The notes under the pieces: model-generated
The model's input: the letters and a program-made list of their open reading frames with translations, nothing else
The model's database searches: none
Told to the model about the DNA's origin: nothing
Origin: Squalus acanthias
Taxonomy: Eukaryota
Length of the DNA stretch: 64,000 bases
Assembly (NCBI GenBank): GCA_030390025.1
Contig: CM059452.1
Location: forward strand, 6,820,001-6,884,000
Reading direction: 5' to 3'
Part shown: in pieces, positions 1-64,000 of the stretch
How the letters are laid out: every line of letters begins with the position of its first letter
How positions within the stretch are numbered: position 1 is the first letter of the stretch
Translations under genes and position numbers: made by a program

Positions 1-1257
1 TCCGGTTCAGGTGCAACCCGTCCGACTTGTACAGGTCCCACCTTCCCCAGAAGCAGACCCAGTGATCCAGGAAACTAAAGCCCTCCCTCCTGCACCAACT
101 CTTTAGCCACGCATTCATCTGCTCTATCCACCTATTCCTATACTCACTCGCACGTGGCACCGGGAGTAATCCAGAGATTACAGCCTTTGAGGTCCTGCTT
201 TTTAATCTGCTACCTAGCTCCCTAAATTCTTGTTGCAGGACCTCATCCCTCTTTCTACCCATGTCGTTGGTACCAATGTGAACCACGACCTCTGACTGTT
301 CGCCCTCCCCCTTCAGAATGCCCTGCAGCCGTTCAGTGACATCCTTCACCCTGGCACCAGGGAGGCAACATACCAACCTGGAGTCATGTCTGCGGCCACA
401 GAAACGTCTATCTGTTCCCCTTAAGATAGAATCCCCTATCACTATTGCTCTCCCACTCTTTTTCCTCCCCTCCTGTGCAGCTGAGCCACTCGTAGTGCCA
501 CGGACTTGGCTCTTGCTGCATTCCCCTGAGAAACCATCTCCCCCTGCAGTATCCAAAACGGAAAATCTGTCGGAGAGGGAGATGGACCCAGGGGACTTCT
601 GCACTACCTTCCTCGTTCTTTTACTCTGTCTGGCGGTCACCCATTCCCTGTCTGCCTATGCACTCTTTACCTGCGGTGTGACCACCTCGTTGAACGTGCT
701 ATCCACGAAGATCTCAGCTTCGCGGATGCTCCACAGTGACTCCAGCCGCAGCTCCAGCTCCGAAACGCGGATTTCGAGTAGCTGCAGCTGGAGACACTTC
801 CTGCACATGTGTTCGCCCTGGACACCGAAAGTGTCCCTGACTTCCCACATAGCACAGGAGGAGCATTCCACGCTGCCGAGCTGCCCTGCCATGTCCTACC
901 CTTAATTTACTCCCTTTACTTCCTTTAAATTAAAGAATATTAAATACACTAGGGACCTTACTTCCCTTTAAACACTACTTACTCTAAACTAGAGACCTTA
1001 CTTTTACTTTAACGACTGGACTGTAGAAATACTCACCAGGTCCTACTTACCAATCAGCTCATTCCCTGGTTGTGACGTCACTTTAGCGGTTTCGCAGTTG
1101 TTGTTGTTTGACTGCTCCCGCTCTCGGACTCTTTCCTTGGTGTAAAGTAAGAACCAATTCCTACAGGGTGAAAAGTTAAGAAAAACAAAGGCGAAGCAAG
1201 GGAGCTCCTCCTTACACTCCTCACCTAACTCCCGACTCACCCAACTCGCAGCACTCT
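1..1257 (-). mobile_element. CR1-type LINE, 5' end (5' UTR and ORF1 with Zn-finger/leucine zipper and SGNH esterase), continues off the window
   Basis: ORF 656-892(-) has CxxC..CxxC plus a leucine zipper (MAGQLGSVECSSC...CRKCLQLQLLE). The esterase DGLHLN motif reads on the minus strand at 1-25. Confidence 0.8.
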
Positions 1258-1269
1258 GTTCAAACCGGT

Positions 1270-3490
1270 TAAGGACATCTCCTCTGGGCTGGAGTGGAAC
1301 TTGGAGTGGGAGGGGGAGGATCCAGTTGGCATGGTCCACGTAGGCACCAATGACATAGGTAGGACCAAGAAAGAGATTCTGCTGAGAGAGTATGAGCAGC
1401 GAGGGGCTAAATTAAAAAACAGAACCACAAATGTAATAATCTCTGGATTACTACCTGAGCCACGAGCGAATTTGCATCGGGTAAATAAGATCAGAGAAAT
1501 GAATGAGTGGCTCAAAGACTGGTGTGGGAGAAATGGGTTTCGATTTGTGCGGCACTGGCACCAGTACTGGGATAAGAGGAAGCTGTTCCGTTTGGACGGG
1601 CTTCACTTGAATCTTGCTGGGGCTAGAGTCCTGTCGAATCGAATAACTGGGGCTGTCGAGAGGGCTTTAAACTAAATAGAGCGGGGGGGGGGGGCGGAGG
1701 TTCCATGTGAGCGGGAATTTTAAAAGTCAATGAGAAATTAGAAAACAATAGAGCAGGATAGAGATGGGAGAAATAATAACCAGAGTGTGACAGGAAGGGA
1801 CAGAATGTTTACAAATAAGAGTGCAACAGAAAATGGGCCAAAACAAGGAGAAATGGTGAAAAGACAAAGTTAAAAGCTCTATATCTAAATGCACGCAGCA
1901 TTCGTAACAAGATAGATGAGTTGATGGCACAAATAGATACAAATGGGTATGATCTGATCGCCATTATAGAGACGAGGTTGCAAGGTGACCAGGGCTGGGA
2001 ACTGAATATTCCAGGGTATTTGACAATTCGGAAGGATAGACAGAAAGTAAAGGGAGGTGGGGTGGCTTTGTTGGTAACGGATGGGATCAGTGCAGTAGTG
2101 AGAAGTGATATTGGCTCAGAAGATCAAGATGTAGAATCGGTTTGGGTGGAGATAAAAAATAATAAGGGGAACAAGTCTCTGGTTGGCGTAGTTTACAGGT
2201 CCCCGAACAGTAGCAATACTGCTGGACAGAGTATAAATCAACAAATAATAGAGGCCTGTAAAAAAGGTACGGTAATAATCATGGGTGATTTTAATCTCCA
2301 TATTGATTGGATAAATCAAAGTGGCCATGGTAGCCTTAAGGAGGAGTTCACAGAGTGTATCCGGGATGGTTTCCTAGAACAGTATGTAATGGAACCAACC
2401 CGGGGGCAGGCTATCTTTGATTTGGTACTGTGTAATGAGACAGAATTAATAAATGATCTCATAGTAAAGGATCCTCTAGGAAAGAGTGATCACAGCATGG
2501 TTGAATTTCAAATTCAGTTGGAGGGTGAGAAAGTTGTCTCTCAAACCAATGTCCTGATCTTAAACAAAGGCAATTACAATGGCATGAGGGCAGAACTGGC
2601 TAAAGTGGACTGGAAAAAAAAGGGTAAGACAGTTGAAATGCAGTGGCGGACATTTAAGGAGATATTTCATAACTCTCAACAAAAATACATTCCAGTGAGA
2701 AAGAAAGATTTTAAGAGAAGGGAGCACCAGCCGTGGCAAACCAAGGAAGTAAAGGATAGTATCAAATTGAAAACGAAGGCATACAATGTTGCCAAGATTG
2801 GTGGGAGGCCAGAGGATTGGGAATTTTTTAATAACCAGCAAAGGATTAGTAAAAAAAAATAAAGAGATAGAAGATGAATTATGAGAGTAAACCGGCAAGA
2901 AATATTAAAACAGATAGTAAGAGCTTCTACAGGTATATAAAAAGGAAGAGAGTAGCTAAAGTAAACGTTGGTCTCTTAGAGGATGAGACTGGGGAATTAA
3001 CAATGGGGAACGGGGAAATGGCAGAGACTCTGAACAAATATTTTGTATCTGTCTTCACTGTGGAAGACACTAACAACATCCCAATAATGGATAATCAAGG
3101 GGCCACATGGAGGGGGGAACTAAAGACAATCACTATCACTGAGGAAAAAGTACTTGGTAAAATAATGGGACTAAAAGATGACAAGTCCCCTGGACCAGCT
3201 GGCCTGCATCCCAGGGTCTTAAAAGAAGTGGCTGCAGAGACAGTGGATGCATTGGTTGCAATTTACCAAAATTCCCTGGACTCTGGAGAGGTCCCAGCGG
3301 ATTGTAAAACCGCAAATGTAACGCCCCTATTTAAGAAAGGAGGAATACTGAAAGCAGGAAATTATAGACCAGTTAGCCTAACATCTGTCGTTGGGAAAAT
3401 GCTGGAGTCCTTCATTAAGGAAGCAGTAGCAGGGCATTTGGAAAATCATAATGCAGTCAAGCAGAGTCAGCATGGTTTTATGAAAGGGAA
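1270..3490 (+). mobile_element. CR1-type LINE fragment (ORF1 esterase, ORF2 APE endonuclease and start of RT), frameshifted, truncated at both ends
   Basis: VHVGTND...DGLHLN (1301-1675); APE motifs MGDFN, DLVL, SDH (1921-2862); KSPGP...NYRPVSLTS...QHGFMKGK (2874-3490), then similarity stops. Confidence 0.9.
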
Positions 3491-4149
3491 AACACAAACG
3501 GAAGCACGTACGTGCACAAAAAAGTCAGGCTATAGACGAATGTAGAATTAAAATGCTCTTTTTACGGACACAGTCTCCAGCGGTTGTACTGAATAATTAA
3601 TTCCTGATACCATAGCATCTCACATTTCTCTATTCTGGTCCTACTCATATACTGAATCACTGTTCTTGTTGGAAACTGATAAAAGTTAATTATGTTCAGA
3701 GCATTGACATAACAAATGAATAAACAAGATTTTAACTCACATCTGGTCTCTTACCCAGCCCCCTTGACAGTCTCCAAATAAGTAGATATCTAAACCTATC
3801 GTTAAAATAATCAATATCAATCAGTAAAGCTCCCTCGATATTTTATCATATTATTCCCGAATGATAGATCGTACCAACTTGATGCAAAATCAATCAGAGT
3901 GTGACATTGAAGAAAAAAATGTCATATTTTCCAACACGGCCTATAGGAGGATCATAAAGGAAGAGCGACTGTGGAGTTCGGAACAGAGATAGATTGCTGA
4001 GAGAGATTAACTTAACACAAGACATACATTGAAAATTAAATTAGAGAAAAAGCTAATATCTTAAGGAAAAGAAAAGAATATATAATAGTAATATGATATC
4101 TTGGATTAATAAACGATCTGAATGTATTTCCTCCTCTACATCCCCGTAG

Positions 4150-4277
4150 ATTCCTCAGACCACATCTTGATTGAAGACTATGAGGAAGAGAGCGGCAACA
4201 TCTGGACAACCGCTTCCACATTCATCATCCTGTTCTTCCTGAGCATGTCCTACAGCGCTGCCCTCACTCTAGTGAAG
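4150..4277 (+). CDS. IGHM: Immunoglobulin heavy-chain transmembrane exon TM1 (IgM-like)
   Basis: AG acceptor at 4148-49, phase 1. Encodes (D)SSDHILIEDYEEESGNIWTTASTFIILFFLSMSYSAALTLVK with an acidic spacer and the CART motif (WTTASTFI.LF.LS..YS...TL.K). GTGAGA donor at 4278. Isotype is less certain than IgH identity. Confidence 0.9.
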
Positions 4278-4417
4278 GTGAGAAGATTCAATCCACTCAC
4301 ACTTCGATCTGACTGAAGCGGTTTGACAAATCTCTAAAAGTTTCATTGATAAAAACCCTGAGATAAATGCCCCAAACCACTAAATCTCTGCTTCATTCTT
4401 TTATCCCTCTTTTACAG

Positions 4418-4426
4418 ATCAAGTGA
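4418..4426 (+). CDS. IGHM: IgH transmembrane exon TM2 (cytoplasmic tail IK-stop, giving KIK)
   Basis: Polypyrimidine tract then TTTACAG|ATC AAG TGA, the typical two-codon M2 exon. AATAAA signals near 4490 and 4881. Confidence 0.85.
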   Translation: MK

Positions 4427-5324
4427 ACGGTTGAATTTCGGACGCCGTGGATTTTCCTCATCTGTTTATTAACATCTCTGTGTCCTGAAAATAAAATATA
4501 TCCTCTTGGTGATTCTCAGAGTCAAATGTCTTCAGTTAATAGATCCGAATCTGTAGCTGAGAAAATCATAACCGGGATTTCCGTCTCTCTGTTTGAAATG
4601 TGTGAGATAATCGTGGCTATAATAGAAATGTATCTCAGAGTTTCACTGTTGTTTGAATATTTCATGTGTAAATAAGTCACTTTTCTCGTTCCTAATTCAC
4701 AATTTTTCCCTTCCCTTTATGTAGAGCCCCTGTTTTCTCTCTGGTGTCTGTTACAGTTGTACAGATAACTGGCAGCTCAGACCGCCTGTGATCTGGTCTC
4801 AATGTGACGCTCTGTTGTTATATTCACTTTGTGTTAACTTTTTAAAAACTTCACTGTAAATTGTTCTCTGTGAAATTGTTAATAAATCTGGAATGACAAA
4901 TTGACTAATTTGGACTTAGCTGAATTCCTTTCTCCAAGGCTCCTCCACACCGCTCCATTTTCCCTATCACACTTTGTTTTATTTCTCTGACAAGGTATTT
5001 TTCACCCGTCCTGTCTGGGTTGTGTTTGAACCCAAGTCCCTTCGGTTAAGGAGCCACTGCGCCACCTAGTGCTCCATCAGAGTAAAGACACCTTTACCCC
5101 TGACTTTTTATGTCAAGACCCAGAGGCGGAATGACTGCACAGCGACCAGGCGCACCTCGCAGTCTCCTCTAATATTATGGTCTGTAACAGTCACATGCCA
5201 GGTTCTAATAAAGAGCAGGGCTCTGCTCCATCACAGTTTGATACATTACAGGACATGGCAGAGTAAATCTCCCTCTACACTGTTCCATCAAACACTCCCA
5301 CGGCAGGTACACACTTAGCATAGA

Positions 5325-6270
5325 AGCATAGAAGATAGGAGCAGGAGTAGGGCATTCGGCCCCTCGAGCCTGCTCCGACATTTAATGAGATCATGGCTGA
5401 TCATCCAAATTCAGTACCCTGTCCCTGCTTTCTCCCCATATCCCTTGATCCCTTTAGCCTTAAGAAATATATCAATCTCCTTCTTGAATATATTTAATGA
5501 ATTGGCCTCAACTGCCTTCTGTGGTAGAGAATTCCACAGGTTCACCACTCTCTGGTGAAGAAAGTCCTCCTCATCTCAGTCCTAAATGGCTTACCCCTTA
5601 TCCTTAGACTGTGACCTCTGGTTCTGGACTCCCCCGCCATCGGGAACATCCTTCCTGCATCTAGTCTGTCTAGTCCTGTTAGAATTTTATAAGTTTCAAT
5701 GAGATCCCCTCTCATTCTTCGAAATTCTAGCGAATATAAGCCTAATCGACCCAATCTCTCTTCATACATCATTCCTGCCATCCTAGGTATCAGTCCGGTG
5801 AATCTTCGCTGCACTCCCTCCATGGCAAGAATATTCTTCCTCAGATAAGGCGACCAAAACTGCACTCAATACTCAAGGTGTGATCTCACCAAGGCCTTGT
5901 ACAACTGCAGCAAGACATCCTTGCTCCTGTACTCGAATCCTCTCGCTATGAAGGCCAACATACCATTTGCCTTCTTAACCGCCTGCTGCACCTGCATGCT
6001 TACCTTCAGCGACTGGTGCACAAGGACTCCCAGATCTCGTTACACTTCCCCTTTTCCCAATCTATTGCCATTCAGATAATAATCTGTCTTCCTGTTTTTG
6101 CCACCAAAGTGGATAACCTCGCATTTATCCACATTATACTGCATCTGCCATGCATCTGCCCAATCACCCAACCTGTCCAAATCATACTGGAGTTTCTCTG
6201 CATCCTCCTCACAGCACACACGCCCACCCAGCTTTGTGTCGTCTGCAAACTTGGAGATATTACATCTAGT
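5325..6270 (-). mobile_element. CR1 LINE 3' fragment
   Basis: QFWSPYLRK..RRMRGDLIETYKIL..SRTRGH ORF2 C-terminus and a CR1 3' tail. Confidence 0.9.
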
Positions 6271-6399
6271 TCCCTCGGGGTCACAGCCCTGAGTCAGGGG
6301 TCACAGGCTGCACACACAGGGAATCTTTAGCGCTGAGCGGAGCATGGAGACTGCCCGTGACCTCTGACCCTCAGTGAATGTGAAAAACAGCCAATTGCG

Positions 6400-6700
6400 G
6401 TGCTCTGACATGCGAAAAGCATTGTGGCGTCATCCAGTGCAGGGCAAAGCGGTGACGGCCATGTTTGTGTGACGTACGGTGTGACGTGTGACTTCAATTC
6501 CCACAAAAGAAACGGTCTCCCTTTCTTAATAAAAAGGAGAAAATATGCGACAGAGATAAAGATACAGACAGCGATAATTGAAGCGGTTGGCGAGTTGCGC
6601 ATGTGCGAACAGTGCTCCCAGGGAGCAGCACGGCCCGTGGTCTACATTGGGCCTATTCTGGCCCGCTGTGCATTGTGGGAATCTCTGTCCTTCATGGCTG
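6400..6700. repeat. Interspersed repeat of unknown family; second copy at about 32717-33060
   Basis: Shared blocks GCGTCATCCA(G/C)TGCAGGGCAAA, CCATGTTTGTGTGACGT, TGCGCATGTGCGAA and ATTGTGGGA. Confidence 0.55.
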
Positions 6701-7786
6701 CTTAAATCACTGATAGGGTGTGAGCCAACTGAACCTCTGAATGGCAATTTATTACAGCCTCCCTCGGGGAAACTGCCACACAGTCAGAGTTCTCCTTACA
6801 GGCCAATAGCACTTGGTCAGATTTATTGCAGGTTAACTAACGCACGGAAGTTCAATGAGGCAGCCAGTGACCGGAACAGCAAGAATAGCGAAAGAGTTCA
6901 GAAATCTCTCTATTTTCTCCACAGATCTCCCGCAACATTCAACTAATTTTCTCTTTCATGTCCTCTCCCATTCGGTTGTGGGTTTCCAACACCTCTGTTT
7001 TCAAGCTTGGAAAGTGGCATCTAAATATAGTGAAACTAAAATAGAGTAATGGGTCGGAGGATTTCCCGAGCACCTCAATACATTAAGTACTTGGTTTTGA
7101 AGGAATACACGAGATGAAATAACACACACAGGCAGAATATGGGAACCAGATCCTGCCCCATTAACGGAGCGACCAGCAGGAGATTCCTGGCGCTGTCAGC
7201 AACCTCTTTCTCGGAGCTGATCTTAACATTATTCACTGACCTGTCTGCAGTTCCTGTTTATGGGAAGCTGGGTTAGAGCGGTTCTGAATTAATATGCCAT
7301 GCAGCAGTAAAGGTTTTATATCGTTAAACTAAAGACTGGAAGAAGAAAGTCCATACGATTAGTAAAGAGTGGAGACAAGGGATGAGAAGAGACAGGCAGG
7401 CCCGGAAATTGCATCAAAAGACAAAAGGTGAGTTGTGGCACCACAGACATGATTGCTGAAGTTCATTTTTAGTATAAATGCGAGTTGAAATCACAAACTA
7501 ATATAATTCGGCCAGGGGACCTCACCTGTTCTTGTTGAGTGCTGCGTTTTTTTGTACTTTTAAGGAGGTCCGTGTGACTCGCACTGTGAGGCTGAATTAT
7601 TGCTTCTGGTTATCGGTGTGAGAGCGCCCTCTCAGTGTGCGTTTTGGTACACTAGGGACGTTGAATAGTTACAATTAATGCTCATTGAGGTTCCTTCCAG
7701 ATATTGGGCTTCTGTTGGCCACTGCTTGAAGGAGTCTCCAGAACTCAGTTCTGCAGAAAACATTCCTGGTTTCCCATGGAAACAGA

Positions 7787-8895
7787 ATGAAAGTGAGAGT
7801 GATTGCCCTTGATATCAAGGCAGCATTTGACCGAGTGTGGCATCAAGGAGCCCGAGTAAAACGGAAGTCAATGGGAATCAGGGGGAAAACTCTCCACTGG
7901 CTAGAGTCATACCTAGCACAAAGGAAGATGGTTGTGGTGGTTGAAGGTCAATCATCACAGCCCCAGGACATCGCTGCAGGAGTTCCTCAGGGCAGTGTCC
8001 TAGGCCCAACCATCTCCAGCTGCTTCATCAATGATCTTCCCTCCAACATAAGGTCAGAAATGGGGATGTTCGCTGATGACTGCACAGTGCTCAGTGCCAT
8101 TCGCAACTCCTCAGATAATGAAGCAGTCCATGCCCGCATGCAACAAGACCAGGCAATGACTATCTCCAACAAGCGAGAGTCTAACCACCGCCCCTTGACA
8201 TTCAACGGCATTACCATCGCCAAATCCCCCACCATCAATATCCTGGGTGGGGGGGGGGGTCACCATTGACCCTAAACTTAACTGGACCAGCCACATAAAT
8301 ACTATGACAACAAGAGCAGGTCAGAGGCTGGGTATTCTGCGGCGAGTGTCTCACCTCCTGACTCCCCAAAGCCTTTCCTCCATCTACAAGGCACAAGTCA
8401 GGAGTGTAATGGAATACTCTCCACTTGCCTGGATGAGTGCAGCTCCAACAACACTCAAGAAGCTCGACACCATCCAAGACAAAGCAGCCCGCTTGATTGG
8501 CATCCTATCCACCACCTTAGACATTCACTCCCTCCACCACCGGCGCACCGTGGCTGCAGTGTGTACCATTTACAAGATGCACTGCAGCAACTCGCCAAGG
8601 CTTCTTTGGCAGCACCTCCCCAACCTGCGACCTCTACCACCTAGAAGGACAAGGGCAGCAGGCGCATGGGAACACCATCACCTCCAAGTTCCCCTCCAAG
8701 TCACACACCATCCTGACTTAGAAGTATATCGCCGATCCTTCATCGTCGCTGGGTCAAAATCCTGGAACTTCCTCCCAAACAGCACTGTGGCAGTACCTTA
8801 ACCACACGGACTGCAGCGGTTCAAGGCGGCGGCTCACCATTACCTTCTCAAGGACAATTAGGGACGCCCACATCCCATGAACGAATAAAAAAATA
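7787..8895 (+). mobile_element. Non-LTR retrotransposon (CR1/L2 group) RT 3' fragment
   Basis: [22 protein letters not shown] and FADD motifs; 3' tail ACGAATAAAAAAA. Confidence 0.9.
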
Positions 8896-9169
8896 CGGAT
8901 GACAGACAGATAGACGGATGGACGGACAGAACGAACTGATAACACGTTTTTATTTCTTTACGATATTATTTTTCTATTCCTCGGTTTATACACAGGGAGA
9001 CGAAGAGACAGGAAGAGAAAACAACAGATTAATGACTAGACATTAATATATAGACAGGTGGATATAGAGATACAGAAAGACAGAGAGACAGACAGTCTGA
9101 TAAATAACTGTGCAGGCAGAGACATCAATGAATGGAAGACAGTTGTGTAAATAGTGGAATGGACAGACA

Positions 9170-9700
9170 GACACAGATGTATAAATAAATAAACCAGCCA
9201 AATAACAACGTTGTCAGGCCCCAAACAACTAAAAGCCCAAACTCCACCATGGCCGCAGTCTCCCCACACTGGGAGCCCGCACTTCACCCGGTGCCTCCTC
9301 TCAGTTGCAGCTTTCGGACTGAAGGGGAGAATTTGAAGTGTTTCTGTCAGCACACGGAGTCCCGTCATTTCCTGAATCAAACCAAGAGCCAGGTTTCAAT
9401 CAGCTGCCAATGATCATTGTCGCTGTCTGTGTTTATCATCACTGCCCGCGGCCCCGGGACACAGGTTCCCGGACATCTGATCATCCGATCCCGGGAATGG
9501 ATTCTGTCTGACAGTTACCGGCCTCACCCACAATGTGATGGACAGAAATAAACCCTTCGATTGAAGATTATTCTTCAAAAGGATTCCCAGTTTAACTGTG
9601 TTTTGAAACCGATGCTCACGGTTAATGAGGAGTCGATTTTAGGGTGTTCTTGCTGATAAAAAATAATCCATTTTACAGCAATGAAAATCTGATACGATAT
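9170..9700 (+). repeat. Locus-specific ~500-bp repeated element; inverted copies at 29140-29590 and 61560-62200
   Basis: Three clearly alignable copies with the core CCA(C/T)CATGGCCGCAGTCTCCCC. Confidence 0.8.
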
Positions 9701-9764
9701 TGTCGCAATGTCACTACCTCAGAGTAATCCGTTAACGTCAGTTTACACTCGAACTATTTTCCCT

Positions 9765-12190
9765 GTGTCTATGACTGTGTTTATCTGTCTGTGTGTCTAT
9801 GTGTGTGTTTATCTGTCAGTGTGTCTATGTGTGTGTTTATCTGACTGTGTGTCTATATGTGTATTTACCTGTCTGTGTGTCTATGGGTATTTTTACCTGT
9901 CTGTGTGTCTATATGTGTGTTTATCTGTCTGTGTGTCTATGGGTATTTTTATCTGTTTGTGTGTCTATGTGTGTGTTTAGCTGTCTGTGTGTCTATGTGT
10001 GTGTTTAGCTGTCTGTGTGTCTATGTGTGTGTTTATCTGTCTGTGTGTCTATGTGTGTGTTTAGCTGTCTGTGTGTCTATGTGTGTGTTTATCTGTCTGT
10101 GTGTCTATGTATGTGTTTATCTGTCTGTGTGTCTATGTATGTGTTTATCTGTCTGTGTGTCTATGTATGTGTTTATCTGTCTGTGTGTCTATGTGTGTGT
10201 TTATCTGTCTGTGTGTCTATGTGTGTTTATCTGTCTGTGTGTCTATGTGTGTGTTTATCTGTCTGTGTGTCTATGTGTGTGTTTATCTGTCTGTGTGTCT
10301 ATGTGTGTGTTTATCTGTCTGTGTGTCTATGTGTGTGTTTATCTGTCTGTGTGTCTATGTGTGTGTTTATCTGTCTGTGTGTCTATGTGTGTGTTTATCT
10401 GTCTGTGTGTCTATGTGTGTGTTTATCTGTCTGTGTGTCTATGTGTGTGTTTATCTGTCTGTGTGTCTATGTGTGTGTTATCTGTCTGTGTGTCTATGTG
10501 TGTGTTTATCTGTCTGTGTGTCTATGTGTGTGTTTATCTGTCTGTGTGTCTATGTGTGTGTTTATCTGTCTGTGTGTCTATGTGTGTGTTTATCTGTCTG
10601 TGTGTCTATGTGTGTGTTTATCTGTCTGTGTGTCTCTGTGTGTGTTTATCTGTCTGTGTGTCTATGTGTGTGTTTATCTGTCTGTGTGTCTATGTGTGTG
10701 CTTATCTGTCTGTTTGTCTCTCTGTGTGTTTATCTGTCTGTGTGTCTCTCTGTGTGTTTATCTGTCTGTGTGTCTATGTGTGTGTTTATCTGTCTGTGTG
10801 TCTATGTGTGTGCTTATCTGTCTGTTTGTCTCTCTGTGTGTTTATCTGTCTGTGTGTCTCTGTGTGTGTTTATCTGTCTGTGTGTCTATGTGTGTTTATC
10901 TGTCTGTGTGTCTATGTGTGTGTTTATCTGTCTGTGTGTCTATGTGTGTGTTTATCTGTCTGTGTGTCTCTCTGTGTGTTTATCTGTCTGTGTGTCTATG
11001 TGTGTGTTTATCTGTCTGTGTGTCTATGTGTGTGCTTATCTGTCTGTGTGTCTATGTGTGTGTTTATCTGTCTGTGTGTCTATGTGTGTGTTTATCTGTC
11101 TGTGTGTCTCTCTGTGTGTTTATCTGTCTGTGTCTCTCTGTGTGTTTATCTGTCTGTGTGTCTATGTGTGTGCTTATCTGTCTGTGTGTCTATGTGTGTG
11201 TTTATCTGTCTGTGTGTCTATGTGTGTGTTTATCTGTCTGTTTGTCTCTCTGTGTGTTTATCTGTCTGTGTCTCTCTGTGTGTTTATCTGTCTGTGTGTC
11301 TATGTGTGTGCTTATCTGTCTGTTTGTCTCTCTGTGTGTTTATCTGTCTGTGTCTCTCTGTGTGTTTATCTGTCTGTGTGTCTATGTGTGTGTTTATCTG
11401 TCTGTGTCTCTATGTGTGTTTATATGTGTCTGTGTGTCTATGTGTGTGTTTATCTGTCTGTGTGTCTATGTGTGTGTTTATCTGTCTGTGTGTCTATGTG
11501 TGTGTTTATCTGTCTGTGTGTCTATGTGTGTGTTTATCTGTCTGTGTCTCCATGTGTGTGTTTATCTGTCTGTGTGTCTATGTGTGTGTTTATCTGTCTG
11601 TGTCTCCATGTGTGTGTTTATCTGTCTGTGTATCTATGTGTGTGTTTATCTGTCTGTGTGTCTATGTGTGTTTTTATCTGTCTGTGTTTCTATGTGTGTG
11701 TTTATCTGTCTGTGTGTCTATATGTGTGCCTATCTGTCTGTGTGTCTATGTGTGTGTTTATCTGTCTGTGTGTCTCTCTGTGTGTGTATCTGTCTGTTTG
11801 ACTATGTGCGTGTTTATTTGTCTGTGTGTCATGTCTGTGTGTCGGTAAACTCCACAATATGAAAACCATTGTGTGTTTCTGGGTTTATGTTGTCGTACTT
11901 ATGGCTATGTTTCTGCAGGTGTGTATATGTCTGTGAGTATATATACGTCTGTGTGCGTGTGTGTATGTATATATATATATGTCTGCGTGTATATATATGT
12001 CTGTGTGTATGTATATGTTTCTCTGTGTGTATACGTATGTGTGCGTATATACGTCTGCGTGTGTATTTATGCGTGTGTATCTGTCAGTGTGTATATATAT
12101 CAGTGTGTCTGTATATGTCTGTGTGTGTATATGCCTGTGTGTCTACGTGTGTCTGTGTGTGTATGCGTGTATGTCAGTGTACGTGCGTGT
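9765..12190. repeat. 28-bp TG-rich minisatellite (ATGTGTGTGTTTATCTGTCTGTGTGTCT)n grading into (TG/TA)n
   Basis: Direct tandem periodicity is visible; the long Cys/Val ORFs are by-products. Confidence 0.97.
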
Positions 12191-12423
12191 TTCCAATGCA
12201 CTACGTCAAGCTTGTACTGTCCGCAGGAGGGCGCTCTCTGATCACTTTACAAAGATCCTGATCCGCATCTGCAGGAAGTGACTGTTTCGAGAGGTGCAAA
12301 TGAGCGGGGAGAGGAAAGCCCAGCCGATCTGATGAGATCCCTGCGCTCTTCCAGTTTCTCCAATTCCAGGCCCGGTACAGGCAGTGATCACAGTCTCTTG
12401 TTTCTGGAGATCAGGCTGGAACC

Positions 12424-12895
12424 ATGGAGGTGAAACTCTGCCTAACTCTGGTTATTGTCCTGATCACAGGTCGGTGATATTGGAACCTTCCTATAACATT
12501 CTCCAATCCCCATCTCCATCTCCGGGTGATTATTCTCTTTCTGTTACTCTGTCTAACCCGCTGTGTGCCCGCTGTTTATTTTCAGAGGTGTGTGACGGAG
12601 ACTCGGTGTCCCAGTCAGAACAAGGAGTCGCATCAGAAGAGGGTTCAGATTCAACAATAACCTGCAGTTACTTTGTATCGGGTTCAGCTACAAGCTATAA
12701 CCTGTTTTGGTATCGCCAGTGTCCCCACAAAACCCCTCAGTATCTGAGCAGAGCCGATAGTTATGGGAATAACGAGACAGCTCCGGGCTTTAAACACTTC
12801 AGGGGGAATCCCAACCTGACACAAGGCACTTTTCACTTATCCATGAAAGGCTTGAAGGTCACAGACAGCGCCGTGTATTACTGTGCCCTGAGACC
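12424..12895 (+). CDS. TCR alpha/delta V segment, intact (leader 12424-12469, V exon 12586-12895)
   Basis: Leader MEVKLCLTLVIVLIT; V DSVSQ..TITC..LFWYRQ..DSAVYYCALR; RSS CACAGTG-23-ACAACAACA (12896-12934). Confidence 0.92.
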
Positions 12896-13389
12896 CACAG
12901 TGAATAAGGGTCCCTCGGCCCTCATACAACAACAGGTCGGCATAGGGGAAGGAGGGTGAGATGGGATGGGTTGTCGTGCTTCACCTCAGGAAAATACCAG
13001 GGATTGACTCCCCGTGGGGTTATACAGAAAATGAATGGGAAAATACAGCCTGATCCGATCAGGTTTCTCCAGTTATGTCAGTGCTGTCAGTGTTGGGATA
13101 AGAGAAATTTCTCAACCATTTTAAGCCAGTGTGAAATTCAGACATTTCCACCACACTGTTAGCACAGATCTTCAGATCTCTGGGACGAATAACGGGTTAA
13201 ATCTCTACAAGCAGGTGTCCTGGGTGTGGTGAAGATCCGTCAGGCCCCATTTTTAAAAGCTATCTCACCGGTGCAGAGGGCTTTCCACTTGTCATGTCCC
13301 TCGTAGTCTTGGGGCTTCGACAAGTTAATCGAGCTCATTTGCTGTGGTGGGAAATAAGTGATACCGGGGATTGAATTGATTTATATTAT

Positions 13390-13655
13390 TTTTCGCTTTT
13401 CACCTTACTGAGAGAGAGAAGAAACGAGAGAGAAGGAATGAGAAAGTCACAGAGTTAAACAAAGTAAGTGACACCGAAACAAAGACAGAGAGAGAGAGAT
13501 GGAGAGAGAGAGAGAAAAGGAGAGAAAAAGACACCGAGTTAAATAGAGTGAGCGACAGCGAGACACAGATATAGAGAGAGACAGAGAGCGACAGAGAGAG
13601 GCAGAGAGCGACAGAGAGAGAGAGAGAGACAGACAGAGGGAGCGAGAGACTCACT
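13390..13655. repeat. GA-rich simple repeat
   Basis: (GA)n/GACA runs. Confidence 0.8.
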
Positions 13656-13898
13656 CACAAAGCTAGGGAAGGAAACGGTTTGTCGGGAGACATCAGTAAT
13701 TGTTCCACAACTAAGACCGATTGGTGCACTGCTGGTGTCAGTTCTGAGAGATCAGCCAATCCTGTCCCTGGGAAACGCCCCTCAGTCTCCCAATAAGTGA
13801 AGACTGTCCCTGATCTGAGTTTATTCTTTAATATCAGACTAGAAGGGCGAACATATTTAAAATGACACTATTTCCTGTCTAATTCTAAACCAGACACC

Positions 13899-14330
13899 AT
13901 GTGCTCCCCGTGTTCCATACTGATAATAATGGTCGTGCTTTCCGGTGAGTACATGCGTAAATGGTCATTGTGTGTTTCACGGATTTTCCTTACTCCCAGA
14001 CTTTTGACACATTCTGTGTTTTGTTACAGGAACGAGTGGCAAAGAATCAGTGTCCCAGGATCCGTCTGAATTAACGGTTCAGGAAGGACAGACCATAATA
14101 TTGAACTGCAGTTACTCGGCAGCTGCTCCAACTCTGTTCTGGTACATCCAGTATCCCGGGGAAGCTCCGAGATATTTACTGAGGATATATAGCTCGGGGA
14201 CGGTAGACCGGTCTCCAGATTTCCCAGGCCGGTTCTCTGCTGTTTTGCACAGAGACAGCAAAACGGTTCCTTTAAATATCACCGCGGTTCTTGTCACCGA
14301 CAGCGCCGTGTATTTCTGTGCCATGAGCCC
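13899..14330 (+). CDS. TCR alpha/delta V segment, family A, intact (leader 13899-13944, V exon 14030-14330)
   Basis: ILNCSYS..LFWYIQYPGE..DSAVYFCAMS; RSS CACACTG-24-ACAAAAACC (14331-14370). Confidence 0.92.
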
Positions 14331-14395
14331 CACACTGCTGCAGAGATATAGCGGATCCCGTACAAAAACCCACACTGAGAGTTCCAGTTAGTGAT

Positions 14396-14410
14396 CACCA
14401 GAGGGCGCTC
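14396..14410 (+). promoter_or_regulatory. CTCF-type motif about 25 bp downstream of the RSS nonamer
   Basis: CACCAGAGGGCGCTC matches the CTCF core; it recurs at the same offset after related Vs. Confidence 0.7.
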
Positions 14411-14614
14411 TCACCCCGATAAGCAGCAGCGATAATTCAGCCTCCACAGTGAGAGTCACAGGGAGATTCTTAACAGAGCGACAAGTCACAACACTCAACT
14501 AAAACAGGTCAGGTCCACTTGGGGATTTTTTAGGTGATTTCAACTCGTATTCATAATAAAAATGAACTTCACAAATCATGTCTGTGGCGTCTTAACTCCC
14601 CTTTTGTCCTTTTT

Positions 14615-15133
14615 CTATTGTGTACATTTCTGGGCACCACACGTTAGGAAGGATGCCAAGGCCCTGGAGAGGGTACAGAGGAGGTTTACCAGGATGATAC
14701 CAGGGATGAGGGACTTCAGTTATGTGGAGAGATTGGAGAAGCTGGGATTGTTCTCCTAAGAGCAGAGAAGGTTAAGGGGAGACCTAATAGAAGTATTCAA
14801 AATTATGAGGGGTTTTGACAGAGCAAATAGGGAGAAACTATTTCCTCTGGCAAGTGGGTTGATAACCAAAGGGAATAGATTTAAAATAATTGGAAAAAGA
14901 ACTAGAGGGGAAATGAGGAGACATTTCTTCACAAAGAGGGTTGTTAAGATCTGAAAGGCAATGCCTGAAAGGGTGGTGGAATCAGATTTCATGGGAACTT
15001 TCAAAAGGCAATTGGACATGTACTTGAAGAGGACTAATTTGCAGGGTTATGGAGAAAAAGCTGGGATATGGGACTAAACAGGCACGACAGGCCGAAAGCC
15101 CCCTTCTGTGCTGTAAGATTCTATGAATCTATG
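14615..15133 (+). mobile_element. CR1 LINE 3' fragment
   Basis: HFWAPHVRKD..LERVQRRFTRMIPG and a (TTCTATGAA)-type tail. Confidence 0.85.
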
Positions 15134-15683
15134 ATGCCCATTCCGTGCCTGCCTGCAATATTGTGCAGCCCTTTACTCATCTCCCCTGTCAGTTTCCCGG
15201 ACCCTTTGTTCGCGGACTGTACACAGGGTTTATTTGATCAGAGTATGTTGCTGGGTCAGAGACAGTTTATACACAATGAACAGATTTCACAAGGTAGTGA
15301 TTGTGCTCTTTAAAACAGGCCCCAAGCACAGAGTTCCCCCAATGTCCATTGTCCTTCAGAATGTCTCTTTAATGCTGGAATATGTTCCGTCACCATTAAC
15401 AATCTCTCAGCTTCCGGGTTCCAATAACCAGGCAAGAGTTTCATTCCCACCCCCGGTCTCTAAAAGCGGAACCATTCCCCCAAAAGGACACTGACGATAG
15501 CCCAGCTCAGGGTGTTTCCATTCACTGGCAGCCAGCTCACCACCTACCGGTCTCACAGCACCACTGGGGACACAAGGAAGTGAGGTGAGAGCATCCTGAG
15601 ACACGACAGCAGATTATTGAGGGCGGGGATTAGAACGGGTGTCTTCAAATATCCAACCCCCTTTTACAGAGCGGACAGCGACA

Positions 15684-16159
15684 ATGCGGCTACTCAGCAT
15701 CTGGGCTGTGTGGGGGGCATTTCTGACAGGTAATTGTGGACCAAACACATTTCATCTTTTCTATCATTTCTAAACATGGTTTGACTCTGAATTTTAAACA
15801 CCCGCCGGTCTGATCTTTTCCAGTTTGAACATGTTTTTCAGATCTGAGTCTTGGAGATTCTGTCACTCAGCCGCTGTCCTCAGGAGTTAAGACAGAAGGA
15901 GAAGCGGTGACTGTAAACTGTAGCTATGACACTAAATGGAGCACCTTTAATTATTTATATTGGTACCGGAACCACCCAGACACACAGCCCGAGTTTATAC
16001 TGTGGAAGGATCATGATGGTGTTGATGGTGTTGAGCATAAAGCAGATTTCGATAAAACCCGTTTCTCTGCAGAAATCCAGACCTCGACTAAATTCACCAG
16101 TTTAACCATCTCGGGGCTGCAGCTGACCGACACTGCAGTTTATTACTGCGCCCTGAGAC
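15684..16159 (+). CDS. TCR alpha/delta V segment, intact (leader 15684-15729, V exon 15842-16159)
   Basis: Leader MRLLSIWAVWGAFLT; DSVTQ..VNCSY..LYWYR..DTAVYYCALR; RSS CACACTG-23-ACAGAAACT (16160-16198). Confidence 0.93.
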
Positions 16160-16947
16160 CACACTGATGGAAACCAGTTAAACCCTGGTACAGAAACTCC
16201 CGCCGCTTTGTAGATCAGAGGCTCCGCCTGCTGAAGCCGGATATGAGGCTCACTTTGTGCTGTTTGCGGTTCCGGCCATCCTGAGAACTGTTCCCAAAGT
16301 CTCTCATTTGTCGGTTGTGTTCAGTCTGTGCAGTTTCCGGGTTGTTTTCCCTGTTACTCACTGGGAACTGTCTCTCCTGAATCACTGCCACCTTCATCTT
16401 CAGACTATTGGCTGTTGCTCTTTTGCCTGTTTTCTGGACAGTTTTCTCTGAGTTTGCGCACCAGCTGGGGAATGGGAATCTCGCGGGGTCACAGTTCAGC
16501 CGAGACTTCTTTGTTCTGAAGGTGTTTGACTCCTCAATGGTTTATTACATCGTCACTGAATGTGTTCCCTCCGTTCAGTTCATTTCCTGCCGACTGGAGC
16601 GCCAGGTTTGAGTGCGATTCTGACACGGAATGAGAACTGGTTTATATTTGTTTCACTAAGTTTGAAAGTTGAGGTGCCCATTACATGAAAAGGGTTTGGA
16701 AGCACCGTCTCATCGAATATCTATTATGAAATTAGCAGCACGATTATTTTTATTAATAATAAGCATGATGTTTCCTGTTCTGTACTGTCAATTGGATTGT
16801 TGCTGATTTCTCTCTTTTTATATCGACACTCTCCTGTGAGAAGTACTGAGAGTCCCCGTTTCTCACCACACTGCCCGCTCTCCACTTGTCCCTGTCATAT
16901 TCCGGCAGTGTGTTTGTACGCGGCTCCCTCTGGTTCCTGTCACTGTG

Positions 16948-17474
16948 TCTCTCAGCCCGCAGTGATACACCACGCTGTCAGACAGCAGCAGGCCGCCGAT
17001 GGTGAAATTCCTCTCACTTTCTGAAATGTCGAGAGATGCGGAAATTCGAGCCCCCGTGCCCTCTGCTTTGGAAACATCTCCGTAGGAAGGGATATAGATC
17101 AGCAATGTGGGCCCATTGTCGCGGTTCTGACGGTACAGTTGTAAGGAATGTGAAGTAGCAGTGGTCGAATAGCTGTAATTGATGGTCACCGAGTCACCTT
17201 CAAACTGCATCGCTGCAAGCGGCCCCTGTGAGACCGAGTCCGCACAACTAACACCTACATAAATATAGAAATACAGCACTTTTAACTTTTAATAGCATTT
17301 TTTTGAATAACTAATAGAATCAAGGTGACGGAATATACAGGAAATAGAGAGAAAATACAGGTAAAAGGAAGATTCTCTACGGCAGCCACAAGAGAGAAGA
17401 TTGTGTAATTTGTAAACTTTACCAGTTAAGAGAGCCGCAGCTGTGACGAATGAATAAAAAGTAACTCCTAACAT
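16948..17474 (-). CDS. TCR V segment, open frame but non-canonical (Cys23->Tyr, Trp41->Leu); leader 17474-17423, V exon 17254-16948
   Basis: DSVSQGP..VTINYSY..LQLYRQ..DSVVYHCGLRD; RSS CACAGTG-23-ACAAACACA (16947-16909). Confidence 0.85.
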
Positions 17475-18156
17475 GTTTGCAGAGAGTTGATGACAGATTT
17501 GAACAGAACAGGTTAAACCTGAAATATTTTAGTCAAGACTTGGGAAGATGTTGAATGATATCCGGCGTCCCTGCCGATTGGTTCATTCCTGACAGAGTCA
17601 ACAGGTGAGATCCAAGCAGCCCACAGCTCCTTTTTACTCCAGTTCTTCCAATCAACTCACAGCTGCTTTCTTCTCCAATTCACCCACTCAGCTCATAGCT
17701 CCTTTGTTCGCCACTTCATGACGTCTGTGGTCAAACTGCTCTTGCTTGCTGAGCAAGCGACTGGGAAGAAATAGAGTGAGAGCGTAATTAAGCGATTACA
17801 CCGCATCAGAAATAATGAGTGGCTTTCATCAGCTATAATCTTGCTCTTTGAGAGTCAATAGCTGGCAATCGTGTTTTTATATATGACCAAAAACCCTAAA
17901 TCCCCTCAATGCCCTCATTCTAAGCCCAATGTTACACCATGCACAAGCAGAAGGCGCCAAACCCAAGAATGGTAATTAGAAAGTCACGTGATGCAAACGC
18001 CAAAGCCAATAGCAATCGAAGCCTGAGTGAGGTCACAATGGGGCCGCCCCCTGCAGTGTGTGGGTGGAACAATGAGCTGAACAGCCCGGGTTACCGCTCT
18101 CCTTCTCAATCTCTGCCTCATTCAATTCCAAGTCACGGTGAGAGATTCAGTCAGAC

Positions 18157-18676
18157 ATGTTTCTAATAATACTGGCGGCTGTGTTGAACAGTAAGTATTG
18201 GATTATATTAAAAACACAGGTTAGCTGGTTGATGCAAAGAGCGTGTGCAGGGATTTAGTACAATTACCGATCAGAAATATCCACATGATGGACAGCTGCG
18301 TAGATGGAGGGTTACCCACTCTCATACAGATAGACACACGTTTCGATTTAATCTTCTGCTCTTCTGTTCCCCTATGTTCACAGGCGGACTATGTGTAGAC
18401 CCAGTAACTCAGTCTCCGGTGACAATCGCCGTGTCAACAGGGGGTTCGGTGCAGTTAGATTGCGAATATAAAAGCCCGGTTATTGACTACATGCAATGGT
18501 ATCGGCAAAAACCGTCACAGCCTCCAAGCTGGATAATTAGCAAAACAGTAGCACTGAAGGGAGTCGAAATCTCAGGACAATATCTGGCGGCTGCTAACAC
18601 GTCTAGAAAGTACGGTTACCTCAATATAAGCAGCCTGAGTGTGGAGGACGGGGCGGTCTATTACTGTGCAGTGAGG
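18157..18676 (+). CDS. TCR alpha/delta V segment, intact (leader 18157-18190, V exon 18384-18676)
   Basis: DPVTQSP..QLDCEY..MQWYRQKP..DGAVYYCAVR; RSS CACAGCG-22-ACAAAAACC (18677-18714). Confidence 0.92.
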
Positions 18677-18819
18677 CACAGCGTCTGAAAAAGCAAAGGC
18701 CCCGTACAAAAACCTCAGCGAGAATTTACAGCTCCATTATGTGTTCTTCTGTGCTGTTATCTGTGGGGTTAATTTGATCCCAAACCCACGGAGATAATAG
18801 ACTATTAGGTTTCTATATC

Positions 18820-19188
18820 ATTCCTGTCTGTGCCTTTGTCCAAGTCAGCGGAGAACCGCTCTGGGAAATCTGGAGACGTGTCTCCCTGCACCGAGATGTA
18901 TCTCCTCATTAAATATCTCGGATCATCCCCGGGGATACTGGTTGTACCAGAAGAGGTAGGGAAATCTATCGGCTGTGGAGTAACTAGTGTTCAGTATTAA
19001 GATCTGTCCTTCCTGAACCGTTAAATCAGGTGGATCATGTGTTAATGAGGCTTCGCCATTGTAACAAAATACAGAATCTGTCAAAAGTCTGGGAGTAAAT
19101 ATAACCCATGAAATACATACGTTCCTTTAAACATAGACTCACCGGGCAGCACGACCACTAATATTAGTGAGGAACATGGGGAACACAT
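18820..19188 (-). pseudogene. Family-A V pseudogene (leader and V up to FR3, acceptor lost, no RSS)
   Basis: The reverse complement aligns to 13899-14260 (leader MCSPCSSLILVVVLP, TTAACGGTTCAGGAAGGACAG, TTCTGGTAC), with a stop, indels and 3' truncation. Confidence 0.8.
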
Positions 19189-19568
19189 GGTGTCTGGTTT
19201 AGATGGGAGGCTCCGGCACCAGAACAACATTAACTATTGCCCTTCACTGCTCCTCCTCACAGACTGTCGCTGCTAAAGGGCGAAAAATTTCACTCCGTTC
19301 TATGATCCCCGCTCTGACGTCATGAATTGGCGAACAAAGGAGCTGTGAGCTGATTGGTTGAATTGGAAAACAAAGGAGCTACAAACTGATTGGATGAATT
19401 GGAGAACAAAGGACCGAGAGCTGATTGAATGTGATCTGCTGACCCTGTCGGGAACGGACCAAACGGCAGAGAGACCGGATATTACTCAACTTCTTCCCAA
19501 TTCTTGACTACAAGACAATTTCAGCTTCAAACCGTTCTGTTAAAATCCACCATCAACTCTCTGCAGAC

Positions 19569-19620
19569 ATGTTGGCTGTTACTTTTTATTTACTCGTCAC
19601 AGCTGCAGCTTTCTTAATTG
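19569..19620 (+). other. Orphan V leader exon with its promoter (same family as the 17474 and 51621 leaders)
   Basis: MLAVTFYLLVTAAAFLI-G|GTAAGT; upstream TGACGTCA and ATTGG boxes; its cognate V exon is absent. Confidence 0.75.
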
Positions 19621-20176
19621 GTAAGTTCACAAGTTACACAGCATTGTGTTTCTCATCTGTATCATACATTATATTTAATCGGTCAGTTCCCATAACTCTT
19701 GAATATCAATAGGTTGATCCGAAGTGAAGAAAACTATCTGGATCCCATTTGACTCAACACTGAACACTGTTTGGGGAAACTCGACAATCTCCCTCAGTGA
19801 ATGAAAGCGGATGAGTTGAGGTGAGATTAAAGGCGAATGGCAGACAGACCCAACCGTCCCGCCGGAGCCAATGACGGACATTGACAGACACATGAGTCTT
19901 AATCCCACAGACAGTTTGGAGTTTTCCCTTCACATCACAAGAGGTGAAGGTGAGGAACTGATCCCGTTGGAAGGTGCTGAAGGTTCATTAAAGGAACTTT
20001 TATTCAGTCCATCCAAGCACGTTCCCGTTGCAGCCCCTGAGCTGTGGGGATATATATTTATGTTTAACTGCCCTGATTTGCTTTTCAGGTAAGTGTTGGG
20101 GGTGACAGGTTGATTCTGGGGGGTAAACACAGTGAAGTGACATTGTTTAATTTAGTATCGCTCTGGGCTCTTGCAG

Positions 20177-20483
20177 GATATTGTCGAGGAGATTCCGTTT
20201 CACAGACACCGGCTGCAACCACAGTCAGCGAAGGAGACGATGTTCAGTTGCACTGTAATTATAAAGCTACAAGCACCAGCACTCCTGAACTATTCTGGTA
20301 CCGTCAGTATCCCAGCGGATCCATAGAGTATCTGCTACAGAGAAACAGATTTGGCGAGAATGGAGGGAGATTTCCAGGGGACCGTTTATCAGCGAAGGTC
20401 GATGATGGGAGCCGAACCGTCCCGCTGAATGTGTCTGAAACACAACTGACAGACTCCGCGGTGTATTACTGCGCACTGAGCCC
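20177..20483 (+). CDS. TCR alpha/delta V exon, open; its own leader (~20043-20088) lacks an in-frame ATG
   Basis: DSVSQTP..QLHCNY..LFWYRQYP..DSAVYYCALS; RSS CACAGAG-23-ACACAAACT (20484-20522). Confidence 0.88.
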
Positions 20484-20719
20484 CACAGAGACACGGAGCT
20501 GGGCTGGACCTGTACACAAACTGTCAGAGCGTCGCTCAACATATCAGCGCGTCAGGGGAACATTGTGATCAGGGGCGAGTCTCAGCTGGTCCCTGTATTT
20601 ATGGTTAGAACTTGTACTGTTAATTCTAATACGTATTTCCTTTTATTAATCATTCATATATAATAAAATTTACACTGCAGTTACACGAGTAAAGTAAGAA
20701 ATAAAGAGAATTGCTAGAG

Positions 20720-21112
20720 TGCCTTTCACGACGTCCCCAATTGCTTAACAGCCAATGAAATACTTTTGAAGATCAGTCACGGCCCAGCAGCATCACACAA
20801 ACAGTGACGTCATAATGACTAGATAATATGTTTTAGTGATGTTGATCGAGAGATTAACATTGACCAGGACAGCAGGAAAACTCCGCTGCTCTTTTTAGAA
20901 ATATTGGGATCTATTACGTCCTCTTGAGAGGACAGACAGGGCCTCAGGTTAACGACTCGTCCGAAAGACGACACCTGCGACAGTGCAGCACTCCCTCAGG
21001 ACTCACATCGGGAGGGTGGGCCTAGCATTCTGTGCTCAAGTCTCTGGAGTGGGATTTGACCCCACAACCTTCTGACTCAGAGGCGAGAGTTCTACAAACG
21101 GAGCCACGGCTG
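20720..21112 (-). mobile_element. tRNA-derived SINE (SacSINE1/DeuSINE-like); partial second copy at 58750-59070
   Basis: tRNA-like head on the minus strand (GCCGTGGCTC...CTGAGTCAGAAGGTTGTGGGTCAAATCC); tail shared with the 58750 copy. Confidence 0.65.
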
Positions 21113-22048
21113 ATACCTGGTATTTGTAGATTAGACCTTAAACTTTTCATTGTTATTCATATTTAACTTTATTAATAATATATGCAGGTAGATGAGTGAA
21201 AGGCTTTCATAGAGGTAACCAGGCTGCTGACTGAGAGACAGATGGACAGCGGCCTGTTTGGGCCTCGGTCGCTTGTTCTCCCTGAGCAGGGGACCAGTTT
21301 GTATTCGGGTTCCCACAGTGCGGAGACACAGAGAAAGGAATCACTGGACACCGGGTAATGCAGGAGGAGAAACATACTGACTGTCTGGAGCCTGTGCACA
21401 AAGGTCACGAGCATCTGGCGCCAGTAGAACTGAAAGGAAATGAAAGTCAGTTGTTGTGAATGTGGGTTGTGAGTTGTTGTTTATTTTGCGGATCAGAAAG
21501 GGTTAAATCTGCGAGCGCAAGCTGTCAATTTCCAAGCTCGAATTCATCTGATTAATGTTTCTGTCATTGTAAGTGTTGATATACAAGGCTCTACATTCAC
21601 CATCAGCATCACCACAATAGAGTCTCGCAATAAATGGGCACTGGAAACTGCCCATAGATACACTGACTGTCTGTTTTCACCCAGGATCGCAAAAGTGTAA
21701 AAGTTCCCATTATATCCGCCAGAGGGCGCCGTGCTCATATGTTTCTCGCTGCTTCCTTCGCACTTAGTCCCATGTTATTCATGATATGTCGAAAACCATC
21801 AACATTTCAAACCTGTTTATATTTGTGTTGTGTTCCTGGTGTTCAGTAAAATACCTCCCCTCCCTCTTGTTCTGTCTTGTTTTCACCGTCACAATCTCTC
21901 TCCACCGCTCTTATGAATGATTTCCTTATACTGCAAATCTTAAAGCAACTGCAAAGTGACATTTTTGGTAGTTTTGTAAAGCTGCAGTTTGAAAAAAATC
22001 TCTTATATATTAAAATATGTAATGGACGACACACTCAGAGGGACAGAT

Positions 22049-22755
22049 TGTAACCCGAGTGAGGAGTTTCTCCCGTGTCACTAACCACTGTTGGACAGCC
22101 TGGAGAGATGTATGTTGGACATCTTGGGGAGTTACGGGTTAACAGTCGAACTTCTTTGTATCTTGGATTAACAAGCTTCCAGGCTTTCCAAGATATGAAC
22201 AGGATACTTTGAAGTGTCGTAAAAAGAATGCAGTGCTTTGTTTCTGAGATGTAAAGTGCTTGTGTAAGGGAATAAGTGATAGTAATGACGTCACCCATGA
22301 GTGGTTTAGTTTTAGGGTAATAAACATGGTTAGAAAGGCAACATTAGCTACAGAGAGCAGTTGGTACAGTAGTTACTTCAAAGATGCTAGTAACTGTTAC
22401 GTCAGGAAGTCTTGTTTAAGGGGACGTAGTTCTGAATTAAACAAACAACAAACTGTTTAGATGAATATTCCGTTTTCAAAGGGTCTGGGAATAGATACGT
22501 CATACAGGCTTATCTATGACATTTTCCTTTGATGTAGTCAAATATGGTGTATAAAGGATCGTGGTTTTCAACAGTATCTCAGCGTGTACTCGAAAGATAC
22601 TGAAACCGAAACAGTCACTCTCTGTATAGAGTTAAAGGCTGGTCACCTTTCTGTGTATCAATAAGGTCTGTTCCGTGTACTCCACTACGGAGTCTCGTGC
22701 TTACTCGAAACGTGTTGCTGTGAACCAGAGGAGAAAGGATGTTGACTGCGAACAA
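22049..22755 (+). mobile_element. Possible solo LTR
   Basis: Begins TGTAAC and ends AACA; TATAAA near 22550 is followed by an AATAAG polyA-like site. No TSD found. Confidence 0.35.
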
Positions 22756-23602
22756 CCACCATTTCCCTCCCCGTGTGATTAATTTCCGCGCCTCCTGTTA
22801 GTTTCAGGCAGACATTAATCTAACGGGTTCAGCAGATATTTAGGGAAGGGGCTCCTATTCCCCTCCCAGCTATTGCCAACACAGTCGGATGATGGCAGTT
22901 AGATATTATCTCGAAATGACAATATATCGGTTTGAATGTAGATGAAGATGTTCAGTTTATTTCACTCACTGTCAGTAATCAGACTGAGGTGGTTGACGAG
23001 GGTCGGGTTTGATTAACCTTCTGATGGGGACACACAAGGGGAAGATTTCCTCTGGTCTCTCTGTGGAATTCTCCTCTGAAAGTTGTTTTAACGAAATCGC
23101 AATCTCATTCTTTAGAATGCGTTCATTATTTCGTTAGAAATAGCGACCAGAGGAAATCTCAACCACAGTGTGGACACCTCGGTGTAAACACGAATGTTAC
23201 AGGAGAATGAAGTTAATGCTCTCGATGAGTCGTCACACACCAGCATAAAATAAACACTCAGTGTGACCGATTCGGCTCCGGTGAATATAATCCCACAATT
23301 AAGCAATGCTGAAGTTTTCCTCAGACCAAGGAATGCCCTCACTGAGTGACGGCTCCACAGGCCGATACTTTATGCTGTGACTGTCAGTATCTCTGATCAA
23401 ACCCGCTATCAACTGGAAATTATAGAGACAAACCTTGCGGTCACACTGCCTGCGGCAGCCCCGCCCACAGCTTCCGTTCGCTGCTCTCGCTCTGACGCGC
23501 CTTGCCAGCCCTGTGTTTTTGGAGAGATTGCTGCAGCTGTTACGGGACTGTAAACAGGAGGGAGGTTTTTGTACAGTGACTGCCGCGTTTCCTCTCAGTG
23601 TG

Positions 23603-24031
23603 CGGCTGTATCGCACAGTAATACACCGCGGTATCCGCGCTCTCCGTGCTCTCAATGACCAATTGGCCGCGTTTGTCCGCAGTGGAAAGATCCAATTCAA
23701 ATCGGTCCCTTCTCTGTTTGCCAGCTGATGCCCGCATTATTACCCACTCCAGTCCCTGACTGGGTCTCTGTTTGTACCAGTGCATGGCGTAAATGCTGGA
23801 CATGTCATAGCTGCAGTTTATCTGCACCGAATCCCCGCTCCGGACTGTTATCGCAGCGGGAGACTGCAGCACTTGGTCCGAGAGACATCGACCTGTAAAA
23901 AACATGCAGATAATAAAACACTGGAGCAACGTGAAAAAAAACACTGCGGGTTATTGAGCACAGCTCCTGTACCTACATGGTAGCAGCACCAGAATAACGA
24001 GTGATACATTCACTTGTACCGAGAAATACAT
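23603..24031 (-). CDS. TCR alpha/delta V segment, intact (leader 24031-23977, V exon 23892-23603)
   Basis: Leader MYFSVQVNVSLVILVLLP; DQVLQSP..QINCSY..MHWYKQRP..DTAVYYCAIQ; RSS CACACTG-23-ACAAAAACC (23602-23564). Confidence 0.92.
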
Positions 24032-24533
24032 CCTTGTAATTAAAATGTCAAGAGGAAAGCGGCAGACAGCTCGCATCAGAAGACTCCGAACCGAGTGACG
24101 ACATTGAACAGGCGGCTGATTAAAGTCAGCGCCGCCCAGTTAAAGTCTCAGTCACGTGGGTTTGCTGCTCTTGGATTGGCTGGAAATAGACATTGTTCAC
24201 CCGCGGTTCACATCCGGACATGTCAGTGGTCCAATGACCAGCAAGTTCCTCTCCTCCTTGTGGAGGGAAGTGAGGTGAACCCCATCCCTTTGTGATAGTG
24301 ACTCACTAAAGGGACATTCCTGGCGCTGGGAGTTTGGAACCAAGTCAAACTCTATATAACCCTTTCCTTACAGAATGGATGGAGCCCCTGGATCTGTTCC
24401 CCACAAAGGAGTCAACACATCCAGGACAGTCTGATAAACCCTTTCCTTACAGAATGTATGGGAGCTCTGGAACTGTGCCCCACAGCAGCAACAGCTGATA
24501 TCCAGCCTTTCTCTTACAGAGCGGACAGCAGCA

Positions 24534-24579
24534 ATGCAGCTACTCAGCATCTGGATTGTGTGTGAGGCATTTCTAACAG
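24534..24579 (+). pseudogene. Relic leader of the 15684 V family, no splice donor, no V
   Basis: TTACAGAGCGGACAGCAGCAATGCAGCTACTCAGCATCTGG matches 15664-15729. Confidence 0.6.
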
Positions 24580-24704
24580 CCGAGCTGGGCTGCTGTCTGT
24601 GTCCTTATAGGAGAATGGTCCCACATTTAGAGTCCAGGGTGGGAATGAAACCCATGTCTAGGTCTTGTAACCGGGAAGCGCAGGATTATTAATGGGTTTG
24701 GTTA

Positions 24705-25128
24705 ACATAAGAACATAAGAATTAGGAGCCGGAGTCGGCCCTACGGCCCCTCGAGCCTGCTCCACCATTCAATAAGATCATGGCTGATCTTCGACCTCAA
24801 CTCCACTTTCCCGCCCGATCCCCATAACCCGTGATGCCCCTAGAGTCCAAAAATCTATCTATCTCAACCTTGAATATACTCAAAGACTCAGCATCCACAG
24901 CCCTCTGGGGCAGAGAATTCCAAAGATTCACAACCCTCTGAGTGAAGAAATTCCTCCTCATCTCAGTCATAAATGGCCGACCCCTTATCCTGAGACTATA
25001 CCCCCTAGTTCTAGACACTCCAGCCGAGGGAAACAACCTCTCAGCATCTACCTGGTCAATCCCCTTCACAATCTTATATATTTCAATCAGATCACCTCTC
25101 GTTCTTCTAAACTTCAGAGAGTATAGAT
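24705..25128 (-). mobile_element. CR1 LINE 3' fragment
   Basis: ..SRTRGYSL..NFFTQRVVNLWNSLP..GKWS and a TTCTTATG tail. Confidence 0.9.
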
Positions 25129-26587
25129 TTATTCCAGGGTCAATTCATTCTCTATAATTCCGTTAGTTTTACCGTCAGGACACTGTTAACCGTGACTCCA
25201 GTGACCTTTCCCCTCCCGGGTCAGTTCACTGGTGAAATAACAATGTTGTCGGAATGATTTATAGATGCGTGATATTAGAATGATGACGTCTGCTGTGACT
25301 GAACAAACAACTGAACAGATTAAAGAATAAACTCTCCCTGTAATTTAAACAGAGTTTCAAGAACTGTCCCCTTCTGTGGTTTGTATTAAAATGCTGTTTA
25401 AGTTCTATCTGTTAAGTTCTGACCTTCTTTCTGCTGTAATGATTTATTTAAAGATCATAATTTTCAGATGCTTGATTACCAATGAGAGAGAATGGAGGGA
25501 ACAGCCTAGCGGTGCTTTTCAGGAATTTACCGCTCATCTGTATAAAGTGCCCGGGAGCAGAGCGCGGGGAGCGGGTTCTAAGCCCCCAGGGTGAGGTGCA
25601 TGCTCTCGTTACCAAGAGCTCAACATCAGCAGGGCATGAAAAACTGTCCTGACAACTATCTCGCATATTAACAAATGATGAGGAGCAGAAAAAGAAACAC
25701 AATACAGGCAGTTTCGATTTGTTTTTCGCCCCTTTATCATCGATTTCCAGCATCAGTACAGTTAATGTCTTCAGAAATCAGATCTCAGGGTGTGTCTTTC
25801 ATTCACATTTTAATATTGCTTTCCCCATCTTCCACATCCTTCCACTCTCTTGTCCTGCCCACTGGTTAGTATCAAAATTCAATCCTTCGATATGATGGAT
25901 GTCTTTTTGTGATGATTATTGCCCGATGTACCGACCCAGCCCATTGTGGATTTCAAACATTAATCTTCAGTTCATTCCAAAATATACAAAACTGTTGGAG
26001 AAACAGCATTTAACTCACTGCCCGGGGTCTGAGCCAAACAAAGGATATTGTGAGCTGACGCCCTCTGGTGGATATTCTGAGAACTGCTCAGATGTCGGTG
26101 GACAGGGTGTGAGGAATCCTGTGTGTATTCACTGAACTGTCTGCAATTCTGTTTATGGGAAGCTGGGTTGGAGCGGTTCTGAATTAATATCCCGAGCAGC
26201 AGCAAACGTTTTACATCGTTCAACCACAGATTGGAAGAAGAAAGTTCATACGATTATGGGTAAAGAGTGGAGACAGGGGATGAGAAAGGACAGGCAGGCA
26301 CGGAAAGGGCATCGAAAGACAAAAGGTGTGTTCAGGCACTGCAGATGGATTTGTGATTTTTATTTTTAGCATTTTGAAATCACCAGCTAATGTAATTCCG
26401 CCAGTGGACTTCACCTTTTCATGTGGACTGTTGTGTTTTGTCGACATTTAGAAGGTCCCTGTGACTCTCACTGTGGAGGCTGAATTATCGCGTGTTTATC
26501 GGTGTGAGAGCGCCCTCTGGTGAGCACTAACTGTAACTCTCAGTCTGGGTTTTTGTACGGGCTCCGCTATATCTCTGCAGCAGCGTG

Positions 26588-27063
26588 GGGCTCATGGCAC
26601 AGAAATACACTGCGGTGTCTGAGATCAGGGCGTTACTGATCGTTAGCTCGGTAATCTTGCTGCTTTTATTAAACGTAGAAGAGAATCGGTCAGTGAATTC
26701 AGGGTTCCTGTTTACTATCGCTCCATAGAGATAAAACACGTACTGTGGAGGCTGCCCGGGGTGCTGACTGTACCAGTACACATGAGGGTTAGTAGCGGTT
26801 GTTTTCAAGGCGCAGTTTAGTGTGACATTACTTTCCTCTTCAACCGTTATTTCAGGAACCGGCTGTTCCACTGCGTCTTGATGGCTCCATTCTAATATAA
26901 AATAATAGTAATAGTCATCACCATCATCATCATCATCAGGATCATTTAACCAATTATCATAGCTGGGTTACAGCCGTCAGGGGGAGAATGGATTTTAACT
27001 GGGGAGGAAATACTTACTGAGAAGTGATATAATGATGAGGAGCGGTGCGAGGCGGTTCCACAT
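26588..27063 (-). CDS. TCR alpha/delta V segment, family B, intact (leader 27063-27018, V exon 26891-26588)
   Basis: Leader MWNRLAPLLIIISLL; VEQP..TLNCAL..VYWYSQHP..DTAVYFCAMS; RSS CACGCTG-24-ACAAAAACC (26587-26548); CTCF motif 26507-26524. Confidence 0.92.
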
Positions 27064-27834
27064 GACGCTCCCTGAGTCTGTTAATCTACAGTCCTGGAAA
27101 TCCTCTGTGGAGCAGAAATACAGTTCCCGCCGCACTGCACTGCTGATCCAACCAATGCCAAAGAAGTAACAGAGGCAGCAATCTCTCCGATAACAGAAGG
27201 CGGGTCAGAGCGAGAGCAGCAGACGGAAGCTGTGGGCGGGGCTGCCGCGGGCAGTGTTACTGTAAGTTTAGTCTCCATCATTTCCAGTTGGTAACGGCGA
27301 GAAACATGTGACCACGGCGCCGTCTGGCGGTCACTCTGAGAACTTTACACTGTCAGGATAATAGTTTGAGCAAAGTGTGAGTTTATCAATGGCGAACTTT
27401 CCAGCGTCCGTGTTTTGGGAGAGGCGGTTCAGACAATTTAACAATATTTGAATCTCTTTCTTTATGGCTTTCTCTTACCTTTAAGATTTAAGTTTCTCAC
27501 TCGTTATTTCTCACTTTCTTTAATTTCTCTTTCCCTCCTTTCCTAATTTGCTGTCCTCTACACGTACTATTACATTGATTTTTCTCTTTCTCTCATTCTT
27601 TCTTCAGTGCCTTCGCTTTGTTTTCCTCTGTCTGTAATTCAAAATTTCTTCATTTCAGAATTTCTTTTACTCTCTCTCTTCTATATTTCCTATTATTATT
27701 CTGTGCTCAGTCCCTCTGCCCTCCGATTATTATAACCGGGCCCCTCCCAATCCCGTTACTCCAAACACAGCAGAGCGGCGCTCCCCCTCGGTGCAGGTTT
27801 CTGTGCAGACTCTCCGCCTGTTTGTTACACTGTG

Positions 27835-28168
27835 GGCTCACGGCGCAGAGATAGGTGGCGCTGTCTGTCACTCGCGCGTCTCTGACAGTCAGGGCACTGA
27901 GTTTATTGCCTCCCTCGATTGAAGCAGTGATCCTCCCGTGTTGATCGGTCCCGCTTGTGGCCATCACCAGGTGCTGGAGGGTCTGATCCGGGTTCTGTCT
28001 GTACCAGTGCAGGACGTTAAACCCAGCGGTAGCGGAGCAGTTGATGGACACGCTTCCCTCTTCACTAACAACCACCCGCCGAGGGAGCTGCTCCACCTCA
28101 TCCTCACCACTCACATCCGTACAGATCAGAGTGTAAATCAGCAGGGAAACTCTGTAAATCAGGAGCAT
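27835..28168 (-). CDS. TCR alpha/delta V segment with an apparently intronless leader-V ORF
   Basis: MLLIYRVSLLIYTLICT-DVSGEDEVEQ..SINCS..LHWYRQ..DSATYLCAVS in one frame; RSS CACAGTG-23-ACAGAAACC (27834-27796). Confidence 0.85.
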
Positions 28169-28344
28169 TATCCGATCTGATGAAGAAGAGGCTGAAAGAA
28201 TTGTACACAGTGGTCGGGTTAGAACTAGCACACTGATATTATATTCAGGAGAATTAACAAAGAGACAAACTCTCGCTTCTTGTCCAACGCAGAGGTTTTT
28301 TCCTGTCGAACTAACGAAACCAGCTGTATCTCTGGGTTTACCAA

Positions 28345-28700
28345 CCCCGGGCCGTCCAAACTCAGTGTTTCTCACTGACACCAGCTCACACTGTCTCTGA
28401 CCTCACACCGGGCCGCTCACACTCAGTGTTTCTCACTGACACCAGCTCACACTGTCTCTGAGCTCACACCGGGCCGCTCACACTCAGTGTTTCTCACTGA
28501 CACCAGCTCACACTGTCTCTGATCTCACACCGGGCCGCTCACACTCAGTGTTTCTCACTGACACCAGCTCACACTGTCTCTGATCTCACACCGGGCCGCC
28601 CACACTCAGTGTTTCTCACTGACAGCAGCTCACACTGTCTCTGATCTCACACCGGGCCGCCCACACACAGTGTTTCTCACTGACAGCAGCTCACACTGTT
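28345..28700. repeat. 61-bp tandem repeat, about 6 copies
   Basis: CCAGCTCACACTGTCTCTG recurs at 28381, 28442, 28503, 28564 and onward. Confidence 0.95.
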
Positions 28701-29589
28701 AATGGTGAGCCCTTTTTTAGACATAGTATTCGATATCTTTTAAACACAATCTGACAAACTATTAAACAGCAATGTTGGTTCACACTGCCCCCTTGTGGCT
28801 GTTGGCTGATTCACATTTCAACTTTCGGTGCAATGAATGTAACGTGGATTGGTCTGAAGGACACCGCGAGGTTTATTTTGGGCCGTTTCTACGTGTCGTG
28901 TAAAATACAGAATGGAGACACTCTTCAGGAATTCATTCTCAATGAATCTTAATATATTAAAACACAAATAATTGATTAAGCCCATCAAGTCTTCACTTCC
29001 GTTCTCGCTCCCTGCACTCTTTAATAATTCTCTCAGTACCCAATATGCTTCTTTATAAAAGAATAATTGATGCAGTCTTCGTCACTAACTGTGTCTGGCA
29101 GAGAATTCCACCTTCTCACCTCCCTTAAATAAGAATCTTTTTGAAGAATGAACTTCAGTCGAAGGTTTTTTCCCTCTTTCCGATTAGTTCCGTGATGTGT
29201 CCAGGACATTGTGGGTGTAGCCGGTAACGGTCAGACAGAATCCTCACCCATTCCCGGGGTCGGATGATCAGATATCCGGGACAAAGCAGAACAGCACACG
29301 GAGCCTGTGTGCCGGGGCCGCGGGCAGTGATGATGAACACAGACAGCGACAATGATCACCGGCAGCTCATTGAAACCAGGCTCTTGGTTTGATTCAGGAA
29401 ATGACGGGGACTCCGTGTGCTGACAGAAACACTTCAAATTCTCCCCTTCAGTCCGAGAGCTGCAACTGAGAGGAGGCACCGGGTGAAGTGCGGGCTCCCA
29501 GTGTGGGGAGACTGCGGCCATGGTGGAGTTTGGGCTTTTCGTTATTTGGGGCTTAACAACGCTGTTATTCGGTTAGTTTATTTATTTAA

Positions 29590-29854
29590 ACTATTGAAAA
29601 CAGGCTATGCTGACCCTTCTGTGTTCTGGTACAGTCACCACCCCGGACAACCTCCACTGTACGTGGTTTATCACTATGTAGGGATAGTGAACCTGGGCCC
29701 CGGCTTCACTCACAGATTATCTTCTACATTCAATCAAACAACCAAGATTACCGAACTAACGATCAGCAATGCCTTGATCTCAGACACCACCGTGTATTTC
29801 TGTGCTATGAGCCACACTCTGCTGCAGAGATATAGCGGATCCCGTACAAAAACC
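29590..29854 (+). pseudogene. 5'-truncated family-B V (CDR1 to RSS), fused to the repeated element
   Basis: VFWYSHHPGQPP..DTTVYFCAMS; RSS CACTCTG-24-ACAAAAACC (29815-29854); CTCF motif at ~29880; no leader, FR1 or Cys23. Confidence 0.85.
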
Positions 29855-29989
29855 CACACTAGGAGTTACAGTTAGTGCTCACCAGAGGGCGTTCTCACAC
29901 CGAAAAAGAGAAGCGACAATTCACCCTCCACAGTGAGAGAGGCAGAGACTTTCTTAAAAGGTCGACAAAACACAACACTCAACAAGATT

Positions 29990-31215
29990 GCAGCCTCATT
30001 ACAGCCTCGGTCCAAACATGGACAAAAGAGCTTAATTCCAGAGGTGAGGTGACATCAAGGCAGCATTTGACCGAATGTGGCATCAAGGAGCCCCAGTAAA
30101 TTTGGAGTCAATGGGAATCGGTGGTGCGGGGCGGGGGGGATTCTCCACTGGCTGGAGTCATACCGAGCACAAAGGAAGATGGTTGTGGCTGTTGGAGATC
30201 AATCATCTCAGCCCCAGGACATCGCTGCAGGAGTTCCTCAGGACAGTGTCCTAGGCCCAACCATCTTCAGCTGCTTCATCAATTACCTTCTCTCCATCAT
30301 AAGGTCAGAAGTGGGGATGTTCTCTGATGATTGCAGTGTTCAGTACCATTTGCAACTCCTCAGATAATGAAACAGTCCATGTCTGCATGCGGAAAGATCT
30401 GGACGACATTTAGGCTTGGGCTGATAAGTGACAGGTAACATTCGCACCACACAAGTACCAGGCAATGATTATCTCCAACAAGCGAGAGTCGAACACCCTC
30501 CGCTTGACATTTAACGGCATTGCCATCGCCGCATCCCCCACCATGAACATCCTGGGGGGTTCACCAATAACCAGAAACTTAACTGGACCAGCAACATAAA
30601 TACAACAAGAGCGGGTCAGCGGCTCGGTATTCAGCGGGTAGGTATTCTCCTGTCTCCCCAAAGCTTTTCCACCACCTACAAGGCACAAGTCAGGAGTGTG
30701 ATGGGATACTCTCCACTTGCCTGGATGAGTGCAGCTCCAACAACACTGAAGAAGCTCGACCCCATCCAGGAAAAAGCAGCTCGCTTGATTGGCACCCCAT
30801 CCACCACCTTAACCAATCACTCCCTCCACCACCGGCGTACCGTAGCTGCAGTATTTACCATCTACAAGATGCACTGCACCAACTCATCAAGGCTTCTTCA
30901 GCAGCACTTCTCAAATCCGCGACCTCTACCACCTAGAATGACAAGGGCAGCAGGCTTATGGGAATACCATCACCTGCAAGTTCCCCTGCAAGTTAGACAC
31001 CATCCTGACTTGGAAGTATATTGCCGTTTCTTCATCGTCGCTGGGTCAAAATCCTGGAACTCCCTCCCTAACAGCACTGTGGGAGTACCTTCACCACACG
31101 GACTGCAGCGGTTCAAGAAGGCAGCTCACCACCACCTTCTCAAGGGCAACTAGGGATGGGCAATAAATGCTGGCCTTGTCAGCGAAGCTCACATCCCGGA
31201 ACGAATAATAAAAAA
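29990..31215 (+). mobile_element. Non-LTR retrotransposon RT 3' fragment, same family as 7787-8895
   Basis: GVPQDSVLGP, FSDD and the same 3' tail. Confidence 0.9.
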
Positions 31216-31835
31216 GATCCAATTCAGGAATTATATTAGTTTGTGCTTTCATCTCACATTTATAACAAAACTTAACTCCCCTTTACTCTTTCGACCCCTT
31301 TCCTTGCCTGCATGCAATATTGTGCAGCCCTTTACACATCTCCACTGTCAGTTTCCCGGACCCTTTGTTCGCGGCCTGTACACAGGGTTTATTTGATCAG
31401 AGTATGTTCCTGGGTCACAGACAGTTTATACACAATGAACAGATTTCACAAGGTAGTGATGTTACTCTTTAAAACAGGCTACAAGCACAGACTTCCCCCA
31501 ATTTCAATTGTCCTTCAGAATGTCTCTTTAATGCTGGAATGTTTTCTGTCACCATTAACAATCGCTGAGCTTCCAGGTTACAATAACCAGACAAGAGTTT
31601 CATTCCCACCCCAGTCTCTAAAAGCGGAAGCATTGCCCTATAAGGACACTGACTGTAGCCCAGCTCGGGGTGTTTCCATTCACTGGCAACCATCTCACCA
31701 CCTACCGGTCTCACAGCCCCACTGGGGACAAAAGGAAGTGAGGTGAGAGCATCCTGAGACACGACAGCAGATTATTGAGGGCGGGGATTAGAAGGGGTTT
31801 CTTCAAATATCAGATTTACAGAGCGGACAACGACA

Positions 31836-31881
31836 ATGCGGCTACTCAGCATCTGGATTGTTTTGGGGGCATTTCTGACAG
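31836..31881 (+). pseudogene. Orphan leader of the 15684 family; the intron runs into an L2 fragment and the V exon is lost
   Basis: MRLLSIWIVLGAFLT-G|GTAAT; followed by minus-strand L2-like LADLLWLPVRQRIDF (31930-32270). Confidence 0.75.
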
Positions 31882-32457
31882 GTAATCGAGGAACAAACAC
31901 ATTTCATCTTTTCTTTAATCTCCAAAAACTGAATTGGAGGCGCACAGAGATCTCGGAGGGTTGTGGGGCTGGAGGCAGTTACAGAAATAGGGAGGGGCGA
32001 GGCCATGGAGTGGGATTTGCATACACGGAAGATAATATTGAAATCGATGCGTTGCCTTACCGGGAGCCAAAGAAGGTCAGCGAGCACAGGGGTGATGGAC
32101 GAACGGGACTTGGAGCGACTTACGATACGGGCAGGAGAGTTTTGAATGAGCTCAAGTTTACGGGAGGTGTAAGGTGGGAGGCCGGCCAGTCGAGCATTGG
32201 AATAGTCGAGTCCAGTGGTAACAAAGGCACGGATGATGGTTTTAGCGGAAGGTGAGCTGCGGTAGGGGCGGAGTTAAAATGTTACCCAGTTAAAGCATTC
32301 GGTCCATTTTACCAGGAATAGATTTGCACGAGATACTTCCTCACCTTCTGTTATACCTTCCAGTCGAACAGATTCTTACTTTACTCAGTATAACAGATTG
32401 CAACAGGAAATAGAACTGCTGTTCCAAGGAGTTGTTTGTGAAGATATAATTGAGCCC

Positions 32458-32716
32458 ATGTCGTACCGTCACCTCGTTATATTGTGCCTGCTGTTCGGTA
32501 AGTATGACCATGCATTGTGTCTGTGCACCAATGTGATGTTAATAGATTTTCTATCTGAGTATTGTATTCAACCCTCAGTTAACTTTTGTTTCAGGGGAGT
32601 TTCAGGCAGAATCGGTGTCACAAACTCAGACCACGCTCTATGTGAATGAAGGAGATGTTGTGAAAATAGACTGTAGCTACACAACAAGCCACAGTGACCC
32701 CGATCTGTACTGGTGC
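32458..32716 (+). pseudogene. Truncated V pseudogene (leader 32458-32497, FR1 to Trp41)
   Basis: MSYRHLVILCLLF-G|GTAAGT; ..EGDVVKIDCSYTTSHSDPDLYW, then cut by the repeat at 32717. Confidence 0.8.
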
Positions 32717-35119
32717 TGTGACGTGCGGAAAAGATTCCGGCGTCATCCACTGCAGGGCAAACCGGCGGCCACCTCTGTGTGACGTACAGTTCACCATGTT
32801 TGTGTGACGTAATACGTTGCGCAAGTCTGCCGTTTATTTACATAAAACACCTCGATTAAAAGGAAAAGTGACTTCAGTTTGCACCAAATAACCGCCCCAT
32901 CTTAATCCATAAAAGTGAAAGTTTGGCGCGAGAGAGACTTATAAAGTTGTCGTTAAAACGTTTGGTGACGTGCGCATGTGCGAAAAGTTCTCTCAGTGTG
33001 ACAGATGGGGGCTTTTCTCTGCTTTTGTGAATTGTGGGAGCCGCAGCCCTGCATGGCCGAATCATTAACCGAGTGAATTCGGCAAAAGATACAATTCTAT
33101 GGTGAGAAAAATTATTCTTTCCACAGAAGGCGGAGAAAATATGGAATAAGAGCATTAATTATTTTAGTCGAGAAATTGGATAGGAGTCTCAAAAGAGGAA
33201 CATTAAATGATGTGAGGAGCGAGAGGAAAGTACAGACATGATGGGCTTAATCACTTCCAGAAACTCACCGAGCCCGGAGTCAGCGGGAGACAGGGAACAG
33301 GACAGAGAGACGGGTATGTGATTAGAGCGGATCGCGGCCCCCGGTTAGAGTGGTGAGGTGGTGGGGGTGTTGGGGGAGACGGATTGGGGCAGACACAGAG
33401 ATTAAACACCGTCTCCACCCATTCCCAAACTTCCTTCCACACCCTTCAGAAGGGTCGTTATTACTTCCCGCGCTTAACCAGATGTGCTATTCCACCACAT
33501 GCCTGAACTCCAGAAGTTTAGATGAAAAGCAGCGCAGTAACAGAAGGAAAATTCCGGAAGAATCTCGGGTCTGATCAGAAACATCTGGATATGTTCCCAT
33601 GGCCGGGAGGCTCCGAAATAATCCGATGAGACAGCGAATAACGTATGAGAGACAGGGAGGTTAAGTCAGTTATGACCTGGTGTAATATAAACAGAGACAT
33701 TATCCAGTGCAGTAATAATTGAGACAGGGCCTAGTTTCACGTAAACAGAGACATGGCTTGGTGTAATATAAACTGAGACATGACCTAGTGCAGTAATAAT
33801 AGAGACAGGGTCTAGTGTAATATAAACAGAGACAGGATCTAGTGTAATATAAACAGAGACGGGGCCTAGTGTAAAATAAACAGAGACAGGGTCTAGTGCA
33901 ATATAAACAGAGACAGGGTCTAGTGCAGTAATAACTGAGACAGGGTCTAGTGTAATATAAACAGAGACAGGGCCAAGTGTAATATAAACAGAGACAGGGT
34001 CTAGTGTAATATAAACAGAGACAGGGTCTGGCGTAATATAAAGAGAGACAGCGTCTAGTGAAATATAAATACAGACATGTTCTTGTGCAGTAATAACTGC
34101 AACAGGGTCTAACGTAATAGAAAGAGAGAAAGAGCCTAATGAAGTAGTAACTGAGACAGGGGTTAGTGTAATATAAACAGACACAGGGCCTAGCGTAATA
34201 TAAACAGAGACACGGTCTAGTGCAGTAATAATTGAGACAGGGTCTAGTGTAATATAAACAGAGACAGGATCTAGTGTAATATAAACAGAGACGGGGCCTA
34301 GTGTAATATCAACAGAGACAGGGTCTAGTGTAATATAAACAGAGACAGGGCCCAGTGTAATATAAACAGAGATAGAATCTATTGCATTAAGAACAGAAAC
34401 ATTGTCTAGTGCAGTAATATCTGAGACAGGGTCTAGTGTAATATAAACAAAGACAGGGTCCAGTGTAATATAAACAGAGTCAGGGTCTAGTGTAATATAA
34501 ACAGAGACAGGGCCTAGTGTAATATAAAAATAGAAATGGTCTAGTGCAGTAACAACAGAGACACGGTCTAGTGCAGTAATAACGGAGACAGGGCCTAGTG
34601 TACTTTAAACAGAGACGGGGCCTCGTATAATATAAACAGAGACAGGGCCTAGTGTAATACAAAAAGAGATGGAATCTAGTGCATTAACAACAGAAACATT
34701 GTCTAGTGCAGTAATAATTGAGACATGGTCTAGTGTAATATAAACAGAGAGAGGATCCAGTGTAATATAAACAGAGACAAGGTCTAGTGTAATATAAACA
34801 GAGGCAGGGTCTAGTGTAATATAAACAGAGAGAGGGTCTAGTGTAATATAAACAGAGACAGGACCAAGTGTAATATAAACCGAGACAGGGTCTAGTGTAA
34901 TATAAACAGAGACAAGGTCTAGTGTAATATAAATAGCGGCAGGGTCTAGTGTAATATAAACAGAGACATGGTCTATTGTAATTTAAACAGAGACATGGTC
35001 TAGTGTAATATAAAGAGAGACAGGGCCTAGTGTAATATAAACAGAGACAGGGTCTAGTGTAATATAAACAGAGACAGAGTCTAATGTATTATAAATAGAG
35101 AAAGGGTCTAGTATAATAT

Positions 35120-36423
35120 CAAACTCACCATGGACTACTCCTCAGAATCGGTTTCATTCTTGGACACACGAATCTCCATCAAAGACGGACGCCTCAGCAC
35201 TTCACTCTACCGCAAGCCCACGGACAACCTCACGATGCTCCACTTCTCCAGCTTCCACCCTAACCACGTTAAAGAAGCCATCCCCTATGGACAAGCCCTG
35301 CGAATACACAGGATCTGCTCAGACGAGGAGGAACGCGATGGACACCTACGGACACTGAAAGACGCTCTCGTAAGAACGGGATATGACGCTCGACTCGTCG
35401 GTCGACAGTTCCGACGGGCCACAGCGAAAAACCGCATAGACCTCCTCAGAAGACGAACACGGGACACAACCAACAGAGTACCCTACGTCGTCCAGTACTT
35501 CCCCGGAGCGGAAAAACTACGCCATGCTCTTCGCAGCCTTCAACATGTCATCGATGACGACGAACACCTTGCTAAGGCCATCCCCACGCCTCCACTACTC
35601 GCCTTCAAGCAGCCGCCTAACCTCAAAAGTACCATCGTTCGCAGCAGATTACCCATCTTTCAGGAGAACAGCAACCAAGACACCACACAACCCTGCCACG
35701 GCAACCTCTGCAAGACATGCCAAATCATGGACACAGATACCATCATTACACGTGAGGACACTACCCACCAGGTACACGGTACATACTCATGTGACTCGGC
35801 CAACGTTGTCTACCTGATACGTTGCAGTAAAGGATGGTCCAGAGCATGGTACATCGGCGAGACCATGCAGACACTGAGACAACGTATGAACGGACACCGC
35901 GCAACAATCGCCAGGCAGGAGGGTTGCCTCCCAGTCGGGGAACACTTCAGCAGCCAGGGGCATTCAGCCTCGGATCTGCGGGTAAGCGTTCTCCAAGGCG
36001 GCCTTCGAGATACACGACAGCGCAAAATCATAGAGCAGAAACTGATAGCCAAGTTCCGCACTCATGAGGATGGCCTCAATCGCGATATCGGGTTCATGTC
36101 ACGATACAGAACGTGACTTGACATCATGGCCGGTCTTCCCAGGTGTTTTTTTTTTAAAAGGCTAACACAAGAACACAAATTGACAGGATATGCAGCCAGC
36201 AGGTGGTTTGACACGTTGGACCCCCTGGGACACATCTCATTGTCTTGACTGTGCTCTTTGTTGCAGGGAATAATGTGAATACATTTTGTCTGTGTTTAAA
36301 TTGTGAATTCTGGGAGATTCTCTCATTGCTAACTTACCTGACGAAGGAGCGAACTGCTTCGAAAGCTTGTAAAATTAAATAAATCTGTTGGACTATAACC
36401 TGGTGTTGTGCGACTTCTCATTT
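35120..36423 (+). mobile_element. Penelope-like element, 5'-truncated (RT C-terminus, GIY-YIG endonuclease, pLTR)
   Basis: VSFLDT..YRKPT; NVVYLIRC..WYIGET..RMNGH..HF..E..GLN (GIY-YIG); TSD TAGTATAATAT. Confidence 0.93.
36335..36410 (+). ncRNA. Minimal hammerhead ribozyme motif in the PLE terminal repeat
   Basis: CTGACGA-A-GGAGC-gaact-GCTTC-GAAA-GCTT. Confidence 0.75.
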
Positions 36424-38270
36424 TAGTATAATATAAACCGAGACAGGTTCTAGTGTAATATAAACAGAGAAAGGGCCGAGTGTAACATAAACAGAGACAG
36501 GGTCCAGTGCAATATAAACAGATAAATGGTCTAGTGTAATATAAACAGAGAAACTGTGTAGTGTAATATAAACAGAAACAGGGTCTAGTGTAATATAAAC
36601 AGAGAAAGGGTCTAGTGTAATATAAACAGAGACAGGGTCTAGTGTAATATAAAAAGAGACAGGGTCTAGTGTAATACCAATATAGACACGGTCTAGTGTA
36701 ATATAAACAGAGACAGTGTCTAGTGTAATATAAACAGAGACAGGGTCTAGTGTTATAAGAACAGAGACAGGGCCGAGTGTAATATAAACAGAGACAGGGT
36801 CTAGTGTAACATAAACAGAGACAGGGTCCAGTGTAATATAAACCGAGACAGGGTCTAGTGTAATATAAACAGAGACAAGGTCTAGTGTAATATAAATAGC
36901 GGCAGGGTCTAGTGTAATATAAACAGAGACATGGTCTATTGTAATTTAAACAGAGACATGGTCTAGTGTAATATAAAGAGAGACAGGGCCTAGTGTAATA
37001 TAAACAGAGACAGGGTCTAGTGTAATATAAACAGAGACATTATCAAGTATATTATAAACAGAGACAGGGTCTAGTGTAATATAAACAGAGCCAGGGCCTA
37101 CTGGAATATAAACAGAGCCAGGTTCTAATGTAATATAAACAGATACCGGGTCTAGTGTAATATAAACAGACACAAGGTCTAGTGTAATATAAAAGGAGAC
37201 AGTGTCTAGTCTAATATAAACAGAGACAGGGTTTAATGCAATATAAACAGAGACAGGGTCTCACGTAATGTAAACAGAGACAGGGTCTAGTGTAACATAA
37301 ACAGAGACAGGACCTAGTGTAATATAAACAGAGATGGGGTCTGGTGTAATATAAACAGAGACAGGGTCTAGTGTAATATAAACAGAGTCAGGGTCTAGTG
37401 CAGGAATAACAGAGTCAGGGCCTAGTGTTATTTAAAAGGAGACAGTGTCTAGTGCAGTTATAACTGAGACAGGTCCGAGTGTATTATAAGTGGTCATGCC
37501 CTGGTGCATTAATAATTGAGACAGGGCCTATTGTAACTCAGACCGAGGCAGGGCCTAGTGCAATAATAACTGAAATCGGGGCCTAGTGTAATATAAACAG
37601 AGACAGGGCCTAGTTCAGTAATAACTGGCTCCGTGCTTAGCATAATATAAAAATAGACAGGGTCTAGTGCAGTAATAACTGAGACATTGTCTAGTGTAAT
37701 ACAAATACAGATACGGTCTAGTGGAGTAACAAATGTGACAGGATGTAATCTATTATAAATAGAGACAGTGACTACTGCAGTAATAACTGAGATGGGGCCT
37801 ATTGTAATATAAACAGAGACATGGTCTAGTGCAGTAATAACTAAGACAGCGCCCAGTGTAATATAAGCAGAGGCAGGGCCTAGTGTAATATTAACAGAGA
37901 CATGGTCTAGTGTAATATAAACAGAGACAGGGTCTAGAGTAATATAAATAGAGACAGGGTCTAGTATAGTAATAACTGAGACAGGGTTTAGTGTAATATA
38001 AACAGAGACAGAGTCTAGCATTTTATAAAAAGGACAGGGTCTAGTGTAGTAATGACAGAGACAGGACCAAGTGTAATATAAACCGAGACACGGTCGAGTG
38101 TAATATAAACAGAGACAGGGTCTAGTGTAATATAAACAGAGACAGGGTCTAGTGTAATATAAACAGAGACAGGGTCTGATGTAATATAAACAGAGACAGC
38201 ATCTAGTGTAATATAAACAGAGACGGGGTCTGATGTAATATAAACAGAGACATGGTCTACTTTAATATAA

Positions 38271-40500
38271 TTGAGATGTCGCACAACACCAGGTTATAGT
38301 CCAACAGTTTTATTTGAAATCACAAGCTTTCGGAGCTATCGATTGCTCCTTCCTCAGGTGAAGTAAATTAGATACAGAATCGCCAAAGCATATATAGATA
38401 GAGAACAAAGCATGTGTACCTTACAATTGCAGACCACTAAATTAAATCATCCTGACTATCTGCCGAGGTGTGATAAAGTTAATCAAGTCAGCCAGGAAGG
38501 TACCACATCAAAGACATAGCAAGATACAACTGAGACAATGAGGTGTAGTCGCAGGGGTTCTAACGTGTCAAAAGCTGCCGTCTGTATGTAAAACGAAAAG
38601 CTTTAAAATTTTTACTTTTTTACTGGGAAAATTTTTACTTTTTTACTGGGAATCACATCTGTGAACAAGCCAACGACGACTCGAGTCCGGATCACGTCAT
38701 GTATCGTGACATAAACCCAAGATCCCGGTTGAGACCGTCTTCATGAGTGCGGAACTTGGCTATCAGTTTCTGCTCGATGATTTTGCGTTGTCGTGTGTTT
38801 CTAAGGTTGCCTTGGAGAACGCTTACCCGCAGATCCGAGGCTGAATGTCCTTGACTGCTGAAGTGTTCCCCGACTGGGAGGTAACAATCCTGCCTGGCGA
38901 TTGTTGCGCGGTGCTCGTTCATACGTTGTCTCAGTGTCTGCATGGTCTCGCCGATGTACCATGCCGCGGTGCATTCTTTCCTGCAACGTATGAGGTAGAC
39001 AACGTTGGCCGAGTCACATGAGTATGTACCATGTACCTGGTGGGTAGTGTCCTCACGTGTGATGGTGGTATCTGTGTTGATGATCTGGCATGTCTTGCAG
39101 AGTTTGCCATGGCAGGGTTGTGTGGTGTCGTGGTCGCTGTTATCCTGAAAGCTGGGTAATTTGCTGCGAACGATGGTACTTCTGAGGTTAGGCGGCTGTT
39201 TGAAGGCAAGTAGTGGAGGCATGGGGATAGCCTTAGCGAGGTGTTTGTCGTCATCGATGACATGTTGAAGGCTGCGAAGAACATGGCGTAGTTTCTCCGC
39301 TCCGGGGAAGTACTGGACGACGTAGGGTACCCTGTTGGTTGTGTCCCGTGTTTGCCTTCTGAGGAGGTCTATGCGATTTTTCGCTGTGGCCCATAGGAAC
39401 TGTCGATCGATGAGTCGAGCGTCATATCCCGTTCTTACGAGGGCGTTTTATCAGCGTCCGTAGGTGTCCATCGCGTTCCTCCTCGTCTGAGCAGATCCTG
39501 TGTATTCGCAGGGCTTGTCCATAGGGGATGGCTTCTTTAACATGGTTAGGGTGGAAGCTGGAGAAGTGGAGCATCGTGAGGTTGTCCGTGGGCTTGCGGT
39601 AGAGTGAAGTGCTGAGGTGTCCGTCTTTGATGGAGATTCGTGTGTCCAGGAATGAGACCGATTCTGAGGAGTAGTCCATGGTGAGTTTGATGGTGGGATG
39701 GAACTTGTTTATGTTATCGTGTAGTCTTTTCAGTGATCCTTTGCCATGGGTCCAAAGGAAGAAGATGTCGTCGATGTATCTGGTGTACAGCGTTGGCTGG
39801 AGGTCCTGTGCAGCGAAGAAGTCTTGCTCGAACTTGTGCATGAAGATGTTGGCGTATTGGGGTGCGAATTTGGTCCCCATGGCTGTTCCGTGTGTTTGGG
39901 TAAAAAAATGGTTGTCGAAGGTGAAGACATTGTGGTCAAGGATGAAGCGGATGAGTTGTAGGATGGCGTCTGGAGATTGGCTGTTGTTGATGTTGAGTAC
40001 TGAGGCTGTTGCAGCGATGCCGTCATCGTGGGGGATACTGGTGTAGAGTGCCGATACGTCCATCGTGGCAAGGAGTGTTCCTGGTTCAACTGGTCCGTGG
40101 GTGCTGAGTTTCTGTAAGAAGTCTGTAGTGTCGCGACAGAAGCTGGGGGTTCCCTGTACGATGGGTTTCAGAATGCCCTCGACGTATCCAGAGAGGTTCT
40201 CACACAGGGTTCCATTGCCTGATACGATAGGACGTCCGGGTGTGTTGGCTTTGTGTATCTTTGGGAGGCAGTAGAAGTCTCCCACGCGGGGAGTACGTGG
40301 GATGAGAGTGCGTAGGATGTTTTGAAGGTCTGGATCGAAGGTCTTGATCAGTCTATTGAGTTGGCGGGTGTGTTCTTTGGTCGGATCTGCGGGTAGCTGT
40401 CTGTAGTGTTCCTGGTTGTCCAGTTGTCGGTATGCTTCTTTACAATAGTCCGTTCTGTTCTGTATGACGATGGCTCCTCCTTTGTCCGCTGGTTTGATGA
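38271..40500 (-). mobile_element. Penelope-like element (RT and GIY-YIG), one frameshift, 5'-truncated
   Basis: KPADKGG, PKIHK..PGRPIVS, DVSALYTSI, GTAMG, RYIDD; GIY-YIG at 39222-38692; TSD CTACTTTAATATA. Confidence 0.95.
38285..38360 (-). ncRNA. Minimal hammerhead ribozyme motif
   Basis: Minus strand CTGAGGA-A-GGAGC-aatcgata-GCTCC-GAAA-GCTT. Confidence 0.75.
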
Positions 40501-40513
40501 CTACTTTAATATA

Positions 40514-41195
40514 CACGGGTACACGGTACATACTCATGTGACTCGGCCAACGTTGTCTACCTGATACGTTGCAGTAAAGGATGCTCCAGAGCATGGTACA
40601 TCGGCGAGACCATGCAGACACTGAGACAACGTATGAACGGACACCGCGCAACAATCGCCAGGCAGGAGGGTTGCCTCCCAGTCGGGGAACACTTCAGCAG
40701 CCAGGGGCATTCAGCCTCGGATCTGCGGGTAAGCGTTCTCCAAGGCGGCCTTCGAGATACACGACAGCGCAAAATCATAGAGCAGAAACTGATAGCCAAG
40801 TTCCGCACTCATGAGGATGGCCTCAATCGCGATATCGGGTTCATGTCACGATACAGAACGTGACTTGACATCATGGCCGGTCTTCCCAGGTGGTTTTTTT
40901 TTTTTTTTTTTTTGTTTGTTTTTTTTTTTAAAAACACAAGAACACAAATTGACAGGATATGCAGCCAGCAGGTGGTTTGACACGCTGGACCCCCTGGGAC
41001 ACATCTCATTGTCTTGGCTGTGCTCTTTGTTGTAGCGAATAATGTGAATAGATTTTGTCTGGGTTTAAATTGTGAATTCTGGGAGATTCTCTCATTGCTA
41101 ACTTACCTGACGAAGGAGCGATAGCTCCGAAAGCTTGTAAAATTAAATAAATCTGTTGGACTATAACCTGGTGTTGTGCGACTTCTCATTTTTTT
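40514..41195 (+). mobile_element. Penelope-like element 3' fragment, near-identical to 35770-36423
   Basis: GIY-YIG C-terminus and pLTR; flanked by CTACTTTAATATA. Confidence 0.92.
41104..41180 (+). ncRNA. Minimal hammerhead ribozyme motif
   Basis: CTGACGA-A-GGAGC-gata-GCTCC-GAAA-GCTT. Confidence 0.75.
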
Positions 41196-42154
41196 CTACT
41201 TTAATATAAACAGAGACAGGGTCAAGTGTAATATAAACAGAGACATGGTCTATTGTAATTTAAACAGAGACATGGTCTAGTGTAATATAAAGAGAGACAG
41301 GGCCTCGTGTAATATAAACAGAGACAGGGTCTAGTGTAATATAAACAGAGACAGAGTCTAATGTATTATAAATAGAGAAAGGGTCTAGTATAATATAAAC
41401 CGAGACAGGTTCTAGTGTAATATAAACAGAGAAAGGGCCGAGTGTAAAATAAACAGAGACAGGGTCCAGTGCAATATAAACAGATAAATGGTCTAGTGTA
41501 ATATAAACAGAGAAACTGTGTAGTGTAATATAAACAGAGACAGGGTCTAGTGTAATATAAACAGAGACAGGGTCTAGTGTAATACAAATAGAGACAGGGT
41601 CTAGTGTAATATAAACAGAGACAGTGTCTAGTGTAATTTAAACAGAGACAGGGTCTAGTGTTATATGAACAGAGACAGGGCCGAGTGTAATATAAACAGA
41701 GACAGGGTCTAGTGTAACATAAACAGAGACAGGGTCAAGTGTAATATAAACCGAGACAGGGTCTCGTGTAATATAAACAGAGACAGGGTCTAGTGTAATA
41801 TAAACAGAGTCAGGTCCCAGTGTTATTTTAACGCAGACCGTGTCTAGTTCAGTTATAAGTGAGACAGGGCCGAGTGTATATAAGTGGCCATGCCCTGGTG
41901 CATTAATAATTGAGACAGGGCCGAGTGTAACACAAACCGAGGCAGGGCCTAGTGCAATAATAACTGAGATCGGGGCCAAGTGTACTTTAACCAGAGACAG
42001 GGCCTAATGCAGTAATAAATGGCGCCGTGCTTAGCATAATATATAAAAAGACAGAGTCTAGTGCAGTAATAACTGAGACAGTGTCTAATGTAATACAAAT
42101 ACAGATATGGTGTAGTTGAGCAATAAATGTGACAGGATGTAGTGTAATATAAGC

Positions 42155-42815
42155 ACTTGTGAGAAGTCGCACAACACCAGGTTATAGTCCAACAGCTTTA
42201 TTTGAAATCACAAGCTTTCGGAGCGCTGCTCCTTCGTCAGGTGAAGTGAAGAGATGCATAAAGGCACAGCATATATAGTCAGAGAACACTGCCAGATGAT
42301 TACACTTAATCTTTCCAACTGCCCTTTATCACACCTGGGCAGAGAGATAATCACGGCAATCAACGGTGTGGATAGTGTCCAAACAGGTCAGTCAGGAAAA
42401 CGTTACATCAAAGACAATGTGGCAGATGCTGGGGTCTGTATGGACACAAACAACTTTTTGAGGTTAGGCGGCTGTATGAAGGCGAGTCGTGGGGGCGTGG
42501 GGATGGCCTTAGCGAGGTGTTCGTCGTCATCGATGACATGTTGAAGGCTGCAAAGAACATGGCGTAGTTTCTCCGCTCCGTGGAAGTACTGGACGACTTA
42601 GGGTACTCTGTTGTTTGTGTCCCGTGTTTGTCTTCTGTGGAGGTCTATGCGATTTTTCGCTGTGGCCCGTCGGAACTGTCGAGGGCGTCTTTCAGCTTCT
42701 GTAGTTGTCCATCGCGTTCCACCTCGTCTGATAAAATAAAGCTGTTGGACTATAACCTGGTGTTGTGCGACTTCTCACATTTGTCCACACCAGTCCAACA
42801 CTGGCATCTCCACAT
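42155..42815 (-). mobile_element. Internally deleted non-autonomous Penelope-like element with inverted termini
   Basis: A ~47-bp pLTR end is inverted at 42157-42203 and 42733-42780; internal PLE ORF remnants; HHR core at 42210-42243(-). Confidence 0.85.
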
Positions 42816-45059
42816 CAATATAAACACAGACAGAGACTACTGCAGTAATAACTGAGATGGGGCCTATTGTAATATAAACAGAGACATGGTGTTGTGCAGT
42901 AATAACTAAGACAGTGCCTAACGTAATATAAAAAAGACAGGGCCTAGTATAATATAAGCAGAGACAGGGCTTAGTGTAATATAAACAGAGACAGGGTCTA
43001 GTGTAATATAAACAGAGACAGGGTCAAGTGTAATATAAACAGAGACAGGGTCTAGTGTAATATAAATAGAGACAGGGTCTAGTGTATTAATAACTGAGAC
43101 AGGGTTTAGTGTAATATAAACAGAGACAGGGTCTGGTGTAATATAAACAGAGACACGGTTTAGTGCAGTAATAACTGAGACATGGTCTGGAGTAATATAA
43201 ACAGAGACACAGTCTAGTGCAGTAATTATTGAGACATGGTCTAGTGTAATATAAACAGAGACACGGTCTGGTGCAGTAATGAATGAGACAGGGCCTAGTG
43301 TTATATACACGGAGACAATGTCTAGTGCAGTTATAACTGAGATATGGCCTAGTGTAATATAAAGGGACATGCCCTGGTGCATTAATAATTGAGATAGGGC
43401 CTGCTGTAACACAAACGGAGACAGGGTCTAGTGCAGTAATAACTGAGACCGGGGCCTAGTATAATATAACGAGACATGTCCTGTGCAGTAATAACTGAGA
43501 CAATGCCTAGTGTAATATAAACAGAGACTAGGTCCATTGCAGTAATAAATGAGACAGGATCTAGTGTAATATAAACAGAGACTGGATCTTGTAGTAATAA
43601 CTGAGACAGGGTCTAGTGCAGTAATAACTCAGACAGGGCCTAGTGTAATACAAACAGAGACAGGGACTAGTGTAATATAAACAATGACAGGGTCTAGTGT
43701 AATACATACAGAGACAGGGTTTATTGTAATATAAACTGAGACAGGGTCTAGTGTAATATAATCAGAGACAGGGTCTAGTGTAATATAATCAGAGACAGTG
43801 TCTAGTGTAATATAAACAGAGACAGGGTCTAGTGTAATACAAATACAGACAGGGTGTAGTGTAATATAAACAGAGACAGGGTCTAGTGTAATATAATTAG
43901 AGACAGGGTCTAGTGTAGTAATAACTGAGACAGGGTTTAGTGTAACATAAACAGAGACAGAGTCCAGTATTATATAAAAAGGACAGGGTCTAGTGCAGTA
44001 ATGACATGTGTTAGATACAGAGTAAAGTTCCCTCTACACTGTCCCATCAAACTATCCCAGGGCAGGTACAGCACGGTTTAGATACAGAGTAAAGCTCCAT
44101 CTACACTGTCCCATCAAACACTCCCAGGGCAGGTACAACAGGGTCTAGTGTAATATAATGAGAGACAGGGTCTAGTGCAGTAATAACAGAGACAGTGTCT
44201 AGTGTAATATAAACAGAGACATAGTGTAGTGCAGTAATAACTGAGAGAGGGCCCAGTGTATGATCTACGCAACTGTCTGTTTATGACACACTGAGGAAAC
44301 ATTTTGGATTGAAGAATTGTTTTCCTCCCTCATCGGACCTCACAGTGACTTTAGGCCATGAAATACGGTGACAGCGAGAGTTCGCTGTCAGTCTCCCGTG
44401 CCGTAAGACCTGCAGTTTATGTGTGGATCTTGCAATAAATACACCGCTTAGTGCGGTGTTAAGACACAGAAGTATTTCCTGGAATCCGCAGCTGTCACCT
44501 GTGAAACCGTTAAACTGACGGCTCTGCAAGCGTTGGCCAAAGATGTGGTGCTGTAGCGCCATCCAGTGGCGAAAGGACGTAACTGGAATCCTGTCTGTGA
44601 AACATTGTTTCTCAATTTATTAATGAATACTCCTATGTGATTGTACAGGATTATTATTATGCCAGTTTATTATTGTGATTATTTTTTTATTATTAATGTA
44701 ACTGCTGCCATTTTATTGCTTTGCTTTTACTAGCGTTGCTATTTGATATTAATGCTGAGATTTCATGTCTCAGTTTTCTGGTTTGCCCAAGTCGCTGACA
44801 CAATACCTGTTCATTTGCATAAACTAGATGAACTTCACGTTAATAATTCCACAATTGGTAATTTTAGATTCTTAATTTCGTAAAAATGAAAGTTTGTCTG
44901 CATTTCTGATCATCCAATATGGAGATCAATCGCAATTCAATAATTCCATGAATTAAAGATGATTCATATTTTGCTGCGGAGGATTAATCTGAATGTTGAA
45001 TCAAAATTAAATATATTCCTAATCAAGGTAATTTTTTAGCAATATTGCGCATCAAACAC

Positions 45060-45210
45060 TCCCAGTCAGGAACAACATAGGTTAGATACAGAGTAAAGCT
45101 CCCTCTACACTGTCCCATCAAACACGCCCAGGGCAGGTACAGCACGGGTTAAATACAGATTAAAGCTCCCTCTACATTGTCCCATTAAACACTCCCAGGG
45201 GAGGTACTGT
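45060..45210. repeat. ~66-bp repeat unit GTTAGATACAGAGTAAAGCTCCCTCTACACTGTCCCATCAAACACTCCCAGGGCAGGTACAGC; also at 44010-44140 and 5260-5310
   Basis: Direct recurrence at three sites. Confidence 0.8.
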
Positions 45211-45471
45211 ACGGGAGAGATAATCGAGAAGTTCCGGCAGGATCAGGGCCGATTATGGGTGAAATTGTGAAAACAATGAAATTGTATTTCCAAATAAACA
45301 ATAAATATTATTTTTATTCTATCAAATATGATGTACTTTACTCATTTTAATTACTTTTTTACTGATTCTACTTTTATCGCTCTGACTTTTGAAACCCGTG
45401 GGCCGGGAGCATCATCGTTCCCCGGGATGAGTGAGTTCTTGTCCAGCTCCTCACCTCTTTGTTTCACCGTG

Positions 45472-45780
45472 TCTCACCGCACTGTAATACAGCGCGGCCT
45501 CTGATAGGCGAGCCGTGTTAACGGTGAGAGTTGTGGAGCCTTTCTCACGGTCCACAGACACGTTCAACCTGCCCTCAAATCTTTCTTCTCTGAATGTGGA
45601 TTTGAGATACTCGGGAGGCTGATTGAAGAACGGCCGGTACCAGAATACGATCTCATTTGTAGCGAAAGTAGCTTTGTGATCAAGTGAAACGGTTTGTCCT
45701 TCGGTTGCCCGATAAACCGACATTTGGAATGTGTCTGAGTGACAAGGAGCAGCAGCCAAACCAAGAACAAGAATTAACAT
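45472..45780 (-). pseudogene. V segment with an open frame but both canonical Cys lost and a short FR1
   Basis: EGQTVSLDH..VFWYR..AALYYSAVR; RSS CACGGTG-22-ACAAGAACT (45471-45434). The upstream leader may lie in the gap. Confidence 0.78.
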
Positions 45781-45820
45781 AATGATACATGCAAGGAGAA
45801 TGTAACAAAGTGAGTGGATA

Positions 45821-46055
45821 NNNNNNNNNNNNNNNNNNNNNNNNNNNNNNNNNNNNNNNNNNNNNNNNNNNNNNNNNNNNNNNNNNNNNNNNNNNNNNNN
45901 NNNNNNNNNNNNNNNNNNNNNNNNNNNNNNNNNNNNNNNNNNNNNNNNNNNNNNNNNNNNNNNNNNNNNNNNNNNNNNNNNNNNNNNNNNNNNNNNNNNN
46001 NNNNNNNNNNNNNNNNNNNNNNNNNNNNNNNNNNNNNNNNNNNNNNNNNNNNNNN
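45821..46055. other. Assembly gap
   Basis: Run of N. Confidence 1.
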
Positions 46056-46316
46056 TCTGTCTATCTATTTACTCTGCATGTTGTCCAACCAAACGTAGAA
46101 AATCTTAGTTAATATGTTTCGATTCACTGTATCTGTAGTTATAACGATAAGATTTTGTAACTTTATCCAGTTGGAATTTTAAACACGGGAAACTAACATT
46201 TCTGACTGTCACCCGCATTTCTAAAGTACTTGATTTGAGGAAAGGTTAAGGGTGCAGCGGAGACTCGGCAGCAAACAGGATATTGTGCAGCTGGAGCCGC
46301 TCTTTGCCTCACTGTG

Positions 46317-46744
46317 TCCCCACCGCACAGTGATACACTCCGGCGTCTCTGGCCGAGGTGCCGTCTATAGAGATGGTGTTGGACTTCTTCACTCGGTCAA
46401 AGGAGAGTTTGTAGCGTCCTGTAGTCTTATTCCCCTGGTATATGGAGCCGATAAATGTCGGCGCCCCCGTCAGTGCTTGTCTGTACCAGGCTACCGTATC
46501 CCCAGTACCAACGGAGAGCCGGCAGTCCAGTTCAGCCCGTTTCCCTTCCCGAGACACCACCTGCTCAGCGGGTGAGATCCGATTCTCACACCGAACGGCT
46601 GTGAACAAAACAAAGTCACTCAACAACCACAAGCTATTAAGAGATGAATGAAACAAGGCGTCTGAGCTGATAAATGAACTCACACAACATCAACAGCACC
46701 AGGGCTCCAACTGGAAACAGGTCTTTGCCGAGGTTCCTGTTCAT
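46317..46744 (-). CDS. TCR alpha/delta V segment, intact (leader 46744-46684, V exon 46598-46317)
   Basis: AELDCRL..VAWYRQ..DAGVYHCAVG; RSS CACAGTG-23-ACAATATCC (46316-46278). Confidence 0.9.
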
Positions 46745-47978
46745 GACGATGAAGATGGACAAAAGGCGGATCAATCAGGGTCTGATTTCCAGACTAGACC
46801 TTGCTGCCGAGTCCCGGACTTTCAATGGTTGGGAGGGGGAGGAGAGGGGAGAGCTTCACTTTCACCCCGTACAGTGTGAGACTGATGGGCGACATTCTCA
46901 CCAATCGGCCTATGTTGTCCCCTGACGTCATTCACAGTTCCTCTCGGGGATTGGCTGTCTGTCAAACCAGAGACCCCTTGAACCGTCACTGGGAAGGAAT
47001 TCCACTGGTAGCTGTGTGTAACGACAGATTAAATTGTTCAGGAAGATTTGATCTGTGTCGTATTTCTATCTCAAATGGTCATCGTGGTCTTAGAATCATA
47101 GAATTTTACAGCATCATCAACTTCTTCCAAACTTTCTGTATCTGAACCCCTAAATCATTCCCCTTCTTTACTCCTTTAAATGAATATTTACCTCATATTT
47201 CCTTCTCTTATCCGTCCTCTTTATAGTTACCGTGACGTCCGTCCGGCCTTTGGTCTCGATGCTTTCGTTGTATAAGACAAACAGAAGCGGAAATTTTTGA
47301 TTGTCCTTTAAGTCCTATATCAATGTGAAAGCTCCTGACAGACAGGCGCGCCACCTGGTGGTGGCTTCGGGTAAATGCGTATTTGTCGAATTTGTCAAAC
47401 TGAGTATTCACTCTCTGAATTATTTGTATTTTGTTCCTATTTATTTTACTGTGAACAGGATGTTTACTGCAGGGAGAAATTAAACCACCACGGAGCTAAA
47501 TATTGTAGTAACTTCCATTTTCATTTATTTCCTTTGAAGTGACACAAAATAATAAAACTGAAAATGCCATAAAATGTTATTTTAAGTTTTTTTAATTCAT
47601 TCTCTGGACGTCGGCGTCGCTGGCAAGACCAGCGTTTATTGGCCATCCCTAGTTGCCCTGACGACTGTCTGTAGCTTCCTAAGTGAGTATTTAATAATAT
47701 GACTCCACCATATTGATGTGTCCCAGTGAAATCCCGGTTGCTGGGTAACCCAGTCCCTCAGGGATTCCTACAAGTGCGTCCACTTAAAGTGGCGACACCA
47801 TTAACCCTTTCTTTAACCCTGTAGACCTTTGTCAGGTGACACTAAATGGCAATACTGCAATCCTGAATGTTTGTTTTCTAAAGGGGGAACCAAGATGGTG
47901 AGGTTAAAAGTCCTGATCTCGATAACTGAGATAGACGAGACTTATTGTACAGGATGTCTGACCGTTTGCCCCAATGTG

Positions 47979-48263
47979 CGTGTTCGCACAGTAATACACC
48001 CGAAGTCTGGAGCCGCGGTTTCCCGCACACCGAAAATGTTAGAACTCCTCTTTCTGTCAACAAACAAATCGAACCTTCCGCTCCCGTCGGTTGTATTACC
48101 CTGACAGGCGGAGATTGTAAATTCCGGTGCCCGGCCCGGTAATTGCCGGTAACACGTAATCCTATCGCTGTTGCTGGTGGTCGCATCGCACCGGATTTGA
48201 ACCGATTGTCTCTCCACCGCCGTCACCTGCTCGGTTTGGGAAATCCCTCCTCACCACGGACCC
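47979..48263 (-). pseudogene. V pseudogene (paralog of the 53358 V), frameshifted, Trp41->Cys
   Basis: QSVQIRCDATT..TCYRQ..QGNTTDG; YYCA is out of frame; RSS CACATTG-23-ACAATAAGT (47978-47940). Confidence 0.85.
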
Positions 48264-49909
48264 CTGCTAATACAAGACAAACTGACAACACGCTCAATAG
48301 GTTTATTTTACAATTAATCTTCTTCATTCAGAATAGTCACATGACAATAAAAAGGTGTCGGTCCCAAGTCGATGCATCGTATTTCAGGATATTGGTTCTG
48401 AAATTCCCGCGATATCGATTGTCTGAAAATCCGTCTGTATCACTAATCAATTCGGTAACCGATTTTTTAATTTGTCAGCGATTGGCAAAGGCGGCCGCCT
48501 CTTATATCTTTGTTCTTCAGCATCCAATTATCAGACGGCCGACGTGTTTCTCACCACACAGCCGATATTCGGGCTGGTTGGACTTTGTAAACATCAAAAT
48601 CGTTTGGTGCCTGTTCACACTGGTGGGGGAAATTGGGTCCTTGCAATGACTCCGAAGCCAACATTTCACCCTCTGCGACTCTGTTCAAATGCAGCCTAGA
48701 CAATGGGGACGGAGGCCTCCTTTTCTGGTGGAATACCTGGGGTGAGCAGTTTGTCAGACAGATTAATTGATAAGGTACCCGGTGCAACCGAATACAAGGG
48801 AGAACTGAACATCAGCGGTCCCGTTGAATGGATTCATCCACCGAGAGAGAGAAATACAGACCATTATGGTCGATGAAACTTAATCTTGAAAAAGTGTGAA
48901 GTATTGTCCATGAGAAGGGACAATGAAGAACATACATACTTCGTGAGTGGTGTTGAAATAGCTAAGTGTGAATTTAAAAGGGTGCTGATAGTGTAAAGGG
49001 CTCACATGTGCAGGGAATGCGGTGAAGAACACGTGGAATACTCGCCAGGATCTGGGGTCACTTTACAAGGGATGTTCACATTGACTGGGTCAAACGGATT
49101 TAATATCTGTTGGCGCCGTTTGTTTAATTGCAGCATTCAGCCGTACAGCACACAGACAATACATGTGAGAGGAAATTACATCAATAATAATGTACCCTTT
49201 GGGAACTATGTAACTCCGCTTCTCTATAAGAACTGTGTTACCCCCAGGCTCGCGAAAGGATTTGCAGTTATTATATCAGCTACAAGCATCTTCAGCGCTG
49301 AGCTGGGATTAAACTATGGGGGTGGAAACAGATGTCGTATAATATAACACAATCCCAACCAATTCCGAATTGTAATTATTAATGAGAAAGGTATTTAATT
49401 CGAAACTGTCAACTGGAGGTGACAAGCTCATTTACAGTCAAGTAATACGTGAAATTGTGACACTGTCAGTGACGATATAATATCAATGAACAGAAATCTA
49501 AGAGTTGAATAGGAATTTCTTGTTAATTTATATTTAAAACAATGTCAGTCTGTATTGGTTGATGCAACGTGACCGGCGGTGGGAAGCAGCTGCCTGTCAG
49601 CGCCACCTGATGGCCGGGTTTAAGTGGTCCTCTTTGAGCTGATCTCAGAACATTGTTCACGATTTGTGCTCTCTCTGTTCCCATTTGATTCAGAATGACG
49701 CGTGGATGCTCTGACACATGCGCTATACCCCTCCCCCAATCCCCATCAATGCTGAGCCCGAAGCTTCCCTCACAGATTCACTTTTTGAGTCCCAGAGACC
49801 CGTGTGTAACGGGCACAGTGTGGTGTTGGGCTCAGATTGATACACAACAGGAGCCTCTCTCGGCCTGGATCTGCCGACAGTCACTTGACACGAATCGATA
49901 AGATCTGAC

Positions 49910-50414
49910 ATGAAACTGAGCTTCACTTTAGTGATTATCTCCCTGGATTTTTTACTCTCCCCTCCGTGTGAGTGTGGTCACAATCTCTGTCTATCGGGAA
50001 TATTTTACATCTTACATGTATTTTTTATTGTTTATTTATTATTATTTTATGTTATGTTATATTGTATTATATTACATTCTAAAGTTATATTATATTAATT
50101 ACATTGTCTTAATTATATATTATGTTATATACTCGTCTCAGATGCCACTGGCAATGAAGAGGTATCGCAGTCTCCCGAGTCGGTGGTTGTTACTGAGGGA
50201 GACACTGCATCGTTGACCTGTTCCACCACAGTCGCAGGACGGATCCTACAATGGTACAGACAATTCCCGAGGCGAACCGTGCAGCACTTGGCGACCGGTA
50301 CCAGCGATCAGAGCAGGATCACGACTCGCTTCAGTTCAGTAGAGAAGCGCAGTGCTCTGAATGTTAGCGTCGCTCGAGTGACAGACACCGCCACCTATTT
50401 CTGTGCGGTGGAGA
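49910..50414 (+). CDS. TCR alpha/delta V segment, intact, short CDR2 (leader 49910-49967, V exon 50142-50414)
   Basis: EEVSQSP..SLTCST..LQWYRQ..DTATYFCAVE; consensus RSS CACAGTG-23-ACAAAAACC (50415-50453). Confidence 0.92.
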
Positions 50415-50645
50415 CACAGTGCAGCAAAGATCAGCAGAGACCGTACAAAAACCTGCCTGGGTTGGTGCGCTGATCGCTCGTATCCCGTGCCTTTATCAGA
50501 GCGCTGGGGTTTTTATAACACTGTCCCTCAGTGTCCCAATAGGTGAAGTCTGCTCCTGATCTGGATTTACTCTTTAATATCAGACGCAAGGTTCAACAGG
50601 TTAAAATAATTCTGCTATTTTCTGTCGAACTCTAAACCAGGCACC

Positions 50646-50830
50646 ATGTGCTCCCAATATTCCTTACTGATAATAATGGTCGTGCTGCCCAGTGAATCTG
50701 TGTTTATATGGTCAGTGCGTGTTTCATGGGTTATATTTATTCCCAGACTTTTCACACATTCTGTGTTTTGTCACAGGAACGAATGGCGCAAACTCAATGT
50801 CCCAGGATCCGTCTGAATTAAGGGTTCTGG
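50646..50830 (+). pseudogene. Family-A leader plus the first codons of V, truncated
   Basis: ATGTGCTCCC.. leader with a weakened donor, intron, then TCCCAGGATCCGTCTGAATTA, then a break. Confidence 0.75.
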
Positions 50831-51109
50831 TAGTTGAGGTGTCCATTACATGAACAGAGATTGGAAGCATTGTCCAATCAAACAACTTATTATGAAATTA
50901 ACAGCAAGATTATTATTATTAATATTAAACATTATTCAAGTTCTGTATTGTTAGTTGGATAGCGATTGATTTGCCTGTTTTTTCACGGACACTCTCCTGT
51001 GAGAAGTACTGACAGTTCCGGTTTCTCCCCGCCCTACCCGCTATTCCGTTGACCTTGTCACGTTCCGCAGTGTTTTTGTACGGGGCTCCCTCTGGTTCCT
51101 GTCACTGTG

Positions 51110-51621
51110 TCTCTCAGCCCGCAGTGATAGACCGCGCTGTCAGACAGCCGCAGTCCGCCGATGGTGAAATTGCCCTCACTTTTCGAAGTGTCGAGAGATG
51201 CGGAAAATCGAGCCCCCGCGTCCTCTGCTCTGAAAACATCCCCGTAGGAAGGGATATAGATCAGCAATGTGGGGCCTTTGTCGCGGTCCTGACGGTACAG
51301 TTGTAAGGAATACGAATTAGTAGTGATCGAATAGCTGTAATTAATGGTCACCGAGTCTCCTTCAAACTGCATCGCTGCAAGCGGTCCCTGTGAGACCGAG
51401 TCCGCACAACTAACTCCTGCAGAAATTTAGAAATATAAAACTTTAAGCTTTTATCATCGTTTTATTATTAATATCATACCGAATAACCATAGCAAATAGA
51501 GAGAAAACGCTGTTAAAGTGATGTCAAAGACACCTGCAAGAGGGAAACTGCGAAACTTGTAAACTTTACCAGTTAAGAGAGCTGCAGCTGTGAGGAATAA
51601 AGAAAAAGTAACAGCCAACAT
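51110..51621 (-). CDS. TCR V segment, open but non-canonical (Cys23->Tyr, Trp41->Leu); leader 51621-51570, V exon 51416-51110
   Basis: Paralog of 16948-17474; RSS CACAGTG-23-ACAAAAACA (51109-51071). Confidence 0.85.
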
Positions 51622-51719
51622 GTTTGCAGAGAGTTGATGGCGCATTTGAACAGAACGGTTTGAACCTGTAATTGTCTTTTTCAAGAGTTAGGAAGATGTT
51701 GAGTAATATCCGGTCTCTC

Positions 51720-51950
51720 TGCCGATTGGTTTATTCCTGACAGAGTCAGCAGGTGGTATCCAATCAGCTCACGGATCCTTTGTTCTCCAAATCGTCCAAT
51801 CAGGTCACAGATCCTGTTTTCACCAATTAATCCAATCAGCTCAGGGGTACTTTGTTCTCCAATTCATCCAATCATCTCACAGCTCCTTGGTTTTCAAATT
51901 GATCCAATCGGCTCATAGATCATTTGTTCTCCAATTCATGACGTCAGAGC
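51720..51950 (-). promoter_or_regulatory. V promoter with reiterated CCAAT boxes and a CRE (TGACGTCA)
   Basis: Tandem CCAATCAGCTCAC units at 51760-51930 and TGACGTCA at ~51939; homologous blocks at 17570-17730 and 19310-19440. Confidence 0.6.
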
Positions 51951-52960
51951 GGGGAGCAGGGATCGGAGTGAAATCTCCTCACAACAGAGAACTGGGCGGG
52001 GAATAAACCCAATGTTGGCCCTTTAACAGGGTCAGTCTGTGAGGTGGCGGCAGTGAAGGGAAATAGTTCATGTTGTTCTGGCATCAGTGCCGGAGGCTCC
52101 CATCAAAAGAGCTGCTCACTGACCATTAGACTTACCCACCGCCGTTATAACGGGGGGTTAAGACGGCCAGCGGGTCCTGAGGGATTTGAACACAACGATG
52201 CGGTAAATTAGACAAACGGCACGTCTTGTATGAATGAAATGGGAAGTGAATTATAGGTTTGAGTAGAATGGGAAGGAGAAAGCAGCAAATGGGATAAGTG
52301 ATATTGAGGTGAGCTGCTTAGTAAAACTAGCTACAACATCTTGACATTTATAATACCTTAATAATTCATAATAACATTTAAAATAAAACACAACTTGCAT
52401 TTGAATTTAATGCCGCTATTGCCAAATCTGTTAATTTAATACATTTTCATAAATAAAGTAACTGAGCAATGTTTCAAACATGAAAAGGAGAAAGTTACTG
52501 GGCTAAAGTGAAAGAGCCGGGGAGTGGGAGTAATTGGATTTCTGTTTCATCGAGCTGGCACTGGAACAAAGGGCCGAATGGCCTCCCCCTGTGCTGTATG
52601 ATTCAATGATTCGATAATTCAATTAATGGTCTCCGTCTGCAATTGAAGTGACTAAACTAAACACTGCTTGGGGATCAGCCTTGGCTCAATAGCCAGTGAT
52701 AATTTAAGTTGACTTAAACTTCCCTGTTTAACAGGCAAAGGCTAAAGGTTAACATTACTGCAATATGAAATAGCAATATAACATTAGCAGACTTTAGATC
52801 AGTCTGATTAACCCTTTTCTTACGCAATGAATGGAGCCTGTGGAACTGTACCCCACAAAGGAGTCAACACATTCAGAGAGCAGAGGAGCGGTGTGGAGAT
52901 TGTCTGATAGGCACCTGCAGGAGATATTGTACTGGAGCGCTCAGCCTTTGTCACACGGTG

Positions 52961-53358
52961 CCTCACTGCACAGTAATACACTCCAGCGTCTGATACCGCG
53001 GTGCTGTCCATACCGAGAATGTTATAACTTCTTGTTGGGTCAATGAAGAGTCTGAATCGTCCGTCAGTGGTGTTGCCCTGGATCGCAGATATGATAAATT
53101 TCGGGCCACGATTCTGTAGTTGTCTGTACCAGAAGATACTATCAGTGCCGCTGGTGGTCGCGTTGCACTGGATTTGAATCGATTGTCCCTCTTGTGCAAA
53201 CACTTGCTGTGGTTGGTGGATCACAGCCTCGCCGCCGATAACTGTCGATACAAAAGAGATGAAAAATTAGACACAAGAAATATGTTTTAATGGTGAACGC
53301 TTTTCTGCACAAAACACTCACCTAAAATCAAAAAAGTGAAAGTTACAATTTCATTCAT
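52961..53358 (-). CDS. TCR alpha/delta V segment, intact (leader 53358-53322, V exon 53241-52961)
   Basis: QIQCNATT..IFWYRQ..DAGVYYCAVR; RSS CACCGTG-23-ACAATATCT (52960-52922). Confidence 0.91.
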
Positions 53359-54619
53359 TTCGTTTTCCGAGTTTCTGCGCTCGGTGGTCCGAGAGTATTA
53401 GTGGAACATCGATAAAATTCGGGAATATTCTAATATGCTAATGTGCTATTCTAATGATGATATGATTTTCAGGTATGATGGTTCGTATCTCTTTTATACT
53501 CACTGAGGACGAGTGAACAATGCAAGTGATGACGCTTTATTCTAACTGACACGCCCTCTGTTGGCCCGGTTTCACATTGATCTTCTTGAATAATAGCCAA
53601 GGTTACCATTAACTCATGCAGTGCTAGTGGGACAGTGAGTCTGGGACCAGGGTTCATATCCAGCCCAGGCAGCGTGGGATGAAGGTCTCCTCTCCCTCTG
53701 ATGGGGGACTGAGTGGGTCAGTGTGTCAGACACTGACCTTTCACCCTCTGGGACTTGGTTTGGAATCCAGTGGGGACAGAAAGGATGGAGATCTATTGTG
53801 TTTGATGGGGACCGAGCAGATCAGTTGGGTTAATGTTAATATTTCTCCTCCATTCAAATACAGCCCATAAAATGAGTAAATGCCGCATTTGGTTTTGGAT
53901 CGGAAGGTCTTGAAATTAACGGGGGAGGGGTTGAGGCTTGTTGCGGCCGGGCCGGGATATACCTGACCTGTGCTGTTTGCACTGGTGCACAGTATTGATT
54001 CTCTCGCCCTCTACAACAGTAACCTTCACCTAAGCGAGTGTAATCTCCCGGGAATGGAATCCGAAAGAAACACTTGGATATTTTCACTGCAATGAAAACT
54101 AGCGACACATCAAAGCACCCCCTGGCGGCCCGTTCGGGTAAATACTTATTTTTCAAATCTGTCATTGACAGAGAGACAAGGAGAGAAACACAGGGAGAGA
54201 CAGTGATAGAAAATGAGGGAGAGACAGGGAAATAAACAGATAGAGATACAGGGAGAGAAATTAAGTGAGAGACGGAGAGAGTAAAATGGAGAGACAGTGA
54301 GAAAAATGAGAGAGAGACCGGGAGGGAAATAAATGAATTTACAGGGAGACAACAGAGGGGTGGATGATAAGAGGTGGGAGAGAAACAGAGGGAAAGGCAG
54401 CGAGAGAGAAACAGATGCAGCAACAGGGGGACATACAGACTGAGAAACAGAGAGAAACAAATGAAGGCACAGTGAAAGAATCAGAAAGAGAAGGAAAGAG
54501 AGAGAGAAACAGACGTAGAGACAGCGAGAGAGAAACAGATGCAGCAACAGGGGACATACAGACTGAGAAACGGAGAGCAGCAAATGAAGGCACAGTGAAA
54601 GAATCAGAAAAAGATTCTA

Positions 54620-56660
54620 ACTATCGTTCCATGGGTAACTAAGGAAGTAAAGGATGGTATCAAATTGAAAACAGAAGTATACAATGTTGTGAAGAATAGT
54701 GAAAGGCCAGAGGATGGGGAAATTTTTAAAAAGCAGCAAAGGACGACTAAAAAAATGATAGAGAGAAGATTGCTTATGAGAGTAAGCTCGCAACAAATAT
54801 AAAAACTTACAGTAAGAGCTTCTACAGGTATAAAAAAAGGAAGAGAGTAGCTAAAGTAAACGATGGTCCCCTAGAGGATGAGTCTGGGGAATTAATAATG
54901 GGAAACAGGGAAATGGCGGAGACCTTGAACAAATATTTTGTATCAGTTTTCACGGTAGAAGACACGAAAAGCATCCCAATAATGAATAATCAAGGAGTTA
55001 TTGAGGTGGGGGGGGACTTAAAACAATCACTATCACTAGAGAGAAAGTACTAGGCAAACTAATGGGACTAAAGGTGGACAAGTCCGCTGGACCGGTTGCG
55101 TGAATCCTAGTGTCTTAAAAGAGGTGGCTGCAGAGATAGTGGATGCATTGGTTGTAATCTACCAAAATTCCCTGGATTCTGGAGAGGTCCCAGCGGACTG
55201 GAAAACCGCAAATGTAACGCCCCTATTTAAGAAAGGAGGGAGACAGAAAGCAGGTAACTATCGACCAGTTAGCCTAACATCTGTCAATGGGAAAAATGCT
55301 GGAGTCCATCATTAAGGAAGTGATAGCAGGACATTTAGAATATCATAATATAGTCAAGCAGAGTCAGCATGGTTTTATGAAAGGGAAATCATGTTTGACA
55401 AATTTGCTGGTGTTCTTTGAGGATGTAACGAGCAGGGTGGATAAAGGGGAACCAGTAGATGTCGTGTATTTGGATTTCCAGAAGGCATTCGATAAGGTGC
55501 CACATAACAGGTTACTACATAAGATAAGAGCTCACGGGGTTGGGGGTAATATATTAGCGTGGATAGAGGATTGGCTAACTAACAGAAAACAGAGAGTCGG
55601 GATAAATGGGTCATTTTCAGGTTGGCAAGCTGTAACTAGTGGGGTGCCGCAGGGATCCGTGCTGGGGCCTCAGCTATTTACAATCTATATTAATGACTTG
55701 GATGAAGGGACGGAGTGTAATTTGCCAAATTTGCTGATGATACAAAGATAGGTGGGAAAGCAAATTGTGTGGAGGACGCAACGAATCTCCAAAGGAATAT
55801 AGGTAGGCTAAGTGAGTGGGCAAAAATCTGACAGATGGAGTTTAATGTGGGAAAATGCGAGGTTATCCACTTTGGCAGGAAAAACAAAGTAAATTATTAT
55901 TTAAATGGGGAGAGATTACAAAATGCTGAGGTACAGAGGGATCTGGGGGTCCTTGTACATGAATCACAAAAAGTTAGCATGAAGGTACAGCAAGTAATTA
56001 GGAAGGCAAATGGAGTGTTGGCCTTTATTGCAAAGGGAATGGAGTATAAAAGTAGGGAAGTCCTGTTACAACTGTACAGGGCGTCGGTGAGACCACACCT
56101 GGAGTACTGCGTACAGTTTTGGTCTCCTTATTTAAGGAAGGATATACTTGCATTGGTGGCAGTTCAGGGAAGGTTCAAGAGGTTGATTCCGGAGATGAAG
56201 GGGTTATATTATGAAGAAAGGTTGAGCAGGTTGGGCCTATACTCATTGGAGTTTAGAAGAATGAGAGGGGATCTTATTGAAACATATAAGATTCTGAAGG
56301 GGCTTGATAGGGTAGATGCAGAGAGAATGTTTCCCCTCGTGGGGGAATCTAGAACTAGGGGGCATAATTTCAGAATAAGGGGGCACCCTTTTAAATCGGA
56401 AATGAGGAGGAATTTCTTCTCTCGGAGGGTCGTGAATCTTTGGAATTCTCTTCCCCAGAGAGCTGTGGAGGCTGGGTCATTGAATATATTTAAGGTGGAG
56501 ATAGACAGATTCTTGAACGATAAGGGAGTCAAGGGTTATGGGGAGCGGGCAGGGAAGTGGAGTTGAGGCCAAGATCAGATCAGCCATGATCTTATCGAAT
56601 GGCGGAGCAGGCTCGAGTGGCCAAATGACCTACTCCTGCTCCTACTTCTTATGTTCTTAT
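54620..56660 (+). mobile_element. CR1 LINE, 5'-truncated (RT domain and 3' tail), frameshifted
   Basis: [45 protein letters not shown] tail. Confidence 0.95.
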
Positions 56661-58047
56661 GTAGAAGGAAAGAGAGAGAGAGAGAAACAGATGTAGAGAC
56701 AGTGCGAGAAATAGAGAACAACAGTGAGAGTAAGAGATTTAGAAAGTGAGGGAAACAGATGTAGAGTAAATAAGAGGAACAGAGAGAGACCATGAGAGAA
56801 GCAATGTCTATGAACTCCAGGGAAAAAAAACAAATTACATAAATATATAAGATAGCACGTGATATGGAAAAGGGTTAATGCGGAAAATGACTTAAATTAA
56901 ACAGTGGCAGTAGGACAAGTGTGCACAGGTTCAAACTAGTAAATCGTAACTTTAGGACTGAGATGAAGAGATTGTTGGTCACACAGAGAGCGATCGACAC
57001 TTGGAATGGACTCCGGTCAAAGCGACAGAATCCAACATCAAGGGATGAGTTTAGTAACAAATAAAGGAAATTATGGGGGTGGGGTTTTCTGGAAGGATAA
57101 ATTAAAATGGGTTCAACGGCGTTCCTCATCCGCAAGTACCATGTAATCTTGCGTTTAATCTGCTGCAGTGAACAGGCAAACACGACGAGGGTGCTCCCTC
57201 TGGTGGCGATGTGAGGTAATCGGCTCTCTGCCTGGAAAATCGTTTATTTCTCAAATTACTGGTGGTTGTTATTGCATGATTACGTCAGATTTTTCTTGTT
57301 ATTATTAGACACTTTAATGCATGTAAACATATACACGGCGTTAATGACAACTTCAGTGTAAATCCCGGTGATTCCCTTTGTTTATTTTTAATATCTAAGA
57401 CATAACCGATGAATGAAGCTCGTTCAAAACAGTATGAAACCAGACAGATTCCGACTCTGAGGTACCGCGCCACATACAGTGGGTATTGCTTTACGGCGCC
57501 ATATACAGTGGGTATAGCTTCGTCTCATGATTCCCGCCTGTCTAATATAGTGTGAGATTTTTAAAGTAACTGCTGCCATTTCAAACATGTCTCTGAGCTG
57601 TAGTTGTCATATATTATCTATTATAACTGCAACTATTAATTGAGCATTTTGTTGTGTTGAAACGAGAGATTGGGACAAATTGGTTTTCTACACGCTGCAC
57701 CTTCATGGAACACGACAGAGAGAGAGAGAGAGACAGAGAGAATGGCAGACAGAGAGAGACAGACAGGCAAACGCCAGAATCAAAGAGAGAGACAGAGACA
57801 CAGAGAAAGCCAGCGAGACAGAAAGAGAAACAGGCAGAGAAATTAATTGAACCAAAACTAACACTGATTGGTGCCCAACTGTCGTCTGTTCTGAGAGAAC
57901 AGCCAATCCTGTCACTGCGAAACGCCCCTCAGTTTCCCAATAAGTGAAGCCTGCCCCTGATCTGTGTTTACTCTTTAATATCAGACTAGAAGGATCAACA
58001 TATTTAAAACCTTCGGTGATTTTCTGTCGAACTCTAAACCAGGCACC

Positions 58048-58485
58048 ATGTGCTCTCCATGTTCCTTACTGGTAATACTGGTGATGCTGCCCGGTGAGTC
58101 TATGTTTAAAGGGTCAGTGTGTGTTCCAAGGGTTATATTCACTCCCAGACTTTTGACACATTCTGTGTTTTGTTACAGGAACGAGTGGCAAAGATTCAGT
58201 GTCCCAGGATCCGCCTGAATTAACGGTTCAGGAAGGACAGACCGTAATACTGAACTGTAGTTACTCGACAACGTACAAAGCCCCAACTCTCTTCTGGTAC
58301 ATCCAGTATCCCGGGGAAGCTCCACATTATTTACTGAGGAGATATAGCTCGGGGACGGGAGATCAGTCTCCAGATTTCACAGAGAGGTTCTCTGCTGTTT
58401 TGCACAAAGAAAACAAAACGGTTCCGTTAAATATCGCCGCGGCTCTTGTCTCCGACACCGCCGTATATTTCAGTGCCATGAGCCC
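58048..58485 (+). pseudogene. Family-A V, open frame but Cys104->Ser (leader 58048-58093, V exon 58179-58485)
   Basis: DTAVYFSAMS; RSS CACACTG-24-ACAAAAACC (58486-58525); degenerate CTCF motif at ~58551. Confidence 0.87.
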
Positions 58486-59610
58486 CACACTGCTGCAGAG
58501 ATGCAGCGGATCCCGTACAAAAACCTACGCTGAGAGTTCCAGTTGGTGCTCACCAGAGGCGCTCTCACCCCGATTAACAATAATTCAGCCTCCAGAGTGA
58601 CAGCAACAAAACGCAACACCTAACAAGAACAGATGAGGTACACTTGCGGAATTATATTAGTTTGTGATTTCAGCTCGCATTTATAATAAAAATTAACTTC
58701 ATCAATCATATCTGTGGAGCCTTAAATCCCCTTTTATACTTTAAAAAAGAATAAAAGACTTGCATTTATATAGCACCATTAAAGACCACCGGACGTCCCA
58801 AAGCGCTTCACAGTCAATGAAGTACTTTTGACGCGTAGTCACTGTTGTAATGTAGGGCACGCGGCAGTCAATTTGCGAACAGCAAGCTCCCACAAACAAC
58901 AATGAGATAATGACCAAGAAATCTGCTTTAGTGATGCTGGTTGAGGGATAAATATTTGCCAGGACACCGGGGATAAGTCCCCTGCTCTTCTTCGAATAGT
59001 GCCATGGGATATTTTATATCCACCTGAGGGAGCAGATTGGGCCTCGGTTTCATGTCTCATCCGAAAGACTTTTCTGTTCTTGCCTGTAATATTGTGCAGT
59101 CCTTTACACATCTCCCCTGTCAGTTTCCCGGACCCTTTTATCGCGACCTGTACTCTTTGATCAGAATATGTTGCTGGGACAGAAACTTTATACACAATGA
59201 ACAGATTTCAGATTTTCAGAAGGTACTGATTGTGCTCTTTAAAACAAGCCCCAAGCACAGAGTTCCCAAAATGTCCATTGTCCTTCAGATTGTCTCTTCC
59301 GTGCCGGAATATTTTTTGTCACCATCTACAATCCTGAGTTTCCGGTTACAATAACCAGACAATGGTTTAATTCCCACCCCAGTCTCTAAAAACGGAAAAA
59401 TTCGCCTGTAAGGACACTGACTATGGCCCAGCTCGGGGTGTTTCCATTCACTGGCAGCCAGCTCACCACCTACCGGTCTCACAGCACCACTGGGGACACC
59501 AGGAAGTGAGGTGAGAGCATCCTGAGACACGACAGCAGATTACTGAGGGCGGGGATTAGAAGGGGTTTCTTCAAATATCCAACCCCCCTTTTACAGAGCG
59601 GACAGCGACA

Positions 59611-59660
59611 ATGCGGCTACTCAGCATATGGGTTGCGTGAGGAGCATTTCTGGCCGGTAA
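59611..59660 (+). pseudogene. Dead leader of the 15684 family followed by an L2 fragment (paralog of 31836)
   Basis: ATGCGGCTACTCAGCATATGGGTTGCGTGA contains an in-frame stop. Confidence 0.7.
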
Positions 59661-60225
59661 TTATGGATCAAACGCATTTAATCTGCTTTGATTTCCAACA
59701 GAGGCACTGGAGCAGGGCAGATATCTCGGAGTGTTGTGGGGCTGGAGGAGATTACAGAGATAGGGAGGGGCGAGGCCTTGGAGTGATTTGAAAACAAGGA
59801 TGAGATTTTAAAATGGTGGCGTTTCAGACCGGGAGTCAAGGTCAGCGAGCACAGGTGTGATGGGTGAACTTGACTTGGAGGGAGTTAGGATACAGGCATC
59901 AGAGCTTTGAATGTGCTCAAGTTTACGGAGAGTGCAAGGCAGGAAGCCGGCCAGGAGAGCGTTGGAATAGTCGAGTCTAGAGGTAACAAGGACACGAATG
60001 ATGGTTTCAGCAGAAGGTGAGCTGCGGTGGGGGCGACGTTAAAATGCTGTCACCCAATTAAGGCATTCGGTCCCTTTTACCAGGAATAGAATTGCACGAG
60101 ATACTTCCTCACCTTCTGTTATACCTTCCTTTAGAACAGTTTCTTACTTTACTCAGTATAACAGATTGCAACGGGAAATAGAACTGTTATTCCAAGGGGT
60201 TGTTGGTGGAGATACAATAGAACCC

Positions 60226-60680
60226 ATGTCGTACCGTCTCCGCGTTATTTTGTGGCTGGTGATCGGTAGGTATGGCCAGGCCTTGTGTCTGTTTGCACCA
60301 ATGTGATACTAATAGGCTTTCTATCTCAGTATTGTATTCAACCATCAGTTAACTTTTATTCAGGGGAGATTCAAGCAGTTTCAGTGTCACTGAAGGAGAT
60401 GGTGTGAAAATAGACTGTAGCTACACAACAAGGCTCAGTAACCCCGATCTGTACTGGTACCAGCAGCACACGGACCAGGCTCCGTGATTTATTTTGTATA
60501 GGGATAAGAGTGCCAAAATAAGGCGGATTTTACCAAGGGAAGGTTCAATGCCGGCCAAGCCAATACAGAAACAAATATCCTTTAACGGTCACTGGAGCGG
60601 AAATCCAGGGCACCGCCGTGTATTTCTGTCTGCTGAGCAGCACAGAGTTTTAAACTCATCTGTCGCTGTTAAAATCCTCG
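60226..60680 (+). pseudogene. V pseudogene (paralog of 32458) with deletions, stop and degenerate RSS
   Basis: Leader MSYRLRVILWLVI; KIDCSYTT..LYWYQQ; GCCGTGTATTTCTGT; CACAGAG at 60641. Confidence 0.8.
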
Positions 60681-60752
60681 GCGAAATAAAACTGCCGGAG
60701 AGAAAGCCTCCAGTTCAAGGCAACCCGCCCTTGTCAATAAGTATCAGCCATG

Positions 60753-60800
<48 letters not shown>

Positions 60801-60984
60801 GTCCATACATATACACGCACACAGGTAAGATAAACCCAGATAACCACAACTGGTTGACATGTTGTTGAGGATCTATATTTATATTCAGCTGAGTTGTTTG
60901 AGACGGAAGATCTTTAAGAAGTGATCAGACAGCGCCCTCCTGTGTTCCTACAACCCTCACATAGAGCATTTGAAACACTGAAAC

Positions 60985-61500
60985 TCAGACTGATAAACGC
61001 ACACAGACAAACATGCACAGATCAACACAGGGAGGCTGATAAACACAGACACACACATTGACACAGGGAGACAGATAAACACACACAGACAAACATGCAC
61101 AGATAAACACAGACACACACATTGACAGAGACAGATAGATAAACACACACAGACAAACATGCACAGATCAACACAGGGAGGCTGATAAACACAGACACAC
61201 ACATTGACACAGGGAGACAGATAAACACACACAGACAAACATGCACAGATAAACACAGACACACACATTGACAGAGACAGATAGATAAACACACACAGAC
61301 AAACATGCACAGATAAACACAGACACACACATTGACAGAGACAGACAGATACACACACAGACAGATAAACACACACAGACAAACATGCACAGATAAACAC
61401 AGACACACACATTAACACAGACAGACAGATAAACACACAGACAAACACGCACAGATAAACACAGACAGACAGATAAACGCACAGAAAGACACAGACAAAA
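60985..61500. repeat. CA-rich minisatellite, inverted relative of 9765-12190
   Basis: ACAGATAAACACACACAGAC units. Confidence 0.9.
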
Positions 61501-62371
61501 ATGTTCGAGAGGAAACTGTGGTTAATGGGAAATTCTGAAGTAGTGACGTTGCGACAACATCGTGTCAGATTTTCATTTCTAACAAATGGAACTTTTTTCA
61601 TCAACAAGAAAAGACTAAAATCGATTCCTCATTAACCGTCAGCATCGCGTTTAAAACACGGTTAAAATGGGAATTCTTTTGAAGAATAGACTTCAATCGA
61701 AAGGATTTCTTCGTCCTTAGGAGCATTTCGGGATGTGTCCAGGACATTGTGGGTGAGGCCGGTAACGGTCAGACAGAATCCTCACCCATTCCCGGGATCG
61801 GATGATCAGATGTCCGGGACAAAGCAGTGCAGCTCACGGAGCCTGTGTGCCGGGGCCGCGGGCAGGGTTGATGAACACAGACAGCGACAATGATCACCGG
61901 CAGCTCATTGAAACCAGGCTCTTGGCTTGAGTCAGGAAAAGGCTGGACTCCGTGTGGTGACAGAAACATTTCAACTTCTCCCCTTCAGTCCGAGAGCTGC
62001 AACTGAGAGGAGGCACCGGGTGAAGTGCGGGGTCCCAGTGCGGGGAGACTGCGGCCATGATGGAGTTTGGGGTTTTCGTTATTTGGGGCCTTCCAACGTT
62101 GTTATTCGGTTGGTTTATTTATTTATACATCTGTCTGTCTGTCTGTCCATTCCACTATTGACACAACTGTCTTCCATTCATCGATCTCAAGGTCTATCCA
62201 TCTATCTGTGCAGCTTTCTATCTGTCTGTCTGTATTGTTATCTCTCTGCATAGCTATATCTCGTTCTGTCTCTGTACCTGTGTATCTATGTCCAGCCATT
62301 GTTCTAATGCTTTCTTTTTCTGTCTCTTTATTTCCAGGTATACACAGATAGTAGTAAGATAATATAGTTTT

Positions 62372-62842
62372 NNNNNNNNNNNNNNNNNNNNNNNNNNNNN
62401 NNNNNNNNNNNNNNNNNNNNNNNNNNNNNNNNNNNNNNNNNNNNNNNNNNNNNNNNNNNNNNNNNNNNNNNNNNNNNNNNNNNNNNNNNNNNNNNNNNNN
62501 NNNNNNNNNNNNNNNNNNNNNNNNNNNNNNNNNNNNNNNNNNNNNNNNNNNNNNNNNNNNNNNNNNNNNNNNNNNNNNNNNNNNNNNNNNNNNNNNNNNN
62601 NNNNNNNNNNNNNNNNNNNNNNNNNNNNNNNNNNNNNNNNNNNNNNNNNNNNNNNNNNNNNNNNNNNNNNNNNNNNNNNNNNNNNNNNNNNNNNNNNNNN
62701 NNNNNNNNNNNNNNNNNNNNNNNNNNNNNNNNNNNNNNNNNNNNNNNNNNNNNNNNNNNNNNNNNNNNNNNNNNNNNNNNNNNNNNNNNNNNNNNNNNNN
62801 NNNNNNNNNNNNNNNNNNNNNNNNNNNNNNNNNNNNNNNNNN
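62372..62842. other. Assembly gap
   Basis: Run of N. Confidence 1.
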
Positions 62843-63243
62843 CTGTTTCCTGGGTAACCAGGAATGTTTTCTGCAGGACTGAGTTCTGGAGGTTCCGCCG
62901 AGCAGAGGCCAACAGATGAAGTTTTCGGTAACATCGAATAATATAATAATTCTACAATTCCTGTCACGAGACAGCTTGCCCCGAATTTGTAATGTATGTG
63001 GAAGTAACGCAGCCCTTATAGGGAGGGAGAGTTATATAATTTACGATGGAGACATTATTATTGAATTCAGTTCCTCACAGGTGGATCCTACGTGTGGCAA
63101 CACCGCCCGCGGCAGCCCCGCCCACAGCTGCCGCTGTTCCCTGTTTGGCATTGGTTGGATCAGCAGTGCAGTGGGTCGGGGTCTGTATTTCTGCTCCGAC
63201 AGAGGATTTCCCGGACTGCAGAGTTACAGACTCAGGGAGTGTC

Positions 63244-63723
63244 ATGCGGAAACGTCTCGCACCGCTCCTCATCATTATATCACTTCTCAGTAAGTATTTC
63301 CTTCCCAGTAAAAATCCATCCTCCCCCTGACTGCTGTGACTGAGATGTTATTATTGTTCAAATGATGATGATTATGTTGATTGAGGTGATGATGATGACT
63401 ATTACTGTAATTTTATGTCAGAATGGAGCCACCAAGACACAGTGGAACAGCCGGTCCCTGAAATGATGGATGAAGAGGAAAGTAATGTCACACTAACCTG
63501 CACCGTGAAAACAAGCAACAAAAGCCCTGATGTGTGCTGGTACAGTCAGTACCCCGGGAAGCCTCCACAGTACGTGCTTTATATTATTGCAGGGATAGTA
63601 AACAGGAACCCGACTTCACTGATCGATTTAATTCTACGTTTAATGAAACACCAAGATTACCGAGCTAACGATCGGCAAAGCCCTGATCTCCGACACCGCC
63701 GTGTATTTCTGTGCCATGAGCCC
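63244..63723 (+). pseudogene. Family-B V, frameshifted (leader 63244-63289, V exon 63422-63723)
   Basis: TLTCTV..CWYSQYP; frameshift near 63610; RSS CACACTG-24-ACAAAATCC (63724-63763); CTCF motif 63788-63802. Confidence 0.87.
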
Positions 63724-64000
63724 CACACTGCTGCAGAGATATAGCGGATCCAGTACAAAATCCACACTGAGAGTTCCAGTTAGTGCTCACCAGAGGGCGC
63801 TCTCACACCGATAAACAGAAGCGATAATTCAGCCTCCACAGTGAGAGTCACAGGGAGATTCTTAAAAGGGCAAAAAATACAATACTCAACATCAACATGT
63901 GAACTCCACTGCCGCAATTATATTAGCTGGTGATTTCAACTCCCATTTATAATAAATAAAATAACTTCACAAATCCATCTGTGGCGCCTTACCCTTTTGT

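What the first reader, a model, noticed from the sequence alone, without database searches (positions are those of the whole stretch)
4150..12934. An IgH (IgM-like) gene ends only ~8 kb from a TCR alpha/delta V array: a hybrid Ig/TCR locus
Seen: intact TM1 and TM2 exons of a membrane IgH with good splice sites and polyA signals, followed about 8 kb later by the first of ~22 TCR-type Vs. Established: cartilaginous fish IgH genes are small V-D-J-C clusters, and shark TCRdelta can use IgH-type V segments. Inference: this is the physical junction of an IgH cluster with the TCR alpha/delta locus. Minus-strand 23-RSS Vs here face left and + strand Vs lie downstream of the cluster. If the 5' RSS of the cluster's D is a 12-RSS, either set could in principle join it. 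That raises the less-described reciprocal chimera of a TCR V on an IgH constant region, as well as IgH V joining to TCRdelta.
Basis: partly seen in the sequence, partly recalled or inferred. Interest (0 to 1): 0.8.

Follow-up and report, generated by a model that had tools for sequence, protein, structure and literature searches.

The report
Orphan antibody tail amid T-cell genes
The membrane-anchor exons of a shark IgM antibody gene sit here without the rest of their gene, inside a 4-megabase stretch where antibody clusters and T-cell receptor V segments are shuffled together (a layout already published for other sharks), and just upstream lies a T-cell receptor V domain that is already joined in the genome, likely by RAG activity in germ cells.

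Summary
In detail: intact IgM-type TM1/TM2 exons lie 8.0 kb before the first intact V of 22 TCR alpha/delta-type V loci. The reading mostly fails. No CH, JH, D or VH lies upstream. IgM homology starts abruptly at window 3492, fused to a truncated CR1 LINE, and this breakpoint recurs in three paralogous copies. The site is not a single junction but one tile of a ~4.4-Mb mosaic of IgM clusters, TCR Vs and NARTCR cassettes. Cdelta and Calpha lie on a separate scaffold that begins with the same mosaic. This layout is published for four elasmobranchs (PMC12227049). TCR V to IgM D joining is RSS-compatible at neighbouring clusters, but 0 of 42 JH segments carry a TCR V; no transcripts could be tested. 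The best by-product lies 15 kb upstream: an in-frame, germline-joined NARTCR VDJ. Of 23 J-bearing NARTCR Vs, 11 are pre-joined (5 junctions). Such a gene is labelled once in that paper's Table S1, so it is under-described rather than unknown. The scan's earlier notes held nothing on this.

The parts
1870..3491 (+). CR1-type LINE ORF2 (endonuclease into RT), frameshifted and cut off inside the RT domain; start approximate; the CR1 label is recalled from the motifs
   Evidence: translation; IgM homology starts only after it
3492..5258 (+). IgM-derived remnant: last 0.66 kb of the CH4-TM1 intron, TM1, TM2 and 3' UTR; no CH exon
   Evidence: 94.6% identical to complete IgM cluster B over 1781 bp; same LINE/IgM breakpoint in 3 copies
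4150..4277 (+). IgM TM1 exon, intact, phase-1 acceptor
4419..4427 (+). IgM TM2 coding part (IK-stop); AATAAA at 4490, 4881, 5207
6272..8347 (+). 3' flank shared with complete cluster B (97.6%), showing that TM-then-TCR-V is a duplicated unit
7656..7748 (-). 5' fragment of a TCR alpha/delta V
   Evidence: tblastn 84% identity over 31 aa
9764..11840 (.). 28-bp minisatellite, about 75 copies
   Evidence: TRF
12424..12469 (+). leader exon of the first intact TCR V
12586..12895 (+). first intact TCR alpha/delta-type V exon
   Evidence: best single-domain PDB match is a TCR alpha V, behind multi-domain antibody constructs
12896..12934 (+). 23-bp-spacer RSS of that V
12424..63763 (.). mixed-orientation array of 21 further V loci counting the one at 12586 (11 on +, 10 on -), many pseudogenes; end approximate
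   Evidence: a representative V matches fish proteins named TCR alpha/delta V; V families from the neighbouring stretch recur on the Cdelta/Calpha scaffold

Best explanation
The TM1/TM2 exons are the orphaned 3' end of an IgM cluster, joined to a truncated LINE behind a NARTCR cassette and likely silent, inside a ~4.4-Mb field where IgM clusters, TCR alpha/delta Vs and NARTCR units are interleaved, likely by repeated segmental duplication. Inferred steps: an IgM cluster was fused behind a NARTCR supporting Vdelta at a 67-bp minisatellite, losing VH, D and the JH RSS. It then lost CH1-CH3 (type I copies) and, in this copy's lineage, CH4 too through a LINE-mediated deletion (type II copies), and the unit was duplicated. 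The TCR Vs around it most likely act as ordinary distal V alpha/delta segments that rearrange to the single D-J-Cdelta and J-Calpha set on scaffold C911, using the IgM clusters only as neighbours. The whole field appears exposed to RAG in germ cells, which would explain the pre-joined IgM clusters and the pre-joined NARTCR Vs, including the one 15 kb upstream of this TM.
For: No CH, JH or VH hit in C29 6.785-6.825 Mb. blastn of two complete clusters matches only from window 3492 on. The identical LINE/IgM breakpoint occurs at C29 6.823, 7.339 and 9.015 Mb, and those units are 96-97% identical across it. On C29 5.9-10.3 Mb, 11 of 40 TM1 pattern hits have no CH4 pattern hit within 12 kb (pattern with at most 1 mismatch, so some CH4 may be missed). 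At least 9 of 17 full supporting Vdelta copies are followed by a same-strand IgM remnant. Type I remnants have an RSS-less JH and altered CH4 exons: a 1-bp deletion at the exon start, a lost stop, a Tyr-to-Asp change. The only Cdelta found is at C911:583 kb and a Calpha-like TM at 784 kb. Before them lie 13 IgH-like Vs, one D and many J, and an IgM CH1-TM plus TCR Vs open that scaffold. The same order is tabulated for stingray and catshark (PMC12227049 Table S1). Germline joining: 26 of 37 VH-bearing IgM clusters and 11 of 23 J-bearing NARTCR Vs. Introns are kept, so this is not retroposition, and one junction is shared by 5 diverged copies.
Against: The orphan TM1 is better conserved than its IgM-derived flank among the three type II copies: 2 of 129 against 84 of 1628 variable columns, one-sided p 0.04, a post hoc test. 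However, the LINE side of the same copies differs by only 0.1-1.7%, which predicts 0-2 exon changes without selection and points to exchange with intact clusters. Splice sites and polyA signals are intact. C911 is unplaced, so cis-linkage of this window to Cdelta is not shown in this assembly. No read-level check across 5-12 kb or across the joined NARTCR junction was obtained.
Confidence: 0.88

Rival explanations
1. The orphan TM is used: the pre-joined NARTCR VDJ 15 kb upstream splices past the supporting Vdelta onto TM1 (or onto CH4 in type I copies), giving a membrane single-domain VNAR-like receptor with an IgM anchor.
For: Same strand; the J donor and the TM1 acceptor are both phase 1, so the splice would be in frame. 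Leader, donor and TATA-like box are intact in 4 of 6 joined copies. The NARTCR-then-IgM-remnant arrangement recurs at least 9 times, and TM1 conservation is slightly above its flank.
Against: Phase 1 is general for Ig exons (established knowledge). An intact Vdelta acceptor lies in between. CH4 in type I copies is altered, and the TM1 donor is lost in the 6.90-Mb copy. Of the five copies sharing the joined junction, those at 8.20 and 8.60 Mb are followed by TCR Vs, not an IgM remnant. TM1 conservation fits the LINE-based age of the copies.
Confidence: 0.06
2. One reading: TCR Vs of this array rearrange somatically to D segments of neighbouring complete IgM clusters and give TCR V on Cmu chains.
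For: TCR V RSS have 23 spacers and IgM D 5' RSS have 12. Minus-strand Vs face cluster A's open D2-J 12-RSS (C29:6775174) in deletional geometry, the nearest intact one about 20 kb away; plus-strand Vs could reach cluster B by inversion. IgH loci are RAG-accessible in nurse shark thymocytes (PMC2435157, passages).
Against: It cannot involve this TM, which has no D or J. 0 of 42 JH show a TCR V joined, although 26 of 37 clusters record germline joins. PMC2435157 reports rearrangement only within a minilocus and no Ig transcripts in thymus. No report of such chains appeared in search, but the key papers are not held.
Confidence: 0.12
3. The TM-to-V adjacency or the missing CH exons are assembly errors in a repetitive region.
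For: The region is rich in near-identical duplicates and minisatellites, Cdelta is on an unplaced scaffold, and no read-level test was obtained.
Against: The breakpoint is shared by three diverged copies. TM followed by a TCR V within 3-9 kb recurs at 7.92, 8.06 and 10.27 Mb and on C911. The flank is collinear with cluster B at 96.6-97.6%.
Confidence: 0.04

Closest known systems
Elasmobranch antigen receptor complex, AgRC (Flajnik et al. 2025, PMC12227049; abstract, sections 4, 6, 15 and all of Table S1 read)
   Same: IgM miniclusters with TCR alpha/delta Vs and NARTCR between them; truncated IgM ('missing V', 'C only', 'pseudo'); IgH-like Vs, then Cdelta, then Calpha at one end; one great white gene model labelled 'NARTCR V(gj)V(gi)V'.
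   Different: That work lists gene models. Here the layout is resolved to exons and RSS, with counts of germline joins and a recurring NARTCR plus IgM-remnant unit. IgW, IgNAR, PSMB5 and UrIg2 linkage was not examined here.
NARTCR, the doubly rearranging TCR delta (features as summarised in PMC1845163 and PMC3457774, passages; the primary paper PMC1458790 is not held)
   Same: NAR-type V with leader, a-b loop Cys and no Trp in the WYRK position; its own D and J; leaderless supporting Vdelta with CDR1 Cys and a 23-RSS.
   Different: Both Vs are described as somatically rearranged. Here 6 of 23 J-bearing N-terminal Vs are fully joined and 5 are V-D joined in the assembly.
Germline-joined shark Ig genes made by RAG in germ cells (Lee et al. 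2000, PMC2193156, passages)
   Same: Split, partly joined and fully joined copies side by side; trimmed ends, possible P nucleotides, introns kept.
   Different: Described for IgL and IgH; here it extends to a TCR segment. One single-copy junction has at least 13 GC-rich untemplated-looking bases, whereas that paper saw little sign of TdT in light-chain joins.
Marsupial TCR mu with germline-joined V (PMC3457774, passages)
   Same: Three-domain TCR chain with one pre-joined V.
   Different: In TCR mu the supporting V is pre-joined, probably by retrotransposition. Here the outer, presumed antigen-binding V is pre-joined, introns are kept, and the supporting V still has its RSS.

Membership tests
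Functional IgM minicluster (this TM) | VH, D1, D2, JH upstream on the same strand | tested here: not met
   none in the 40 kb upstream; no JH pattern hit on + between 6.670 and 7.189 Mb
Functional IgM minicluster (this TM) | CH1-CH4 exons upstream | tested here: not met
Functional IgM minicluster (this TM) | IgM-type TM1/TM2 with splice sites | tested here: met
   1 of 129 positions differs from cluster B, which has four CH exons and a secretory tail; its CH4 matches Cmu and IgA chains in the PDB
Elasmobranch AgRC | TCR alpha/delta Vs and NARTCR lie between IgH clusters | tested here: met
Elasmobranch AgRC | IgH-like Vs, D-J-Cdelta and J-Calpha linked to IgM | tested here: met
   on C911: IgM at 0.1-14.8 kb, 13 IgH-like Vs at 447-519 kb, D at 558 kb, Cdelta at 583 kb, Calpha-like TM at 784 kb
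Elasmobranch AgRC | This window is in cis with Cdelta/Calpha | tested here: inconclusive
   no Cdelta match on C29; C911 is a separate scaffold whose start resembles C29 10.26-10.28 Mb at 92-96%; DAD1 is on C8 and did not help
Elasmobranch AgRC | Linkage to IgW, IgNAR, PSMB5, UrIg2 | not tested
   not searched
NARTCR (unit upstream of the window) | N-terminal V is NAR-type with leader, a-b loop Cys, no Trp in WYRK | tested here: met
   top PDB matches are VNARs, E 2e-22; features from PMC1845163
NARTCR (unit upstream of the window) | Leaderless supporting Vdelta with CDR1 Cys and 23-RSS | tested here: met
   C29:6813608-6813913, open frame, consensus RSS
NARTCR (unit upstream of the window) | Expressed as a V-V-Cdelta chain | not testable with these tools
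   no run on record as RNA holds the stretch
Germline-joined antigen receptor gene | RSS-bearing spacer DNA absent, frame open, introns kept | tested here: met
   6 copies in frame, 4 with an intact leader donor
Germline-joined antigen receptor gene | Present in non-lymphoid DNA of independent animals | tested here: inconclusive
   one junction is shared by 5 diverged genomic copies; one search listed no contig bridging it, and no closer read check was obtained
TCR V on IgH constant chimera | 12/23-compatible RSS in usable geometry | tested here: met
   at clusters A and B, not at this TM
TCR V on IgH constant chimera | Joined TCR V-DH-JH in DNA or RNA | tested here: not met
   0 of 42 JH in the assembly; somatic joints and transcripts untested

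The most novel reading that the evidence does not exclude
The pre-joined NARTCR VDJ needs no recombination and splices straight onto the orphan IgM TM exons, making a germline-encoded, light-chain-free VNAR-type surface receptor with an antibody anchor: a TCR-derived V on an IgH tail, built by duplication rather than by trans-rearrangement.
Probability: 0.06. Interest if true: 0.8.

Novelty: new member of a known kind. Interest (0 to 1): 0.35.

Why it matters
The IgM/TCR adjacency confirms a published layout and shows at base level how it arises: duplicated, partly deleted IgM and NARTCR units within one V field. The more useful result is that about half of the NARTCR outer Vs are pre-joined, in at least five separate events. 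If expressed, these would give gamma-delta T cells a fixed, innate-like antigen-binding domain. They also make germ-cell RAG activity on a TCR locus testable with single-junction PCR.

Tried and rejected
Junction-of-two-loci model: rejected, Vs lie on both sides. CH exons upstream: none. RAG join of the supporting Vdelta to the remnant JH in type I units: rejected, that JH has no RSS in 5 of 5 copies. Germline fossil of TCR V on JH: 0 of 42. Retroposition as the origin of joined NARTCR: rejected, introns are kept. Expression: no RNA holder listed; a guessed-RNA run gave only thin unspliced cover and the lay was swamped by repeats, so nothing follows either way. One search showed one contig in DNA run X1 joining the NARTCR D region to J sequence, a possible D-J allele, not followed up. 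Gene models of other sharks cannot show germline joining: several CDR3s look like read-through of RSS heptamers. DAD1 as a marker to place C911 was uninformative. The supplement search of PMC3964593 found no NAR-TCR term in the one file held; its Note XI may not be held. Five primary papers are not held (PMC7909615, PMC7039070, PMC1458790, PMC3222143, PMC7708420). Earlier scan notes: none relevant. Four more divergent NAR-like hits were not examined, and that search scored 40 of 46 candidates.
Full report
Observation. The window is G000:C29:6,820,001-6,884,000. TM1 (4150-4277), TM2 (4419-4427) and three AATAAA are as described. The first intact V begins 8.0 kb later. tblastn with V domains taken from the surrounding 264 kb finds 22 V loci, 11 per strand, and RSS hits exceed shuffles 18 to 0.8. 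A representative V matches fish proteins named TCR alpha/delta V; the PDB search with the first V was less clear, with multi-domain antibody constructs ahead of the first TCR alpha V.

What lies upstream. I fetched 110 kb before and 90 kb after the window. The 40 kb before TM1 hold TCR Vs, a NARTCR V-D-J, a second NARTCR V, a leaderless supporting Vdelta, a 60-bp minisatellite and LINE sequence, and no VH, D, JH or CH. Two complete IgM clusters lie nearby on the minus strand, A at 6.760-6.776 Mb and B at 6.941-6.960 Mb. Against them, homology starts at window 3492, directly after a LINE cut inside its RT domain. The same breakpoint occurs at 7.339 and 9.015 Mb. The TM is therefore an orphan, and the breakpoint is older than the duplications that copied it.

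The wider field. TM1 and CH4 patterns place 40 and 30 hits on C29 5.9-10.3 Mb; 11 of the 40 TM1 have no CH4 hit within 12 kb. NARTCR Vs span the same interval. No V was found at 5.88-5.96 or 10.323-10.40 Mb. I read about 0.75 Mb of the 4.4 Mb, chosen around hits. The only Cdelta match is on scaffold C911, which carries IgM CH1-TM and TCR Vs at its start, then 13 IgH-like Vs, one D, J segments, Cdelta, further J segments and a Calpha-like TM (30-440 kb and 610-770 kb not read). This matches the order in Table S1 of PMC12227049 for stingray and catshark, and that paper's text states that TCR alpha/delta-type Vs lie between IgH clusters.

How the orphan arose (inferred). At least 9 of 17 full supporting Vdelta copies are followed by a same-strand IgM remnant; for three of the others less than 10 kb downstream was read. 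In five copies the remnant starts at a JH without RSS, abutting a 67-bp minisatellite; the three aligned in full lack CH1-CH3 but keep CH4 and TM. In three, including this one, only TM remains. This reads as one fusion, stepwise deletion and segmental duplication.

The reciprocal chimera. It cannot use this TM. At neighbouring clusters the RSS are compatible and both deletional and inversional geometries exist. IgH loci are cut by RAG in nurse shark thymocytes but rearrange within a minilocus and are not transcribed there (PMC2435157, passages). All 41 JH pattern hits plus one more were inspected: 37 have a VH upstream (11 split, 17 partly joined, 9 fully joined), 5 are the RSS-less remnants, none has a TCR V. 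Somatic joints remain untested.

Germline-joined NARTCR. The second NARTCR V upstream (C29:6,809,207-6,809,548) runs in frame from V into J, with leader and donor intact, 4 kb before an open supporting Vdelta with a consensus 23-RSS. Of 26 NARTCR Vs examined, 12 are split, 5 V-D joined (3 junctions), 6 fully joined (2 junctions) and 3 lack a J. One junction is shared by five copies at 86-99.8% identity with flanks; on a tree they fall together with weak support, 80/53. Two of the five have lost the leader donor. One V-D junction has two bases palindromic to the D end, and the single-copy VDJ at 9.032 Mb has a D core and at least 13 GC-rich extra bases. Introns are kept. These are the marks of RAG joining described for shark IgL germline genes (PMC2193156, passages). 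Single-copy joins could be somatic if the assembly came from lymphoid tissue; shared, diverged ones cannot easily be. Some copies on small scaffolds may be alleles.

Prior mention. Searches found no main-text description of germline-joined NARTCR or of TCR V on Cmu. But Table S1 of PMC12227049 labels one great white model 'NARTCR V(gj)V(gi)V', where I read gj as germline-joined, and five primary papers were not held. Also seen as passages: PMC3964593, PMC5931798, PMC3457774, PMC1845163, PMC6795676.

Verdict. Real observation, orphan TM, known kind of locus. The added value is the exon-level anatomy and the count of pre-joined NARTCR Vs. Interest 0.35.

Noticed in passing
G000:C29:6809207-6809548 (L002:9207-9548) and 5 other copies: In-frame germline-joined NARTCR VDJ; 11 of 23 J-bearing NARTCR Vs are partly or fully pre-joined.
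   Followed up: yes
G000:C29:6813914-6815981 (L001:3914-5981): The supporting Vdelta RSS is amplified as a 60-bp minisatellite, about 34 copies, 33 perfect heptamers but only 3 with a good nonamer; 10-42 copies in four other units.
   Followed up: partly
G000:C29:8867939 and 6887425: Split NARTCR Vs whose 3' end carries the D core sequence just before the V RSS while an own D remains downstream; V 3' ends and J 5' ends vary widely among split copies, as if cut and rejoined in the germline.
   Followed up: no
G000:C29:6775129-6775593 (cluster A): IgM cluster joined as VD1 and D2J, leaving one open 22/12 pair; an insertion follows the TM1 donor.
   Followed up: partly
G000:C29:6959777 (cluster B): VH is frameshifted in an otherwise complete, fully split IgM cluster.
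   Followed up: no
G000:C911:446655-519387: 13 tandem IgH-like Vs with 23-RSS directly before a single 12/23 D delta; several are identical at a 22-kb period, a recent duplication or assembly repeat.
   Followed up: partly
window 9537-9760 (-): Decayed V-like stretch ending in a weak 23-RSS; no tblastn hit at E 1e-4.
   Followed up: partly
G000:C29:6898607-6902897: Two orphan TM1 copies in opposite orientation 4 kb apart; the plus copy has lost its donor; a similar opposed pair lies on C559 at 164-170 kb.
   Followed up: no
G000:C130 and C29 16.6-18.2 Mb: CH4 pattern hits come in pairs about 4 kb apart on C130, and further IgM-like hits lie at C29 16.6-18.2 Mb and on C3.
   Followed up: no
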